Source: Nitrosopumilus sp. (GTDB lineage Archaea > Thermoproteota > Nitrososphaeria > Nitrososphaerales > Nitrosopumilaceae). From it: 64,000 bases of DNA. The position numbers and the translations under genes are program-made. The notes under the pieces were generated by a model that was not told where the DNA came from, made no database searches, and was given only the letters and a program-made list of their open reading frames with translations. The stretch lies in NCBI GenBank assembly GCA_965197525.1, contig OZ240211.1, positions 32,001 through 96,000 on the forward strand, read 5' to 3'. The stretch's first letter is position 1. The number at the start of each line of letters is the position of its first letter. Below, one piece after another: positions 1 to 64,000 of this stretch.

Positions 1-2
1 GC

Positions 3-347
3 AACGTTAAACGCAAGGATATTGCACGGTGTTATCGTTTATTACTACGAGAGTTAGATCTCAAAATGCCTCTGGTTGATCCTACTAAATGTATTTCAAG
101 AATCGCAAGTAACGCAGATTTATCCGAAAAGACAAAGCGAAAAGCAACACAAATTTTACAGATCGCAGATGAAAAAAAAATTCTAGCAGGAAAAGATCCA
201 ATGGGATTAGCAGCTGCCGCACTTTATGTTGCATGTGTGATGTATGGTGAGAGCAAAACACAAAGAGATGTAGCTGAAGCTGCAGGCGTAACTGAGGTCA
301 CCATTAGAAACCGATACAAAAACCTCAAGGTTGTTTTAAACCTTTAA
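3..347 (+). CDS. tfb: Transcription initiation factor IIB (TFB), C-terminal part; 5' end lies outside the window
   Basis: Frame is open from position 3 (NVKRKDIARCYRLLLRELDLKM...). Second cyclin repeat has GKDPMGLAAAALY and TQRDVAEAAGVTEVTIRNRYK, the TFB helix-turn-helix signature. Confidence 0.95.
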   Translation, partial: NVKRKDIARCYRLLLRELDLKMPLVDPTKCISRIASNADLSEKTKRKATQILQIADEKKILAGKDPMGLAAAALYVACVMYGESKTQRDVAEAAGVTEVTIRNRYKNLKVVLNL

Positions 348-1344
348 TGCTTTTTCCGTACAAGAATTTGTTTATAATCAATACACTTATTGAAAATATT
401 CCTGACGCTAGTAATATTATCTCTATTGTTGCCATAAACGAATGTGAAAATACCTCATCTATAGAAATCGCATTTATCTCTGCAATAAAGTAACCATACG
501 AGAATACAAAATAGTTTGTGGCCCAATGAATTAACAATGCGGCTACAAACCCGTATCTTAGGTATGCCCAACCTAATATTATTCCTCCTGCCGTTGCTTG
601 CGCAAATTTGCCCTCACTCCACGACCCTTCAAATATGATGTGAGACATCCCAAACGCAACTCCTACCACAACAATTAGTATAATTGCTTTTTTTGAATTA
701 TCTATATTCAAAATGTGAGGGTTCCACAGACATCTGATGAAATATTTTATCGATGCTTTTTTTGAATATATCAAAAATAATGGAATTCCAATTAGTAAAA
801 GACGAAACCCAAATTCCTCTATTAGTGGTGCTAGACTAATATAAAAAAACTGAATCAGGTGATTCTCGGCATCTGCTAGTGGTAGTGGTGGTATGATCTC
901 TATGCCTAGTAATGAAGTCTGAACTAGGTCAATTATAGCTGAGATCAGTACTAGTATTGAGAGCCATTTTGTCACGCCTACCATATAGTTTAACTGAACG
1001 TGTGACTGTTGTTGCTCTCCTCGGGATATTATTCCAGAGAGTGTCTTTAGAAATCTCTGCCTCGGACCTAGTACTGCAATAACAAAAACTACAAGATAAA
1101 ACATCCATAAAACGACAAACGCGTCGCCAACACTGACGTTAATTGGTATCTGTTGTAGTATGGTGTCATTAAACAGGTGCAAGTCAGTAAATGGATATTC
1201 GTAATTGATATCTCCTCCTATCTCACTCTCAAAGACAACATAGATTCCTACCGGAAACGAGACTAGCAACAACCCAAAAACTACCGATAGTAGTGCAGTA
1301 AACGGAATCCCGATTAATTGGATTGAATTGTTTAAACTTTGCAA
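325..1344 (-). CDS. CPBP/CAAX-family intramembrane metalloprotease
   Basis: Multi-pass hydrophobic ORF with EEFGFR, FGMSH and HWATN motifs typical of CPBP (Abi) proteases. Confidence 0.85.
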   Translation of the reverse strand: MQSLNNSIQLIGIPFTALLSVVFGLLLVSFPVGIYVVFESEIGGDINYEYPFTDLHLFNDTILQQIPINVSVGDAFVVLWMFYLVVFVIAVLGPRQRFLKTLSGIISRGEQQQSHVQLNYMVGVTKWLSILVLISAIIDLVQTSLLGIEIIPPLPLADAENHLIQFFYISLAPLIEEFGFRLLLIGIPLFLIYSKKASIKYFIRCLWNPHILNIDNSKKAIILIVVVGVAFGMSHIIFEGSWSEGKFAQATAGGIILGWAYLRYGFVAALLIHWATNYFVFSYGYFIAEINAISIDEVFSHSFMATIEIILLASGIFSISVLIINKFLYGKSIKGLKQP

Positions 1345-1350
1345 TTTGTT

Positions 1351-1659
1351 TTAGTGTAGTTCGATTGTCTCCTCTGCAAATCCTAAATTAATCAAAGTCT
1401 CTTTAATTGAGTCTCTATGATCTCCCTGTAAGAAGATATAACCTTCCTTTGCAGTTCCACCACAGGCATACTTATTTTTGAGCTCTTTTGCCACAGTTTC
1501 TAGATTGTTTAATTTTGGATCCAATCCTTCTATCATGGTCCCTTTTTTTTTGAATCGTCTCGTCTCCAATCGAATAATAATTTTAGTACTATCTTTGGCT
1601 AATTCACCACAAGCACACAGATCTTCTGGTAAGCCACAAGTATTACAAATTACTGCCAT
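1351..1659 (-). CDS. sui1: Translation initiation factor SUI1/aIF1 (YciH family)
   Basis: MAVICNTCGLPEDLCAC zinc-ribbon N-terminus and LKNKYACGGTAKEGYIFLQGDHR SUI1 motif. Start reassigned to the ATG at 1659. Confidence 0.93.
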   Translation of the reverse strand: MAVICNTCGLPEDLCACGELAKDSTKIIIRLETRRFKKKGTMIEGLDPKLNNLETVAKELKNKYACGGTAKEGYIFLQGDHRDSIKETLINLGFAEETIELH

Positions 1660-1705
1660 CGGTTCTAAATAAATACAACTAATCATACTATTAAGTCTTC
1701 TTTGC

Positions 1706-1713
1706 CTACTGAA
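1706..1713 (+). repeat. Left 8-bp target-site duplication CTACTGAA of the outer TIR element
   Basis: An identical CTACTGAA lies at 20174-20181, directly outside the matching inverted repeat. Confidence 0.85.
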
Positions 1714-1747
1714 GGGAATTACATACTTGGATTACATTATACGTCAC

Positions 1748-1757
1748 TTATATATAA
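1748..1757 (+). promoter_or_regulatory. Candidate TATA box (TTATATATAA), probably the displaced tnpB promoter
   Basis: After removing the ISH3 composite in silico, the box ends 19 nt upstream of the tnpB ATG, a spacing consistent with a leaderless archaeal transcript. Confidence 0.5.
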
Positions 1758-1772
1758 TACACAGACTATTAA

Positions 1773-3092
1773 CAGTTAACCCAAATGTCTCAAATTTGCC
1801 TGTTTTAAACACTATAAATCGTAAAAGCTATAAGACACTTCAAATGATATTGCATAGTGAACACAAACCACCTGAAGCGCAATATTAAAAATAACATACG
1901 CCTATTTCAAGATACCATTTCTGAGATCCAAACACAAGTGGAACCCTGTGTTCACATATCCAAGGCTGCCAACGCCACATATGATATCACGCATTTTATT
2001 ACCTGTATGATGAATGGTACTCTGAATGATGCATCTGTAAGTGGAAAGGCAGGCGATACACGTTTTGTAGGTGATGACCACTGCAGGCCAAAGGGAACAA
2101 GGCATTATCCCACGGGCGAATGGAACAGACTGATACTTGCCAAGATGAGTAAAAATGAGATTGAGAAATGCCTTGAAGATACGGTTAGAACTCAGATTGC
2201 AGTATTGGACAAAAACAGGTGGATTCCTGACAAAGGCATAGATATAGCGATAGATATGCACAAGATACTCAGGCACGACAAGAAATCAACTGGCGATCTA
2301 ATACATACAAAAGACAAGGGGCACGCAGGATACTATGAGAGATACATAACTGCACAATCAGTCACTTCAGGAATCAGACTGAATCTATGTGCGTATCACA
2401 TGCCTGCACTTGAATCCATAGACAATTTCGTGCGTAAAATCCTCGTTTCATGCCAAAATATTGGAGTCAAGATCAGATATGTCTTACTTGATCGCGAATT
2501 CTTCAACGCCAAAATTCTAGACATGATTGACAAGATGGGATTGTATTACATCACACCATGCAAGAATACGGATACTGTGGTACGATGTATAAGAAAATTC
2601 GATAAAGAGAACGGTCCTGCAGAATCCAAAGTTGAGATCGCAGGATATGATGGTACAGTAGCTGTATACCATATGATCATAGTGACAAGAAAGAAGAGAA
2701 AAAAGATCAAGAATCGCGAGCTCCGGCCGGAGGAGAGATACATCGGATTTTGCTACTAATCAACCCAGTGTAGACGTTGAGATCTATGCCAGCAGATGGG
2801 GCATAGAGACCGGCTACAGAATGTTAGAAAATATTAGAGCCAAAACCAAAAGCAAGAATTCTGCTGCCAGAATGTTCTGTTTTGTGTATTCTCTGTTGTT
2901 TTATAATGCGTGGGTGATGATCAACACGCTCTTATGGCGATCATGCATGGTTGGCTACGCCTAAAAAAACCGATAATCGCGCAGGGGATGATCAAAATAG
3001 CATTGGATAGAACGGTAACGAGATGATAATTCCGCCAGAGCCTCCACCTGACGCGATCTGGCCTTAGAATATGGAGACATTTGGGTTAACTG
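1773..3092 (+). mobile_element. ISH3-family insertion sequence, copy A (1320 bp)
   Basis: Perfect 19-bp TIR CAGTTAACCCAAATGTCTC at 1773-1791 and 3074-3092, enclosing a DDE transposase gene. Confidence 0.92.
1857..2964 (+). pseudogene. ISH3/IS4-like DDE transposase with a +1 frameshift near 2750
   Basis: IAIDMH and VLLDREFF motifs are present. An extra T in GGATTTTGCT ends the frame at 2759, and the shifted frame continues ATNQPSVDVEIYASRWGIETGYRM to a stop at 2964, homologous to copy B. Confidence 0.88.
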
Positions 3093-3194
3093 ATCTATAA
3101 ACTTTATCTTAAATTCTACCATTTCTCGTCTGACATTCGCAAGCGCGCTTTTCAATTCTGCATTTTCTCTTCTCAGATCTGAGTTTTTGGCCAT
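3093..3194 (-). pseudogene. 5' remnant of a small coiled-coil gene truncated by the ISH3-A end
   Basis: ORF 3194-2961 reads MAKNSDLRRENAELKSALANVRREMVEFKIKFID and then runs straight into the IS terminal repeat sequence (QLTQMSP). Confidence 0.45.
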
Positions 3195-3344
3195 TTCTGA
3201 CTGTCGCCTTGATCGTTGACTTTATCATATTTGCCTTCCAAAAAACTACTATTTAGTAAGATTAGTTACAAAAATTTGGTAATACACAAAATAACCTACA
3301 TCAAATTTGACATAGAGATGCAACAAACTAATTTTCATGATTTA

Positions 3345-4357
3345 AACGCCTAAATGACGTGAACGCTTACCATTTTTGCGTCATTCCATCACGACAGCAC
3401 GTTGTAGCAGACGCGCCTGAGCAGCGGCCTTTGGACCCGCAGCGTCTTTGCGCAAATCATTGCAGTGAACATGACTTGAACGACGAGAACACGGACTATT
3501 ATACTGCACTGGTGGCACGTCTTCAAACTCTTCGGGGTTATTCTCCTGCCATCTGATCATCTCTGCCCTAGGACTGAATCCCCTTGCGACGTGGTTCTTG
3601 CAGGTGCAGATGACGGGTCTTCTGTCCGAGTCACGGATCATCTCGTAGTTCTTGTGTGCGTCATATCCTGCATCAAGCATCGCGCATCCGGTGCCGTCTG
3701 GAACATTCTCGAATCTCTCTCAGAATATGGGAGAGTCGTGCGCGTATCCTTTGGTGACTGCACAGGAGACGATCTTTCTTCCCTTGGAATCGACGATCAC
3801 GTATAATTTGACGAATTCGCGCCTGAAGACAAGTCCTCCTCTTGGCGTCTTCTTCCCAGTCTGCGTATTGGTTTATGGCAACCCCCGTGGAGTCGCCCAG
3901 AGGGAACCGCGCGCGTGGGATTCTGCCTGCCATTCCATTACTTTGTGCAGCCACCCATAATCTGCGATTACGGTGGCTGCGTGGCGCAGGCAGGATTTTG
4001 ATGGAGCGGTTTTTAATCCATACATGTGCAGTGTTCCCTGATGTGTCTGCAGGTATGAGACATGTTGACGGTATGAATGGCAGTAGAACTCCAGGTCTGT
4101 AAGGCATACCATGTATGGGATCATACGCACCTTGCCAGGGGGGTGTGGCAGATGGGTAGATTTCATACAGCAGGGCAGTGAGGGCCTTGATTTGCAATCT
4201 AGTTACGTGGCCCTCTCCCTCTCCCCCACCACTCCTCCATGTCTCGTATTCCTTGTAGTATCCGGCGGGGCGTTCCCATTTCTCGTCGTTGGGACTTGCT
4301 TTTGCATCGTTTCTTGCTCTTGCTGTGTTTCGTGTTTGTATCACGTTTTTTGTTCAT
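3345..4357 (-). pseudogene. Degenerate IS5/IS4-type (DDE_Tnp_1) transposase with several frameshifts
   Basis: Fragments across frames: FVKLYVIVDSKGRKIVSCAVTKGYAHDSP and MLDAGYDAHKNYEMIRDSDRRPVI (DAGYD catalytic motif). Confidence 0.75.
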
Positions 4358-4489
4358 CAAGCGGCGTGCGATCTGATCTTTGAGCTTTTCGCTGATTTTG
4401 AATCAAAAATTTGGACAACGCCGCTTGTAAATGTAAAAAAAGAATCATCAATGAGATTTTTTAAAATAGTATCTGAAAAACTAGATGCT

Positions 4490-7400
4490 TTAGGTGTTGT
4501 TCCCCATCACGTACTCTAATGCAACTCTAAACTCGTCTAGGGTTATCAGTCCTTTTACCACTAGTGGTGCAAGATCAGTCATGACCCAGGCAGGTATGTC
4601 TGCTCCCATGTGAGTCAGGCCCATAACAGCTAGCAGTTGATTGTCATCTGCTATCTCAGATTCAAATCCAGACCACATGCGCAGTACAAGCAATGCACGG
4701 TCATAGTCTGAGTCATCATCAAAAGTTTCAATCACAGGTTCTGGATTATCAGGTACTGCAGCAGGTGACCGGGGTTCTGGGTTCGCCTCTGCTACTTGGG
4801 GCTCTGGGTCTGCCTCCGTTGTTGCCTGGGGCTCTGGATCTACTTTTGAGGGTATGATGTTTAGCGCATCAACTATTATGACTATTGAAGACTGACGGTC
4901 TGCGTTCCAAGTTCTGATTACCATGTTGGTATTCCCTATCGCATCTGCAAACGTGATATCAAGTGCGACTGTCTTTTTATTGCGATCATCAGGGTCAGTT
5001 GATATAGTGATGGAGGCATCTGAGAACAGGTTATGAGGATCAACTATGTTGGTCTTGCCTCTGTTGTATTCCACGTATGTATCACTGTTCGTGTATGATA
5101 TGTCATCATCTTGCAGGTTCAGGTATACTGCAAAGTAGAGTATGTCAAGTCTGTCGTGTGCCGTAAAACTCATGGATATGGGTTGTTGGTCTACTGCAAC
5201 CTCCAGCGGCGTGGGATGATGGTTTACCCTGTTTTGAACATTGTAACTCTGGCCGTTTATCTCAAGTGTATCCACAGATGGTGGTGGTGCGGTACCTGAC
5301 TTTTTGGACTTGAGCAGTATGGTAGCATCAACAAATGATTCCAAAGGTTTGCCTGACTCGTCTACAACATTGCCTGTACCGCTGTCGTATGAGAGCGTGT
5401 CCCCACGAGACAGTGAACCGTCAAGTAGTAACGTAAGGGTGTTTGTGCCATTTCCGGTGATGGATTCCACTGTGACTGTACTACCAGAAGAAGAGGATAC
5501 TGTAAATCCGTTGAGGCCTGTTCCATTGATTTTGACTGGCTCAGAGAATGTCAGCGTTATAGAAGAGCCAGAGCCCCGTACAGATACAAGACGTGGAGCT
5601 ATGTCATTTACTGTAACTGATACCAGTTCAGATGCTGTGCCACCGTTACCATCCGAGACGGTCACATTAATGGAGTGTACACCGTCCTGGGACTGGTCAG
5701 GCCTCCAAGAGAACGAGCCTTCCCGGGTGATTGATGCACCACGTGGTATGTCCCCGTCAAGTGAGAATCTCAAAGAGTTAGGAGAGCCTTGATATATGTC
5801 GACGTCCCGGGCTGTTGCAGTAAACCTAAGCGTGTCTGTCTCATCTATGGTCTGTGCACCTATGGGATCAAGTCGTGGATTCTGATTTACCTCAGTTACA
5901 GTTATTGTGACGTTTTGCGAGTCTGTGCCTCCGTTACCATCAGAGACCTGTACGGTTATGGTGTGACGGCCATCCTGTGCCTCAGTTGGCGTCCATGAGA
6001 ACACTCCGGTGTTGGTATCCATCGCGGCACCGTCAGGTATCGGCTCGATAAGGGAGTATGTCCGGGCATCGTTATCATCAGGATCAGTTGCTTCAGCAGT
6101 GAATGTGAGGAGTGTAAGCTCATCTCCAGTCTGCGGTGAGATATTATTCAGTACGGGTAACTGGTTGACTGTGTAGGTCTCATTAGAGCCGATCACTGTC
6201 AGGTCAATCAGACTGTTGGTTGCAGTATCCTGTATGTCGTGGTTTTGTGCGATATCCAAGCCGATGGTTCCACTAGCGGTTACTGTGACTGTTACTCGGT
6301 ATGATGCACCGGAACCTGATACGCCAGATATTGTACCTGTACCGGAGCCCGTTACTGTAAAATCGGCATCATCCACATTGGTTACTGGTTCATCAAACGT
6401 GACAGCAAACACCAAGGTGGTATCAGTTGTGGATTGAGCTAGAGGGGTACCACGCAGTATGGAGGCAACGCGGGGCGGAGTGGTGTCTGTTACCGTGACT
6501 GTGTAGGTCTGATCAGAGCCGGTAGGTGCCAAGTTGGCCAAACGGTTGGTTGCGGTATCCTGTATGTCGTGGTTTTGTGCGATATCCAAGCCGATGGTTC
6601 CAACATTATCTACTGTGACTGTTACCCGGTATGATGCACCGGAACCTGATACGCCAGATATTGTGCCGGTGCCGGTGCCTGTTACTGTAAAATCGGCATC
6701 ATCCACATTGGTTACTGGTTCATCAAACGTGACAGCAAACACCAAGGTGGTATCAGTTGTGGATTGAGCTAGAGGGGTACCACGCAGTATGGAGGCAACG
6801 CGGGGCGGAGTGGTGTCTGTTACCGTAGTGCCTGTTACCGTAGTCTCTGTTACCGTGTAGGTCTGATCAGAGCCGGTAGGTGTCAGGTTGGCCAAACGGT
6901 TGGTTGCGGTATCCTGTATGTCGTGGTTTTGTGCGATATCCAAGCCGATGGTTCCAACATTATCTACTGTGACTGTTACTCGGTATGATGTACCGGAACC
7001 TGATACGCCAGATATTGTGCCGGTGCCGGTGCCTGTTACTGTAAAATCGGCATCATCCACATTGGTTACTGGTTCATCAAACGTGACAGCAAACACCAAG
7101 GTGGTATCAGTTGTGGATTGAGCTAGAGGGGTACCACGCAGTATGGAGGCAACGCGGGGCGGAGTGGTGTCTGTTACCGTGGGGGCGGTGGGATCAATAT
7201 CTTTGTTTTGCTCTACTTCCTTGTCAAGATATATGACATTGATGGCGCCGCGGTCTCGCCCGCTGTTATCATCTCGATAAGCACCAACTGCAAGGTCTGT
7301 CACCCCGTCGCCGTCAAGGTCGCCTATGGAAGCAACGGAGACGCCGAAATAGTCACTGTTTGATAGCGTGGGACCGTTTGTAGTGGAGTCGTTTATCTCT

Positions 7401-10400
7401 ACTGTGCTGTCTACCGTACCGTCAGTATTCATAAACATTATGTGTACTGCGCCGCGGTCTTGTCCGCTGTTATCATCTTGATAAGCACCAACTGCAAGGT
7501 CTGTCACCCCGTCGCCGTCAAAGTCGCCTATGGAAGCAACGGAGACGCCGAAATTGTCACTGTTTGATAGCGTGGGACCGTTTGTAGTGGAGTCGTTTAT
7601 CTCTACTGTGCTGTCTACCGTACCGTCAGTATTCATAAACATTATGTGTACTGCGCCGCGGTCTGATCCGCCGTTGTCATCTCCATAAGCACCAACTGCA
7701 AGGTCTGTCACCCCGTCGCCGTCAAGGTCGCCTATGGAAGCAACGGAGATGCCGAAATTATCATAGTTTAATAGCGTGGGACCGTTTGCAGTGGAGCTGT
7801 TTATCTCTACTGTGCTGTCTACCGTACCGTCAGTATTCATAAACATTATGTGTACTGCGCCGCGGTCTGATCCGCCGTTGTCATCTTGATAAGCACCAAC
7901 TGCAAGGTCTGTCACCCCGTCGCCGTCAAGGTCGCCTATGGAAGCAACGGAGATGCCGAAATTGTCACTGTTTGATAGCGTGGGACCGTTTGCAGTGGAG
8001 CTGTTTATCTCTACTGTGCTGTCTACCGTACCGTCAGTATTCATAAACATTATGTGTACTGCACCGCGCTCTGATCCGCCGCCGTTATCATCTTGATAAG
8101 CACCAACTGCAAGGTCTGTCACCCCGTCGCCGTCAAGGTCGCCTATGGCAGCAACGGAGATGCCGAAACGGTCACTGCTTGATAGCGTGGGACCGTTTGT
8201 AGTGGAGTCGTTTATCTCTACTGTGCTGTCTACCGTACCGTTTGTATTCATAAACATTATGTGTACTGCGCCGCTGTCTAGTTTGCTGTGGTCATCTCGA
8301 GCAGCACCAACTGCAAGGTCTGTCACCCCGTCGCCGTCAAGGTCGCCTATGGAAGTAACGGAGACGCCGAAACGGTCACTGTTTGATAGCGTGGGACCGT
8401 TTGTAGTGGAGTCGTTTATCTCTACTGTCCTGTCAACAATAAAGGCAACGCGGGGCGGAGTGGTGTCTGTTACCGTGGGAACTGACACATCGGTTACCGT
8501 GACGTCATAGGTGTCAAAAGCCGTGGCCCCGTCGTCGTCAGTAACAGTGAGGGTAAATGTAACTTGGGTGTCAGATGATACCTGTGACGCAGTGTACTGC
8601 AGGGTTGCTGCGTTACCGGACGTTATCGTAATAACAGATGTGTCATCCACGCTCCACGCGTATGTGGATATTGTACCATCAGAGTCAGAGGCAATACCCG
8701 TGAGCGTGCCGGATGCGCCCTCGTTGATTGTAGTGTCGCCGGTTATGCTGCTGATAGTTGGGGACTGGTTGGGGACTGGCACATTGTTTACCGTGACATC
8801 GTAGGTGGCAGATGCCGTGGCCCCGTCGTCGTCGGTAACAGTGAGGGTAAATGTAACTTGGGTGTCAGATGATACCTGTGATGCAGTGTATCGCAGGATA
8901 GCCGCATCGCCAGTCGTGATCGTGATAGTAGACGTATCATCCACGCTCCACAGGTACGAGGATATGTTGCCGTCAGAATCGGAGGCAATACCCGTGAGCG
9001 TGCCGGATGCGCCCTCGTTGATTGTAGTGTCGCCGGTTATGCTGCTGATAGTTGGGGACTGGTTGGGGACTGGCACATTGTTTACCGTGACATCGTAGGT
9101 GGCAGATGCCGTGGCCCCGTCGTCGTCGGTAACAGTGAGGGTAAATGTAACTTGGGTGTCAGATGATACCTGTGATGCAGTGTACTGCAGGGTTGCTGCG
9201 TTACCGGACGTTATCGTAATAACAGATGTGTCATCCACGCTCCACGCGTATGTGGATATTGTACCATCAGAGTCAGAGGCAGTGCCCGTGAGCGTGCCGG
9301 ATGCGCCCTCGTTGATTGTAGTGTCGCCGGTTATGCTGCTGATAGTTGGGGACTGGTTGGGGACTGGCACATTGTTTACCGTGACATCGTAGGTGGCAGA
9401 TGCCGTGGCCCCGTCGTCGTCGGTAACAGTGAGGGTAAATGTAACTTGGGTGTCAGATGATACCTGTGATGCAGTGTATCGCAGGATAGCCGCATCGCCA
9501 GTCGTGATCGTGATAGTAGACGTATCATCCACGCTCCACAGGTACGAGGATATGTTGCCGTCAGAATCGGAGGCAATACCCGTGAGCGTGCCGGATGCGC
9601 CCTCGTTGATTGTAGTGTCGCCGGTTATGCTGCTGATAGTTGGGGACTGGTTGGGGACTGGCACATTGTTTACCGTGACATCGTAGGTGGCAGATGCCGT
9701 GGCCCCGTCGTCGTCGGTAACAGTGAGGGTAAATGTAACTTGGGTGTCAGATGATACCTGTGATGCAGTGTACTGCAGGGTTGCTGCGTTACCGGACGTT
9801 ATCGTAATAACAGATGTGTCATCCACGCTCCACGCGTATGTGGATATTGTACCATCAGAGTCAGAGGCAGTGCCCGTGAGCGTGCCGGATGCGCCCTCGT
9901 TGATTGTAGTGTCGCCGGTTATGCTGCTGATAGTTGGGGACTGGTTGGGGACTGGCACATTGTTTACCGTGACATCGTAGGTGGCAGATGCCGTGGCCCC
10001 GTCGTCGTCGGTAACAGTGAGGGTAAATGTAACTTGGGTGTCAGATGATACCTGTGATGCAGTGTACTGCAGGGTTGCTGCGTTACCGGACGTTATCGTA
10101 TGTGGATATAACAGATAGTGTCATCCACGCTCCACGCGTATGTGGATATTGTACCATCAGAGTCAGAGGCAGTCAGTGAGGGTAAATGTAACTTGGGTGT
10201 CAGATGATACCTGTGATGCAGTGTACTGCAGGGTTGCTGCGTTACCGGACGTTATCGTAATAACAGATGTGTCATCCACGCTCCACGCGTATGTGGATAT
10301 TGTACCATCAGAGTGAGGCAGTGCCCGTGAGCGTGCCTGATGTGCCCTCGTTGATTGTAGTGTCGCCGGTTATGCTGCTGATAGTTGGGGACTGGTTGGG

Positions 10401-13400
10401 GACTGGCACATTGTTTACCGTGACATCGTAGGTGGCAGATGCCGTGGCCCCGTCGTCGTCGGTAACAGTGAGGGTAAATGTAACTTGGGTGTCCGAGGAT
10501 ACCTGTGATGCAGTGTATCGCAGGATAGCCGCATCGCCAGTCGTGATCGTGATAGTAGACGTATCATCCACGCTCCACAGGTACGAGGATATGTTGCCGT
10601 CAGAATCGGAGGCAATACCCGTGAGCGTGCCTGATGCGCCCTCGTTGATTGTAGTGTTACCGGTTATGCTGCTAATAGTTGGGGGCTGGTTGGGAACGGT
10701 AAATATCTCAATGTTCTTGTTCTGCGCAAGGGATCCGAATGCCCCGGGCGGGTTAAAGTCAAACATTACAGCAGGATCCGGGAGGAGAGGGATTACGTCC
10801 CTGCCTGGGCTCTTAAGGGCAGTGATCGTTGCCCCCCCCATCTCACCGTCAGGCGACAGTGAGTTTTGTGCAACATACTGGAGATCAGAGGATACGTCCG
10901 TACTCTGTGGCGCGTACCTGAAGGTAAGGATGTCGGTGCCGCTACCGGACAGATAGGGGGCCGTTCTGTGTTGTGGACTGACATCAAGCGTGAGTCGGGG
11001 CGTTCCGGTTACGGCCACTGGTTCTGAAAATTTGACTGTAATATCGACTGTCTGGCTTGATCCGTACGTGCCGTCTGCAGTGGTGGAGGACACGGCGCGG
11101 ATCAATACATCCTTGTCAAAGTACATGATGTGCACGGTGCCGTGATCCGTCCCGCCGTGGTCGTCGCCCCAAGCGCCTGCGGCAAGGTCCGGCACCCCGT
11201 CGCCGTCAAGGTCGCCTATTGCCGCGACGGATGCGCCAAAAAAGTCATCGTCTGACAGTACGGGGCCGTTTGCAGTGGAGTCGTTTATCTCGACTGTACC
11301 CTTTACCGTGCCGTTACCGTTCATGAACATGACGTGCACGGCGCCGTGATCCGTCCCGCCGTTGTCGTCGCCATCAGCGCCTACGGCAAGGTCCTGCACC
11401 CCGTCGCCGTCAAGGTCGCCTATTGCCGCGACGGATATGCCAAAATAGTCCTCGTCTGACAGTACGGGGCCGTTTGCAGTGGAGTCGTTTATCTCGACTG
11501 TACCCTTTACCGTGCCGTTACCGTTCATGAACATGACGTGCACGGCGCCGCGGCCCGGCCCGCCGTTGTAGTTGCCCCAAGCGCCTACGACAAGGTCTTG
11601 CACTCCGTCGCCGTCAAGGTCGCCTATTGCCGCGACGGATGCGCCAAAATAGTCCTCGTCTGACAGTACGGGGCCGTTTGCAGTGGAGTCGTTTATCTCA
11701 ACTGTGCCCTTTACAGAGCCGTTACCGTTCATGAACATGACGTGCACGGCGCCGCGGCCTTCCCCGCCGTTGCTGTCGCCATTAGCGCCTGCGGCAAGGT
11801 CCGGCACCCCGTCGCCGTCAAGGTCGCCTATTGCCGCGACGGATGTGCCAAAAAAATCATTGTTTGATAGTACGGGGCCGTTTGCAGTGGAGTTGTTTAT
11901 CTCGACTGTATCCTTTACAGAGCCGTTACCGTTCATGAACATGACGTGCACGGCGCCGTGATCCGTCCCGCCGTTGTCGTCGCCATTAGCGCCTACGGCA
12001 AGGTCCTGCACCCCGTCGCCGTCAAGGTCGCCTATTGCCGCGACGGATCTGCCAAAACCGTCATCGTCTGACAGTACGGGGCCGTTTGCAGTGGAGTTGT
12101 TTATCTCGACTGTGCCCTTTACAGAGCCGTTACCGTTCATGAACATGACGTGCACGGCGCCGCGCTTCTCCCCGCCGTCGTCATCTCCCTGAGCACCAAC
12201 TGCAAGGTCTGTCACCCCGTCGCCGTCAAGGTCGCCTATTGCCGCGACGGATCCGCCAAAATAGTCATAGTCTGACAGTACGGGGCTGTTTGCGGTGGAG
12301 TCGTTTATCTTGACCGTATCCTTTACAGAGCCGTTACCGTTCATGAACATGACGTGCACGGTGCCGTGATCCGTCCCGCCGTGGTCGTCGCCCCAAGCGC
12401 CTGCGGCAAGGTCCTGCACCCCGTCGCCGTCAAGGTCGCCTATTGCCGCGACGGATGCGCCAAAAAAGTCATCGTCTGACAGTACGGGGCCGTTTGCAGT
12501 GGAGTCGTTTATCTCGACCGTATCCTTTACAGAGCCGTCGCGGTTCATGAACATGACGTGCACGGCGCCGTGATCCGTCCCGCCGTTGTCGTCGCCATCA
12601 GCGCCTACGGCAAGGTCCTGCACCCCGTCGCCGTCAAGGTCGCCTATTGCCGCGACGGATATGCCAAAATAGTCCTCGTCTGACAGTACGGGGCCGTTTG
12701 CAGTGGAGTCGTTTATCTCGACTGTACCCTTTACCGTGCCGTTACCGTTCATGAACATGACGTGCACGGCGCCGCGGCCCGGCCCGCCGTTGTAGTTGCC
12801 CCAAGCGCCTACGACAAGGTCTTGCACTCCGTCGCCGTCAAGGTCGCCTATTGCCGCGACGGATGCGCCAAAATAGTCCTCGTCTGACAGTACGGGGCCG
12901 TTTGCAGTGGAGTCGTTTATCTCAACTGTGCCCTTTACAGAGCCGTTACCGTTCATGAACATGACGTGCACGGCGCCGCGGCCTTCCCCGCCGTTGCTGT
13001 CGCCATTAGCGCCTGCGGCAAGGTCCGGCACCCCGTCGCCGTCAAGGTCGCCTATTGCCGCGACGGATGTGCCAAAAAAATCATTGTTTGATAGTACGGG
13101 GCCGTTTGCAGTGGAGTTGTTTATCTCGACTGTATCCTTTACAGAGCCGTTACCGTTCATGAACATGACGTGCACGGCGCCGTGATCCGTCCCGCCGTTG
13201 TCGTCGCCATTAGCGCCTACGGCAAGGTCCTGCACCCCGTCGCCGTCAAGGTCGCCTATTGCCGCGACGGATCTGCCAAAACCGTCATCGTCTGACAGTA
13301 CGGGGCCGTTTGCAGTGGAGTTGTTTATCTCGACTGTGCCCTTTACAGAGCCGTTACCGTTCATGAACATGACGTGCACGGCGCCGCGCTTCTCCCCGCC

Positions 13401-16400
13401 GTCGTCATCTCCCTGAGCACCAACTGCAAGGTCTGTCACCCCGTCGCCGTCAAGGTCGCCTATTGCCGCGACGGATCCGCCAAAATAGTCATAGTCTGAC
13501 AGTACGGGGCTGTTTGCGGTGGAGTCGTTTATCTTGACCGTATCCTTTACAGAGCCGTTACCGTTCATGAACATGACGTGCACGGTGCCGTGATCCGTCC
13601 CGCCGTGGTCGTCGCCCCAAGCGCCTGCGGCAAGGTCTGTCACCCCGTCGCCGTCAAGGTCGCCTATTGCCGCGACGGATGCGCCAAAAAAGTCATCGTC
13701 TGACAGTACGGGGCCGTTTGCAGTGGAGTCGTTTATCTCGACCGTATCCTTTACAGAGCCGTCGCGGTTCATGAACATGACGTGCACGGCGCCGTGATCC
13801 GTCCCGCCGTTGTCGTCGCCATCAGCGCCTACGGCAAGGTCCTGCACCCCGTCGCCGTCAAGGTCGCCTATTGCCGCGACGGATATGCCAAAATAGTCCT
13901 CGTCTGACAGTACGGGGCCGTTTGCAGTGGAGTCGTTTATCTCGACTGTACCCTTTACCGTGCCGTTACCGTTCATGAACATGACGTGCACGGCGCCGCG
14001 GCCCGGCCCGCCGTTGTAGTTGCCCCAAGCGCCTACGACAAGGTCTTGCACTCCGTCGCCGTCAAGGTCGCCTATTGCCGCGACGGATGCGCCAAAATAG
14101 TCCTCGTCTGACAGTACGGGGCCGTTTGCAGTGGAGTCGTTTATCTCGACTGTACCCTTTACCGTGCCGTTACCGTTCATGAACATGACGTGCACGGCGC
14201 CGCGGCCTTCCCCGCCGTTGCTGTCGCCATTAGCGCCTGCGGCAAGGTCCGGCACCCCGTCGCCGTCAAGGTCGCCTATTGCCGCGACGGATGTGCCAAA
14301 AAAATCATTGTTTGATAGTACGGGGCCGTTTGCAGTGGAGTTGTTTATCTCGACTGTATCCTTTACAGAGCCGTTACCGTTCATGAACATGACGTGCACG
14401 GCGCCGTGATCCGTCCCGCCGTTGTCGTCGCCATTAGCGCCTACGGCAAGGTCCTGCACCCCGTCGCCGTCAAGGTCGCCTATTGCCGCGACGGATCTGC
14501 CAAAACCGTCATCGTCTGACAGTACGGGGCCGTTTGCAGTGGAGTTGTTTATCTCGACCGTATCCTTTACAGAGCCGTTACCGTTCATGAACATGACGTG
14601 CACGGCGCCGCGCTTCTCCCCGCCGTCGTCATCTCCCTGAGCACCAACTGCAAGGTCTGTCACCCCGTCGCCGTCAAGGTCGCCTATTGCCGCGACGGAT
14701 CCGCCAAAATAGTCATAGTCTGACAGTACGGGGCTGTTTGCGGTGGAGTCGTTTATCTCTACTGTGTTGTCGACAGAGCCGTTTCCATTGGTTTTCATGC
14801 CATTAATGTGGATTATGTGTACGGCGCCGCGGTCTGATCCGCCCTCGTCATCTTGATAAGCACCAACTGCAAGGTCTGTCACCCCGTCGCCGTCAAGGTC
14901 GCCTATGGAAGCAACGGAGACGCCGAAACTGTCATCGTCTGATAGCGTGGGACCGTTTGTAGTGGAATCGTTTATCTCTACTGTGCTGTTTATCGTACCG
15001 TCAGTATTCATAAACATTATGTGTACGGCGCCGCGCTCTGATCCGCCGTCGCCGTCATCTTGATAAGCACCAACTGCAAGGTCTGTCACCCCGTCGCCGT
15101 CAAGGTCGCCTATGGAAGCAACGGAGACGCCGAAATAGTCAACGTTTGATAGCGTGGGACCGTTTGCAGTGGAGTCGTTTATCTCTACTGTGCTGTTTAT
15201 CGTACCGTCAGTATTCATAAACATTATGTGTACGGCGCCGCGGTCTCGTCCGCGGTCGTCATCTCGATTAGCACCAACTGCAAGGTCTGTCACCCCGTCG
15301 CCGTCAAGGTCGCCTATGGAAGCAACGGAGGCGCCGAAATAGTCAACGTTTGATAGCGTGGGACCGTTTGCAGTGGAGTCGTTTATCTCTACTGTGCTGT
15401 CTACCGTACCGTCAGTATTCATAAACATTATGTGTACTGCGCCGCGGTCTGATCCGCTGTCGTCATCTCGATTAGCACCAACTGCAAGGTCTGTCACCCC
15501 GTCGCCGTCAAGGTCGCCTATGGAAGCAACGGAGGCGCCGAAGCGGTCAACGTCTGATAGCGTGGGACCGTTTGCAGTGGAGTCGTTTATCTCTACTGTG
15601 CTGTCTACCGTACCGTCAGTATTCATAAACATTATGTGTACTGCGCCGCGGTCTCGTCCGCCGCCGTCATCTCGAGCAGCACCAACTGCAAGGTCTGTCA
15701 CCCCGTCGCCGTCAAGGTCGCCTATGGAAGCAACGGAGACGCCGAAACGGTCATTGTCTGATAGCGTGGGACCGTTTGCAGTGGAGCTGTTTATCTCTAC
15801 TGTGCTGTCTACCGTACCGTCAGTATTCATAAACATTATGTGTACTGCGCCGCGGTCTGATCCGCCGCCGTCATCTCGAGCAGCACCAACTGCAAGGTCT
15901 GTCACCCCGTCGCCGTCAAGGTCGCCTATGGGAGTAACGGAGAAGCCGAAGCGGTCAACGTCTGATAGCGTGGGACCGTTTGCAGTGGAGCTGTTTATCT
16001 CCACTACGGAGTTTGGATACGCGTTGTTTGATGCGTACGCAGTATCCACACCAAAGCTTAGATGTATGTCGTGTATGCCAGGGGTGTGAACCGATAGCAC
16101 GAGGCTTGCGATGCCGTCGCACTGATAGTCCTCAAACGTAATGATCCCATCATGTGCTGTAGCATCCAGTATGGAGTCGTTGCCGCACAATACCCCCACA
16201 AACCCCACGTCGTCAGGAGAAGAGTCCCCAAACGTGGTGCCGTTTATTACAGAGATTGTTAGGTTATGGGTACCGTATGTCCTAAAGTTTATCGTCCACT
16301 CCCCGCCCACTACAGGATAGGACTGCGGGTTGAGTACGTCGATTCGCCCGTACTCACGGTTCAGAAAACTGGCTGCCGACTGCTGTATCTCTGAGGTAGT

Positions 16401-16566
16401 TACCGTTACAGGTGTGGGGGGGGGGGCTGTCAGTTATCGTGATCACAGGGTCAGTCATATAGGCAGACGCAAAACTGACATCATAGTACTGGAACAGTAA
16501 CAAAGATACAGTCACTACCACAATGGCCATGACTGTCATAGTATGATGAATTCTTAATGTATTCAT
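4490..16566 (-). CDS. Giant secreted or surface protein (~4000 aa if joined), split in this sequence into ORFs 16354-16566, 10308-16310 and 4490-9958. Order: signal/TM, N-domain, 24 FG-GAP repeats, Ig-like, ~7-8 PKD/cadherin-like repeats, 6 FG-GAP, 3 Ig-like, 2 cadherin/He_PIG-like, conserved C-terminal domain
   Basis: Repeat content is continuous across the breaks. The breaks are an 11-C tract at 16416-16426 and a scrambled repeat junction at ~10085-10320. GDLDGDGVTDLAVGA is the FG-GAP calcium-binding motif. The N-terminus is hydrophobic. Confidence 0.8.
6170..7185 (-). repeat. Three near-identical Ig-like repeats (DTTPPRVASILRGTPLAQSTTDTTLVFAVTFDEPV...)
   Basis: Three copies are visible in the DNA and protein, with spacings of ~354 and ~318 bp. 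Confidence 0.9.
7230..8440 (-). repeat. Six FG-GAP repeats (~204 bp unit)
   Basis: Six GD(L/F)DGDGVTDLAVGA motifs in ORF 4490-9958. Confidence 0.92.
8500..10700 (-). repeat. 294-bp tandem PKD/cadherin-like repeats alternating between two variants (588-bp dimer)
   Basis: Shadow ORFs start at 8511, 8805, 9099, 9393 and 9687. The variants are SGNAATLQY and TGDAAILRY. Confidence 0.92.
11130..16010 (-). repeat. 24 FG-GAP repeats: one block of 6 plus a 1224-bp six-repeat block present three times
   Basis: Near-identical shadow ORFs at 11683, 12907 and 14131 give a 1224-bp period. 24 DLDGDGV motifs were counted in the translation. Confidence 0.92.
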
Positions 16567-16628
16567 ATCACATTCCCACCATTATCATACAATAATCCAC
16601 AGGGACTATTTAAAAAGATTGTATATTC

Positions 16629-16758
16629 AACTCTGTTTCCTAATTACATGCAACACAGACACCCATCTGTGTGATTTTGCTTATGTCATTGCCTTCCCTC
16701 CTACACTGCGGTCTTTGTGGCGGGTTTTAGACTGATACACTATCTTTGGTGTGCCGTA
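16629..16758 (-). mobile_element. ~130-bp remnant of the 3' end of the IS5-family element found at 45.3-46.6 kb
   Basis: Near-identical to 45289-45418 (AACTCTGTTTCCTAATTACATGCAACACAGAC...TATCTTTGGTGTGCCGTA). Confidence 0.85.
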
Positions 16759-16870
16759 GTATTCCCATTGGATAATAGCTCATTTTGACTATACACATTT
16801 TGTATGTGTTTACATCGTACTTGGAAAAATAAGAGATGTTCCCACAGTGTGTTAAACTTATGCCTAAATC

Positions 16871-18590
16871 CAGTTAACCCAAAAGTGAGCCTAATCTAAC
16901 GTCTAAAAATCAATGCGGTGCTTTCAAATATCGTCATCTTTGAGAAAAAGACAGGCTTGATGGCTATTGCGTATAGTTTAAAGATCCGTCTGCAGACAAG
17001 ACCGAACATGACAGCCTAATCTTCAGAAAAAGTACTGGCTTTTCTGATACTAGATGTATCAAACATTTTAAAAATATGAACAGTTTTTTATCCTATCTAT
17101 TTGTACATCTAACAGAACGTCTGAAATTTGATGTTTGATGTACGTCGTAGATGTCTAGTACGAACACAGCGATCCGATGTCAGGCGGCGTCTTATAGCGC
17201 GGTTCGTGCCGGGCAAGCACGGTTATTATCTCGATTCGCAGATGTGTCTGCGTCATGCGTTTTGTGTTCTTGTCTGCCGGCTTGGATGTCGCAGACATCA
17301 TCGCATTTATCATCACCCAAGCATTGAACATTACCACAGAGTACAAAAAGCAGAATATCCTGGATACGGTCTTGTTGCTGCGCGTCCGCGCCCTCATCTC
17401 TTCTATCATGCGGTATCCCGTCTCTATGCCCCATCTCTTGGAGTACAGTTCGGCATCCTGAATAGGCATGTTGGTGGCAAATCCGATGAACTCTTCTTCT
17501 GGACGTGTATGCACATCGTCTGATTTTTCCCCACTGCTGCTTTTCTTCCTCTTCCTCTTCTTCTTCTTCTTACGCTCGGTTATGATTATGGTATACTTTA
17601 CTGACACTCCGTCGGCATTTGTGATGTATAGACTCGATACCGCCTTCCGTCTTCCCGCAACAAATTCTGCGATTGCATCCACTACGACATCTGTGTTCTT
17701 GCACGGTACAAGGTAGCCCACATCCATCTTCTCAAGGGCCTCAAAGACACGAGTGGAAAAGAATTCGCGGTCAAGCAATACGGCCCTGATATTACATCCC
17801 ACACTGCGGCATATTGCAATCAGGTCGCGTACAAAACCAGGAACATCCTCAAGTGCTCCCATGTGTAGGACTCCCAGTACAAGACGCGGTCCGCCGTCAA
17901 CGCACTGCGCTGTGATGTACCTCTCAAACGTCCCGGTTCCATTATTTCTTCTTGAACGCGTCAGATCGATGCCGGGTTCTTTGTCCCATCGCGGGATCAG
18001 GTGCATATCTATTGCAATTACCATGCCTTCGTTTGAAACCTGTCCGAGTGCGCGCACCGCATCAAGCTGCAGGCGCACAGAATTGGCAAAATCTTTCATC
18101 ATCTCAGTCCTGTCAATCTTGGCAAGAAGTCCGTTGAACCATTCGTCAGTGGGTGATGATGCCCGATGATGCGTTCCTGCACCCGTACTCCACTCAATAT
18201 GATTCCGTACCGCCGAAGCCGTGGCCCCTACAGAAGAGCCGTTGACTGTAGCCCACATCATGCCCCTGTTAAAGTCGTCAAGCCCGTATGTCCTGTTGGG
18301 GCTGTCCGATATTTTGATGCACGAGCAGATGCTGTCCTCGGCTGCCCTTACTGCTGCATCACTGCGCCTTTTATGCTGGCCGAACCATGATGATGAGAGA
18401 CGAATGTTTTGATTTGACACGTCATATTGTCATAAAAGTTATTTTTATGGTATTGTATTAGGCATTGCATAGAATTATGTCAAAATTTGTTCAGGCATGA
18501 AGTGGTGCTGGTACACAACAAAGGCAGTTGTTAATTTCATATGTGTTAAGGGAAATGATTCATATGAATTGCTTACTTTTGGGTTAACTG
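16871..18590 (-). mobile_element. ISH3-family insertion sequence, copy B (1720 bp)
   Basis: TIR CAGTTAACCCAAAAGT(G/A)AGC, 19/20 identical, at 16871-16890 and 18571-18590. Confidence 0.92.
17155..18420 (-). CDS. ISH3-family DDE transposase, apparently intact
   Basis: Catalytic D, D and E in IAIDMHLIP, VLLDREFFS and RWGIETGYR. Uninterrupted 421-aa ORF. Confidence 0.92.
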   Translation of the reverse strand: MSNQNIRLSSSWFGQHKRRSDAAVRAAEDSICSCIKISDSPNRTYGLDDFNRGMMWATVNGSSVGATASAVRNHIEWSTGAGTHHRASSPTDEWFNGLLAKIDRTEMMKDFANSVRLQLDAVRALGQVSNEGMVIAIDMHLIPRWDKEPGIDLTRSRRNNGTGTFERYITAQCVDGGPRLVLGVLHMGALEDVPGFVRDLIAICRSVGCNIRAVLLDREFFSTRVFEALEKMDVGYLVPCKNTDVVVDAIAEFVAGRRKAVSSLYITNADGVSVKYTIIITERKKKKKRKRKKSSSGEKSDDVHTRPEEEFIGFATNMPIQDAELYSKRWGIETGYRMIEEMRARTRSNKTVSRIFCFLYSVVMFNAWVMINAMMSATSKPADKNTKRMTQTHLRIEIITVLARHEPRYKTPPDIGSLCSY

Positions 18591-18599
18591 ATTAACTGG

Positions 18600-20168
18600 A
18601 TGGAAAAAGAAATAGAAGATTTTATTTATAGAACAGTGATTGTAAAACCAAGGCAGACAAAAGAACTGTCATTGAAGGCACGCAGGATTGCAAACTTTCA
18701 GACGTATTTTTTCAACATGGGCGTAGAGGCAGGACTGGTTGAAAAATATGACAAAATCAAGACAAGCCGTACCATTACTGACATACATCACACCATGCCA
18801 TGGAGCAACAGATATCACACCAATGTGGCAACAACTGCGTTCCAACAGGGGCATGATACGGCAGACAAACATTTGAAATCCTGCGCAAAAAAACGCAGAG
18901 TACGAAACTGGGCAAAAAAGACTGGTGACAAGAACCACAACTGGCACACGTCATTTAAAAATCTCAAACCAAACAAATGGATTGACAGAAACAGTTTGTT
19001 CAGAAACGCCAAAAATGCAAAACATGCATCCATAACAGTAAACGGTAAGCATCCCTCGCTAAGGATGGGAAAGTGGAAAAAACTGTACATGAATCTGCCT
19101 GGTATGGGTCAGGTGGAGCTGTTGTCGTCTTTGAATAATCTTCCAAAGCAACTGGCATGTGAAAGAGACAAAAACAGCACTAGCAAATTCTACCAGACCA
19201 ACATTGTATCATACAGGCTTGTAGAGAACACCAAAAAAATCACTGTCAATACAAACGATTCGAACCGCACGTTTGAGATCCATCTGACACTAAAAATACA
19301 GAGACCTAAAAATACGGATCGTACAGTCGTATGCGGAATAGACATGGGGGTTAAGAGATCCCTAGTCGTTCATGACGGAATAAATGCCGATTTTTACAGG
19401 ACACCTTATTCCTGTAGGAGAAAGAAAGACGATGTAGTCTCAGAACAACAGTCAAAAAGAGACGGCCACAAACTGCATAGTAACAGATGGAAAAAAGAGG
19501 ATCGCAAACTGAAGAGGATGAAGAAAACACTCAACAACAGAAGAACCGAGCACAATAATTTCCTTGCCAAACAGATTGTGATGAGAACAGGAGTGATAGT
19601 CATGGAAAAACTAAACATTGGCAATATGACTGCAAAAAATGAAAAGCGGAAAAGCGGCCTTAACAGGGAGATTTACGGGGCAGGTATGGGAAGAATGGGG
19701 GATAGAATAAAAATGACTGCCGAAAACCACGGAACCAAAACGCTTGAGATTGTTCCGCATTATACCAGCATAACGTGTAGTAAGTGCAATATGATCAACA
19801 GCAACTCTAGAACTACCAGGGATGCGTTTCAATGCGTATACTGTGGATTTTTGTGCGATGCAGACGATAACGCCAGCACAAACATCAGACATTACGGACT
19901 TCCGTGCATACGAAGGCTCCCGCTTGTAGACAGATATGGAAACTACAGGTGTGACAGCATGGAAAATATTATTTTAGCTAATAAAAATGGCACATCTAAT
20001 AGTGTCAGTGTTATTAGGGGCGGTAGGGATTATCGTCACAAGACAGAAGAATCAAAATATGGCTTACACCATGTTGTTTCTAAAAAAGACGGCAAGAACC
20101 AAGCTGTGAATGATTTGTTGGACTGTCAGAAAAAAACCTTGGTGTATAAATGTAACCTAGGTATATAA
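18600..20168 (+). CDS. tnpB: TnpB/Cas12f-like RNA-guided endonuclease (RuvC plus zinc finger), 522 aa
   Basis: RuvC-I VCGIDMG, RuvC-II VIVMEKLNI, zinc finger TSITCSKC...CVYCG and RuvC-III DADDNASTNI. All three acidic residues are present, followed by a ~90-aa extra C-terminal tail. The stop codon lies inside the right TIR. Confidence 0.92.
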   Translation: MEKEIEDFIYRTVIVKPRQTKELSLKARRIANFQTYFFNMGVEAGLVEKYDKIKTSRTITDIHHTMPWSNRYHTNVATTAFQQGHDTADKHLKSCAKKRRVRNWAKKTGDKNHNWHTSFKNLKPNKWIDRNSLFRNAKNAKHASITVNGKHPSLRMGKWKKLYMNLPGMGQVELLSSLNNLPKQLACERDKNSTSKFYQTNIVSYRLVENTKKITVNTNDSNRTFEIHLTLKIQRPKNTDRTVVCGIDMGVKRSLVVHDGINADFYRTPYSCRRKKDDVVSEQQSKRDGHKLHSNRWKKEDRKLKRMKKTLNNRRTEHNNFLAKQIVMRTGVIVMEKLNIGNMTAKNEKRKSGLNREIYGAGMGRMGDRIKMTAENHGTKTLEIVPHYTSITCSKCNMINSNSRTTRDAFQCVYCGFLCDADDNASTNIRHYGLPCIRRLPLVDRYGNYRCDSMENIILANKNGTSNSVSVIRGGRDYRHKTEESKYGLHHVVSKKDGKNQAVNDLLDCQKKTLVYKCNLGI

Positions 20169-20173
20169 TTCCC

Positions 20174-20181
20174 CTACTGAA
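20174..20181 (+). repeat. Right 8-bp target-site duplication CTACTGAA
   Basis: Matches 1706-1713. Confidence 0.85.
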
Positions 20182-20227
20182 TATTATCACAAACAGCTTT
20201 TTTAAATGGCGATACAAACCATTGATT

Positions 20228-20566
20228 ATGTCTGATGATCTCCAGAAGCGAGCAGCTGATATGTTGTTAAATGGTGCGACATTACTCGGTGAGCCTTGTC
20301 CATACTGTAACGGTGTTAGAGTTCTGAATCACGGATATGCGTTATGTACTAGTTGTGGCAGCGAACCTGAATCAAAGGATGTTCATTCTCCTTCTACTCC
20401 AACAAATCATAATCCTCCTCCTCCTCCTCCTATTGATGATGTTTTACAACAAAAGATAGACTCTCTATCAAAAGAACTGGCATCAGAAAGAGATCATCAA
20501 AGACAACAAAATATCCTAAAAACAATAAATTTGCTGTTAGATACGGCAAATAGGATTAAAAGCTGA
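20228..20566 (+). CDS. Autoantigen p27 (Sjogren/scleroderma autoantigen 1)-like zinc-ribbon protein
   Basis: AADMLLNGATLLGEPCPYC...CTSC matches the family pattern. ATG at 20228. Confidence 0.8.
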   Translation: MSDDLQKRAADMLLNGATLLGEPCPYCNGVRVLNHGYALCTSCGSEPESKDVHSPSTPTNHNPPPPPPIDDVLQQKIDSLSKELASERDHQRQQNILKTINLLLDTANRIKS

Positions 20567-20611
20567 TTACTAGTGTATATTCTTCAGTCTTTATTTACGA
20601 TATTTAGGGAA

Positions 20612-20863
20612 TTATATACACGAGTAGTCATCCCCCATGTCTTTTCTTGGCGTTCTGAAAAAGTCAAACGGCTTCTCGTCAGAAGAACCTTCTTCATTGG
20701 TTGACGGATTCAAACCATCCCCATTCTTGCGCATATAGCAACGTGCACAAGTTTCTGTAAATGATATTTTATGACCATCATAGGCATAATGCCTCTTGTC
20801 TGGGGAATATGCCAAAAGCAAAAAAAAAAAAAAAATGCATGGAAGATTAAAATTCAGATTCAT
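20612..20863 (-). CDS. Hypothetical small protein, possibly disrupted at a 16-nt homopolymer
   Basis: 83-aa ORF with CxxC that crosses the A16 tract at 20820-20835. No recognisable family. Confidence 0.2.
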   Translation of the reverse strand: MNLNFNLPCIFFFFLLLAYSPDKRHYAYDGHKISFTETCARCYMRKNGDGLNPSTNEEGSSDEKPFDFFRTPRKDMGDDYSCI

Positions 20864-20941
20864 GTATGGCTATACATACCACATTGGAAAAAAATGCAGG
20901 CACCAACATGATACGTACAGAAGATCAAGCTGTTCGTACAA

Positions 20942-21353
20942 TCATTGCTTTTGTGCAGATTTAGACGATATCTGGTGTTGATACAATGTCGGGATTTGGC
21001 GGGTGCCATCCATCTTTATGAATAGCCGCATGATTCCTTTGGGCGGTTTTCTCTTCTGGCATTTCTTAAAATTATAATCAAACTTGTGTACTAGGATAAA
21101 CTCATACACTGCTGCCAGATGTGCATCCTTGTCTGCATAACGTAGGAAATGATTCATTGCACGTTTGAGTACGCACCATACTTCCTCTACAGGACTCGTA
21201 TGTGAATGTTCTACAGGATACCCCATGACAATAATGTCGAGCTCTGCAAAGAATCTTTCTGCTTCCTGGGATGTATGCCGCGATGCCTTGTCTAGTATCA
21301 TGACCATCTTACCTGCCTCCCTGTACACCTTGTCCATATGTTCTAGAAAGGAA
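20942..21353 (-). pseudogene. IS630-family transposase, C-terminal fragment (DDE_3-like)
   Basis: MVMILDKASRHTS and HSHTSPVEEVWCVLKR resemble the IS630 LDNAxxH and LNPIExxW motifs. Confidence 0.8.
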
Positions 21354-21594
21354 CCCCACTGTCTGGCATATCGCCTTATCTGCGTAGTGTTCCCATTTGA
21401 TAATAGCTCATTTTGATTTTATTATTTTTGTACATCTCTTGTATAAATATTATTTATCTTGTCAATGTCAGTATACAGAATGTTTGTAATATTCTACTTG
21501 AACATGAAAATACATTTAGTTAAAAAATAATTTACTAAATACGCAATATTTTTTAAACCAAAAAGCTGTATTACGATAACGATTTGAACAACAC

Positions 21595-21982
21595 ATGACA
21601 GCAGAAAAATCCCTGCCTACAGGCAGCAAATTTCTATATGGAACAAGTGTAGGACGTCTGAAAAAGATGCAAAGAAATGAAAAGGATCCCAAAGCTGCCA
21701 AAAGACTTCTTGTGTTTATCAAGAGGAAAGGGAACATGGCCATCCGTAAGATATGTGACTTGATGAACATGTCATACACGACTGTGCGCCAATGGTTGTG
21801 GCGTGCAACGGATATGGGATTACAAGGAAGATACGACAATGTACGCCCCGGAATGCCATGCAGGCTTGATGACTCACAACTGAAATGTCTCAGAGCGGAT
21901 CTTATTGCAGGCCCTCAAAAGTGCGGATTCATGTCAAATGTATGGACTGCGCGACTGGTGTTAATACATCAGAAGTTGAAAA
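21595..21982 (+). pseudogene. IS630-family transposase, N-terminal HTH fragment interrupted by an IS3 derivative
   Basis: HTH region, RPGMPCRLDDSQL and FMSNVWTARLV (winged-helix, WT motif). The native frame ends at the IS3 TG terminus. Confidence 0.75.
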
Positions 21983-22598
21983 TGTACCCTCTACACACGT
22001 TTTTTACGCATAATTTTACAAGCTAACGCACATAATTTTTTGATACATGGAACCTGTACTGCCATGCGTCTGGTTCCATACGTGGGTCGCTTGGAGGATA
22101 TCTCTCTTACCTTGTCTGTGACCTCTGCATTTATCATAACATCTCTTGATTTTTTAGTATAATGCCAAGCGTGTTTGGACATCCCGCAATACTGCAAGGC
22201 TTTGTTCAGACTCATCTCTTTGCTTGTTTCACGTACTGCCTGCATCCTCATCGTTTTGTTCCCTCCAAAGTTTTTTTTAAAACGTCGTTGGCTATGGTGA
22301 TCTCACCTATTATACGCTTGAGATTCTCTACCTCTTTTGCATGATTTTTGGTCTTGCTTCCTTTGTTTATGAGAGCCTCCTTGCCTCCCTGCAGAAACTT
22401 GTCTTTCCAGTCTTGGAATGTGGTTGGAGATATGTTGTGTTTGCGACACAATTCGGCAGCAGATATACTGGTATTGATAAATTCCATTACAATTATTGCC
22501 TTATCTTGAGGGTTACGCTTCTTGTTCATACCCTTCCTCTAACCTCCTGTCCCAAAAAGTATACGGATTTGATCGGTTTCATTATAGAGGGGTCCGCA
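21983..22598 (-). mobile_element. Internally deleted IS3-family element (616 bp): intact orfA, truncated orfB
   Basis: TG...CA termini share CCCTCTA. orfA (22248-22529) is an HTH protein. orfB (21991-22251) has PTYGTRRM but lacks the integrase core. Confidence 0.8.
22248..22529 (-). CDS. IS3-family OrfA (HTH_Tnp_1-like)
   Basis: AAELCRKHNISPTTFQDWKDKF and ENLKRIIGEITIANDVLKK are typical of IS3 OrfA. Confidence 0.88.
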   Translation of the reverse strand: MNKKRNPQDKAIIVMEFINTSISAAELCRKHNISPTTFQDWKDKFLQGGKEALINKGSKTKNHAKEVENLKRIIGEITIANDVLKKTLEGTKR

Positions 22599-22671
22599 CC
22601 AAAAAAAAAACAGGGTTCAGGTTACTATTTTTGATCACAAGATAATTATATCATACTCTATTACATAACAC

Positions 22672-24510
22672 ATGCTCATATATTCCAGTTTTGAGGATGG
22701 ACGAACTATTTTTGGGATCCCACACTATAATTATTATTTTAACACATGTTCTATACTCAAAGTATCACCCTGTACGGATGACGTCGACGGTTCCATAACG
22801 CCGACATCAAGCGGTACCGTTGATGCAAGCCAGGCCGGAACGTACACCGTGACCTACTCTTGTACGGATTTGGCAAACAATGAGGCTACACCGGTGTCAA
22901 GAACCGTGATCGTTTCAGAGAGTATGGGCCAGTCTCCCCCCCCTCTCAACCACCCTCCTACTGTCGATGCCGGATCTGACCGTACCGTCAACGAAATGAC
23001 GACAGTCACGCTGTCAGGGTCTGCAAGCAATCCCGATGTCGGCGACATCCTGACGTACTCGTGGTCGCAGGACTCTGGGACGCCAGTGGTGACGCTGACA
23101 AACGACGACACCCTCCGGCCGCAGTTTACGGCGCCGGGTGTCGCCTCTGATGTGGAGGAGGTGGAGTTTGTATTCAGACTTGCCGTCACAGACGACCTAG
23201 ACAAATCCGCAGAGGACACCGTCACAATAACCGTGCGTAATGTGCCCATAACGGTATCGTCTGCCACGTACAATCCCGGCAACGGGCAGCTGACGATTAC
23301 ATTCAACTATGACATTGGCACCGTCGACTATTCCGGACTACACGTGCGCAGTGCAGACTCTGATACCGGCGGCATTACGCTCTTTGATGCAGACTCTAGG
23401 GACATATCCTCTGCCAGAACGATAACTGCAGTCCTTGACTCTGACATGAGGGAGACGTATGCGGATCTGACTGACCCGCATCTTGTTACTGATAACGGCG
23501 CTGTAACGGACACTGACGGTGACACGACAACTGACGTGCCGGACCTGCCCATAAGGGATGTAAGCTCCCGCAAAAAATCATCCTCACTCCCGCCAGCAGT
23601 TGACTTGGGCACGCTGGCATACCAGAGACATGTCGACATCCCGCCGCACATTGCAGAGCAGATGACATCACGCAGCGACTCTGACCCGCTTGAGCCACTC
23701 GTACCCGATGGTACCTTTGAGTTTCCGCTTGTGATAAACGGGTACGGCTACCTGCTCGATGCTTCCATCAACACGCTGGTACCTCAGACTGTCACGGCAG
23801 GGGACGACGGTTCTGTGACTATCACCTTTACCGTGTACACCGAAAAGGATCTTGCACACTTTGCACTGTACCTTAACTTGCAGGACGGCAATACCGACTA
23901 TGTAGACAGCGACACGTACATAATGTACAAAGACGGCGACGGCACGACAGTTGTGACTGACCCGCACGGATACATCGCCGACGCCACAATCACCGTGACG
24001 CAGGAGGACGACTCTGTACCTGAAAGGAAGACTGTTCGGATAACCATAGAGTTTGGAGATGAGCCGATGGGTTCCACCAACATGGTCGCATACATGTGGA
24101 ATACCGACAGAAAGGCCACGTTCGTCAGGATGATTGACGCACTTGAGGTGGTAATGGCACTACCGCTGCTGCCTCCACAGGAGCCTGTCATGCAGGCAGC
24201 AGACCCTGAACCCGTCGAACCTGACTCCGTACTCCCTACAGACCCCGAACCCGCATTCTATGACATACTGGAACCGGATGATTACGACGAGGTGCAAGTC
24301 CTGCACCTCATACGCATGTGGTCAGGTTTTGAGCCCGAGATGATCACAGACGAGCAGCTGCTGGCCTCGCTCGGATTTGATGATGACGACTATCCAGACG
24401 CGGACATTCCCGACTGGGTGATGACCAAGCTGGGGGTGTTGGTAGTAAAGGGCGATGTCACGGTAAACGAGTTAGTGCTTGTACTGCAGTACGTACTGGA
24501 TGGTACATAG
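22672..24510 (+). pseudogene. N-terminally truncated surface protein: DUF5011-like Ig, PKD-like repeat and the conserved C-terminal domain shared with the 4490 protein
   Basis: CTDDVDGSITPTSSGTVDASQAGTYTVTYSCTD, NHPPTVDAGSDRTV and a C-terminus ending IRMWSGFEPE...IPDWVMTKLGVLVVKG. No signal peptide, and the first ~30 codons are AT-rich and look non-coding. Confidence 0.7.
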
Positions 24511-24555
24511 GTGATACGAAATGCCTCAGACCGACATGCCTCTTGGTACTGCTCT

Positions 24556-24754
24556 CCCTCTGATGAAACCAATCAAATCCGTATACTTTTTGGAACAGGA
24601 GGTTAGAGGGATGGCATGCACAAGAAGTAACCACAAGGCAATAATCGTAATGGAATTTATCAATACCGGCATTCTGCTGCCGAATTGTGTCGCAAACACA
24701 ACACATATCTCCAACCACATTCCAAGACTGGAAAGACAAGTTTCTACAGGAGGC
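24556..24754 (+). mobile_element. Degenerate second IS3 left end with the 5' half of orfA, inverted relative to 22383-22592
   Basis: ATGAAACC(A/G)ATCAAATCCGTATACTTTTTGG...GACTGGAAAGACAAGTTTCT matches the reverse complement of the first copy. Confidence 0.85.
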
Positions 24755-24993
24755 CAGTGGGGGGGGGGGTGGTAGGGTGTATGTGTGGATAGAGGAAGAG
24801 CTGTGTCGTATCGCCGTTCCCCATGTATTTACCATTATGCAAGAGACACTCGGAGATCTCATACACGGTTTGATGTCTTTTGCCAACCCCATCCGTATTT
24901 ACGCTTAACTGTCATTGATTGCCTGATCAATTGGTTCATAGTTGATTCTGTGCATCTTTCATATCAACATCTTTCTGCTTCGATCGATGAGAA

Positions 24994-27900
24994 ATGTTCC
25001 TGACAAAATCTCTGCTTGTGTCGTTGGTGTTGTTTTGTGGCGTGTTGCTATTTCCTGATGTCTATGCACAAACACCAGACAACAGGTCTCCAACCTTTGA
25101 GTCCTCTGAATTTAATCTCATGACAGGAGTGCTCACGATAGCCTTCTCAGAGACCATAGATGTGACGCCTGCCACAAATGTTGTTCCATCCCAGATACAC
25201 ATCAGGGAGTCAGACAACTACACCGGCGGTATAACCCTGACTGCACAGGAGCTTGACACTGTATCTGACGGTACTACGATCTCATTTACCCTGACTGCAT
25301 CACACCTTGCAGCAGTCAAAGCACTGACTGTGCCGGAGCTGACAATCGAGCCGGGGGCAGTACAAGACACGTCTGGCAACCTCATTGTCGGCACCTTTGA
25401 TGCATCTACTGCTACCTTTGTTGATGCCACCTCGATCTCGTTCCAAGAATCTCATCCGACAGGCATGGCATTCTCAAATGACGGTACCAAGATGTTTGTA
25501 ATAGGTACCGGTAGTGACGCCGTAATCGAATACACTCTATCTGTCCCATTTGATGCCTCCACGCTAGATTACATAGACGCCACCTCGATCAAATCGGAGG
25601 AAACTTGGCCATCAGGCATAACATTCTCAGATGACGGTACCAAGATGTTTATAATAGGTGCCGGTAGTGACGCCGTAACCGAATACGCCCTGTCTACTGC
25701 CTTTGATGCCTCCGCCCTGACCTTGACTAACACCACATCGATCTCAGATCAGGAAACCGCTCCAAGAGGCATGGCATTCTCAAATGACGGCACCAGGATG
25801 TTTGTAGTAGGTGCTCACAGCAACGCCGTAAACGAATACACTCTATCTGTCCCATTTGATGCCTCCACTCTGACTTATGCTGGTATTGTATCCCTGACAC
25901 CACGAGAAAATACGCCACAAGACATAGCATTCTCAAATGACGGCACCAAGATGTTTGTATTAGGCGGTGATGAAAGCATCATAAGCGAATATGCTCTATC
26001 TATCCCCTTTATTGCCTCCACCGGCACCTTCATTGACGCCACCCCTGTTGTCCCATTATGGGAAACACATGCAACAGGTATGGCATTCTCAAATGACGGT
26101 GCCAAGATGTTTGTAATAGGCCGTATCGGAGATTCCATATACGAATATGCGCTAAGCTCAGTCTATCCCATTGCCATAGATTCCTCTCCTCCCACCTTTG
26201 TGTCCTCTGGACTTAATCCCGTGACAAGAGTGCTCACGATAGCCTTCTCAGAGGATGTGGATGTGACGCCTGCCACAAATGTCGTTCCGGTCAAGATACA
26301 CATCAGGGAGTCAGGCAATTACACTGACGGCATAACCCTGACTGCCCAGGAGCTTGACACTGCATCTGACGGTACTACGATCTCATTTACCCTGACTGCA
26401 TCACACCTTGCAGCAGTCAAAGCACTGACTGTGCCGGAGCTGACAATCGAGCCGGGGGCAGTACAAGACGTATCTGGCAACCTCATTGTCGGCACCTTTG
26501 ATGCATCTACTGCTACCTTTGTTAGTGCCACCTCGATCTCGTTCCAAGAATCTTCTCCGACAGGCATGGCATTCTCAAATGACGGCACCAGAATGTTTGT
26601 AATAGGTGTTAACAGCGACAGCGTAAACGAATACACTCTATCTGTCCCCTTTGATGCCTCCACCCGTACCTACGTTAATGCCACCTCCGTCTCAGACCAG
26701 GAGATATATCCGACAGGCATGGCATTCTCAAATGACGGTACCAAGATGTTTGTAATAGGTGTTAACAGCGACAGCGTAAACGAATACACTCTATCTGTCC
26801 CCTTTGATGCCTCCACCCGTACCTACGTTAATGCCACCTCCGTCTCAGACCAGGAGATATATCCGACAGGCATGGCATTCTCAAATGACGGTACCAAGAT
26901 GTTTGTAATAGGTGTTAACAGCGACAGCGTAAACGAATACACTCTATCTGTCCCCTTTGATGCCTCCACCCGTACCTACGTTAATGCCACCTCCGTCTCA
27001 GACCAGGAGACAAGTCCGACAGGCATGGCATTCTCAAATGACGGTACCAAGATGTTTGTAATAGGTATTAACAGCGACAGCGTAAACGAATACACTCTAT
27101 CTGTCCCCTTTGATGCCTCCACCCGTACCTACGTTAATGCCACCTCCGTCTCAGACCAGGAGACAAGTCCGACAGACATGGCATTCTCAAATGACGGTAC
27201 CAAGATGTTTGTAATAGGTGCTAGTAGAGGCTACGTACACGAGTACACGCTAAGCTCAGTCTATCCTGTTACCTTGGATTCCTCTCTTCCCGACTTTATC
27301 ATGTACACACCTGACGTATCCTCCACCAATGTTAATGGAACATACTTTACAGGTGCCATGATCGACGTAACTGCAACATTCCCAAACGCAGTAAATATGA
27401 AGACGTCTGGCATTGTTGATGGGAAAGGAGGATTTGACAGACTGAAAGGTGCAAATTCTGTTACAATCGTGACAATCAGCGGCAAGACATATGCACTTGC
27501 GTCTAGCACAATTGACGACGGCGTTCAGATTATTGATATTACTGATCCCTCGGATCCGTTTGCAGTTGCATCCTTTGGAGCCGGTGATGCCGATAGCAAC
27601 GGCGATATCTTTGATAGTCTTGTTGCGCCGTTTGACGCTACAACTATTGTAATTGATGGCAGGACATACGCTCTAGTGGTCGGTACTTTATCTCACGGCA
27701 TCCAGATTGTTGATATTACAGATCCTGCTGATCCTATTGCAGTTGCATCAGTCTTTCATAGTATTGAATTCCCAGCGCTTGTAGGACCAAGGTCTCTTAC
27801 CTCCGTAACAATTGACAAAAATATCTATGCGCTGGTTGCAGGCTACCATGCCGACGGCATCCAGATTATCAACATCACCGATCCTGTTGCCCCTGCCGCA

Positions 27901-30900
27901 GTTGCACATATATCCGACAGCACCGATTCTAATCCTACAGATTATGTCACATTGGACATTCCAACTTTTGTTACTACTTTTGTAGTTGATGATAAAACAT
28001 ACGCCTTGGTGACGAGTGCTGATGATCACGGCATCCAGATAATCGACATCTCTGATCCTGCCGCCCCTGTAGCCGTTGCATCAGTGACTGACCTGAATGA
28101 CTGTGACGGTATTCCAGAAGACGAGTGCTTTGATACGCTTCGGGTTTCATACCATGCCATCATCACTGTAATTAATGATGATACTTATGCGCTGGTGGCA
28201 AGCGCTGCAGATTCTGGCATCCAGATAATTAACGTTACAGATCCTGCCTCTCCTGCCGCCGTTGCATCAGTGACTGACCTGAATGATTGTGATGATACTC
28301 CAGAAGATGAGTGCTTCGATCAGCTTGCCGGTGCTACGCATATGGCTATTACAATAATTGATGGCAAAACTTATGCGCTGGTGACAGGCCTGTCAGACAA
28401 CGGCGTCCAGATAATCGACATCTCTGATCCCGCTGCCCCTACTGCCACCGCATCAGTAACTGACAGTACGGCTAGCAACCCTACAGGCTATAGGGAACTT
28501 GGCGGTGCAAATGCCGTTGCAATTACAACAACCGTTCTTGGCAAGACTTACGCACTGGTGGCTGGATATGCTGATAACAGCATCCAGATAATCGACATCA
28601 CAGACCCTGAATCGCCCGTACCTGTCTACTTTAACCCGTACATAAATCTGGACTTGACACATACCACTCAACGCGCAGAATATGCGTCTGGATCTGGAAC
28701 TGACACCCTCTCCTTTAGGTATGTGGTGCAACCTGGTGACTTTTCGCTGGATCTTGCATACACTGATTCTGCGGCACTAGTAGTACCGCGTATTAGCAAA
28801 ATAGAGGATGCTGACAATAACGTTTCTATCGTATCGGTACTAGCTGATCCCGGACAGCCAAAATCACTTAGCACAAACAAGGACATTAAAATTAACGTGC
28901 ACGTAGCCGATGCAGGAGACGACGACAATGTAGATGAAAATGTCCTGTACACCCTCAACGGTACAGGCTCTACCGGCCCCCTCGAGAACCCGTTGACATT
29001 TGAATGGACACAGGACTCTGGTCCGACGGTAACCTTGACAGACATCAATGCGGTCTCCCCGTCGTTTGTTGCCCCCGTCGTAGCTGAGAACACCCCGGTG
29101 GTCTTCACCCTCAACGTCACAGCTGCAGGAGAGTCTGACACGGACACCGTCACCATTACGATAATTGACAGTGAAAGCAACGCGCCAGTCGCTGATGCAG
29201 GTGATGATGACAATGTCAACGAAGGTGTCTCGTACACCCTTGATGGTACAGATTCCACTGACCCCAACGACGACCCGCTGTCATTTGAGTGGACACAGGA
29301 CTCTGGTCCGACGGTAACCCTGACAGGTGCCAATACTGACTCTCCGTCGTTTGTTGCCCCTGCCGTAGCTGAGAACACCCCGGTGGTCTTCACCCTCAAC
29401 GTCACAGCTGCAGGAGAGTCTGACACGGACACCGTCACCATTACGATAATTGACAGTGAAAGCAACGCGCCAGTCGCTGATGCAGGTGATGATGACAATG
29501 TAGATGAGGGTACCTCGTACACCCTTGATGGTACAGATTCCACTGACCCCAACGACGACCCGCTGTCATTTGAGTGGACACAGGACTCTGGCCCAACGGT
29601 AACCCTGACAGGTGCCAATACTGACTCTCCGTCGTTTGTTGCCCCTGCCGTAGCTGAGAACACCCCGGTGGTCTTCACCCTCAACGTCACAGCTGCAGGA
29701 GAGTCTGACACGGACACCGTCACCATTACGATAATTGACAGTGAAAGCAACGCGCCAGTCGCTGATGCAGGTGATGATGACAATGTCAACGAAGGTGTCT
29801 CGTACACCCTTGATGGTACAGATTCCACTGACCCCAACGACGACCCGCTGTCATTTGAGTGGACACAGGACTCTGGTCCGACGGTAACCCTGACAGGTGC
29901 CAATACTGACTCTCCGTCGTTTGTCGCCCCCGCAGTAGCTGAGAACACCCCGGTGGTCTTTACCCTCAACGTCACAGCTGCAGGAGAGTCTGACACGGAC
30001 ACAGTCACCATCACGATAATTGACAGTGAAAGCAACGCGCCAGTCGCTGATGCAGGTGATGATGACAATGTCAACGAAGGTGTCTCGTACACCCTTGATG
30101 GTACAGATTCCACTGACCCCAACGACGACCCGCTGTCATTTGAGTGGACACAGGACTCTGGTCCGACGGTAACCCTGACAGGTGCCAATACTGACTCTCC
30201 GTCGTTTGTTGCCCCTGCCGTAGCTGAGAACACCCCGGTGGTCTTCACCCTCAACGTCACAGCTGCAGGAGAGTCTGACACGGACACCGTCACCATTACG
30301 ATAATTGACAGTGAAAGCAACGCGCCAGTCGCTGATGCAGGTGATGATGACAATGTAGATGAGGGTACCTCGTACACCCTTGATGGTACAGATTCCACTG
30401 ACCCCAACGACGACCCGCTGTCATTTGAGTGGACACAGGACTCTGGCCCAACGGTAACCCTGACAGGTGCCAATACTGACTCTCCGTCGTTTGTTGCCCC
30501 TGCCGTAGCTGAGAACACCCCGGTGGTCTTTACCCTCAACGTCACAGCTGCAGGAGAGTCTGACACGGACACAGTCACCATCACGATAATTGACAGTGAA
30601 AGCAACGCGCCAGTCGCTGATGCAGGTGATGATGACAATGTCAACGAAGGTGTCTCGTACACCCTTGATGGTACAGATTCCACTGACCCCAACGACGACC
30701 CGCTGTCATTTGAGTGGACACAGGACTCTGGTCCGACGGTAACCCTGACAGGTGCCAATACTGACTCTCCGTCGTTTGTTGCCCCTGCCGTAGCTGAGAA
30801 CACCCCGGTGGTCTTCACCCTCAACGTCACAGCTGCAGGAGAGTCTGACACGGACACCGTCACCATTACGATAATTGACAGTGAAAGCAACGCGCCAGTC

Positions 30901-33900
30901 GCTGATGCAGGTGATGATGACAATGTAGATGAGGGTACCTCGTACACCCTTGATGGTACAGATTCCACTGACCCCAACGACGACCCGCTGTCATTTGAGT
31001 GGACACAGGACTCTGGCCCAACGGTAACCCTGACAGGTGCCAATACTGACTCTCCGTCGTTTGTTGCCCCTGCCGTAGCTGAGAACACCCCGGTGGTCTT
31101 TACCCTCAACGTCACAGCTGCAGGAGAGTCTGACACGGACACAGTCACCATTACGATAATTGACAGTGAAAGCAACGCGCCAGTCGCTGATGCAGGTGAT
31201 GATGACAATGTCAACGAAGGTGTCTCGTACACCCTTGATGGTACAGATTCCACTGACCCCAACGACGACCCGCTGTCATTTGAGTGGACACAGGACTCTG
31301 GTCCGACGGTAACCCTGACAGATGCCAATACTGACTCTCCGTCGTTTGTTGCCCCTGCCGTAGCTGAGAACACCCCGGTGGTCTTCACCCTCAACGTCAC
31401 AGCTGCAGGAGAGTCTGACACGGACACCGTCACCATTACGATAATTGACAGTGAAAGCAACGCGCCAGTCGCTGATGCAGGTGATGATGACAATGTAGAT
31501 GAGGGTACCTCGTACACCCTTGATGGTACAGATTCCACTGACCCCAACGACGACCCGCTGTCATTTGAGTGGACACAGGACTCTGGTCCGACGGTAACCC
31601 TGACAGATGCCAATACTGACTCTCCGTCGTTTGTTGCCCCTGCCGTAGCTGAGAACACCCCGGTGGTCTTTACCCTCAACGTCACAGCTGCAGGAGAGTC
31701 TGACACGGACACCGTCACCATTACGATAATTGACAGTGAAAGCAACGCGCCAGTCGCTGATGCAGGTGATGATGACAATGTAGATGAGGGTACCTCGTAC
31801 ACCCTTGATGGTACAGATTCCACTGACCCCAACGACGACCCGCTGTCATTTGAGTGGACACAGGACTCTGGTCCGACGGTAACCCTGACAGGTGCCAATA
31901 CTGACTCTCCGTCGTTTGTTGCCCCTGCCGTAGCTGAGAACACCCCGGTGGTCTTTACCCTCAACGTCACAGCTGCAGGAGAGTCTGACACGGACACAGT
32001 CACCATCACGATAATTGACAGTGAAAGCAACGCGCCAGTCGCTGATGCAGGTGATGATGACAATGTAGATGAGGGTACCTCGTACACCCTTGATGGTACA
32101 GATTCCACTGACCCCAACGACGACCCGCTGTCATTTGAGTGGACACAGGACTCTGGTCCGACGGTAACCCTGACAGGTGCCAATACTGACTCTCCGTCGT
32201 TTGTCGCCCCCGCAGTAGCTGAGAACACCCCGGTGGTCTTCACCCTCAACGTCACAGCTGCAGGAGAGTCTGACACGGACACCGTCACCATTACGATAAT
32301 TGACAGTGAAAGCAACGCGCCAGTCGCTGATGCAGGTGATGATGACAATGTAGATGAGGGTACCTCGTACACCCTTGATGGTACAGATTCCACTGACCCC
32401 AACGACGACCCGCTGTCATTTGAGTGGACACAGGACTCTGGTCCGACGGTAACCCTGACAGGTGCCAATACTGACTCTCCGTCGTTTGTCGCCCCCGCAG
32501 TAGCTGAGAACACCCCGGTGGTCTTCACCCTCAACGTCACAGCTGCAGGAGAGTCTGACACGGACACCGTCACCATTACGATAATTGACAGTGAAAGCAA
32601 CGCGCCAGTCGCTGATGCAGGTGATGATGACAATGTAGATGAGGGTACCTCGTACACCCTTGATGGTACAGATTCCACTGACCCCAACGACGACCCGCTG
32701 TCATTTGAGTGGACACAGGACTCTGGTCCGACGGTAACCCTGACAGATGCCAATACTGACTCTCCGTCGTTTGTCGCCCCCGCAGTAGCTGAGAACACCC
32801 CGGTGGTCTTTACCCTCAACGTCACAGCTGCAGGAGAGTCTGACACGGACACCGTCACCATTACGATAATTGACAGTGAAAGCAACGCGCCAGTCGCTGA
32901 TGCAGGTGATGATGACAATGTCAACGAAGGTGTCTCGTACACCCTTGATGGTACAGATTCCACTGACCCCAACGACGACCCGCTGTCATTTGAGTGGACA
33001 CAGGACTCTGGTCCGACGGTAACCCTGACAGGTGCCAATACTGACTCTCCGTCGTTTGTTGCCCCTGCCGTAGCTGAGAACACCCCGGTGGTCTTTACCC
33101 TCAACGTCACAGCTGCAGGAGAGTCTGACACGGACACCGTCACCATTACGATAATTGACAGTGAAAGCAACGCGCCAGTCGCTGATGCAGGTGATGATGA
33201 CAATGTCAACGAAGGTGTCTCGTACACCCTTGATGGTACAGATTCCACTGACCCCAACGACGACCCGCTGTCATTTGAGTGGACACAGGACTCTGGTCCG
33301 ACGGTAACCCTGACAGATGCCAATACTGACTCTCCGTCGTTTGTCGCCCCTGCCGTAGCTGAGAACACCCCGGTGGTCTTTACCCTCAACGTCACAGCTG
33401 CAGGAGAGTCTGACACGGACACCGTCACCATTACGATAATTGACAGTGAAAGCAACGCGCCAGTCGCTGATGCAGGTGATGATGACAATGTAGATGAGGG
33501 TACCTCGTACACCCTTGATGGTACAGATTCCACTGACCCCAACGACGACCCGCTGTCATTTGAGTGGACACAGGACTCTGGTCCGACGGTAACCCTGACA
33601 GATGCCAATACTGACTCTCCGTCGTTTGTTGCCCCTGCCGTAGCTGAGAACACCCCGGTGGTCTTTACCCTCAACGTCACAGCTGCAGGAGAGTCTGACA
33701 CGGACACAGTCACCATCACGATAATTGACAGTGAAAGCAACGCGCCAGTCGCTGATGCAGGTGATGATGACAATGTCAACGAAGGTGTCTCGTACACCCT
33801 TGATGGTACAGATTCCACTGACCCCAACGACGACCCGCTGTCATTTGAGTGGACACAGGACTCTGGTCCGACGGTAACCCTGACAGGTGCCAATACTGAC

Positions 33901-36900
33901 TCTCCGTCGTTTGTTGCCCCTGCCGTAGCTGAGAACACCCCGGTGGTCTTCACCCTCAACGTCACAGCTGCAGGAGAGTCTGACACGGACACCGTCACCA
34001 TTACGATAATTGACAGTGAAAGCAACGCGCCAGTCGCTGATGCAGGTGATGATGACAATGTAGATGAGGGTACCTCGTACACCCTTGATGGTACAGATTC
34101 CACTGACCCCAACGACGACCCGCTGTCATTTGAGTGGACACAGGACTCTGGTCCGACGGTAACCCTGACAGGTGCCAATACTGACTCTCCGTCGTTTGTC
34201 GCCCCCGCAGTAGCTGAGAACACCCCGGTGGTCTTCACCCTCAACGTCACAGCTGCAGGAGAGTCTGACACGGACACCGTCACCATTACGATAATTGACA
34301 GTGAAAGCAACGCGCCAGTCGCTGATGCAGGTGATGATGACAATGTCAACGAAGGTGTACCTCGTACACCCTTGATGGTACAGATTCCACTGACCCCAAC
34401 GACGACCCGCTGTCATTTGAGTGGACACAGGACTCTGGTCCGACGGTAACCCTGACAGGTGCCAATACTGACTCTCCGTCGTTTGTCGCCCCCGCAGTAG
34501 CTGAGAACACCCCGGTGGTCTTTACCCTCAACGTCACAGCTGCAGGAGAGTCTGACACGGACACAGTCACCATCACGATAATTGACAGTGAAAGCAACGC
34601 GCCAGTCGCTGATGCAGGTGATGATGACAATGTCAACGAAGGTGTCTCGTACACCCTTGATGGTACAGATTCCACTGACCCCAACGACGACCCGCTGTCA
34701 TTTGAGTGGACACAGGACTCTGGTCCGACGGTAACCCTGACAGGTGCCAATACTGACTCTCCGTCGTTTGTCGCCCCCGCAGTAGCTGAGAACACCCCGG
34801 TGGTCTTTACCCTCAACGTCACAGCTGCAGGAGAGTCTGACACGGACACAGTCACCATCACGATAATTGACAGTGAAAGCAACGCGCCAGTCGCTGATGC
34901 AGGTGATGATGACAATGTAGATGAGGGTACCTCGTACACCCTTGATGGTACAGATTCCACTGACCCCAACGACGACCCGCTGTCATTTGAGTGGACACAG
35001 GACTCTGGCCCAACGGTAACCCTGACAGGTGCCAATACTGACTCTCCGTCGTTTGTTGCCCCTGCCGTAGCTGAGAACACCCCGGTGGTCTTTACCCTCA
35101 ACGTCACAGCTGCAGGAGAGTCTGACACGGACACAGTCACCATCACGATAATTGACAGTGAAAGCAACGCGCCAGTCGCTGATGCAGGTGATGATGACAA
35201 TGTCAACGAAGGTGTCTCGTACACCCTTGATGGTACAGATTCCACTGACCCCAACGACGACCCGCTGTCATTTGAGTGGACACAGGACTCTGGTCCGACG
35301 GTAACCCTGACAGGTGCCAATACTGACTCTCCGTCGTTTGTTGCCCCTGCCGTAGCTGAGAACACCCCGGTGGTCTTTACCCTCAACGTCACAGCTGCAG
35401 GAGAGTCTGACACGGACACAGTCACCATCACGATAATTGACAGTGAAAGCAACGCGCCAGTCGCTGATGCAGGTGATGATGACAATGTAGATGAGGGTAC
35501 CTCGTACACCCTTGATGGTACAGATTCCACTGACCCCAACGACGACCCGCTGTCATTTGAGTGGACACAGGACTCTGGCCCAACGGTAACCCTGACAGGT
35601 GCCAATACTGACTCTCCGTCGTTTGTTGCCCCTGCCGTAGCTGAGAACACCCCGGTGGTCTTTACCCTCAACGTCACAGCTGCAGGAGAGTCTGACACGG
35701 ACACAGTCACCATCACGATAATTGACAGTGAAAGCAACGCGCCAGTCGCTGATGCAGGTGATGATGACAATGTCAACGAAGGTGTCTCGTACACCCTTGA
35801 TGGTACAGATTCCACTGACCCCAACGACGACCCGCTGTCATTTGAGTGGACACAGGACTCTGGTCCGACGGTAACCCTGACAGATGCCAATACTGACTCT
35901 CCGTCGTTTGTTGCCCCTGCCGTAGCTGAGAACACCCCGGTGGTCTTCACCCTCAACGTCACAGCTGCAGGAGAGTCTGACACGGACACCGTCACCATTA
36001 CGATAATTGACAGTGAAAGCAACGCGCCAGTCGCTGATGCAGGTGATGATGACAATGTAGATGAGGGTACCTCGTACACCCTTGATGGTACAGATTCCAC
36101 TGACCCCAACGACGACCCGCTGTCATTTGAGTGGACACAGGACTCTGGTCCGACGGTAACCCTGACAGGTGCCAATACTGACTCTCCGTCGTTTGTTGCC
36201 CCTGCCGTAGCTGAGAACACCCCGGTGGTCTTTACCCTCAACGTCACAGCTGCAGGAGAGTCTGACACGGACACCGTCACCATTACGATAATTGACAGTG
36301 AAAGCAACGCGCCAGTCGCTGATGCAGGTGATGATGACAATGTAGATGAGGGTACCTCGTACACCCTTGATGGTACAGATTCCACTGACCCCAACGACGA
36401 CCCGCTGTCATTTGAGTGGACACAGGACTCTGGTCCGACGGTAACCCTGACAGGTGCCAATACTGACTCTCCGTCGTTTGTTGCCCCTGCCGTAGCTGAG
36501 AACACCCCGGTGGTCTTTACCCTCAACGTCACAGCTGCAGGAGAGTCTGACACGGACACAGTCACCATCACGATAATTGACAGTGAAAGCAACGCGCCAG
36601 TCGCTGATGCAGGTGATGATGACAATGTAGATGAGGGTACCTCGTACACCCTTGATGGTACAGATTCCACTGACCCCAACGACGACCCGCTGTCATTTGA
36701 GTGGACACAGGACTCTGGTCCGACGGTAACCCTGACAGGTGCCAATACTGACTCTCCGTCGTTTGTCGCCCCCGCAGTAGCTGAGAACACCCCGGTGGTC
36801 TTCACCCTCAACGTCACAGCTGCAGGAGAGTCTGACACGGACACCGTCACCATTACGATAATTGACAGTGAAAGCAACGCGCCAGTCGCTGATGCAGGTG

Positions 36901-39900
36901 ATGATGACAATGTAGATGAGGGTACCTCGTACACCCTTGATGGTACAGATTCCACTGACCCCAACGACGACCCGCTGTCATTTGAGTGGACACAGGACTC
37001 TGGTCCGACGGTAACCCTGACAGGTGCCAATACTGACTCTCCGTCGTTTGTCGCCCCCGCAGTAGCTGAGAACACCCCGGTGGTCTTCACCCTCAACGTC
37101 ACAGCTGCAGGAGAGTCTGACACGGACACCGTCACCATTACGATAATTGACAGTGAAAGCAACGCGCCAGTCGCTGATGCAGGTGATGATGACAATGTAG
37201 ATGAGGGTACCTCGTACACCCTTGATGGTACAGATTCCACTGACCCCAACGACGACCCGCTGTCATTTGAGTGGACACAGGACTCTGGTCCGACGGTAAC
37301 CCTGACAGGTGCCAATACTGACTCTCCGTCGTTTGTCGCCCCCGCAGTAGCTGAGAACACCCCGGTGGTCTTCACCCTCAACGTCACAGCTGCAGGAGAG
37401 TCTGACACGGACACCGTCACCATTACGATAATTGACAGTGAAAGCAACGCGCCAGTCGCTGATGCAGGTGATGATGACAATGTCAACGAAGGTGTCTCGT
37501 ACACCCTTGATGGTACAGATTCCACTGACCCCAACGACGACCCGCTGTCATTTGAGTGGACACAGGACTCTGGTCCGACGGTAACCCTGACAGGTGCCAA
37601 TACTGACTCTCCGTCGTTTGTTGCCCCTGCCGTAGCTGAGAACACCCCGGTGGTCTTCACCCTCAACGTCACAGCTGCAGGAGAGTCTGACACGGACACC
37701 GTCACCATTACGATAATTGACAGTGAAAGCAACGCGCCAGTCGCTGATGCAGGTGATGATGACAATGTCAACGAAGGTGTCTCGTACACCCTTGATGGTA
37801 CAGATTCCACTGACCCCAACGACGACCCGCTGTCATTTGAGTGGACACAGGACTCTGGTCCGACGGTAACCCTGACAGATGCCAATACTGACTCTCCGTC
37901 GTTTGTCGCCCCTGCCGTAGCTGAGAACACCCCGGTGGTCTTCACCCTCAACGTCACAGCTGCAGGAGAGTCTGACACGGACACCGTCACCATTACGATA
38001 ATTGACAGTGAAAGCAACGCGCCAGTCGCTGATGCAGGTGATGATGACAATGTAGATGAGGGTACCTCGTACACCCTTGATGGTACAGATTCCACTGACC
38101 CCAACGACGACCCGCTGTCATTTGAGTGGACACAGGACTCTGGTCCGACGGTAACCCTGACAGATGCCAATACTGACTCTCCGTCGTTTGTTGCCCCTGC
38201 CGTAGCTGAGAACACCCCGGTGGTCTTCACCCTCAACGTCACAGCTGCAGGAGAGTCTGACACGGACACAGTCACCATTACGATAATTGACAGTGAAAGC
38301 AACGCGCCAGTCGCTGATGCAGGTGATGATGACAATGTCAACGAAGGTGTCTCGTACACCCTTGATGGTACAGATTCCACTGACCCCAACGACGACCCGC
38401 TGTCATTTGAGTGGACACAGGACTCTGGTCCGACGGTAACCCTGACAGGTGCCAATACTGACTCTCCGTCGTTTGTTGCCCCTGCCGTAGCTGAGAACAC
38501 CCCGGTGGTCTTCACCCTCAACGTCACAGCTGCAGGAGAGTCTGACACGGACACCGTCACCATTACGATAATTGACAGTGAAAGCAACGCGCCAGTCGCT
38601 GATGCAGGTGATGATGACAATGTCAACGAAGGTGTCTCGTACACCCTTGATGGTACAGATTCCACTGACCCCAACGACGACCCGCTGTCATTTGAGTGGA
38701 CACAGGACTCTGGTCCGACGGTAACCCTGACAGGTGCCAATACTGACTCTCCGTCGTTTGTCGCCCCCGCAGTAGCTGAGAACACCCCGGTGGTCTTCAC
38801 CCTCAACGTCACAGCTGCAGGAGAGTCTGACACGGACACCGTCACCATTACGATAATTGACAGTGAAAGCAACGCGCCAGTCGCTGATGCAGGTGATGAT
38901 GACAATGTCAACGAAGGTGTCTCGTACACCCTTGATGGTACAGATTCCACTGACCCCAACGACGACCCGCTGTCATTTGAGTGGACACAGGACTCTGGTC
39001 CGACGGTAACCCTGACAGGTGCCAATACTGACTCTCCGTCGTTTGTCGCCCCCGCAGTAGCTGAGAACACCCCGGTGGTCTTCACCCTCAACGTCACAGC
39101 TGCAGGAGAGTCTGACACGGACACCGTCACCATTACGATAATTGACAGTGAAAGCAACGCGCCAGTCGCTGATGCAGGTGATGATGACAATGTCAACGAA
39201 GGTGTCTCGTACACCCTTGATGGTACAGATTCCACTGACCCCAACGACGACCCGCTGTCATTTGAGTGGACACAGGACTCTGGTCCGACGGTAACCCTGA
39301 CAGGTGCCAATACTGACTCTCCGTCGTTTGTCGCCCCCGCAGTAGCTGAGAACACCCCGGTGGTCTTCACCCTCAACGTCACAGCTGCAGGAGAGTCTGA
39401 CACGGACACCGTCACCATTACGATAATTGACAGTGAAAGCAACGCGCCAGTCGCTGATGCAGGTGATGATGACAATGTAGATGAGGGTACCTCGTACACC
39501 CTTGATGGTACAGATTCCACTGACCCCAACGACGACCCGCTGTCATTTGAGTGGACACAGGACTCTGGTCCGACGGTAACCTTGACAGACATCAATGCGG
39601 TCTCTCCGTCGTTTGTTGCCCCTGCCGTAGCTGAGAACACCCCGGTGGTCTTCACCCTCAACGTCACAGCTGCAGGAGAGTCTGACACGGACACCGTCAC
39701 CATTACGATAATTGACAGTGAAAGCAACGCGCCAGTCGCTGATGCAGGTGATGATGACAATGTAGATGAGGGTACCTCGTACACCCTTGATGGTACAGAT
39801 TCCACTGACCCCAACGACGACCCGCTGTCATTTGAGTGGACACAGGACTCTGGCCCAACGGTAACCCTGACAGGTGCCAATACTGACTCTCCGTCGTTTG

Positions 39901-40814
39901 TTGCCCCTGCCGTAGCTGAGAACACCCCGGTGGTCTTCACCCTCAACGTCACAGCTGCAGGAGAGTCTGACACGGACACCGTCACCATTACGATACGTAA
40001 CACTAATAATTCTCCAGTCCCGACATTTCTAACTCCAGTACTTGATGTAGATGGTGATAAACCTAGTGGCAAACCTGGTGATAAACCTAGTGGCAAACCT
40101 GGTGGTAAACCTAGTGGCAGACCCGGCGGCGGCATCTATGTGCCAGAACCCATACCAGAACCAGAACCCAAGCTCACACCAGAACCAGAACCCATACCAG
40201 AACCAGAACCCAAGCTCACACCAGAACCAGAACCCATACCAGAACCAGAACCCAAGCTCACACCAGAACCAGAACCAGAACCAGAACCCAAGCTCACACC
40301 AGAACCAGAACCAGAACCCATACCAGAACCAGAACCAGAACCAGAACCCAAGCTCACACCAGAACCAGAACCAGAACCAGAACCTATCCAAAATCTGCAT
40401 GAAGAAAACTGCTTTGTTGCAGTAGCATATCACCCCGAGACAGAGCATACCATTCAGTTTCTAAGAGAGGTCAGAGACAACTCTGTGACATGCACAACAG
40501 TCGGCGCGTCATTTATGGACGGCTTTAACAAAGTATATTATTCGTTCTCACCTGCAATTGCCGATCTAATACGCGAGAATCCTGTATTCAAGGAGATGGT
40601 CAAAATCTTTCTGACTCCGATGATCCTGACACTGCATCTTATGGTGCTGGCCGATGAGTGCTCTGAACTGCATGTGCTGGGCCTTGGAATACTCGTCCTG
40701 CTGCTAAACGGCCTTGTCTATCTGCTCATACCGTTACTGGCACTGTTTGCAGTATATAGAATACATGCAAAGAGGAAAAAATTACGCGCCAGCTATTCTC
40801 AAAACAGCATGTAG
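24994..40814 (+). CDS. Giant surface protein (~5270 aa if joined; split by a +2 frameshift at ~34357). Order: signal peptide, Ig-like plus GMAFSNDG beta-propeller modules, LVIVD-like propeller, ~39 PKD-like repeats, Pro-Glu linker, CFI-box-CTERM, TM anchor
   Basis: ORFs 24994-34449 and 34515-40814 share the same 95-aa repeat. Signal-like N-terminus. CFVAVAY...LREVRDN...[13 protein letters not shown] precedes a hydrophobic helix and a basic tail. Confidence 0.88.
28905..39995 (+). repeat. ~39 tandem copies of a 285-bp (95-aa) PKD/REJ-like unit, nearly identical
   Basis: The span is ~11.1 kb and the unit is 285 bp. Only a few polymorphic sites (NEGVS/DEGTS, TG/DANT, and synonymous clusters). 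Confidence 0.95.
40140..40390 (+). repeat. Pro-Glu low-complexity linker (CCAGAA runs, PEPEPKLT units), preceded by GKP repeats at ~40055-40115
   Basis: Read directly from the DNA and translation. Confidence 0.9.
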
Positions 40815-41629
40815 CGAGCATTAGAACTACGGCAGTGAATCAACCAAGTACCGTATCATCTGACAGTTCACAGAACTTGTATCCGTGGATGGGTACGGCA
40901 TGCGGTAAAGGTTAGTTTTGGCTACTCTGTTCTATGTCTTGAGGCCGCATAAATTGTACCGATCAGCTGATCTCAAACTCTTGACTTGTACATACTGAAT
41001 CCGTGTATTACCATTCAATAAACTTGTATCTTGTGATATCTGGACTAAAGCGCGTCATTTTGTAAAACTCCATTACTGCTACCTTTATCTTGCCAAGTGG
41101 GAAATAGGCAAACTGCCTGCGCGCTCTTACTGCTACCATATCTCTGGCAGCGTTGAGATACGGCGATGCTGTGTAAAAGAAATCGGATCCGCCCCCTGCC
41201 GGCGTTCTTTTTTTAGAGACTCCATTACGTCTTTGGATCTGGCATGCTATGACTTGTTATACTGCATGTATTCCCAAATCTGTACGTGGACCTGGCGTGG
41301 ACGCAAACTATACCGGATCACACTCTTCAAATCATCAGAACATCCGTTGTCTGTCCTTTGCAAGCATCCGCCTACTGCCTGTTCTCTACATGATCAGCTG
41401 TAATACACGCAGGCAGGCCCGGTTGCAACCTGAACATTGTCTTGCACCATTCAACATTGCCGGCCTGTCAAAACACCGTATGACTCCGCACGCTACTCTG
41501 GATGCGCAAACACCCATTTTCCTGCCAAGCAAACCTGTGTACATTTCCCAGAAACTCTGTTGCTTTACCATGTCTCCTAATCGCCGTATTTATCGTCCCT
41601 GCCACCTTTTGTGTTCCTGTCACATCCCT

Positions 41630-42134
41630 TGATCATCGTGCCAGGCACAAGATCCGTACTCTGATCTCTTCATTGCTTTTAAATCAAGAATTCGGACTTA
41701 CATCCGTAGAACTGCACGACAAACTAGAAGAGATGTCTGGAAAAAACATTGGCATGTAGCAGATAAGGCGATATGCCAGACAGTGGGGATACTTTAGAAA
41801 AAAAAAAGGAAGACACAGTCAGTCATGGTTAGTAGAACACCAATAGAAGAAGTAAACAAATGGAGAGCCTGCCTGTATCAAAAGATTGCAAGATACACAA
41901 AGATGGTATATGCAATTGTAACACAGGATGAATTATACTTATTCAAGTACGACGCTGGAACGTCTGCAAAATATTGGGCAAAACTGTGCCTACACATATT
42001 CATGTTATGGAGTGGAGGATTTCATAGATTCTCAATATATGCAGCATGATACAAGACGGTAGACAGTTTTTTAATAACTGTCAGACTGTCAATACCACTT
42101 ACTTCCTTTCTAGAACATATGGACAAGGTGTACA
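41630..42134 (+). pseudogene. IS630-like transposase, middle fragment (degenerate)
   Basis: AIVTQDE (first catalytic D region). It ends in a 32-bp stretch (42103-42134) identical to the reverse complement of 21322-21353. Confidence 0.6.
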
Positions 42135-42203
42135 TGGAGGTTGATTATAAAATCTATTTAGCCATTACCACACTACAAACCAGTCAAGTACTTGAAATAC
42201 TAT

Positions 42204-42842
42204 CTAGTCGGCCTCTAACATCTTCCTTATCTTTCTTTGAATTATTGGTTTTTCGTTCTGTCTTGATAAAAACTCTAGATCCTCTACATTGTCAACATCC
42301 CACATTATTCTTTTGACAAAAACCATGGCTACATTACGCGTATATTTTTTTGCCGTATTCATATGAATCTTGTAGCTGTCTTCATCATAATGTGTCTGCA
42401 TCAAGTCAACTGGCATTCTAATTAACGCGTTTGTTCCATCAAATCTTCTAGACGGCACAATAATTGCAAAATTTGGCGGTATCTTGTAATTTAGCATAAA
42501 ATCAATATCCTGCGTCTTGATGAATGGAATATCCTGGGGTAGTACAATTGATGCGTCAAAATTATTCTCAAGTAGATACTTGTCAGCTAACTCTATTGCA
42601 TGATTTACGCTTTGTTCTTTCTCGTCCATGATTATTGTAGCATTATATCTTTCCCCTAACTCTATTGCCTTTTGTTCCTGTGTCACCAAAACTGTTTCAT
42701 CAATATGAGGCGATACGCGCAATACCTGAACAATCTCCTCTAACATAACTAGACACAACTCTTCAATTTTCTGTTGTGGTAATTTCAAACGCGTCTTTGC
42801 ATTAGAGAACGTCTTTACAGGAATTATGGCAGCTATCTTCAA
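42204..42842 (-). CDS. cofC: 2-phospho-L-lactate guanylyltransferase (F420 biosynthesis)
   Basis: IIPVKTFSNAKTRL, PQDIP and DGTNAL motifs; adjacent to cofD. Confidence 0.93.
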   Translation of the reverse strand: MKIAAIIPVKTFSNAKTRLKLPQQKIEELCLVMLEEIVQVLRVSPHIDETVLVTQEQKAIELGERYNATIIMDEKEQSVNHAIELADKYLLENNFDASIVLPQDIPFIKTQDIDFMLNYKIPPNFAIIVPSRRFDGTNALIRMPVDLMQTHYDEDSYKIHMNTAKKYTRNVAMVFVKRIMWDVDNVEDLEFLSRQNEKPIIQRKIRKMLEAD

Positions 42843-42846
42843 TTTG

Positions 42847-43767
42847 TTATACGTGGATTTGTTTTAAAATAAAATTTGCCAATGCTTCTTCGGCCAATTT
42901 ATTTTTCATAGTTATTTTTGTTTCATAGACTTTCATATCTAAACTCTGAATCTTTTTTGCCAGTGCTTTATCTTTTGTATCAATTATCATGTGCGAACAC
43001 ACATCTGAATACATTTTTGCTAACCCGTACGCATTTGATTCTATTCCTGCCGCTTGCATATATTTTGCTGCTGGCCCACTTAGTGCATCCTCTCCAATCA
43101 ATGGACTCACTGCAACTACTTTTTTCTTCATCTTTGTTAATTCTTTTCTGATTCCTTTGATCTGTAACATTGGTCCTATTGACGTTAATGGATTTCCTGG
43201 TGACAAAATTACCATCTCTGCGTCATGAATTGCGTTTACTGCATCAGGGTTTGGACGTGCTTTATCTGCCCCAATATACTGAATTCCTTCAACCGGATCT
43301 CGTCCACGATACTTTACCCAGTATTCTTGTAGGTGTAGTTCTCCTTTGTTTGTTGTAATTCTAGTCTCAACGCTGTTGTCAGTTGCAGGTATTATTCGCG
43401 CACTGACTGCAAATTTTTTGCACATCCAATCAGTGATGGCGCTAAGATTTTCACCATTTTTTAATTTGTTTGTTCTAATCAGATGAGTTGCAGCATCTCT
43501 GTCTCCGATTCTAAACCACGTACTCTCTCCGAAGACCTCCATCTGGCGCATAAAGTTAAACGTGTCTTTCTTCACTCCCCATCCTTTCTCTTGATCAAGC
43601 AAATCTGCTAGTCCGTACACTATCGTATCAATATCAGGACATACATACAGTCCATAAATCCAATAATTGTCACCGACATTGCTAATTACGTTAACTTTGG
43701 ATTCTTGTGCAACCAGTCCTCTTACCAGTTTTACTGAACCTGTTCCACCTGCTAAAACTGTAATCAT
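42847..43767 (-). CDS. cofD: 2-phospho-L-lactate transferase (F420 biosynthesis)
   Basis: LAGGTGSVKL, NVGDN...VCPDIDT, IGDRD and PGNPLTSIGP motifs. Confidence 0.95.
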   Translation of the reverse strand: MITVLAGGTGSVKLVRGLVAQESKVNVISNVGDNYWIYGLYVCPDIDTIVYGLADLLDQEKGWGVKKDTFNFMRQMEVFGESTWFRIGDRDAATHLIRTNKLKNGENLSAITDWMCKKFAVSARIIPATDNSVETRITTNKGELHLQEYWVKYRGRDPVEGIQYIGADKARPNPDAVNAIHDAEMVILSPGNPLTSIGPMLQIKGIRKELTKMKKKVVAVSPLIGEDALSGPAAKYMQAAGIESNAYGLAKMYSDVCSHMIIDTKDKALAKKIQSLDMKVYETKITMKNKLAEEALANFILKQIHV

Positions 43768-43873
43768 CACATAACTCCTAACTAATGTTATTAGATTCTA
43801 TACTTTATATTACTTTTTTCAGAATTAAATATTTTTGGATAGATTTATTAACTGAAATTTATATTTTTGACTT

Positions 43874-45262
43874 GTGTTAAAGAATACAGTTCTAATAATA
43901 TTGATTGCATCTATTGTTGTTATAGGCACTAGTACACCTGCTTGGGCTGCCCAATTAGAAGCTAAACTTAACCCCGATAATAACTCTTCACAATTTTCTG
44001 TAAACTATCAAAAGGTGGTATTTATCGAGTATCCACAAGGCGGTGACCTTTTTGATGAATTACGTGGAAAAGAATGGGTTGTATCTGGGAGTGCTGACTC
44101 TACCAATCCCGGCGTACAGGACCTAATATCAAAACTCAATCAAAAAATATCAAGCGAAACAGTTAGTACAAGAGTTACTGACTTGGCTGTCACCTATGAT
44201 TTTAATCTCAAAGCTCGTAACACTGGCACCTCTATTGATTATCACGTTCTCTTGGAGGGAACACTTAGTAACTATGTTATAACCAAAGATTCCCAGCGAA
44301 CGTTAGTCGATCTTGGTTGGAGGGGGTTGAGTGTATCTGATGAGGTAACTATTGACGGTGTTGAAATTAACATTCCTATCAATATTTTACGAGATCAAGA
44401 ACCATCAGTATATGCCTTTTTTGAAGGAACAGAAGCAGAAGATGTTCTTGGCAGACCTTTGCTTGACGCTGATTTTATTGCAGAGCAGCCACTAGTTAAC
44501 TGGCACTTTTTGTTTGATCCAACAGGTATTAATGCGGATGCCGGAACATTTGGACTAGATGATACTATAGCTGGTTTTGTGGTATCAAGTTGGACTATGG
44601 GTGAGAGCAGTATTAGAGAAGGTAGACAAGTAGAGCGAATATTTGAGGCAGAAATAATGGCTGATCAACCATATGTAGTTAGAAGTGTCCAGTCTGCAGA
44701 TCAGGCAAATCTTTCAGCCATTGGATTTGGCGCTTTGGATAAACTTGATGGTATTGAGATAGCGGGAATTACCCCAACACCTCCACCCGGCTACGCGACA
44801 ACATCCACAGGTGATTTCCCTGTGCTAATCGTTTATGGCATGGCAGGACTAGCAGCAGTTGCAGGTATTGCGTTCTTTTTTGTTAGTAGCCGATCATTGA
44901 AAAACGAAAAGAAAGGTCAGCAAGGAATTGATCCTAGTAGACTAGTCGGTTATCAGACTAGTTCATCATCTGGTGGTTATCAGACTAATAGAGGTGAAGC
45001 GCAGTTAAAGGATGATACAGACTATCAGCAAACCCGTAGTGTTTACGAGGAGACAAAACTTTCATCCCAAAACGATGTTGCCTCTACAAGTAGCAATACC
45101 AATAGTACACCGCCACCACAACAAGATGCAGCATGTGGTTGTGCAGCATCAGCTGAAATGGGTTCTGAGTGTGATTGTGCGATGCAATCGGCATGTTTGT
45201 GTGATGCAACATGTGGTTGTGCAGCTAGTGTATGCAAAGATCAAGTCAGTTCAATGAGCTAG
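43874..45262 (+). CDS. Hypothetical membrane-anchored secreted protein with a Cys-rich cytoplasmic tail
   Basis: Signal peptide, a TM helix near residue 320-337 and a C-terminal CxC-rich segment with 9 Cys. Confidence 0.8.
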   Translation: MLKNTVLIILIASIVVIGTSTPAWAAQLEAKLNPDNNSSQFSVNYQKVVFIEYPQGGDLFDELRGKEWVVSGSADSTNPGVQDLISKLNQKISSETVSTRVTDLAVTYDFNLKARNTGTSIDYHVLLEGTLSNYVITKDSQRTLVDLGWRGLSVSDEVTIDGVEINIPINILRDQEPSVYAFFEGTEAEDVLGRPLLDADFIAEQPLVNWHFLFDPTGINADAGTFGLDDTIAGFVVSSWTMGESSIREGRQVERIFEAEIMADQPYVVRSVQSADQANLSAIGFGALDKLDGIEIAGITPTPPPGYATTSTGDFPVLIVYGMAGLAAVAGIAFFFVSSRSLKNEKKGQQGIDPSRLVGYQTSSSSGGYQTNRGEAQLKDDTDYQQTRSVYEETKLSSQNDVASTSSNTNSTPPPQQDAACGCAASAEMGSECDCAMQSACLCDATCGCAASVCKDQVSSMS

Positions 45263-45273
45263 AATATATTTAA

Positions 45274-46568
45274 GGTTCTGTCGTGTTAAACTCTGTTTCC
45301 TAATTACATGCAACACAGACCACCATCTGGGTGATTTTGCTTATGTCATTGCCTTTCCTCCTACACTGCGGTCTTTGTGGCGGGTTTTAGACTGATACAC
45401 TATCTTTGGTGTGCCGTATCCGTTCTCAATTGCCGTATCGATCATCTGATTGTACAAACACACCTTTCCGTATATCTCCGTCTTGACGTTTTCCCATTTT
45501 CGTGCCATTATAGACTCCCCTAATACCCGCTTGAACGTAGAGAACGCAGTCTCTACTGTCCACCTGTCGTTGTATCCTGATTCCCTGCGCCACATATTCT
45601 GCCGTTCCTTCTTTTCCTTGCGCGTAAGATCTGCAAACTTGTGTTCTGACTTTTTATCTATATGCTCAAAACTGCCAAGCTGCTCGAACCCAGCCTTCTT
45701 ACGAGACATGCATCCGTTTGCGTTTCCAGCAAAATTAATGCGAACCGGAATCAGTGGTTTAATCTCGTTTTTGTTGCAGTAGTTGTAAATATCTCGTGTA
45801 TCATACGCACCATCGGCTGCAACCTTGGTATCGGCAGACATCTCCACGTTTGGTGATTTTTCTGCGTTTGCAAAAGCTTGTTCCACTAGTTCTTCAAACT
45901 GCGGGGAATCTCCACACTTGTCGTCAGTTATGACCACTGCATAGATCTTCTTGGTTTTAGCATCTACACCGACATGCAGTTTTATGAATCCGCGCCTCAC
46001 TCCCCATTTTTCTGCCATCCAGTCGCCGCGGTTTGTAGGCTTGAGCCCAGTTGAATCAAACGCAAACAGGCTTATCTCGGTTCTCGTTTTGCCGTCTGTA
46101 AACCATGCAGCGGCAGTGTTACCGCTACCGTTGTCATCTATTGTACAGTTGAGTTTTGTCATCCTTTTCTGAAATGCAGAGTATGTAGGCGCATTTTCCT
46201 TGCCGACGATTGCCTCTGCCACACCCTCCAACTGTCTGTATGGGATACCGGTGGCGTTTCGGAACAGAACAGCTGCTGCAACGCACGCGTTTGAGAATGT
46301 AAACGGGTGGCCTACCTTTCCACAGTTCATCTTCTCAAGCCCCTGCACCATGAGCTCCTCGTTTATCTGAAGCATAAACAACTTGCCGCGATCTATGTAT
46401 TTGCGGTTATCATACTGGAGTCTGCATTCGTTTGAACTGGAAGATTTTTTAGTACCATGCTTGCCTAGTTTGTCTGGAGAGGATGTGTTTTTGGTCATGA
46501 TTGATAGTCTGATTGACAACGCACCTCTCTGTTCAATACAGTTTTCTATTGAAAGTGTTTGATACAAC
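45274..46568 (-). mobile_element. IS5-family element; the end near 46568 looks truncated or divergent
   Basis: GGTTCTGTCGTGTTAAA at 45274 resembles an IS5-type terminus. Only a partial counterpart (TTTGATACAAC) is seen at 46558-46568. Confidence 0.6.
45341..46498 (-). CDS. IS5-family DDE transposase, intact ORF
   Basis: FAFDSTG, FIKLHVGVD, AADGAYDT and RWTVETAFS motifs. ATG at 46498 chosen as the start. Confidence 0.92.
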   Translation of the reverse strand: MTKNTSSPDKLGKHGTKKSSSSNECRLQYDNRKYIDRGKLFMLQINEELMVQGLEKMNCGKVGHPFTFSNACVAAAVLFRNATGIPYRQLEGVAEAIVGKENAPTYSAFQKRMTKLNCTIDDNGSGNTAAAWFTDGKTRTEISLFAFDSTGLKPTNRGDWMAEKWGVRRGFIKLHVGVDAKTKKIYAVVITDDKCGDSPQFEELVEQAFANAEKSPNVEMSADTKVAADGAYDTRDIYNYCNKNEIKPLIPVRINFAGNANGCMSRKKAGFEQLGSFEHIDKKSEHKFADLTRKEKKERQNMWRRESGYNDRWTVETAFSTFKRVLGESIMARKWENVKTEIYGKVCLYNQMIDTAIENGYGTPKIVYQSKTRHKDRSVGGKAMT

Positions 46569-47008
46569 GTTCAAATTCAGTTGTTCTATGCCTAATCTGA
46601 TCTGATTTTGGATTAGTTAGGCGTGGTTGGTGATAATTAGGAAACAATGTTTCGTGTTATATGGATCTAATGCATTAACTCAAAAATTGATGTTCTTTTT
46701 TTTATCAAGTTAACGAGTCAAATCTCGTATTGTTGACTTTGACATATCGACTATTTGGATTACAGGTCTACAGGGTTCCAACATTGCATTTTCAAAAGTG
46801 AACGACTGCGCTTCACTTGTACCATCTCGACTATCCCTAAACCTAGCGGACAGTTTGTGTGATGCATTCATGGCAGCTATGATCTCTCTATCCAAGGGGT
46901 TTTATATTGTGCAGGCGGTCATATGCACAAGTATCTACCCCTGTTGATCTGTTTACATTTTGTACCTGATTTGATCTGAATTAGAGCCCATTTCGCTTAG
47001 CTGGAAAA

Positions 47009-47983
47009 ATGAAAGAAGTTATATGCAATTTCCCTACATCAAGTAGCATGCAAACCGTCCTAACTGCTAGCTTTCAGGATTATGACAAGCATGATTTTAC
47101 AAAACCTACTGTAATGTACATCTTGCAGCAGATTCAACCAAAAATCAGGCAAAAACTCGCTTCATACCATTATTTGAAAAACTCAGTCATAGATCTGACC
47201 CCTGATGAACGGCCAGATCTGGAAAAGATAACATTAAGCGAGATAGAATTCGTAGCCGACAAGATCTCTTTCAATGCCAGCTGGTTTACAACCCAGAAGT
47301 ATATGGAATTGTGGAAAGAGTATCTTTTAAAATTTTTAACTGAGCATGCTGAAATTCAAAAACCGTTTAAAACCATCCAGACTAACTTTCCAGATAATTG
47401 GATTGACCAATTCATGCTGGTAAGGGATCTGTTGAATACAATGTACTCGGTGATCAAAGACTCGTATGATAACTGGCACAAGAAATCCATGGCAGAGTTT
47501 TGTGACTCCAATCTGCCATTGGAACTGTATAATTTGTACAATCTCTCATACATAGAAAAGATATCCGTGGTAAGGACTTTTGCATGTGACTTGGCCAAGC
47601 TGCAACACAAGCTGCATCTTGTAAGATCAGACCATAAAAAAATAACAAACGAGTTATCGGTGTTTGAAGAGCAGCACAGGAATATTTCTAAACTGTTTGC
47701 AGAGATGTCACGTTCTGAGCTTGTATTAAGATTTTATCTAAAATCCAACAACGCAAAAGAAATGAAGGACATGTTTAGGCCCATACCCATAACTCTTGAT
47801 GACGCCGCAGAAGAAAGATTTAGGATTTATTTCAACGACTTTAAGAAAAACCTTTTTGATCTGACGAATATTCTGAACAAAGAAAGATACCTGAGCGAAG
47901 ACATCACCCTGAGTTCTCCAAAATCTGAATCTTTTAGGAGTTTTGGGGAAAAACTAAACCAAATAATCCTGAAATATGGTTAA
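47009..47983 (+). CDS. Hypothetical helical protein (324 aa)
   Basis: Long ORF that overlaps the next gene and has no recognisable motif. Confidence 0.65.
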   Translation: MKEVICNFPTSSSMQTVLTASFQDYDKHDFTKPTVMYILQQIQPKIRQKLASYHYLKNSVIDLTPDERPDLEKITLSEIEFVADKISFNASWFTTQKYMELWKEYLLKFLTEHAEIQKPFKTIQTNFPDNWIDQFMLVRDLLNTMYSVIKDSYDNWHKKSMAEFCDSNLPLELYNLYNLSYIEKISVVRTFACDLAKLQHKLHLVRSDHKKITNELSVFEEQHRNISKLFAEMSRSELVLRFYLKSNNAKEMKDMFRPIPITLDDAAEERFRIYFNDFKKNLFDLTNILNKERYLSEDITLSSPKSESFRSFGEKLNQIILKYG

Positions 47984-48733
47984 GGGTAATATCGTCGTTT
48001 GTGTGGATTCATCCATATTTCTGGCAGAGGTGTTCGGTAACGAGGTACAGTCATCACGGTCAGGTGTCATAGACAAATTTCATAATCTGTTTTCATTTGA
48101 AAAATGCATGTCAAAAACTGTAAAGTGCGAAATAGATAACAGGATTTCGGTAATGACTAGATTCATCGACCATGTATCCAAGAAATTCATAGCAGAATTT
48201 CTTTCCTTCAAGGCAGAATCACCTACAGTCAAATTATCTGATTTGTCCTTTATGGAGTTATTTTTCCGAACCCTGAAAGATGAATATTCAGAGGGCTCTA
48301 CTGAGCTTGAAATAATAAAAAATATAGAATCTACCATGGCTGTATTTTTAGCTGAAAATTGTCGATGCAAAAAACCTCTAGAAACAAATGATTTTACTCT
48401 GTATGTTGGGGGGAGTTTGATAAAGTCATGACAAAAATCAAATTAAACTTTGACACAAAACTGGGAACATATCGCGTATTCCACGAGCAAGCAGACCCGT
48501 CAATCCGTAAAAAACTAGAAAACGAGTCAGAAATGAAAAGAACGGTTAAGAAAAAACCATGTGATATCGATATTTTATGCGAGGTGGAGGCATACCAAAG
48601 AAGTTCTGGAAAGACATGCCTGTTGGCAACCACTGATCGTGTTGACTTTCTAAACAACAGATTAGTAATTAAGTCCTTAATAGGAGTGAAATGTATAGAT
48701 CCTGTTTATCTTCCAATTGAATTAGAAGAATAA
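47976..48733 (+). pseudogene. PIN-like domain protein split into ORFs 47976-48431 and 48428-48733, probably at a G6 tract
   Basis: N-terminal VVCVDSSIFL and C-terminal CDIDILCE...LATTDRVDF resemble the two halves of a PIN fold. One extra G at 48408-48413 joins the frames (YVGGEFDKVMTK). Confidence 0.5.
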
Positions 48734-49545
48734 CAAGTTCAACATGGCATTGATATTTGAGCAATGGGTGACATTTGACTACCCGAAAGCATAAAACCAA
48801 CTACTAATTTAAGATTGTCTGGTTTGACTTTGGAGTTTGTAGAAAAAATATACTAGTGCTTAAAATTCTGTATAATGGTTTATTATTTTTAACCACGCAT
48901 AAACACATGTTAACTAGATTCACTTACATCTAGTGATATCGTTTGTTTCAAGATTTTTGAAATGATCTCTGGTTACGTACCTCTTGCGAGATATCATCTT
49001 TAATATTTTGACAAACCTTGGATTGACATCAAGATCGGCAGGCATTACGGGTAGCACTATTTCGTAGTTTGCGGTCATGACATCAATGCCCCTTTGTATA
49101 AAAGATTAAAAAAAGACATATAGAATTGCTTAGAAAAGAGCATTTCTTATTTTAACAGATCAGACTCTGCATCTGAATTTGTAGCATCCTTAGGATCAAT
49201 CTTGATGTACTGTTGTTTTGTTTCTTAGTATTGTAGTGTGTGCTGGGAGTAACCCTCCTTTTGTTTTCACGATATTTCGCTTTGCAGCCTACCTGAACTT
49301 GGTACAGGATCGTATAGTTCTGTTTGGCCTTGCTCCATGTGGGTCGTCTGTTTCATTCCTTTTATGGAAACCTCAGGTTTTGCCATCACTGTAAACGCCA
49401 TATTGGATCACTTTTCTGTTCCGTTGCCAATCATCTCTGATTATCTATCTCCAGATCACATTTCCTGTATGGAGGGAGGAGTTTCCTCTGCCGTAGCAGC
49501 GTTTCGTGCTCCAGCTCACACACACGGTCGTATGTATTGGCTCAA

Positions 49546-50184
49546 TTATAGTATTTCTTTAGGTTTTGTGCCTGTTATGAATAATGTTCCATGCTCTCTC
49601 TTCCATTTCTTTTTGTTTTGTGAATCTTTGACATGTCTTGTTCTGACATTAAATCCCGCTTTCTTGAAATGTTCTCTCCATTCTTTCTTTGAGTAAAGAT
49701 GCATCTGTATCTTCATCTTGTCTGCCCAATGCGCAGTTGCTTTGTTGTCTGCATAAAAATCGGTTCCACAAAAAAACTGTCCTTTAGGTTTTAACAATTT
49801 GTATATCTTTGCTAGTGCTACATCTATGGAATCAGCATAATATAGTGACTCCATCGAGAAGATGTAATCAAATCGCCGTCCTCTGTACCTTAGTGATTCA
49901 ATATCACTATGAACGAACTTTTCTTCTTTGGACTGTGACATCTTCCTTGCCTGCATTATCATCTTTTTACTTTTGTCAATTCCTAAGGCTAGATTACATC
50001 TTTTTTCGGCTGTAATTTTTCTGATTACCCATCCATTTCCACATCCTACATCTAAAAATGTAAACGGCTCATCAAATGATACATTATTTAAAAATCTCGA
50101 GACGTTTTTTTTGTGCTCTGTCTCCATTAATTTGGCTCTTCCATTTTGAGCCCATACATCAAAGGTTTTTTCAACTTTATCCAT
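49546..50184 (-). CDS. Class I SAM-dependent methyltransferase
   Basis: FLDVGCGNG motif I, GIDKS and FDYIFSMESLYY. Confidence 0.92.
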   Translation of the reverse strand: MDKVEKTFDVWAQNGRAKLMETEHKKNVSRFLNNVSFDEPFTFLDVGCGNGWVIRKITAEKRCNLALGIDKSKKMIMQARKMSQSKEEKFVHSDIESLRYRGRRFDYIFSMESLYYADSIDVALAKIYKLLKPKGQFFCGTDFYADNKATAHWADKMKIQMHLYSKKEWREHFKKAGFNVRTRHVKDSQNKKKWKREHGTLFITGTKPKEIL

Positions 50185-50234
50185 CTTGTTTACCTTGCAT
50201 AATTAGTTTAATCTTTGCTATTTATTTTAGTTTT

Positions 50235-51446
50235 CTAGATGTTTTTTACCATGCCAAATAACTGTCTAACTACAAGTTTTGGATGATGTGTTGCCAATCT
50301 TATCATATTGGATAATCCAAAATCCGCCTTGATAAAGTCAATAAATTCCTCTGATTTTAGCTCTTTTATGACATCTATCTCTTTATCCCATTGCTTGTCA
50401 GTCAATCCGATCCATCTGTTCTGAACTTTGCCTGCTGACTTGATCTTTGCTTCTATTTCATCTCTCCAATTTTTCTCATACGGGTATAATGCCTTTTCAT
50501 CGGTTATACCTGACTGTATGGCCTTTGATGACACCGCGCCTGCAACCTTGCCAAATTTTATTGCGTAGCGAATTCCTTCCAAAACTAGTGGGTTTGCCTG
50601 TCCTGCTGCATCACCAACTAGTATTAGATTATTATACACAGTTTTTCTTGATAGTCCGTCATTTGGAATCAATCCGTAATGGGACTCTATTATCGTGATC
50701 TTGCCTAGCTCTTTTATCGGACCTAATCTTTTCTCTATTATCTCGTTTAGCCTTTGCTTTGGATCTACATTTGATTCTGGTTTGCCAACGCCTACTCCGA
50801 TTCTGACAACATCTTTTGATAATGGAAATATCCACGCATATCCTGCAGGGGAGTATTGTTGTCCTACCATCAGCCACCATGTATCAGAATTAACACCGTC
50901 AACTCTTGCTTCGTATTCTGCTCCTACTCCGTACCGCGTCCACTGCTTTGCAAATCCCATTGCTTTACACACAGTTGATGCAAATCCACTTGCATCAATT
51001 ATCACTTTGGCGTAAAATGTTATCTTGCCGTTAGAATCATTCCCTGTTACTCCTACAATGTCTCCTTTTTCATCTTTTATGACTTCTCTAATGTTTGTCT
51101 TTAGAAATATTTTGGCACCCTTTGCCTCAGCTTGATGTGCAAGCCATCTGTATGTCTTTCTTACATTCAATACTGCGGCCCTAGGGATGGTATCGCTGAT
51201 AGTTACTCTATTATTTGGGGACACAAATGAAAAATTTTTGATTGGATTAAAGCAGTCATCTGGAATTCCGAACTCTTTGATATTTTCAATCCATGTAACC
51301 CCGCTTGTTCTGACTGTCTCTGCAACGGACTCTTCTTTTTCAATTATAGCTACTTTGATTCCATTTTCTGCAGCAGCCCATGCCGCAGATGATCCAGCAG
51401 GCCCTCCTCCGACAACTAGTAGATCATAGCGGTGTATTCTTGACAA
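50235..51446 (-). CDS. Geranylgeranyl reductase-family FAD oxidoreductase
   Basis: VVGGGPAGS, GYAWIFP and LVGDAAGQANPLVLEGI motifs. Confidence 0.9.
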   Translation of the reverse strand: MSRIHRYDLLVVGGGPAGSSAAWAAAENGIKVAIIEKEESVAETVRTSGVTWIENIKEFGIPDDCFNPIKNFSFVSPNNRVTISDTIPRAAVLNVRKTYRWLAHQAEAKGAKIFLKTNIREVIKDEKGDIVGVTGNDSNGKITFYAKVIIDASGFASTVCKAMGFAKQWTRYGVGAEYEARVDGVNSDTWWLMVGQQYSPAGYAWIFPLSKDVVRIGVGVGKPESNVDPKQRLNEIIEKRLGPIKELGKITIIESHYGLIPNDGLSRKTVYNNLILVGDAAGQANPLVLEGIRYAIKFGKVAGAVSSKAIQSGITDEKALYPYEKNWRDEIEAKIKSAGKVQNRWIGLTDKQWDKEIDVIKELKSEEFIDFIKADFGLSNMIRLATHHPKLVVRQLFGMVKNI

Positions 51447-51499
51447 TTAATCTAAATTGTAATAACCTTGAATATAATTTTGAGGTTGCCTTTTTGTGA

Positions 51500-51709
51500 T
51501 TATCTCTTTAACACCGGAGTGCCTGTTGCGTCATTTTCCCTCTCTGAATCAAACGTTTCCATATGTGCAGGGTCGCGATGCATGAAGCTATGCGTTTGTC
51601 CTTCTGCCTTTCTGCAGAATTTCTTATGAATGTTAAGTTCAATGTCTAGTGTGGTCTGATTTTCATGAAATAGGCGTTTACCGCAGTCAGGGCATATGAA
51701 TTCAGGCAT
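51500..51709 (-). CDS. Small zinc-finger-like protein
   Basis: FICPDCGKR...IHKKFC pattern. Confidence 0.7.
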   Translation of the reverse strand: MPEFICPDCGKRLFHENQTTLDIELNIHKKFCRKAEGQTHSFMHRDPAHMETFDSERENDATGTPVLKR

Positions 51710-51784
51710 AAACCTTCTTTATGTCAAATCTATTTAGATGTTTCAACACTGTTTTAACCTAAACTTTAGATATGTATTCATCTA

Positions 51785-52144
51785 TTGCTGGTTATGGACT
51801 ATCTAGGACTATCTTCACTGATTATGTGGTCAATAGTAACTGGTATTGCTATGCTAGTTGTTGGATTCAGTTATAGCATGTATTTGAAAAGGCATGCTGA
51901 TGAAATTAAAGATGAATATGACATTGATGCTGCCACCACCACCATCCCTCTTGATACTTTAAATGATAATCGCACTATCGACACTCTGAATACTACTGAA
52001 ATGCAATCTCAGCTATCCTCTGATATTCTGCATGAATCGCCATCTAATATTGTGTCTGGTGCATCTGCTTATATCTCTATTACCAATCACGATACTGATA
52101 ATACAAAAACTATCTCATCTAAATCTGAACAGATTGACGATTAA
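51785..52144 (+). CDS. Hypothetical protein with an N-terminal TM helix and an acidic, Ser/Thr-rich tail
   Basis: Hydrophobic residues ~8-31 followed by a low-complexity polar region. Confidence 0.55.
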   Translation: MLVMDYLGLSSLIMWSIVTGIAMLVVGFSYSMYLKRHADEIKDEYDIDAATTTIPLDTLNDNRTIDTLNTTEMQSQLSSDILHESPSNIVSGASAYISITNHDTDNTKTISSKSEQIDD

Positions 52145-52179
52145 GTGAAAAGAAACATGTTTTTGTATATTTTGTATCA

Positions 52180-52941
52180 TCATCCTTCAGATGCTGCTTT
52201 TCCACCATCTACATTTAATGTAGTTCCAGTTACCCAGTTTGCTTCATCTGATGCAAAGTACAACACTGCATTTGCAACATCTTCTGGCTCCCCTATTCTT
52301 GCCAGAGGTAATCTCTCTTCTAGAACTTTTCTTGCCTGAGGATCATCCAGATATGATTTTATCATTCCTGAATTAATAATTCCGGGGTTAACACAATTGC
52401 ATCTAATATTCTTTCTTGCATATTCTACTGCTATCGATCTTGTAAACATGGATATTGCAGCTTTTGTTGACGAATATGCTGCTAAATGGACTCTTGGTAT
52501 CGCTCTCTCACTTGATATTGAACCCAAATTAATTATTGTTCCTGCATTGACATCTACCATTTTTCCTAATACTGCTTTTGTCATTTGAAATACGCCCAAC
52601 ATATTCACATGAATAAGATTTTTTATATCTGCACTTTGCATTTGGTGAAAGTGTATTGGATCATTTATTACTCCTGCATTGTTGACTAGAATGTCAATTT
52701 TACCATACGTATCCATGATCTGATTTATTGTCTGTTCTACTTGTGATTCGTTAGTTACATCACATGGTACTGATGCACTTTGTTCATCGCACCCAACTTC
52801 TTTTCTTGCATTCTCTAACTTTTCTAGATCTCTTGCAATTAATACTACTTTGGCCCCTTCATCCACAAATTTCTTTACAATTCCTTTACCAATATCACTT
52901 GATGCTCCTGTAACAATGGCAATTTTATCCTCTAGTCGCAT
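52180..52941 (-). CDS. Short-chain dehydrogenase/reductase (FabG-like)
   Basis: [12 protein letters not shown] and catalytic YSSTK. Confidence 0.93.
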
Positions 52942-53276
52942 GATATTATATCATATTAGTCACATATAGAATTTTTGTTACACTGGTTCAAGTCATATCT
53001 AAATACCTTCTATTTTTCAATTAAATTAGTAAAATTTCAAATAATTACCAATTTTTGATTAATATCTTAGATTTTTTTATTTAAATTTGTAATTATTCTC
53101 TTGAATGATAACTGGTTCTATAACATGTGTCTTTAACAATACCCAATCATAGGCCATGTGGAAATATTTTATCGTTTTGGCAAGCGTCAACACCACAACA
53201 CATGTCATGGTTATACATCTTAATTTCTTTTATCTTTGCTATGAATATTTAAATTACTATATATCATCTTTGTAGT

Positions 53277-53420
53277 ATGTCAAAGCGAGTAACCATTATG
53301 ATAGATGATGATCTGGACAAAAAGCTCAAAAAACTCCAATCAATTAGGCAAAATAAGGAAAATGGACATATTAGCTACTCCAAAGTGATCAATGACTGTG
53401 TAAGAAAAACAATGAAATAA
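53277..53420 (+). CDS. Small ribbon-helix-helix-like DNA-binding protein (47 aa; below the ORF-track cutoff)
   Basis: Manual translation MSKRVTIMIDDDLDKKLKKLQSIRQNKENGHISYSKVINDCVRKTMK has an RHH/CopG-like strand-helix-helix pattern. Confidence 0.7.
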   Translation: MSKRVTIMIDDDLDKKLKKLQSIRQNKENGHISYSKVINDCVRKTMK

Positions 53421-53733
53421 GCTTTGTATTGATTATTCATTTATTCTGCTTTGCGTAGATTACCCTGCTATGATATTAGATTATGTGTGTGCGAAGTATT
53501 GCTCTTATTTTTGCTAGTTAACACATGCAAATGTCATTGATTTTTTCTGTGTTACTATTGTTTTTAGAGTGCAAATCAATAAACTTTCTTGTGAGAAGAG
53601 CATTTTGATGAGGGTCAGATATGTACAACTAGATTATAAATAATTAAAAATTGTTTCAATATTGTATTGACAACGCACACTGTTTCCTTATTTCTGCCAT
53701 TTTCATACCTTGATTTTTAATATGTAAAAAAAA

Positions 53734-53865
53734 TTAATGGCTGTGCCCACAACCGCAGGAATCATGATGTCCTTCTGATTCCTTTCCTGCACATTTTGAG
53801 CATTTATCTGATCCTATGGGTGAAAAAAACCCAATCCCACAAGATACACATTTCATATTTGCCAT
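53734..53865 (-). CDS. Small Cys/His-rich metal-binding protein (43 aa; below the ORF-track cutoff)
   Basis: Manual translation MANMKCVSCGIGFFSPIGSDKCSKCAGKESEGHHDSCGCGHSH has two CxxC motifs and an HHxxCxCxHxH tail. Confidence 0.7.
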   Translation of the reverse strand: MANMKCVSCGIGFFSPIGSDKCSKCAGKESEGHHDSCGCGHSH

Positions 53866-53969
53866 GCTGTTGCTCAAAAATTCCGATATTTAATTAATTG
53901 TATTTGTTTTTTTTGTAGTTGAGATGTTCTAATTATAGAGATTAACGTGTAGATTTTTTCTCAGATGTT

Positions 53970-54287
53970 TTATTTGCTGTCATTTTTGAAGACTCTATAT
54001 TCTCCAATAATTCCATTGCATTTTTCGCACGTATATTGCCCTCTCTCTACTAACGTCAGATTTTCTGCTACTTTTTCATTGTTTTTTTCTTCAATCTGAA
54101 TTTTTGGCGAATTGCTGAACTCGGTTTGACAATTATTACAATAATGTTTGTGCATTTTATCTGTCTCTAATTTCCCAATTGGCGCTAACAGTAATTTACC
54201 TACCCCTAGGTCTGCTTTACCTGCTTGCTCTTCTGTCAGTTCAGCAATCACATAACCGCCCGAACCGTATAGCTTGAGTTCTGTCAT
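53970..54287 (-). CDS. Conserved-looking zinc-ribbon hypothetical protein
   Basis: CNNC...CEKC pairs in a 105-aa ORF. Confidence 0.75.
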   Translation of the reverse strand: MTELKLYGSGGYVIAELTEEQAGKADLGVGKLLLAPIGKLETDKMHKHYCNNCQTEFSNSPKIQIEEKNNEKVAENLTLVERGQYTCEKCNGIIGEYRVFKNDSK

Positions 54288-54799
54288 TTTAATTTGATGT
54301 TTTTTACTCTACTAAAAACTATTTGATGGGGTTAGGGGGCTTGTATATTTGGGTTATATAATTTAATAAGAGAAGAAAATAGATGATTTGTAACTGTGTA
54401 GTTTTTTGAAATAATTTTTAACCTTTAATATAATATTTTGCTCTCAAGTTATCTTGAACCACGATTACAGTGTTTAACTATGTCCAACAACGCAACCGAA
54501 TATCACTGGAAGCAGAGATATGAAAAATTAGAGCATACATATCTGATTAAAATATATCAAAAAACTATCTCGTTACCACAGTTACATTTTTTGTATGATG
54601 TGATTAACCTGTTTTCAGACGATGTAAAAAAAGTATATGATGGATTAAAAAAATTGATTCGAAGTTAGCAAAAATACCATCTTTAGGACTACAATTTTAC
54701 ATCAAAAAATACTACTCAAACACAAATTTCAGAAAATCCTTTATTTTCAACCATTTCTGAAAAAGAAAACTCGTAGACTAATTCTTACTTCTTTGAAAA

Positions 54800-54964
54800 T
54801 TAAGCCAATATTCTCTTGAATCTAGGTTTTGATTTTGCTAAAGTCATAGCGTTAACATAAACTTCTGCCAGATCAATCCCTTCAGCAATGATTTTTTTAT
54901 TATCAAATGCAATCCACTTGTTAGAAAACGCTACTTCTTTTGCACTCTTTGCCGATTTAGTCAT
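54800..54964 (-). CDS. Small DUF5678-like protein (54 aa)
   Basis: Manual translation contains NKWIAFDNKKIIAEGIDLAEV, resembling the DUF5678 pattern. Confidence 0.45.
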   Translation of the reverse strand: MTKSAKSAKEVAFSNKWIAFDNKKIIAEGIDLAEVYVNAMTLAKSKPRFKRILA

Positions 54965-55025
54965 ATTCGTATTACTCCCATATCCGATATTAGTGTTTCA
55001 GACAGCATAAGCCCAATTCTAATAT

Positions 55026-55466
55026 TTAGTTAATTATGGCTTTTAAAGAGGCACCGCATTTTTTAGGCAATATGGGATATTTTTTTCCATAAATGTTGAC
55101 TTTGATTCTCCGGATACGATCATGAGCGAAATAATTTTTGTAGCTCTTTGCTAACAAAATCATGAATAATGAAAAATGGCTGGATTCTAAAGCACTTGCC
55201 ATGGAAACAGCTTTCTTGCCACTATTAGTGAATTTATCTTTGATTTTGCCTACGCTAAGAGAATTACTTTTCAATTCAACGATGATAATTTTTTTATCAT
55301 CTTGAAAAATTATACAGTCACATATTTTTTCCGGTTGGGTTTGTACTAACAGTTCTCCTTTCAAGATCGCATAGTTTTTTGCGGTATCTATACAAATACT
55401 ACATTGTTCATCACAGCAATCTAGTTTTGCAAAATTGTATTTGCGTTTAATTTTTTGAACGATCAT
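55026..55466 (-). CDS. Small putative PD-(D/E)xK nuclease-fold protein
   Basis: EKICDCIIF...IIIVELKS gives a D...ExK arrangement. It is coupled to the ATPase by a 1-nt stop/start overlap (TAATG). Confidence 0.55.
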   Translation of the reverse strand: MIVQKIKRKYNFAKLDCCDEQCSICIDTAKNYAILKGELLVQTQPEKICDCIIFQDDKKIIIVELKSNSLSVGKIKDKFTNSGKKAVSMASALESSHFSLFMILLAKSYKNYFAHDRIRRIKVNIYGKKYPILPKKCGASLKAIIN

Positions 55467-56953
55467 TAGTTTTCAGGCATATTCTCTTGCAATTTAATAG
55501 ATTCCGAGTGAAGAAGTTCGTTAACTTTTACAAATTCTTCTTGAGAAATACCTTCTTCGTCATTTGTTTCAATTGGAAAAATTTCATGGTCATTATAGCT
55601 ATTTCTAACAAATACGTATGGTGATACCTCGTTAAGATGCAAAAAATCATTAGTTTCGAATCCTAATTCTTTTTTTCTAATCTCGGGTTTAATTTTACTG
55701 GCAAGCATGAATTTACCTAATTGCTCCAATAAGAACACGCTATGAGTAGTGATCAACACGTTGAGTCCTGCACGAATCATTCTCACAATATATTTTGCAA
55801 AAACCAATTGATTTGTAGGATGCAAATGTGCTTCCGGTTCTTCAATGATTAGCAGACTCCTCGGATGTACGATGTATTTTAGATACAAAGAAAGCGGGGC
55901 AATTTCTGAAATTGTTGATGACGTTCTATGTAGCGGAATCTCATCTTGTTTGGAATGATAAGTGATTTCGGGAAAAGAATCTTTACTCCCTGAGGGTAAT
56001 TTGATGTGTCCGTGAAGAAGTTCGAATTCCAATTGTTGGGCTAATTTGATGAAAGGTCCTGGGTTATTAGGAATAACAATAATGTTGGCAATAAAATCAG
56101 ACACTACTCCCGTGAGTTTGGGTATTTGGAAGGATTGAATTCCTCCAAACTGTGCACTCTTAATTATGCTGGCAGATAGTGCTTTGTGACCTTGCAATAT
56201 TCCGGATCTGGCTGCTGGGAAATAGAAAGAGTTGGTAGGAATGGTAGGATGTTTGATTTGATTACATATGGAATGCATGAGGTAGAAAGGAGCTTCGAAT
56301 TCAAAAAACTCTTTGGCATAATTTTTGTTGATAGTTATAACATGCTGACCACTTTCTATCGTCTCTGAAACTTCATAGTCATCGTATTCTTTTGAAGAAA
56401 TTTCAAATCTGTATTTCACATTAATGTCTGAGTAGGTCTTAACATTCAATTTGTTTTTTATTGAAATATCAAATTTGTTTGAATCTGAAACGCTAATGTT
56501 TGATAATTTTTGTCCTGATCGGATAAGATCAGAAACTGAAGCACCAAAGTTTCTAGTAATCTCCGATTCCAAATTTGCACGAAACACATCTTTAACTATC
56601 AACGCAGAAATTTTTTTTATAAGATTTGGCGGAATGTCAAAGGATTTTTTATCTCTGTTTTGCCTAACAACTTTTTGGATGTCTTTATTAAATAATTTAT
56701 ATGTATTAGAACCCTTAGATTTACTAAAACGAAATGGGTTGCCCATACCCATACTCTGATTTTCAGAAGATATGATTGAATGAACAAGCATAGCTACATA
56801 TGATTTTCCTGAATTATTAGGACCTACAAAAACGGTCAAAGGTTTTAGTTGTATGTTTCCTTTGGAAACAGGTCCAAAATTAGTCATATCTATTTTTAAA
56901 TCTATTTTTGCAGGTGATTGAGATCGTCTTCTAGGAAAAGGTATTTCAAGCAT
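55466..56953 (-). CDS. ABC-type/AAA_15-AAA_21-like ATPase
   Basis: Walker A GPNNSGKS, signature-like SSTISE, Walker B LLIIEEPEAHLHP and ITTHS H-loop. Confidence 0.9.
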   Translation of the reverse strand: MLEIPFPRRRSQSPAKIDLKIDMTNFGPVSKGNIQLKPLTVFVGPNNSGKSYVAMLVHSIISSENQSMGMGNPFRFSKSKGSNTYKLFNKDIQKVVRQNRDKKSFDIPPNLIKKISALIVKDVFRANLESEITRNFGASVSDLIRSGQKLSNISVSDSNKFDISIKNKLNVKTYSDINVKYRFEISSKEYDDYEVSETIESGQHVITINKNYAKEFFEFEAPFYLMHSICNQIKHPTIPTNSFYFPAARSGILQGHKALSASIIKSAQFGGIQSFQIPKLTGVVSDFIANIIVIPNNPGPFIKLAQQLEFELLHGHIKLPSGSKDSFPEITYHSKQDEIPLHRTSSTISEIAPLSLYLKYIVHPRSLLIIEEPEAHLHPTNQLVFAKYIVRMIRAGLNVLITTHSVFLLEQLGKFMLASKIKPEIRKKELGFETNDFLHLNEVSPYVFVRNSYNDHEIFPIETNDEEGISQEEFVKVNELLHSESIKLQENMPEN

Positions 56954-57291
56954 GAGGCTATTTTGATTATGGGTTACAAAAGTATTGCTAAATAATCCCT
57001 ATACAATGAATCGTAACAGCTCAACTTCCCAAATAATATGACATCTGAGACACACAGTATGTGCCGGTTGTGCAAGACACATCTGATGTCTGAATTAGTA
57101 TGCCATACAAATGTAAATATGTAGATCTACATGAATTTGATAACTCGGAATCTGATATCTACCAGCCAAGCATCAATATCAATGATAGTAGGATCTAACT
57201 CAAATCATCTATACCAGCATAATCTGAATCTATTTGATAACATTGGATCTTGATCAGTAGATTCTTATCTAAAATTTTCATGCAATGCCTC

Positions 57292-58338
57292 ATGAGCAAA
57301 ATAAAACAAAACTCTCCTGTACTATTCTTTTATAACAACTCTAAAAAATGGTTAACCAAGATATCAAAAAACGAATCGTTTCATACTCATATCGGAGTTA
57401 TCAAGCACTCTGATGCAATTGGTAAAGAGTACGGATCCAGATTAATCACAAACAAGGACAAGTACGTCTATCTCTTAGAACCTACAATGTATGACTATAC
57501 AATGAAGATTCAACACGGCACTCAAATCGTATATCCTAAAGACATTGGATACATTATTGCAAGGGCTGGAATAGGAAGTGGCCAAAAAATTTTAGAGATT
57601 GGAACAGGCAGCGGCTCTTTAACCTCTTTTATTGCAAGTGTTGTAAAACCCCGTGGCCATATTCATACATTTGATGTTGATGAGAATTTCATAAAAATAG
57701 CAGAAAAAAATATCAAAAAAGCTGGAGTCTCAAAATATGTCACACAGTATAATTTAGATATAAAGACTACAACAAATTTACCATTTAACGAAGAGATGGA
57801 TATTGCATTAATTGATCTAGGTGATCCTTGGGTTGTGATTCCAAAAGTGAGGGCGATGCTTAAAGGAAGTGGGTGTGTGTTTGCTATCTGCCCTACTATG
57901 AATCAATTAGAAAAACTGACCATCTCTCTTATTGAGCACGAATTTACTGATATTGAATCAACTGAACATATTTTACGTACTATTGATGCAAGAGAAGGTA
58001 AAACGAGGCATTCTTTTCAAGGTCTTGGTCATACTACGTATCTTTGTTTTGCACGAAAAGCATTTTTTGATAGAGGTTCCAGACGCTCTCTGGCGCGTTT
58101 AACTGATACTTCTAAAACTACTCTTTCTGGAACCAAAGATTCTGTTGCCAAGCCAACTAAAAAAACCAGCACTACTGCCAAGCCAACTAAAAAAACCAGC
58201 ACTACTGCCAAGCCAACTAAAAAAACCAGCACTACTGCCAAGCCAACTAAAAAAACCAGCACTACTGCCAAGCCAACTAAAAAAACCAGCACTGCTACAC
58301 AGATCTTTAAAAAGACCACAACAACTTCTAAAACTTGA
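57292..58338 (+). CDS. trmI: tRNA (adenine-N1)-methyltransferase TrmI with a Lys/Thr-rich repeat tail
   Basis: TQIVYPKDIG, LEIGTGSGSLT, IDLGDPW and GHTTYL motifs. Start placed at the ATG at 57292. Confidence 0.93.
   Translation: MSKIKQNSPVLFFYNNSKKWLTKISKNESFHTHIGVIKHSDAIGKEYGSRLITNKDKYVYLLEPTMYDYTMKIQHGTQIVYPKDIGYIIARAGIGSGQKILEIGTGSGSLTSFIASVVKPRGHIHTFDVDENFIKIAEKNIKKAGVSKYVTQYNLDIKTTTNLPFNEEMDIALIDLGDPWVVIPKVRAMLKGSGCVFAICPTMNQLEKLTISLIEHEFTDIESTEHILRTIDAREGKTRHSFQGLGHTTYLCFARKAFFDRGSRRSLARLTDTSKTTLSGTKDSVAKPTKKTSTTAKPTKKTSTTAKPTKKTSTTAKPTKKTSTTAKPTKKTSTATQIFKKTTTTSKT
58141..58290 (+). repeat. Five 30-bp in-frame tandem repeats encoding (TT/SV)AKPTKKTS
   Basis: ACTACTGCCAAGCCAACTAAAAAAACCAGC four times plus one variant copy. 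Confidence 0.97.
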
Positions 58339-58414
58339 ACAAATTGAGTGATATCTTCAGTATTTTATTTACACTTTAAAACAGATTTATTTATCCATTT
58401 ATTCTTTAACAGTT

Positions 58415-59296
58415 ATGAAAAGAGAAGATCTCTCTGCATCAATTATTAAGAATTTTATCCCTGGCCGACGTTCTGATTCTAGAAAGGGAGATAACGGAAT
58501 AGTTTTAGTTGTTGGTGGAAGTTACATATATCATGGCGCCCCGATCTTATCCTCTATTGCAGCCTTGAAATCTGGCACTGATCTTGTCTATACATCCGTT
58601 CCAAAAATCAATGTTGCCTCAACGCGTGCAATCTCTCCAGATCTTATCGTGATTCCGCTAGTAGACCAAAAACTAACTCTGGGTGCTGCAAACAAGCTAA
58701 TAGGGGCATTGCCTAAAAACTTGGATTCTGCTACCATTGGAATGGGTCTTGCAATCGCAGACAAAAATTCGCTACTACGCCTTGTGCAATCTCTCTTAAA
58801 CCACGACGTGAGACTATCGTTAGATGCTAGTGCACTAATTCCTGAAGTCTTGCCTTTCCTTGCCAACAAAAATGTTGTATTGACACCGCATGCCGGCGAA
58901 TTCAAACGATTGTTTGGTGATGTCCCTCCGTCTTCTACTTCTCTTGATGATATGGATAAACGAATCACTCTTGTAGAAAAAAATGCCAAAGAGTTTGGGG
59001 TTACCATCCTGCTAAAAGGTTCTACTGATATAATATCTGATGGTATAACTGCAACATACATTCACAAAAAAGATACGCCTGCAATGACTGTGGGCGGAAC
59101 AGGAGATGTCTTGTCTGGTCTTGTTGCAGGCTTTCTATCTAAAAACCGAAATACCTTGGAATCTGCAGCGGCAGCCACTTTCATCAATGGTCTAATAGGC
59201 AAACGTGCCCAGGACAAATTAGGATTACACATCACGTCAACTGATCTCTTAGAGGAGATACCTGTGGCAATAAAACCATTTGATCAGGTATTGTAA
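58415..59296 (+). CDS. nnrD: ADP-dependent NAD(P)H-hydrate dehydratase
   Basis: RKGDNGIVLVVGGS, LTPHAGEF and MTVGGTGDVLSG motifs. Confidence 0.93.
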   Translation: MKREDLSASIIKNFIPGRRSDSRKGDNGIVLVVGGSYIYHGAPILSSIAALKSGTDLVYTSVPKINVASTRAISPDLIVIPLVDQKLTLGAANKLIGALPKNLDSATIGMGLAIADKNSLLRLVQSLLNHDVRLSLDASALIPEVLPFLANKNVVLTPHAGEFKRLFGDVPPSSTSLDDMDKRITLVEKNAKEFGVTILLKGSTDIISDGITATYIHKKDTPAMTVGGTGDVLSGLVAGFLSKNRNTLESAAAATFINGLIGKRAQDKLGLHITSTDLLEEIPVAIKPFDQVL

Positions 59297-59301
59297 CTAG
59301 C

Positions 59302-60660
59302 ATGAAACCATCTAGATACATAGACACTCATATGAACCAACTCGTCTCTGATCTTCAGACGCTGATACGCCAACCTAGCGTATCGGCACAGAATCACGGT
59401 ATTGAAGAATGCGCAAAACTCGTAGCAGATCTGTTGACTAAATCAGGAATTCCATCTGAAATATTACGATTAAAGAAAGGTGTTGCACCAGTCGTATTTG
59501 GACACCTCAAATCAAAACAAAACCCTTCAAAGACTTTGTTATTTTACAATCATTATGATGTGCAACCTGCAGAACCCCTTGAATTGTGGGGCCATCCACC
59601 ATTTAGCGGCACCCGTAAAGGAAACAAAATCTTTGGGAGGGGTTCCACTGATGACAAGGGTGAGTTGATCACTAGAATTCATGCAGTGTCATCATATCTT
59701 CAAAGTACTGGTGATGTACCATGCAACATAAAATTTGTAATAGAGGGTGAGGAAGAGACTGGCAGTGTGCATATTGAGCAATATTTGAACAGATACAAAA
59801 ACAAGTTTTCCTGTGATGGTGTGATCTGGGAGTTTGGATATGTGGATACAAAGAATAGGCCAATCATCGGTCTTGGAATGAAAGGGTTGCTATTTGTTGA
59901 ATTGTCTATTCAAGAATCAAACATGGATGCCCATTCAAGTTTGGCGGTCTTGATAAAAAACCCTGCATGGCGGCTAATTGACGCCTTGCGCACACTTTGT
60001 GATGCTGATGGAAATATTTTGATATCTGACTGGTACAAAGAGGTTACGCCTCTCTCAAAACATGACTTGGATCTGATTCAGAGAGAACCTTTCGATGAGA
60101 TCTCATTTAAAAAAGAGTTTGGGATTAAATCATTCCTTGGTGGAAAGAAGGGACTAGATGCCAAAAAAGCACTGGTAGGTGGTGCTACATGCAACATTGC
60201 AGGACTCGTGTCAGGATACACCGGTGATGGTGCTAAAACCGTTCTTCCTAGCCGCGCTCTAGTAAAGATTGATTTTAGACTAGTGCCACAGATGGATCCC
60301 AAAAAACAGGTACTACGACTACGGCGTCATCTCAAATCAAAAGGATTTGGAGACATTCACGTTAAAGTGCTCAATGGTGAGGCCGCTGCTAGAACAGATC
60401 TATCTGACCCATTCGTATCCCAAGTCCAAGACGCTGCGAATCGCTCGTTTGGCGATTCTATCCTAAATGTCTCAAATGCCGGAACTGGTCCCATGTACCC
60501 CTTTGTCGATATATTAGATGCTCCGTGTATCTGTATCGGCAGCACATACGTGTTTGCAAAGATTCATTCTCCAAACGAGTTTGCAAGAGTCGATCTTTTA
60601 AAAAAGACAACAAAGTGTATGTGCTTTATTATGGAAAATTTTGCTAGTACCACTGTATAG
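59302..60660 (+). CDS. M20/M25/M40 family metallopeptidase (ArgE/DapE-like)
   Basis: YNHYDVQP, GRGSTDDKG, EGEEETGS and IHSPNE motifs. Confidence 0.93.
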   Translation: MKPSRYIDTHMNQLVSDLQTLIRQPSVSAQNHGIEECAKLVADLLTKSGIPSEILRLKKGVAPVVFGHLKSKQNPSKTLLFYNHYDVQPAEPLELWGHPPFSGTRKGNKIFGRGSTDDKGELITRIHAVSSYLQSTGDVPCNIKFVIEGEEETGSVHIEQYLNRYKNKFSCDGVIWEFGYVDTKNRPIIGLGMKGLLFVELSIQESNMDAHSSLAVLIKNPAWRLIDALRTLCDADGNILISDWYKEVTPLSKHDLDLIQREPFDEISFKKEFGIKSFLGGKKGLDAKKALVGGATCNIAGLVSGYTGDGAKTVLPSRALVKIDFRLVPQMDPKKQVLRLRRHLKSKGFGDIHVKVLNGEAAARTDLSDPFVSQVQDAANRSFGDSILNVSNAGTGPMYPFVDILDAPCICIGSTYVFAKIHSPNEFARVDLLKKTTKCMCFIMENFASTTV

Positions 60661-60744
60661 GATCACTTTGACATCACTAAACCTTGCAAAATAATTGGCA
60701 AATGTCATAACTTGGTGGTGGTGATGGTGATGGTGGTGCTAATT

Positions 60745-61173
60745 CTAATGAATTGCTCTTGGAATTCTTTTAATGGCATGTGCCACTGATATCCTACCTG
60801 GACCTGCTACCATAATTACTAGTGCTGCAGCTAGCAGTATCAAATCAAATTCTACTCCTCCATCTCCGTCTATACTCTGTGCGCCTTTTACCAAGAATAT
60901 GGCACCTAACATAACTATCGATATCGCAGCACCACCAATTCTGCTAAATATTCCAAATATCAGTACAATCCCGCCTCCGACTTCTGCTAGTACAATCAAG
61001 AATTGCATCTCTGGAGGCAGTCCTAAATGTTCCATAAAGTTGAGGAATCCTGGATTAATTTTACCCCATCCATGAAGGATGAATATCAGTCCTACTGACA
61101 GCCTCACACCGATAAAGGTTAAATCAGTTAATATTCCACCCTTGATCTCAGCTTCTGCCATAACACTAATCAT
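60745..61173 (-). CDS. DoxX family membrane protein
   Basis: RLSVGLIFILHGWGK, AEVGGG and GPGRIS motifs. Confidence 0.9.
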   Translation of the reverse strand: MISVMAEAEIKGGILTDLTFIGVRLSVGLIFILHGWGKINPGFLNFMEHLGLPPEMQFLIVLAEVGGGIVLIFGIFSRIGGAAISIVMLGAIFLVKGAQSIDGDGGVEFDLILLAAALVIMVAGPGRISVAHAIKRIPRAIH

Positions 61174-61256
61174 GTTTACATAGTATAACAGTCTTACTCA
61201 GATATTCCGTATAAAATGTAGAAAGCCCTTTATTATGTGACTGAATTATTTTACTT

Positions 61257-61853
61257 ATGTCAATGTACATGCCTGGCGCAACTGCTGTCGGAGTTACCTT
61301 TGACGGTGGCATCGTACTGGCTAGTGAAAAGAGGATTGCATTTGGGAATTTTCTTGTAAGCAAATCCTCAAAAAAGACATTCTCTATAACTCCCAAGGTT
61401 GGTGCAACCTGTGCAGGCCTTGTGGCAGACATGCAAATTCTAACTCTGCAGATATCGGCATTAGCCAAAATCCGCAAGATGGATCTAAAAAGAGACGTTC
61501 CACCCAACACTATTGCCAAAATGATGTCAAATATGATGTATGAGCGAAGATACTTTCCATTGCTGACCCAAGTAATTGTAGGCGGTATAGTTGATAAACC
61601 AATCATGTATACTTTGGATCCTTTGGGGTCTGTTCTGCCTGATGATTACGCTGCAGTTGGAACCGGTGCCGAAATGGCATTAGGCGTGCTTGATCCCCAG
61701 TTTAAACCTAACATGACTAAAGACGATGCAGTCAATTTAGCCAAACACGCAGTCAAATCAGCTGCTTTGAGGGACTCTGCAAGTGGTGACGGTTTGGATA
61801 TTCTAGTAATTACCAAGGATGGCACCGAAGAATTTACCGAAGATATAAAGTAA
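61257..61853 (+). CDS. psmB: Proteasome beta subunit
   Basis: GATAVG, ASEKR, AGLVADMQ, YTLDPLGS and RDSASGDG motifs. Confidence 0.95.
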   Translation: MSMYMPGATAVGVTFDGGIVLASEKRIAFGNFLVSKSSKKTFSITPKVGATCAGLVADMQILTLQISALAKIRKMDLKRDVPPNTIAKMMSNMMYERRYFPLLTQVIVGGIVDKPIMYTLDPLGSVLPDDYAAVGTGAEMALGVLDPQFKPNMTKDDAVNLAKHAVKSAALRDSASGDGLDILVITKDGTEEFTEDIK

Positions 61854-61862
61854 TCATTCTAT

Positions 61863-62339
61863 TTAGATTCTTAACTCTTTTCCTATTTCCCAAAACATAT
61901 CTGAGATGTAGTGCATATTCTTTAGAACTTCTCCTTTTTCCATCTCTTGTAATTCTGAGCTATCGACAGTGGCTTTTCCCACCGCTAAAAATTTATGATG
62001 TGACTCCTCTATTATGCATACAATCTTATCTTTTTTGAATTCTGTATGTTTTACAATTCCCGGTCTCATGAGATTTGCACCTTTACACATAAATTTTACT
62101 GCACCCATATCAACTGTAATTGTGGGAAACTTTTTCAGAGTCTCAATCTCTGATAAAAATGGTACAAACTCATCATCAATTTTTAGCATCTTTATTTCCT
62201 TACCTGTGATTATTTGCGCGTTATTTGAGATATGATGAACCTTTAGGTTTTTTATCTTTGGCAATTCTATTGACCATCTCTCCGAAACTGTTTTTAAGAG
62301 TGATACAGTCTCGCTCTTTGAAATTAGATTGGATTTCAA
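61863..62339 (-). CDS. PUA-domain RNA-binding protein (DUF1947/PUA)
   Basis: VDMGAVKFMCKGANLMRPGI and GEVLKNMHYISD. The true start is likely the TTG at 62339, overlapping the hom stop codon. Confidence 0.88.
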   Translation of the reverse strand: MKSNLISKSETVSLLKTVSERWSIELPKIKNLKVHHISNNAQIITGKEIKMLKIDDEFVPFLSEIETLKKFPTITVDMGAVKFMCKGANLMRPGIVKHTEFKKDKIVCIIEESHHKFLAVGKATVDSSELQEMEKGEVLKNMHYISDMFWEIGKELRI

Positions 62340-63346
62340 TCTCGCGCAATCTCTTCTCTGATGTCTAAAAGGTCTCTTAAAATTGAACTTGCAGTCTCCA
62401 TTCCTCCTGCCCCTTTGCCGATAATTGTTTGTGTGCCTGAATGTTCTGATGTAAACGCAATTGCATTTAGTGTTCCGTTTACACACAATGGATCATCATT
62501 TGATATTTCTTTTGTAGATACTGTTAATTCTTTGTTGCATACAGCAACTAATTTTACAGAGCAATTCTTCTTGGTCGCTCTTTTGACATCTCGTGTATTT
62601 ACATCTCGTATTCCTGTACATACAATATCTGGCATGGTTACCTTCATCCCCATTACCCAGTTTGCAAGGATTACTAGTTTTGCTGCAGCATCTAATCCGT
62701 CTAGGTCAAGTGCCTCGTCTGCTTCTACGTATCCTCTGTCCTTTGCATCAGCCAATGCTTTCTTAAATGACAATCCTGCAGTCATGTTTGATAAAATATA
62801 ATTTGTTGTTCCATTTAGTATGCCCGCAAATGATGTTATTCTCTCCCCTCTTAGACTGTTCTTAGCATAATTCAGAATAGGCGTTCCTCCTCCTACTGTA
62901 CCACTAAACTTGAAGAGGATTCGATTATATGTTGCCAGTTCCATCAGTGATGGAAAAGCAAGTGCCAGTGGCCCTTTGTTGACAGTTATTACATGGATGC
63001 CTTTTCTCATAGCAGTTGTAATGTGGGTCATTCCTGGTTCTGCATCTTTGTAGTTACTAGCTGTAGTTTCAATGAGGACGTCTGCTTTTACCTCATTTAA
63101 TATCTGCACACCTGATAACGAGTTTTTTGTATCTGAATAATTTTTGACAGTCCCAAACTCTTTTTTTACGTTGTACAGCCTATCTAGTTTTAATCCTGAT
63201 TGATCAACTGCACTACCCTTGCTGTCAAACACTCCGACTACTCTTGGCTTAAATCCGTATTTTCCGTATAGATCCTCTGATCTTGACTCAAATAATTTTA
63301 CCAAACTTTGGGCAACAACACCGAATCCACATAATACTATCCTCAA
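62336..63346 (-). CDS. hom: Homoserine dehydrogenase
   Basis: GFGVVA Rossmann motif, TVNKGPLA, TVGGGTP, GILNGTTNYIL and GKGAGGMETA. Confidence 0.95.
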   Translation of the reverse strand: MRIVLCGFGVVAQSLVKLFESRSEDLYGKYGFKPRVVGVFDSKGSAVDQSGLKLDRLYNVKKEFGTVKNYSDTKNSLSGVQILNEVKADVLIETTASNYKDAEPGMTHITTAMRKGIHVITVNKGPLALAFPSLMELATYNRILFKFSGTVGGGTPILNYAKNSLRGERITSFAGILNGTTNYILSNMTAGLSFKKALADAKDRGYVEADEALDLDGLDAAAKLVILANWVMGMKVTMPDIVCTGIRDVNTRDVKRATKKNCSVKLVAVCNKELTVSTKEISNDDPLCVNGTLNAIAFTSEHSGTQTIIGKGAGGMETASSILRDLLDIREEIARD

Positions 63347-63849
63347 ACTATTTCATTGCCTCTCTCTTCATTGTTCATCTCTTCTTGATTAATTTATGTT
63401 TATTAATAATTATTACACTGTTAAATCTTAGGGAGTTTTTAGATATGTATTAATTTTGGGTAATAAATTGTTAAAAACTTAAGCATTTTACACTTGGTAT
63501 AACTTGAAAAGAAAATCCCTAACTTTACAGTGGTTTGAAAAGCACCAAAGATCGAACCGTGTAACTGAGTATGAAAAGCACTAAAGATTGAACAGTGTAA
63601 TTTGGGCGTAAAGGCTTGTTGACTTTTGATATCCGATTAATACTGACTCGACGTATTCCACGTCTAGACAAAGTGTTTTGGGTAGTAAGACATCTAACAG
63701 GCCTTCAAAACTGAAGTGTATGGTGTGAGCAAATGTAAAACAATAATACAAAACGCTATTTTTAATAATGAAAACTTGGTCTGTCCTCTCGAATATTGCA
63801 TAGAACTAAGATTAGTAATTTTTAAATTCTCTTTTTGCTATTAAATAAT

Positions 63850-64000
63850 GTGAGCGTAACACTCCCCAGAACATATACTATCACATTTGCTAGTAAAGAA
63901 GATAAAACTAAGGCTGTTGTTTTTCTTCTGCGTTCAAACTTTCCATTCAAAGGCGTTGATATTGATACTATTGTTGTTCAGAAAGACGCTCGTGACGCTC
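63850..64000 (+). CDS. Possible hypothetical protein, 5' part only
   Basis: Frame is open from a GTG at 63850 to the window end (MSVTLPRTYTITFASKEDKTKAVV...). Confidence 0.35.
   Translation, partial: MSVTLPRTYTITFASKEDKTKAVVFLLRSNFPFKGVDIDTIVVQKDARDA

Follow-up and report, generated by a model that had tools for sequence, protein, structure and literature searches.

TnpB proteins associated with DDE transposases, in elements with inverted terminal repeats, have been described and assigned to branches DDE-1 to DDE-6 (Altae-Tran et al. 2023, PNAS, PMC10691335; summarised in PMC13565253). Solo TnpBs share ends with the transposase-carrying copies, which implies mobilisation in trans (PMC10691335), and the partner families named in that paper and in a 2026 review (PMC13565253) are IS630, ISL2 and IS1031. 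In the Fanzor1 elements of insect viruses, the last stem of the guide-RNA scaffold is built in part from the terminal inverted repeat (TIR) (bioRxiv 10.1101/2023.08.09.552727; NAR 2023). IS630, ISL2 and IS1031 make short, largely fixed target-site duplications (TSDs), whereas those of the TnpB family described here are 8 bp long and variable.

An 8-bp AT-rich duplication is a hallmark of the IS1595 family, whose TIRs are reportedly about 25 bp long and start with GG, with 8-bp AT-rich duplications beside them. IS1595 transposases have about 310–335 amino acids, with an N-terminal zinc ribbon and a PF12762 DDE domain, and the family includes members with passenger genes as well as short non-autonomous derivatives and MITEs. 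Here we describe an archaeal element that is, in our judgement from the sequence, very probably a non-autonomous member of this family, with tnpB as its cargo and an IS1595 transposase acting in trans.

A tnpB-only unit between two host genes

The element was found in a window of 64,000 nucleotides (the whole stretch of DNA that was analysed), between the genes for a SUI1 translation initiation factor and a p27-like protein. The features of the locus are as follows.

1351–1686, minus strand: SUI1 translation initiation factor, flanking host gene
1706–1713: target-site duplication, left copy, CTACTGAA, 8 bp, identical to 20174–20181
1714–1738, plus strand: left terminal inverted repeat; outer 13 nt, GGGAATTACATAC, near-invariant across the family
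1739–1772, plus strand: 5′ leader of the element, with a TATA-like box at about 1747–1758
1773–18590: nested composite transposon, foreign to the TnpB element, with its own 5-bp ATTAA duplication
1773–3092: IS-A, ISH3-like, degenerate
3093–16870, minus strand: cargo of the nested transposon, two giant FG-GAP/PKD repeat proteins
16871–18590: IS-B, ISH3-like, with a 421-aa transposase on the minus strand
18600–20168, plus strand: tnpB, 522 aa, identified by Pfam, NCBIfam, alignment with ISDra2 TnpB and invariant columns
19984–20173, plus strand: omegaRNA-like structured region, the last ~190 nt, with a paired core at about 20017–20162
20149–20173, minus strand: right terminal inverted repeat
20174–20181: target-site duplication, right copy, CTACTGAA, 8 bp
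20222–20566, plus strand: p27-like zinc-ribbon protein, flanking host gene

An earlier note on this DNA had reported the two repeats and the 8-mer beside each, and direct reading of the window confirmed both: CTACTGAA directly abuts the two arms, which are complementary at 21 of 25 positions. By itself, a 25-nt inverted repeat of 84% is unexceptional in 22 kb (rank 8 of 295 pairs), and the significance of the pair therefore rests on the exact abutting 8-mer and on its replication at other sites.

The nested insert, which is bounded by the diverged copies IS-A and IS-B in inverted orientation relative to each other, separates the leader from tnpB at this locus; in intact copies, the leader runs directly to the ATG. 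Its ATTAA duplication lies at 1768–1772 and 18591–18595. Once the insert and one ATTAA are removed, 1714–1772 and 18596–20173 join into a unit of exactly 1637 bp, as had been proposed, in which tnpB is the sole open reading frame and its TAA stop codon (20166–20168) sits within the right repeat. An IS1595-type transposase (PF12760 plus PF12762) is absent inside the unit; membership of the IS1595 family is therefore possible only as a non-autonomous derivative.

TnpB and its structured 3′ region

The protein matches PF01385 and PF07282 above their cut-offs (Pfam OrfB_IS605 and Cas12f1-like_TNB matches) and scores 119.5 bits on NCBIfam NF040570, guided_TnpB (cut-off 100). Residues D248, E336 and D422 align with D191, E278 and D361 of ISDra2 TnpB and, together with C393, C396, C412 and C415 of a CxxC..CxxC zinc finger, are invariant in 14 members of the clade. 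Codon positions 1 and 2 of tnpB are more conserved than position 3. Judged by these alignments, the catalytic triad is intact and the nucleases are apparently intact.

Within the omegaRNA-like region, which takes in the 3′ end of tnpB as well as the right repeat's inner half, conservation of the third codon position climbs to 0.73–0.82. RNAalifold predicts six helices, the last of which (helix 6) includes the inner terminal repeat. Compensatory changes occur in 28 of 43 pairs, versus 13.7 ± 2.1 in shuffles, in an alignment that was fitted to the covariance model and over a region that is also protein-coding. In distant subfamilies, matches to the covariance model stop precisely at the right end of the element, and a conserved, covarying structure finishes there in all subfamilies. 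The fold of the single sequence is no better than that of shuffles (z = −0.95), and an Rfam scan of the region gave no match. One metatranscriptome contig covers 19988–20173 and continues into the flank; all the RNA runs consist of assembled contigs and give coverage rather than RNA ends, strand or level, and in run X1 parts of the stretch compared lie without cover. The 3′ RNA may be an omegaRNA, with a guide that would come from the sequence flanking the right end.

Copies, unoccupied sites and family-wide termini

Four further intact 1637-bp copies occur in the same genome, with the same ends and with different perfect 8-bp duplications (TAAAAAAA, AATCAATT, AATTCAAT and TGATTTAG). The five intact copies are 95.1–98.5% identical and have five different duplications. 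A 386-bp internally deleted copy (duplication GTTAACAT) and a decayed 2943-bp copy (duplication TTGATTAC) are also present. More than 40 tnpB copies occur across the whole genome, a single contig that is 99% complete. It holds about 35 copies of a second tnpB-only family, in which the ends are IS6-like (GGTTCTGTTGGG...) and the duplications are again 8 bp long. The host encodes AmoA, as an ammonia-oxidising archaeon, and is apparently sponge-associated.

In all 11 same-genus relatives examined, sui1 adjoins the p27-like gene with no insert and no repeats, leaving an empty site at this locus. In a close relative, the unoccupied site has a different 8-mer exactly at the position of the duplication (CCGATTAC versus CTACTGAA); JGI metagenomes, scanned for the exact pattern of the unoccupied site, yielded no match.

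Within the archaeal family, six other genomes hold relatives of this TnpB (23–34% identity), and ENA metagenomes hold closer ones (41–80% identity). All are tnpB-only units of 1.4–1.75 kb with perfect, different 8-bp duplications. The termini of the family are near-invariant, GGGAATTATATAC...GTATATAATTCCC, although TnpB diverges to about 23% identity, and the terminus pattern is enriched 3.5–15-fold over control. The set comprises 27 distinct elements and further ones, more than 30 overall; across these, the duplications are perfect, 8 bp long and A/T-rich at most positions. In all TnpB subfamilies the stop codon lies within the terminal repeat. MITEs of 115–165 bp bear the same ends and perfect duplications without tnpB. 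When 21 oriented elements were searched for a TAM-like motif 5′ of the duplication, nothing beyond a weak preference for G at −1 and T at +1 emerged, and the same search showed no conserved 4–5-nt target motif 5′ of the left end.

These counts bear on whether this is an ordinary tnpB-only element of the IS200/IS605 (IS1341-group) or IS607 kind, with repeats and 8-mers that arose by chance. In favour of this, the protein is a genuine TnpB whose catalytic residues have the canonical layout, and tnpB-only elements are usually of that kind. However, conserved 25-bp inverted repeats abutted by perfect 8-bp duplications, different each time, recur in more than 30 independent elements, and the left ends lack a conserved 4–5-nt motif 5′ of them. 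Neither of the corresponding transposases was found in the single-contig, 99%-complete genome: Y1 TnpA (PF01797) had no match, whereas control genomes were matched, and resolvase-type serine recombinase (PF00239) had no match either. The number of elements with both TIRs and TSDs refutes an IS200/IS605 or IS607 identity, and we attach practically no probability to it. The earlier note had asked whether other copies have the same TIRs with different 8-bp TSDs, and the four intact copies and the relatives do; among homologous tnpB copies, too, the ends are of the TIR and TSD kind rather than of the IS605 type.

Shared ends with IS1595-family transposons

The same termini flank elements that encode an IS1595-family transposase and no tnpB. 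One, L058, is a 2837-bp element with the family termini and the duplication AAAATTAT, and contains a methylase-HNH gene and a gene for a 319-aa transposase with PF12762 and PF12760 (173 bits on NF033547, cut-off 75). The other, L101/L113, is a complete 2046-bp IS1595 element with the family termini and the duplication TTTGGTTT. At a minimum of 14 one-ended loci in seven genomes, a family terminus lies upstream of an IS1595 transposase gene, at a distance from the start of the gene of 35–60 bp in 12 loci and about 170–190 bp in L100 and L106. The outer 13 nt of the TnpB element are identical to these termini; in their inner halves, the repeats of TnpB-only elements are unlike those of transposase-bearing ones. 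The autonomous transposase with the same TIR that the earlier note had called for is thus represented by L058 and L101/L113.

Two composites contain both genes. L111 has the outer duplication CTAGACCC and abutting inner ends that are still visible, and L112 has the outer duplication GATACCGG and inner ends that have decayed; the two lie at different sites and are 79–83% identical to each other. Another candidate, L017 in G135, was considered as an autonomous element of TnpB plus an rve-type transposase with the perfect duplication GAATGCCC, and was rejected as a partner: comparison with L024 and L043 by BLAST resolves it into a 1494-bp TnpB element and a nested 1242-bp rve-type IS with unrelated ends. 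A more distant IS1595 group in the same genome likewise makes 8-bp duplications.

The genome of the window itself has an intact IS1595 transposase of 333 aa (genome positions 615175–616176; 154 bits on NF033547), which retains all 36 columns that are invariant in 15 relatives. The terminus beside it, GGGGATTATATAC, matches the repeat of the TnpB element at 18 of 25 positions, and about 520 bp past the gene lies a nested 1332-bp element of the second TnpB family. Only the left terminus of this IS1595 element is recognisable; its right end was not found. No repeat or duplication pair was detected around a second IS1595-type DDE gene of the genome (338527–338940), and other close homologues of the transposase (L064 apart from its composite, L065, L072, L076 and others) have no such terminus in the DNA examined. 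The transposase group is present in seven of eight genomes with this TnpB clade versus 13 of 201 overall, a co-occurrence that, because the genomes are related, is not an independent statistic.

Because the ends and the 8-bp duplications match those of IS1595-family transposons, a transposase encoded elsewhere is the most likely mover of the element. The proposal of a non-autonomous TIR transposon moved in trans is thereby supported, and the putative partner can now be specified as an IS1595-family transposase. The argument for movement by that enzyme comes from the shared ends and the co-occurrence.

Two other movers were weighed against it. Another DDE transposase that makes 8-bp duplications, such as an IS6-like system, could move the element, with the IS1595 likeness being coincidental or secondary. 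The abundance of the second family, the lack of a detectable right end for the window genome's IS1595 element, and a same-genus genome (G110) with at least seven TnpB copies and only a partial match to this IS1595 transposase all speak for such a mover. Against this, the outer 13 nt are identical at the one-ended IS1595 loci and in the two complete IS1595 elements, both composites of transposase and TnpB moved as units on these ends, and IS6-like ends are unrelated in sequence. We consider another DDE transposase as the mover improbable.

Alternatively, TnpB, an RNase-H-fold RuvC nuclease, could itself catalyse or join in the movement, for example through a staggered cut, with no separate transposase. 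It would fit with this that each of the more than 30 elements carries tnpB alone, that the reading frame reaches its stop inside the terminal repeat in every subfamily, that the termini stay nearly constant as TnpB falls to about 23% identity, and that some many-copy genomes have no obviously intact partner transposase. Yet the same ends flank L058, L101/L113 and the MITEs, all with perfect duplications and without tnpB, which means that the ends do not need TnpB in cis to function. We know of no TnpB that transposes DNA, and an IS1595 transposase fully explains both the AT-rich 8-bp duplication and these ends. TnpB as the mover is therefore very improbable, and movement by an IS1595 transposase is the reading that we carry forward.

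Proposed mechanism

An IS1595 DDE transposase made elsewhere, for which the gene at 615175–616176 of the genome is the candidate, would recognise the element by binding its terminal inverted repeats of ~25 bp and integrate it through a staggered 8-bp cut in AT-rich DNA, leaving an 8-bp duplication. The copy in the window would have inserted in this way between sui1 and the p27-like gene, and the ISH3-like composite transposon would later have split it between promoter and ATG. The cargo module would consist of tnpB and the omegaRNA-like scaffold that lies over its 3′ end and the inner right repeat.

By cutting unoccupied sites, TnpB may help the element to persist or to spread. A bolder idea is that TnpB, rather than being passive cargo, is functionally wired into the DDE transposon: the last omegaRNA helix would come from the inner repeat and the guide would begin with the duplicated 8-mer, and a TnpB whose TAM rule is relaxed or unconventional, or one that acts on a transposition intermediate, would restore or spread IS1595-type elements. 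The different 8-mer at the unoccupied site of the close relative could be a trace of cutting and repair of this kind. We regard this idea as unlikely; if true, it would be a solution different from the logic of IS605 and IS607, in which the target motif of the transposase is the TAM. Because IS1595 duplications are variable 8-mers, the rule that a fixed transposase target motif equals the TnpB TAM cannot apply, and the family offers a clean way to test what sets guide and TAM when a DDE transposon carries TnpB. As compact and apparently intact nucleases for which a scaffold can be delimited, these TnpBs are also candidates for use in genome editing.

Comparison with known systems

DDE-borne TnpBs have been known since 2023, and the earlier note's description of this locus as a prokaryotic parallel to Fanzor capture holds for the capture arrangement and fails for the novelty of the concept (PMC10691335). 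Neither IS1595 nor ISH4 is in the main text of that paper. Our literature search turned up no paper in which TnpB is a passenger of IS1595 and no report of such a system from this host group. The family adds IS1595 and the ammonia-oxidising Nitrososphaeria to the short list of DDE transposons and hosts that carry TnpB. It also provides an unusually complete natural series, from transposase-only elements through abutting transposase and TnpB elements and a fused unit to TnpB-only elements and MITEs.

Compared with described IS1595-family members, the window element has no transposase, and its passenger would be an RNA-guided nuclease with its putative RNA. With the IS1341 group of IS200/IS605 it shares a tnpB-only unit of 1.3–1.7 kb, a structured 3′ RNA (a predicted one here) and many copies per genome; the group's own features (subterminal hairpins, no TIR or duplication, and insertion 3′ of a fixed 4–5-nt motif that is the TAM) are not seen here. 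Nor does it have the serine recombinase TnpA of IS607, which lacks TIRs and TSDs. As the genome combines over 40 tnpB genes with no IS605- or IS607-type transposase found, the label ‘IS200/IS605 family accessory protein’ is misleading here.

The closest described systems are alike in having tnpB within symmetrical DDE-transposon TIRs, its 3′ end adjoining the transposon end (PMC10691335), and the same association is seen here in the composites L111 and L112 and in solo copies that share their ends. The differences are the probable IS1595 partner, the ammonia-oxidising archaeal host and the position of the tnpB stop and the last predicted RNA helix within the repeat. Fanzor1 and Fanzor2 (10.1101/2023.08.09.552727; Bao and Jurka 2013) are likewise nuclease-only, non-autonomous elements with TIRs and TSDs, and the TIR stem of Fanzor1 may be likened to the predicted helix 6. 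Unlike Fanzor, the element has an archaeal host and a glutamate in the canonical position (E336, corresponding to E278 of ISDra2) rather than relocated near the zinc finger.

Structure of the element

The window covers bases 32001–96000 of a one-contig genome (2.21 Mb, 99% complete). This genome encodes an archaeal AmoA, and the organism is therefore an ammonia-oxidising archaeon; a sponge metatranscriptome is among the public runs that contain the sequence. An earlier note described a tnpB gene between inverted repeats flanked by an 8-bp duplication, and proposed that subtracting a nested ISH3 insert leaves a compact 1637-bp unit. Both descriptions hold at the coordinates listed here.

Features of the TnpB element and its nested insert (window positions)
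1706–1713 and 20174–20181: 8-bp duplication CTACTGAA, abutting both repeat arms
1714–1738: left terminal repeat arm, 21/25 complementary to the right arm
1768–1772 and 18591–18595: 5-bp ATTAA duplication, flanking the outer ends (CAGTTAACCCAAA...) of IS-A and IS-B
1773–3092: IS-A, ISH3-like, inverted relative to IS-B, transposase degenerate
4490–9958, minus strand: giant FG-GAP/PKD/Ig-repeat surface-type protein, cargo between IS-A and IS-B
10308–16310, minus strand: giant FG-GAP/PKD/Ig-repeat surface-type protein, cargo between IS-A and IS-B
16871–18590: IS-B, ISH3-like, 421-aa transposase on the minus strand
18600–20168: tnpB, 522 aa, with its TAA stop (20166–20168) within the right repeat
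20149–20173: right terminal repeat arm, 21/25 complementary to the left arm

Excision of 1773–18590 together with one ATTAA restores exactly 1637 bp, consisting of repeat, TATA-like box, tnpB and repeat. A 25-nt inverted repeat at 84% ranks only eighth among 295 pairs in 22 kb and is unremarkable alone; the pair is significant because an exact 8-mer abuts it and because the arrangement is replicated elsewhere.

IS-A and IS-B, which bound the nested composite transposon, have diverged from each other, and the IS-B transposase scores 119.8 bits on NF033541, under the cut-off of that model. The two giant cargo proteins may be a single gene broken in two, and an adhesin-like cargo would fit a sponge-associated archaeon. 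With the insert in place, 16.8 kb of DNA lie between tnpB and its TATA box; the open reading frame (ORF) is intact, but its own promoter probably does not drive expression of this copy. Some 2 kb downstream of this element, window 22048–22602 (genome 54048–54602, minus strand) holds a degraded fragment of an rve-type transposase, interrupted by several in-frame stops.

Copies in the same genome

The earlier note suggested testing whether other copies carry the same repeats with different duplications, and four more intact copies in this genome do. All are exactly 1637 bp, are 95.1–98.5% identical, have the same two slightly differing ends and are flanked by their own perfect 8-bp duplications (TAAAAAAA, AATCAATT, AATTCAAT and TGATTTAG). 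There is also a 386-bp internal-deletion derivative (duplication GTTAACAT) and a decayed copy (duplication TTGATTAC). A 165-bp MITE (genome 891809–891973) has GGGRATTAYATA termini and a perfect 8-bp duplication, TTTCATAT, and a 115-bp MITE in another surveyed genome (L062:158–272, G100) has the same termini and the perfect duplication AAAATTAA; neither contains a gene, so the ends function without one between them. A further tnpB-only element of 1350 bp shares the termini of the 1637-bp copies, although its protein is just 31% identical.

More than 40 tnpB copies occur in this genome. They include a second tnpB-only family of 1332 bp, found at genome 616697–618028 and about 35 other places, with a fragment at window 46735–46894, whose protein is 21–23% identical to TnpB of the first family. 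Its ends are IS6-like inverted repeats of about 26 bp (GGTTCTGTTGGGTTAACGGG...) with 8-bp duplications (for example, AGATTAAG and AGTTGTAT), and thus both tnpB families ride elements with terminal inverted repeats and target-site duplications. Searches of the genome for Y1 TnpA (PF01797) and for resolvase-type serine recombinase (PF00239) returned no match, and control genomes matched in both cases. IS200/IS605 and IS607 elements lack both inverted terminal repeats and duplications, and the window element is therefore not a member of either group.

Distribution of the family

Relatives of the window TnpB with 28–34% identity occur in seven further genomes within the host's taxonomic family (8 of the 201 searched, including the window's own), and relatives with 41–80% identity occur on ENA metagenome contigs. 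All units with readable ends are tnpB-only and 1.4–1.75 kb long. The outer 13 nt hardly vary (GGGAATTATATAC ... GTATATAATTCCC), the repeat's inner half is symmetrical and subfamily-specific, and in every subfamily the tnpB ORF extends to a TAA within the terminal TATAATTCCC. Across more than 27 distinct elements, each pair of flanking 8-mers matches perfectly and differs from every other pair, and in five genomes the terminus pattern is 3.5- to 15-fold commoner than its reversed control. On one ENA contig, an 80%-identical TnpB element lies beside a 105-aa fragment with an IS1595 DDE domain (L079:2181–2498); the 8-mers flanking that element are mismatched, which suggests rearrangement at the site.

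A probable IS1595 partner

The earlier note proposed a non-autonomous element moved in trans and suggested looking for an autonomous transposase with the same repeats. Terminus pairs at unusual spacing led us to such elements. In G100, the same termini bound a 2837-bp element (L058:179–3015) whose duplication, AAAATTAT, is perfect. The element encodes a 319-aa IS1595-family transposase (PF12762 and PF12760; 173 bits on NF033547, cut-off 75) and, as passenger, a 454-aa fusion of an N6/N4 DNA methyltransferase with an HNH nuclease. A second complete element, of 2046 bp, has the duplication TTTGGTTT (L101/L113). This transposase group, sought family-wide with the homologue from the window's genome as query, occurs in 13 of 201 genomes, and at no fewer than 14 loci in seven genomes the transposase start is preceded by the characteristic terminus (35–60 bp upstream in 12 loci, about 170–190 bp in L100 and L106).

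Two further loci pair the transposase with tnpB. At L111 (G065), an IS1595 element is joined end to end with a TnpB element, the junction reading ..TAATTCCC, 6 nt, GGGAATTAC.., and CTAGACCC lies on both outer flanks. At L112 (G145), a homologous pair (79–83% identical) is surrounded by unrelated DNA, with GATACCGG as its outer duplication and with degraded inner ends. Together with the shared ends, these loci argue that an IS1595 transposase uses these ends and that tnpB can travel with it or alone.

The window's own genome encodes an intact IS1595 transposase (333 aa, genome 615175–616176; 154 bits on NF033547) that retains the residue at each of the 36 columns that do not vary among 15 relatives. 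A GGGGATTATATAC terminus lies about 1 kb from it, and a search for the right end of this element found none. The transposase group is also present in seven of the eight genomes that carry this TnpB clade, but these genomes are kin, so the co-occurrence is not an independent test. We consider it very likely that the window unit is a non-autonomous IS1595-family element with TnpB as cargo, moved in trans, which sharpens the original proposal to a named partner.

A 2742-bp unit with TnpB and an rve transposase (L017) was considered as the autonomous partner and rejected, being a TnpB element with an unrelated 1242-bp IS nested in it. This IS3/IS481-like IS (HTH_21 and rve; L017:2244–3485 in G135, and numerous sites in G065 and G100) has expanded strongly in the sister genus (24–69 matches per genome). 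In the copy nested in the TnpB element, its ORF gains 38–44 codons by running on, in antisense, into the 3′ end of that element.

The insertion site in relatives

The earlier note suggested checking whether relatives have an empty site with a single CTACTGAA between the host genes sui1 and p27-like. The two genes are adjacent in 11 of 11 same-genus genomes examined, where the reconstructed empty site aligns straight over the junction and the intergenic DNA is too diverged for the 8-mer to be read. In a contig of a closer relative (public run X5), 22 of 22 nt identical to window 1684–1705 are followed by 8 nt and then by 20182 onward, so the site is unoccupied and of the correct length. The 8-mer in this contig is CCGATTAC, identical to CTACTGAA at 3 of 8 positions, a change far exceeding that of the flanking DNA. 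A footprint, a scar left by repair or ordinary variation could each account for it.

The nuclease and its 3′ region

The window protein passes TnpB family models. Its RuvC triad (D248, E336 and D422) aligns with D191, E278 and D361 of ISDra2 TnpB, with the glutamate in the canonical position, and the triad and four zinc-finger cysteines are invariant in 14 clade members. Along the ORF, the third codon position is less conserved than the first two, which indicates purifying selection. Within the final ~150 nt, conservation of third positions climbs from ~0.5 to 0.73–0.82.

For the last ~190 nt, RNAalifold predicts six helices, the last formed in part by the right repeat's inner half and followed by ~11 unpaired nt (ATATAATTCCC) up to the element end. 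Compensatory changes affect 10 of 43 pairs in eight sequences (3.3 ± 1.5 in shuffles). A covariance model of these sequences gave full-length matches ending exactly at the right end in distant subfamilies with only 23–30% protein identity (loci L081, L011, L013, L034, L014, L061, L023, L033 and L037); it found no match in the tnpB-less L058, and the repeat by itself scores only ~13 bits. In a 15-sequence alignment, which is fitted to the model and therefore biased towards structure, 28 of 43 pairs show compensatory changes (13.7 ± 2.1 in shuffles) and 93.7% of cells pair, versus 75.6%. An Rfam scan of the region gave no match and its single-sequence fold was not significant. A sponge metatranscriptome contig covers 19988–20173 at 95–99% identity and continues into 251 nt of different flank; it is deeper than three ORF contigs, although such contigs show no RNA ends and DNA carry-over is possible. 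The region is likely to be an omegaRNA scaffold, and the guide would then start at the duplicated 8-mer.

Relation to known systems

In IS605 and IS607 elements, the fixed target motif of the transposase doubles as the TAM. The TnpB elements described here instead have variable, AT-rich duplications, and the 12 nt upstream of these in 21 oriented elements contain no 4–5-nt motif; the only signals, both weak, are G at −1 and T at +1.

DDE-associated TnpBs are a known kind. Altae-Tran et al. 2023 (PMC10691335) describe six TnpB branches tied to DDE transposases, all with inverted terminal repeats, and solo TnpBs bounded by nearly identical ends that imply mobilisation in trans; a 2026 review (PMC13565253) names ISL2, IS630 and IS1031 as partners. 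IS1595 and ISH4 do not appear in the main text of PMC10691335, and our literature search returned no paper in which TnpB is cargo of IS1595 or is connected with thaumarchaeal genomes. To this known kind the window element adds a member with an IS1595 partner and an archaeal host. The closest eukaryotic parallel is Fanzor, which rides in non-autonomous transposons bearing terminal inverted repeats and target-site duplications, and in which the terminal repeat likewise forms part of the last RNA stem (10.1101/2023.08.09.552727).

What the first reader, a model, noticed from the sequence alone, without database searches (positions are those of the whole stretch)
19890..20195. Predicted omega-RNA and guide logic adapted to a TSD-forming element
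Established: TnpB omega-RNA is transcribed from the element's 3' end, often overlapping the ORF, and the guide is the flanking DNA, so the empty site is cut next to a 5' TAM. Seen: after RuvC-III there is a ~90-aa low-information tail running into the TIR, leaving no separate non-coding space. Inference: the scaffold overlaps roughly 19900-20173 and includes the TIR. The guide would begin with the TSD (CTACTGAATATTATCACAAA). The empty site would read TCTTTGC-CTACTGAA-TATTATCAC, which puts the TAM within TTTGC. The occupied left junction matches only the first 8 guide bases, which could give self/non-self discrimination.
Basis: inference. Interest (0 to 1): 0.72.

Follow-up and report, generated by a model that had tools for sequence, protein, structure and literature searches.

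The report
TnpB guide-RNA scaffold inside TIR transposon
The last 157 bases of a small archaeal jumping gene that carries only the RNA-guided nuclease TnpB form a conserved folded RNA, most likely its guide-RNA scaffold, but the predicted targeting motif next to the insertion site is not supported.

Summary
ORF 18600-20168 is a TnpB with an intact catalytic triad. It sits in a 1637-bp element with about 33-bp inverted ends and 8-bp target duplications. The genome holds 8 copies. The ORF's stop codon lies inside the right inverted repeat.

The window copy is split. Its left end (1714-1772) is separated from tnpB by a 16.8-kb IS-bounded insert.

The omega-RNA inference is largely supported, but the scaffold is 20017-20173, not 19900-20173.
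- From about 20016 onward, third-codon-position identity jumps from about 0.5 to 0.75-0.81.
- dS collapses there and dN/dS rises to 0.6-1.8.
- A seven-helix fold shows compensatory changes.
- A covariance model finds the same RNA, ending exactly at the element end, in a TnpB family only about 30% identical.
- That family reads the shared motif in another reading frame.

Residues 431-465 of the "tail" are real, selected protein.

The guide and TAM logic is only partly supported. A related organism has the empty site. However, the seven target sites of this same element share no base upstream of, or inside, the duplication. "TAM within TTTGC" is therefore unsupported.

The ends match IS1595-family elements, so a DDE transposase acting in trans probably moves it. 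DDE-associated TnpBs are already published. I file this as a new member of that kind.

The parts
1706..1713 (.). Left copy of the 8-bp target-site duplication, CTACTGAA
   Evidence: It is identical to 20174-20181 and lies directly next to the left inverted repeat.
1714..1772 (+). Left end of the TnpB element. It holds the inverted repeat (about 1714-1746) and a TATA-like ATATATAA box. In intact copies this box sits about 25-30 nt before the ATG.
   Evidence: positions 1-60 of the 1637-bp reference copy match at 95%. The promoter reading is inference.
1773..18590 (.). 16.8-kb insert that splits the element. It consists of IS-A (1773-3092), 13.8 kb with two giant repeat-protein genes, and IS-B (16871-18590). 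ATTAA is duplicated only at the outer ends.
   Evidence: The CAGTTAACCCAAA repeats lie at 1773, 3092(-), 16871 and 18590(-). The inner flanks ATCTA and AAATC do not match ATTAA.
18600..20168 (+). tnpB ORF, 522 aa. The RuvC triad is D248/E336/D422 and the zinc finger is C393/C396/C412/C415.
   Evidence: Five intact copies in the genome are 93-100% identical.
19890..19992 (+). First part of the post-RuvC-III tail (aa 431-465, LPCIRRLPL..YGNY..NIILAN), which is protein under purifying selection
   Evidence: dN/dS 0.14-0.19. P435, C436, I437, R438, P441, G447, Y449 and N461 are invariant.
20017..20173 (+). Predicted omega-RNA scaffold (157 nt, seven helices). It overlaps ORF codons 473-522 and the right inverted repeat.
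20141..20173 (+). Right terminal inverted repeat. It supplies the loop and 3' arm of the last hairpin (ACCUUGG / CCUAGGU) and contains the ORF's stop codon.
   Evidence: helices 6 and 7.
20174..20181 (.). Right copy of the target-site duplication, CTACTGAA
20174..20193 (+). Putative guide, if the scaffold ends at the element boundary as in IS200/IS605. Inferred, not shown.
   Evidence: Analogy with IS200/IS605 TnpB. There is indirect support from the W-T-R motif directly 5' of the duplication in the sister IS6-like family. An RNA-library contig crosses 20173 at another copy (weak).

Best explanation
Window 18591-20173, together with 1714-1772, is one copy of a 1637-bp non-autonomous transposon whose only gene is an active-looking TnpB.

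Mobility. The element has IS1595-type inverted ends (GGGAATTAT...) and makes 8-bp target duplications. An IS1595-family DDE transposase encoded elsewhere most likely moves it. The genome has no Y1 TnpA.

The RNA. The last 157 nt (20017-20173, + strand) encode the omega-RNA scaffold.
- It lies wholly inside the tnpB reading frame, which stays open until a TAA inside the inverted repeat.
- Its last hairpin is built from the inverted repeat.
- It ends at the element boundary.

Proposed action. Transcription running on into the flank would add a guide. That guide most likely starts at 20174, so it would be the duplication followed by the flank. TnpB loaded with this RNA would recognise the uninserted or precisely excised site.

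Shown here: element anatomy, the copies and their duplications, nucleotide-level constraint, the covarying fold, and its conservation in a distant TnpB family.

Inferred: that the RNA is made and bound by TnpB, where the guide starts, that the empty site is cut, and which transposase acts.

In this particular copy the native promoter region is 16.8 kb away, so it may be poorly expressed.
For: Element.
- 8 copies with boundaries at the same bases, each with its own 8-bp duplication.
- Metagenomic homologues 41-80% identical have the same ends and duplications.
- An empty site is present in a related organism.

RNA.
- dS falls from 0.8-2.0 in the core to 0.14-0.37 in codons 466-522, with dN/dS 0.6-1.8.
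- Third-position identity is about 0.5 along the ORF and 0.75-0.81 from nt 20016 to the end.
- On 10 sequences, 95.9% of cells are paired and 11 pairs carry double changes. 0 of 500 shuffles reach this, and slid controls give 28-39% paired.
- Covariance model R1 gives full-length hits that end exactly at the element end in about 460-aa TnpB elements of other genomes.
- On that model-fitted alignment, 32 of 46 pairs show compensatory changes and 89.8% of cells are paired, against 35-45% when slid.
- Invariant G-U pairs make the fold specific to the + strand. The minus strand has z = 0.05.
- The motif GGCGG..GGGA..GTCGTC is read as GGRDYR here and as AAGxVV, in another frame, in the 460-aa family.

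Mobilisation.
- No PF01797 match in the genome.
- Two IS1595-family genes are present.
- IS1595 elements in three related genomes start with GGGAATTAT. Two of them are flanked by an intact 8-bp duplication; the third is not.
- The genome's own 333-aa IS1595-family transposase is 55-65% identical to theirs.
- A 165-bp MITE and a 386-bp deletion derivative carry the same ends and their own duplications.

Precedent. DDE-associated and solo TnpBs with inverted ends, whose 3' end lies within 250 bp of the transposon end, are published (PMC10691335).
Against: - There is no direct RNA evidence. The only RNA-library data are assembled contigs. One of them (19988-20173, then 251 nt of another flank) cannot show ends, strand or level, and may derive from DNA.
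- Single-sequence folding is unremarkable (z = -1.33).
- No Rfam family matches.
- No TAM-like motif is present at the target sites, unlike the sister family. Empty-site cutting is therefore unproven and may not apply to most copies.
- The structure was derived from the same alignment on which it was first counted, and alignment A5 is fitted to the model.
- No IS1595 element with clean matching ends was found in this genome itself.
- The window copy is cut off from its left-end promoter region.
Confidence: 0.68

Rival explanations
1. The omega-RNA is real, but it follows the Fanzor pattern. The 8 duplicated bases would be part of the scaffold or a linker, and the guide would start at 20182 (TATTATCAC...). 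Any TAM would then lie in the duplication.
For: Yoon et al. 2023 (PMC10711439) report this for TIR/TSD-borne Fanzors. Their reRNAs include the TIR and the TSD in the scaffold and extend about 15 nt beyond the TSD.
Against: The duplication here varies in sequence, so it cannot form conserved pairs. No motif is conserved in its last bases either. In the sister IS6-like family the conserved W-T-R sits directly 5' of the duplication, which fits a guide that starts at the duplication.
Confidence: 0.17
2. The RNA is real and bound by TnpB, but this family does not work by cutting the empty site. It may have a very relaxed or absent TAM, or serve another role such as regulating the element or acting on other DNA.
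For: No shared base lies upstream of or inside the duplication in seven insertions of the same element. The sister family passes the same test 21 of 21 times. A review argues that cut-and-paste DDE elements gain little from restorative homing (PMC13565253).
Against: The catalytic triad and zinc finger are invariant and under purifying selection. The scaffold ends exactly at the boundary, as expected if the flank serves as the guide. The sample is small: 7 sites, plus 7 from relatives.
Confidence: 0.1
3. The conserved 3' 157 nt are subterminal DNA sites for the transposase, or a functional C-terminal protein tail, and not an RNA.
For: The region includes the inverted repeat. The ORF stays open through it in every family member, and indels there are multiples of three.
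Against: Compensatory base-pair changes and strand-specific G-U pairs argue for an RNA. The left end has no comparable conserved block. dN/dS is 0.6-1.8 with a third-position identity of 0.8. The same nucleotides are read in a different frame in the 460-aa family.
Confidence: 0.05

Closest known systems
DDE-transposase-associated TnpB branches (DDE-1 to DDE-6) and solo TnpBs with matching ends (Altae-Tran et al. 2023, PNAS, PMC10691335)
   Same: TnpB lies between inverted terminal repeats rather than IS200/IS605 ends. The tnpB 3' end is within 250 bp of the transposon end. Solo TnpB copies are presumably moved in trans.
   Different: The partners named in that paper and in the 2026 review are IS630, ISL2 and IS1031. 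IS1595 does not occur in the main text of the paper. Here the ends and the 8-bp duplication match IS1595-family elements. No transposase-carrying version with identical ends was found in this genome. Placement on their tree was not tested.
IS200/IS605 TnpB-omega-RNA (ISDra2 type)
   Same: The RuvC and zinc-finger nuclease are shared. The RNA scaffold overlaps the 3' end of tnpB and ends at the right transposon boundary. The flank is the presumed guide.
   Different: Here there is no Y1 TnpA in the whole genome, the ends are inverted repeats, and 8-bp duplications are made. There is no fixed target motif that could double as a TAM. No Rfam or omega-RNA family matches.
Fanzor reRNAs in TIR/TSD transposons (Yoon et al. 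2023, NAR, PMC10711439)
   Same: The inverted repeat forms part of the RNA scaffold, and the element is non-autonomous and carries only the nuclease.
   Different: Here the host is a prokaryote (an archaeon) and the duplication is 8 bp of variable sequence. Whether it belongs to the scaffold or the guide is unknown.
IS6-like TnpB-only elements of the same genome (earlier scan notes; re-tested)
   Same: Both are TnpB-only elements with inverted ends and 8-bp duplications, with the omega-RNA region at the 3' end, and no TnpA.
   Different: That family has GGTTCTG ends, a TnpB of about 400 aa, and a strict W-T-R motif directly 5' of the duplication (21 of 21). The present family has GGGAATTAT ends, a 522-aa TnpB with an extra protein segment of about 35 aa, and no such motif. 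Model R1 does not hit those elements.

Membership tests
TnpB / OMEGA RNA-guided nuclease | RuvC-like fold with a D-E-D triad and a CxxC..CxxC zinc finger | tested here: met
   Pfam OrfB_IS605 and Cas12f1-like_TNB score above their cut-offs. D248, E336, D422, C393, C396, C412 and C415 are invariant in 16 homologues.
TnpB / OMEGA RNA-guided nuclease | A structured omega-RNA encoded at or overlapping the 3' end of tnpB and ending at the transposon boundary | tested here: met
   A covarying seven-helix fold spans 20017-20173. The covariance model hits end at the element end in a distant family. Transcription itself was not shown.
TnpB / OMEGA RNA-guided nuclease | A guide taken from the flank, and a fixed TAM 5' of the target in the empty site | tested here: not met
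   The guide is not testable in silico. For the TAM, no base is conserved upstream of or inside the duplication in 7 same-element sites or in 23 family sites. The positive control family gives W-T-R in 21 of 21 sites.
IS200/IS605 (including the IS1341 group) | No inverted repeats, no target duplication, subterminal hairpins, and mobilisation by Y1 TnpA | tested here: not met
   The element has about 33-bp inverted repeats and 8-bp duplications. PF01797 is not found in a genome that is 99% complete, while the control genomes match.
IS1595 family (as a non-autonomous derivative) | An 8-bp target duplication and family-type inverted ends | tested here: met
   24 of 28 elements have intact 8-bp duplications: 23 scored, plus one mis-registered there and read. 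IS1595-transposase elements in three related genomes start with GGGAATTAT; two of them have 8-bp duplications and the third does not. My recollection that ISfinder lists 'ggnnatTAT' ends for the ISNwi1 group could not be checked in the held papers.
IS1595 family (as a non-autonomous derivative) | A DDE_Tnp_IS1595 transposase inside the element | tested here: not met
   The only ORF is tnpB. Two IS1595-family genes lie elsewhere in the genome. One is 55-65% identical to the transposases of the matching elements.
DDE-associated TnpB branches (Altae-Tran 2023) | Phylogenetic placement in branches DDE-1 to DDE-6 | not tested
Fanzor-type reRNA | The TIR, and also the TSD, incorporated in the scaffold | tested here: inconclusive
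   The TIR forms helices 6 and 7. The TSD varies in sequence and lies outside the modelled fold, so its role is unknown.

The most novel reading that the evidence does not exclude
This archaeal TnpB-omega-RNA module rides an IS1595-type DDE transposon and works without a conventional TAM, or does not work by empty-site homing. In addition, its reading frame is kept open through the whole guide-RNA scaffold up to a stop codon inside the inverted repeat, in two TnpB families that read the RNA in different frames. That would suggest a coupling between translation of the tail and maturation or folding of the omega-RNA.
Probability: 0.12. Interest if true: 0.7.

Novelty: new member of a known kind. 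Interest (0 to 1): 0.45.

Why it matters
How RNA-guided nucleases co-operate with cut-and-paste (DDE) transposons that duplicate their target is known mainly from eukaryotic Fanzors. For prokaryotic DDE-linked TnpBs there are only genomic surveys.

This genome offers two TnpB-only families side by side, both with inverted ends and 8-bp duplications.
- One has a clear TAM-like motif directly beside the duplication.
- The family in this finding has none.

This is a natural contrast for asking where the guide starts and whether empty-site cutting is general. It also gives a defined 157-nt scaffold and a compact nuclease from an uncultured sponge symbiont, both of which could be tested directly.

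Tried and rejected
- Rfam scan of 18400-20700 at E <= 1: no match.
- The search for related loci over one genome per species: no close relative outside this genome. The close family comes only from ENA metagenomes.
- AlphaFold2 on a 16-row alignment: mean pLDDT 58, and residues 420-522 all below 50. This is too poor to say whether the tail is disordered.
- Single-sequence folding: z = -1.33, not informative on its own.
- A clean IS1595 element with matching ends in this genome: not found.
  - The 333-aa transposase gene sits beside tRNA-Leu.
  - A GGGGATTATATAC terminus lies 1 kb upstream of it.
  - No right-hand partner was found, and an IS6-like TnpB element is inserted nearby.
- RNA evidence: only Logan contigs were available. 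Coverage gaps and depth in run X1 are not evidence of expression level or RNA ends.
- MAFFT alignment A3 misplaced a 27-nt insertion in three sequences. I left those sequences out of the seed alignment and recovered them with the covariance model.
- An inversion between IS copies as the cause of the split element: rejected. The left end keeps its orientation, and ATTAA flanks only the outer ends of the insert.
- The literature search for ISNwi1 end sequences gave nothing usable.

Full report
**What is there.** ORF 18600-20168 (+) encodes a 522-aa protein that matches OrfB_IS605 (aa 232-344) and Cas12f1-like_TNB (aa 365-429). In an alignment with 15 homologues, the RuvC triad (D248, E336, D422) and the four zinc-finger cysteines are invariant. 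The window is G000:C1:32001-96000 of a single-contig 2.21-Mb genome with 39.6% G+C. Earlier scan notes and the runs that hold this DNA point to a sponge-associated Nitrosopumilus-type archaeon.

**The element and its ends.** The genome has five intact copies of the gene (93-100% identical) plus degraded ones.
- DNA similarity at the 3' end stops exactly at window 20173.
- With a full copy as reference, the element is 1637 bp and occurs eight times. One copy is a 386-bp internal-deletion derivative and two are split or decayed.
- Every intact copy starts with GGGAATTACATACTTGGATTACATTATAC, ends with GTATAAATGTAACCTAGGTATATAATTCCC, and is flanked by its own 8-bp direct repeat.
- In the window the repeat is CTACTGAA, at 1706-1713 and 20174-20181.

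**The window copy is split.**
- The left end (1714-1772) is separated from the ATG by 16.8 kb (1773-18590).
- This block is bounded by two different IS4-like elements with CAGTTAACCCAAA ends: IS-A at 1773-3092 and IS-B at 16871-18590.
- Only the outer ends are flanked by ATTAA.
- It therefore looks like a composite-transposon insertion between the element's TATA-like box and its start codon. This copy may be poorly expressed.

**The empty site.** A 17.9-kb contig from a related organism (run X5, about 93% identical) joins ...CTTCTTTGC to TATTATCAC... with 8 nt between them. This confirms that everything from 1714 to 20173 is inserted DNA. It also confirms the outline of the reconstructed empty site, although five of those eight bases differ from CTACTGAA.

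**The family.** Close relatives (41-80% identity, 514-564 aa) exist only in ENA metagenome assemblies. A scan of one genome per species found none. Ten loci that I fetched carry the same ends, and most have intact 8-bp duplications. A shorter TnpB family of about 460 aa, about 30% identical, occurs once in this genome and in several related genomes. It has the same GGGRATTATATA ends and 8-bp duplications.

**Is the tail protein or RNA?** Pairwise dN/dS separates the tail into two parts.
- Residues 431-465 behave like the core: dN/dS is 0.14-0.19 and several residues are invariant.
- Residues 466-522 have dS of only 0.14-0.37, against 0.8-2.0 in the core, and dN/dS of 0.6-1.8.
- A sliding window shows third-codon-position identity of about 0.5 (0.37-0.69) along the whole ORF. 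It rises to 0.75-0.81 from nt 20016 to the end.
- The conserved motif GGCGG..GGGA..GTCGTC starts at codon position 1 here (GGRDYR). It starts at codon position 3 in the 460-aa family (AAGxVV).

The constraint is therefore on nucleotides, not on amino acids. "A ~90-aa low-information tail" is half right.

**The fold.** RNAalifold on ten family members gives seven helices over 20017-20173:
- a 5' hairpin (GGCGGUAG / UUAUCGUC);
- a long-range stem (GACAG / CUGUC) that encloses GAAUCA / UGAUUU;
- a hairpin with the conserved loop GGCUUACACC;
- a hairpin with the loop AAGAACCAA;
- a terminal domain in which ACCUUGG pairs with CCUAGGU of the inverted repeat, and GAA pairs with UUC of the last bases.

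The counts support it.
- 95.9% of cells are paired and 11 pairs have changes on both sides. 0 of 500 shuffles reach this, and slid controls give 28-39% paired.
- A covariance model built from this alignment gives full-length hits in the 460-aa family of other genomes, each ending exactly at the element end.
- On that model-fitted alignment, 32 of 46 pairs show compensatory changes. These include all five pairs of the stem that is invariant in the close family. 89.8% of cells are paired, against 35-45% when slid.
- Invariant G-U pairs, and the lack of any signal on the minus strand, place the RNA on the tnpB strand.

The caveats are these.
- The structure was derived from the same sequences on which it was first counted.
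- Alignment A5 is fitted to the model.
- Single-sequence stability is ordinary (z = -1.33).
- Rfam has no match.

**RNA data.** Only assembled contigs were available. In a sponge metatranscriptome, a 437-nt contig covers 19988-20173 and continues for 251 nt into the flank of another copy. Its word depth is 13.9, against 2-5 for the ORF-body contigs. This is compatible with transcripts crossing the right end. It cannot show RNA ends, strand or level, and it may derive from DNA.

**Who moves it.**
- The genome has no Y1 TnpA, although the control genomes match.
- It has two IS1595-family DDE genes and eight IS6-like ones.
- IS1595-transposase elements in three related genomes are bounded by repeats that start with GGGAATTAT. 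Two of them are flanked by 8-bp duplications (CAATGGGG and AAAATTAT). The third is not.
- The genome's own 333-aa IS1595-family protein is 55-65% identical to their transposases.
- A 165-bp MITE and the 386-bp derivative carry the same ends and their own duplications.

Mobilisation in trans by an IS1595-family transposase is the best inference. I did not find a clean autonomous partner in this genome.

**Guide and TAM.** If the scaffold ends at the boundary, as in IS200/IS605, the guide starts with the duplication (CTACTGAATATT...). The TAM would then be the bases just upstream in the empty site.
- I reconstructed 23 empty sites. No position upstream of or inside the duplication exceeds 0.55 bit.
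- The seven sites of this very element have TTTGC, TTAAT, GTAAG, CGGTA, CATGC, ACTGT and TTAAG. A fixed TAM "within TTTGC" is therefore not supported.
- Following a lead from earlier scan notes, I ran the same test on the IS6-like TnpB family of this genome. All 21 sites with perfect duplications have W-T-R directly 5' of the duplication, on the left side only.
It also makes the absence of a motif here meaningful.
- In the 460-aa family, position -1 is a purine in 10 of 10 sites and G in 8. I read this by eye from the listing. It is a weak hint.

On self versus non-self, the left junction does match only eight guide bases. The fully matching self-site, however, is the right junction. Protection there must come from the element's own last bases (..ATTCCC) not being a TAM.

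**Comparison with the literature.**
- Altae-Tran et al. 2023 (PMC10691335) describe six DDE-associated TnpB branches with inverted terminal repeats and solo TnpBs with the same ends. The tnpB 3' end usually lies within 250 bp of the transposon end.
- A 2026 review names IS630, ISL2 and IS1031 as the partner families (PMC13565253).
- Yoon et al. 2023 (PMC10711439) report that Fanzor RNAs in TIR/TSD elements include the TIR and the TSD in the scaffold.

The kind is therefore known. The IS1595-type partner, this archaeal family and its scaffold are new members. The scan has already reported the IS6-like sister family many times in this genome.

**Verdict.**
- The omega-RNA inference is supported by computation, with a corrected 5' edge.
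- The guide start is plausible but open.
- The TAM proposal is not supported.

Noticed in passing
window 1773-18590: A 16.8-kb block is bounded by two different IS4-like elements with the same CAGTTAACCCAAA ends (IS-A 1773-3092, IS-B 16871-18590). ATTAA flanks only the outer ends. The block carries two giant repeat-protein genes (4490-9958 and 10308-16310, minus strand). It looks like a composite transposon inserted between the TnpB element's TATA-like box and its ATG. A second copy of IS-B (97% identical) lies at G000:20001-21714.
   Followed up: partly
window 20607-20738: A 132-nt remnant (89% identical) of the right end of the second TnpB element family (the L011 type, G000:1984842-1986191). 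It is in inverted orientation, with its terminus at 20607 facing the Zn-ribbon gene.
   Followed up: partly
G000 genome-wide (for example 164138-165346 and 182378-183601): TnpB-only elements with IS6-like ends have a strict W-T-R motif directly 5' of the 8-bp duplication. It occurs on the left side only, in 21 of 21 sites with perfect duplications.
   Followed up: yes
G000:891809-891973 and G000:562158-562543: A 165-bp MITE has GGGGATTATATA ends and the duplication TTTCATAT. A 386-bp internal-deletion derivative of the 1637-bp element has the duplication ATGTTAAC. It keeps only the last 73 nt of the RNA region.
   Followed up: partly
L011, L036, L037, L040, L049, L056, L059, L060 and the window: In both TnpB families the reading frame stays open through the whole RNA scaffold. 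It stops at the TAA inside the inverted repeat, 5 nt from the element end, although the two families read the shared RNA motif in different frames. The other two frames of the window scaffold contain early stops.
   Followed up: partly
L011 and loci L036-L060 (460-aa family): Position -1 relative to the duplication is a purine in 10 of 10 sites and G in 8. This may be a weak TAM-like signal that the 522-aa family lacks. It was read by eye from the listing.
   Followed up: no
window 20174-20181 compared with run X5: In the related organism's empty site, the 8 nt at the insertion point read CCGATTAC rather than CTACTGAA. That is 5 of 8 bases different, while the flanks are about 93% identical.
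   Followed up: no
window 20222-20566 and 20942-22026: A 114-aa Zn-ribbon protein of the p27 autoantigen family (PF06677) lies directly downstream of the element. Beyond it are fragments of an IS630-like transposase (DDE_3 and HTH pieces).
   Followed up: no
G000:615175-616176: An intact 333-aa IS1595-family transposase gene sits directly after a tRNA-Leu(CAG) gene. A GGGGATTATATAC terminus lies 1 kb upstream, and an IS6-like TnpB element is inserted 0.5 kb downstream. No matching right end was found.
   Followed up: partly
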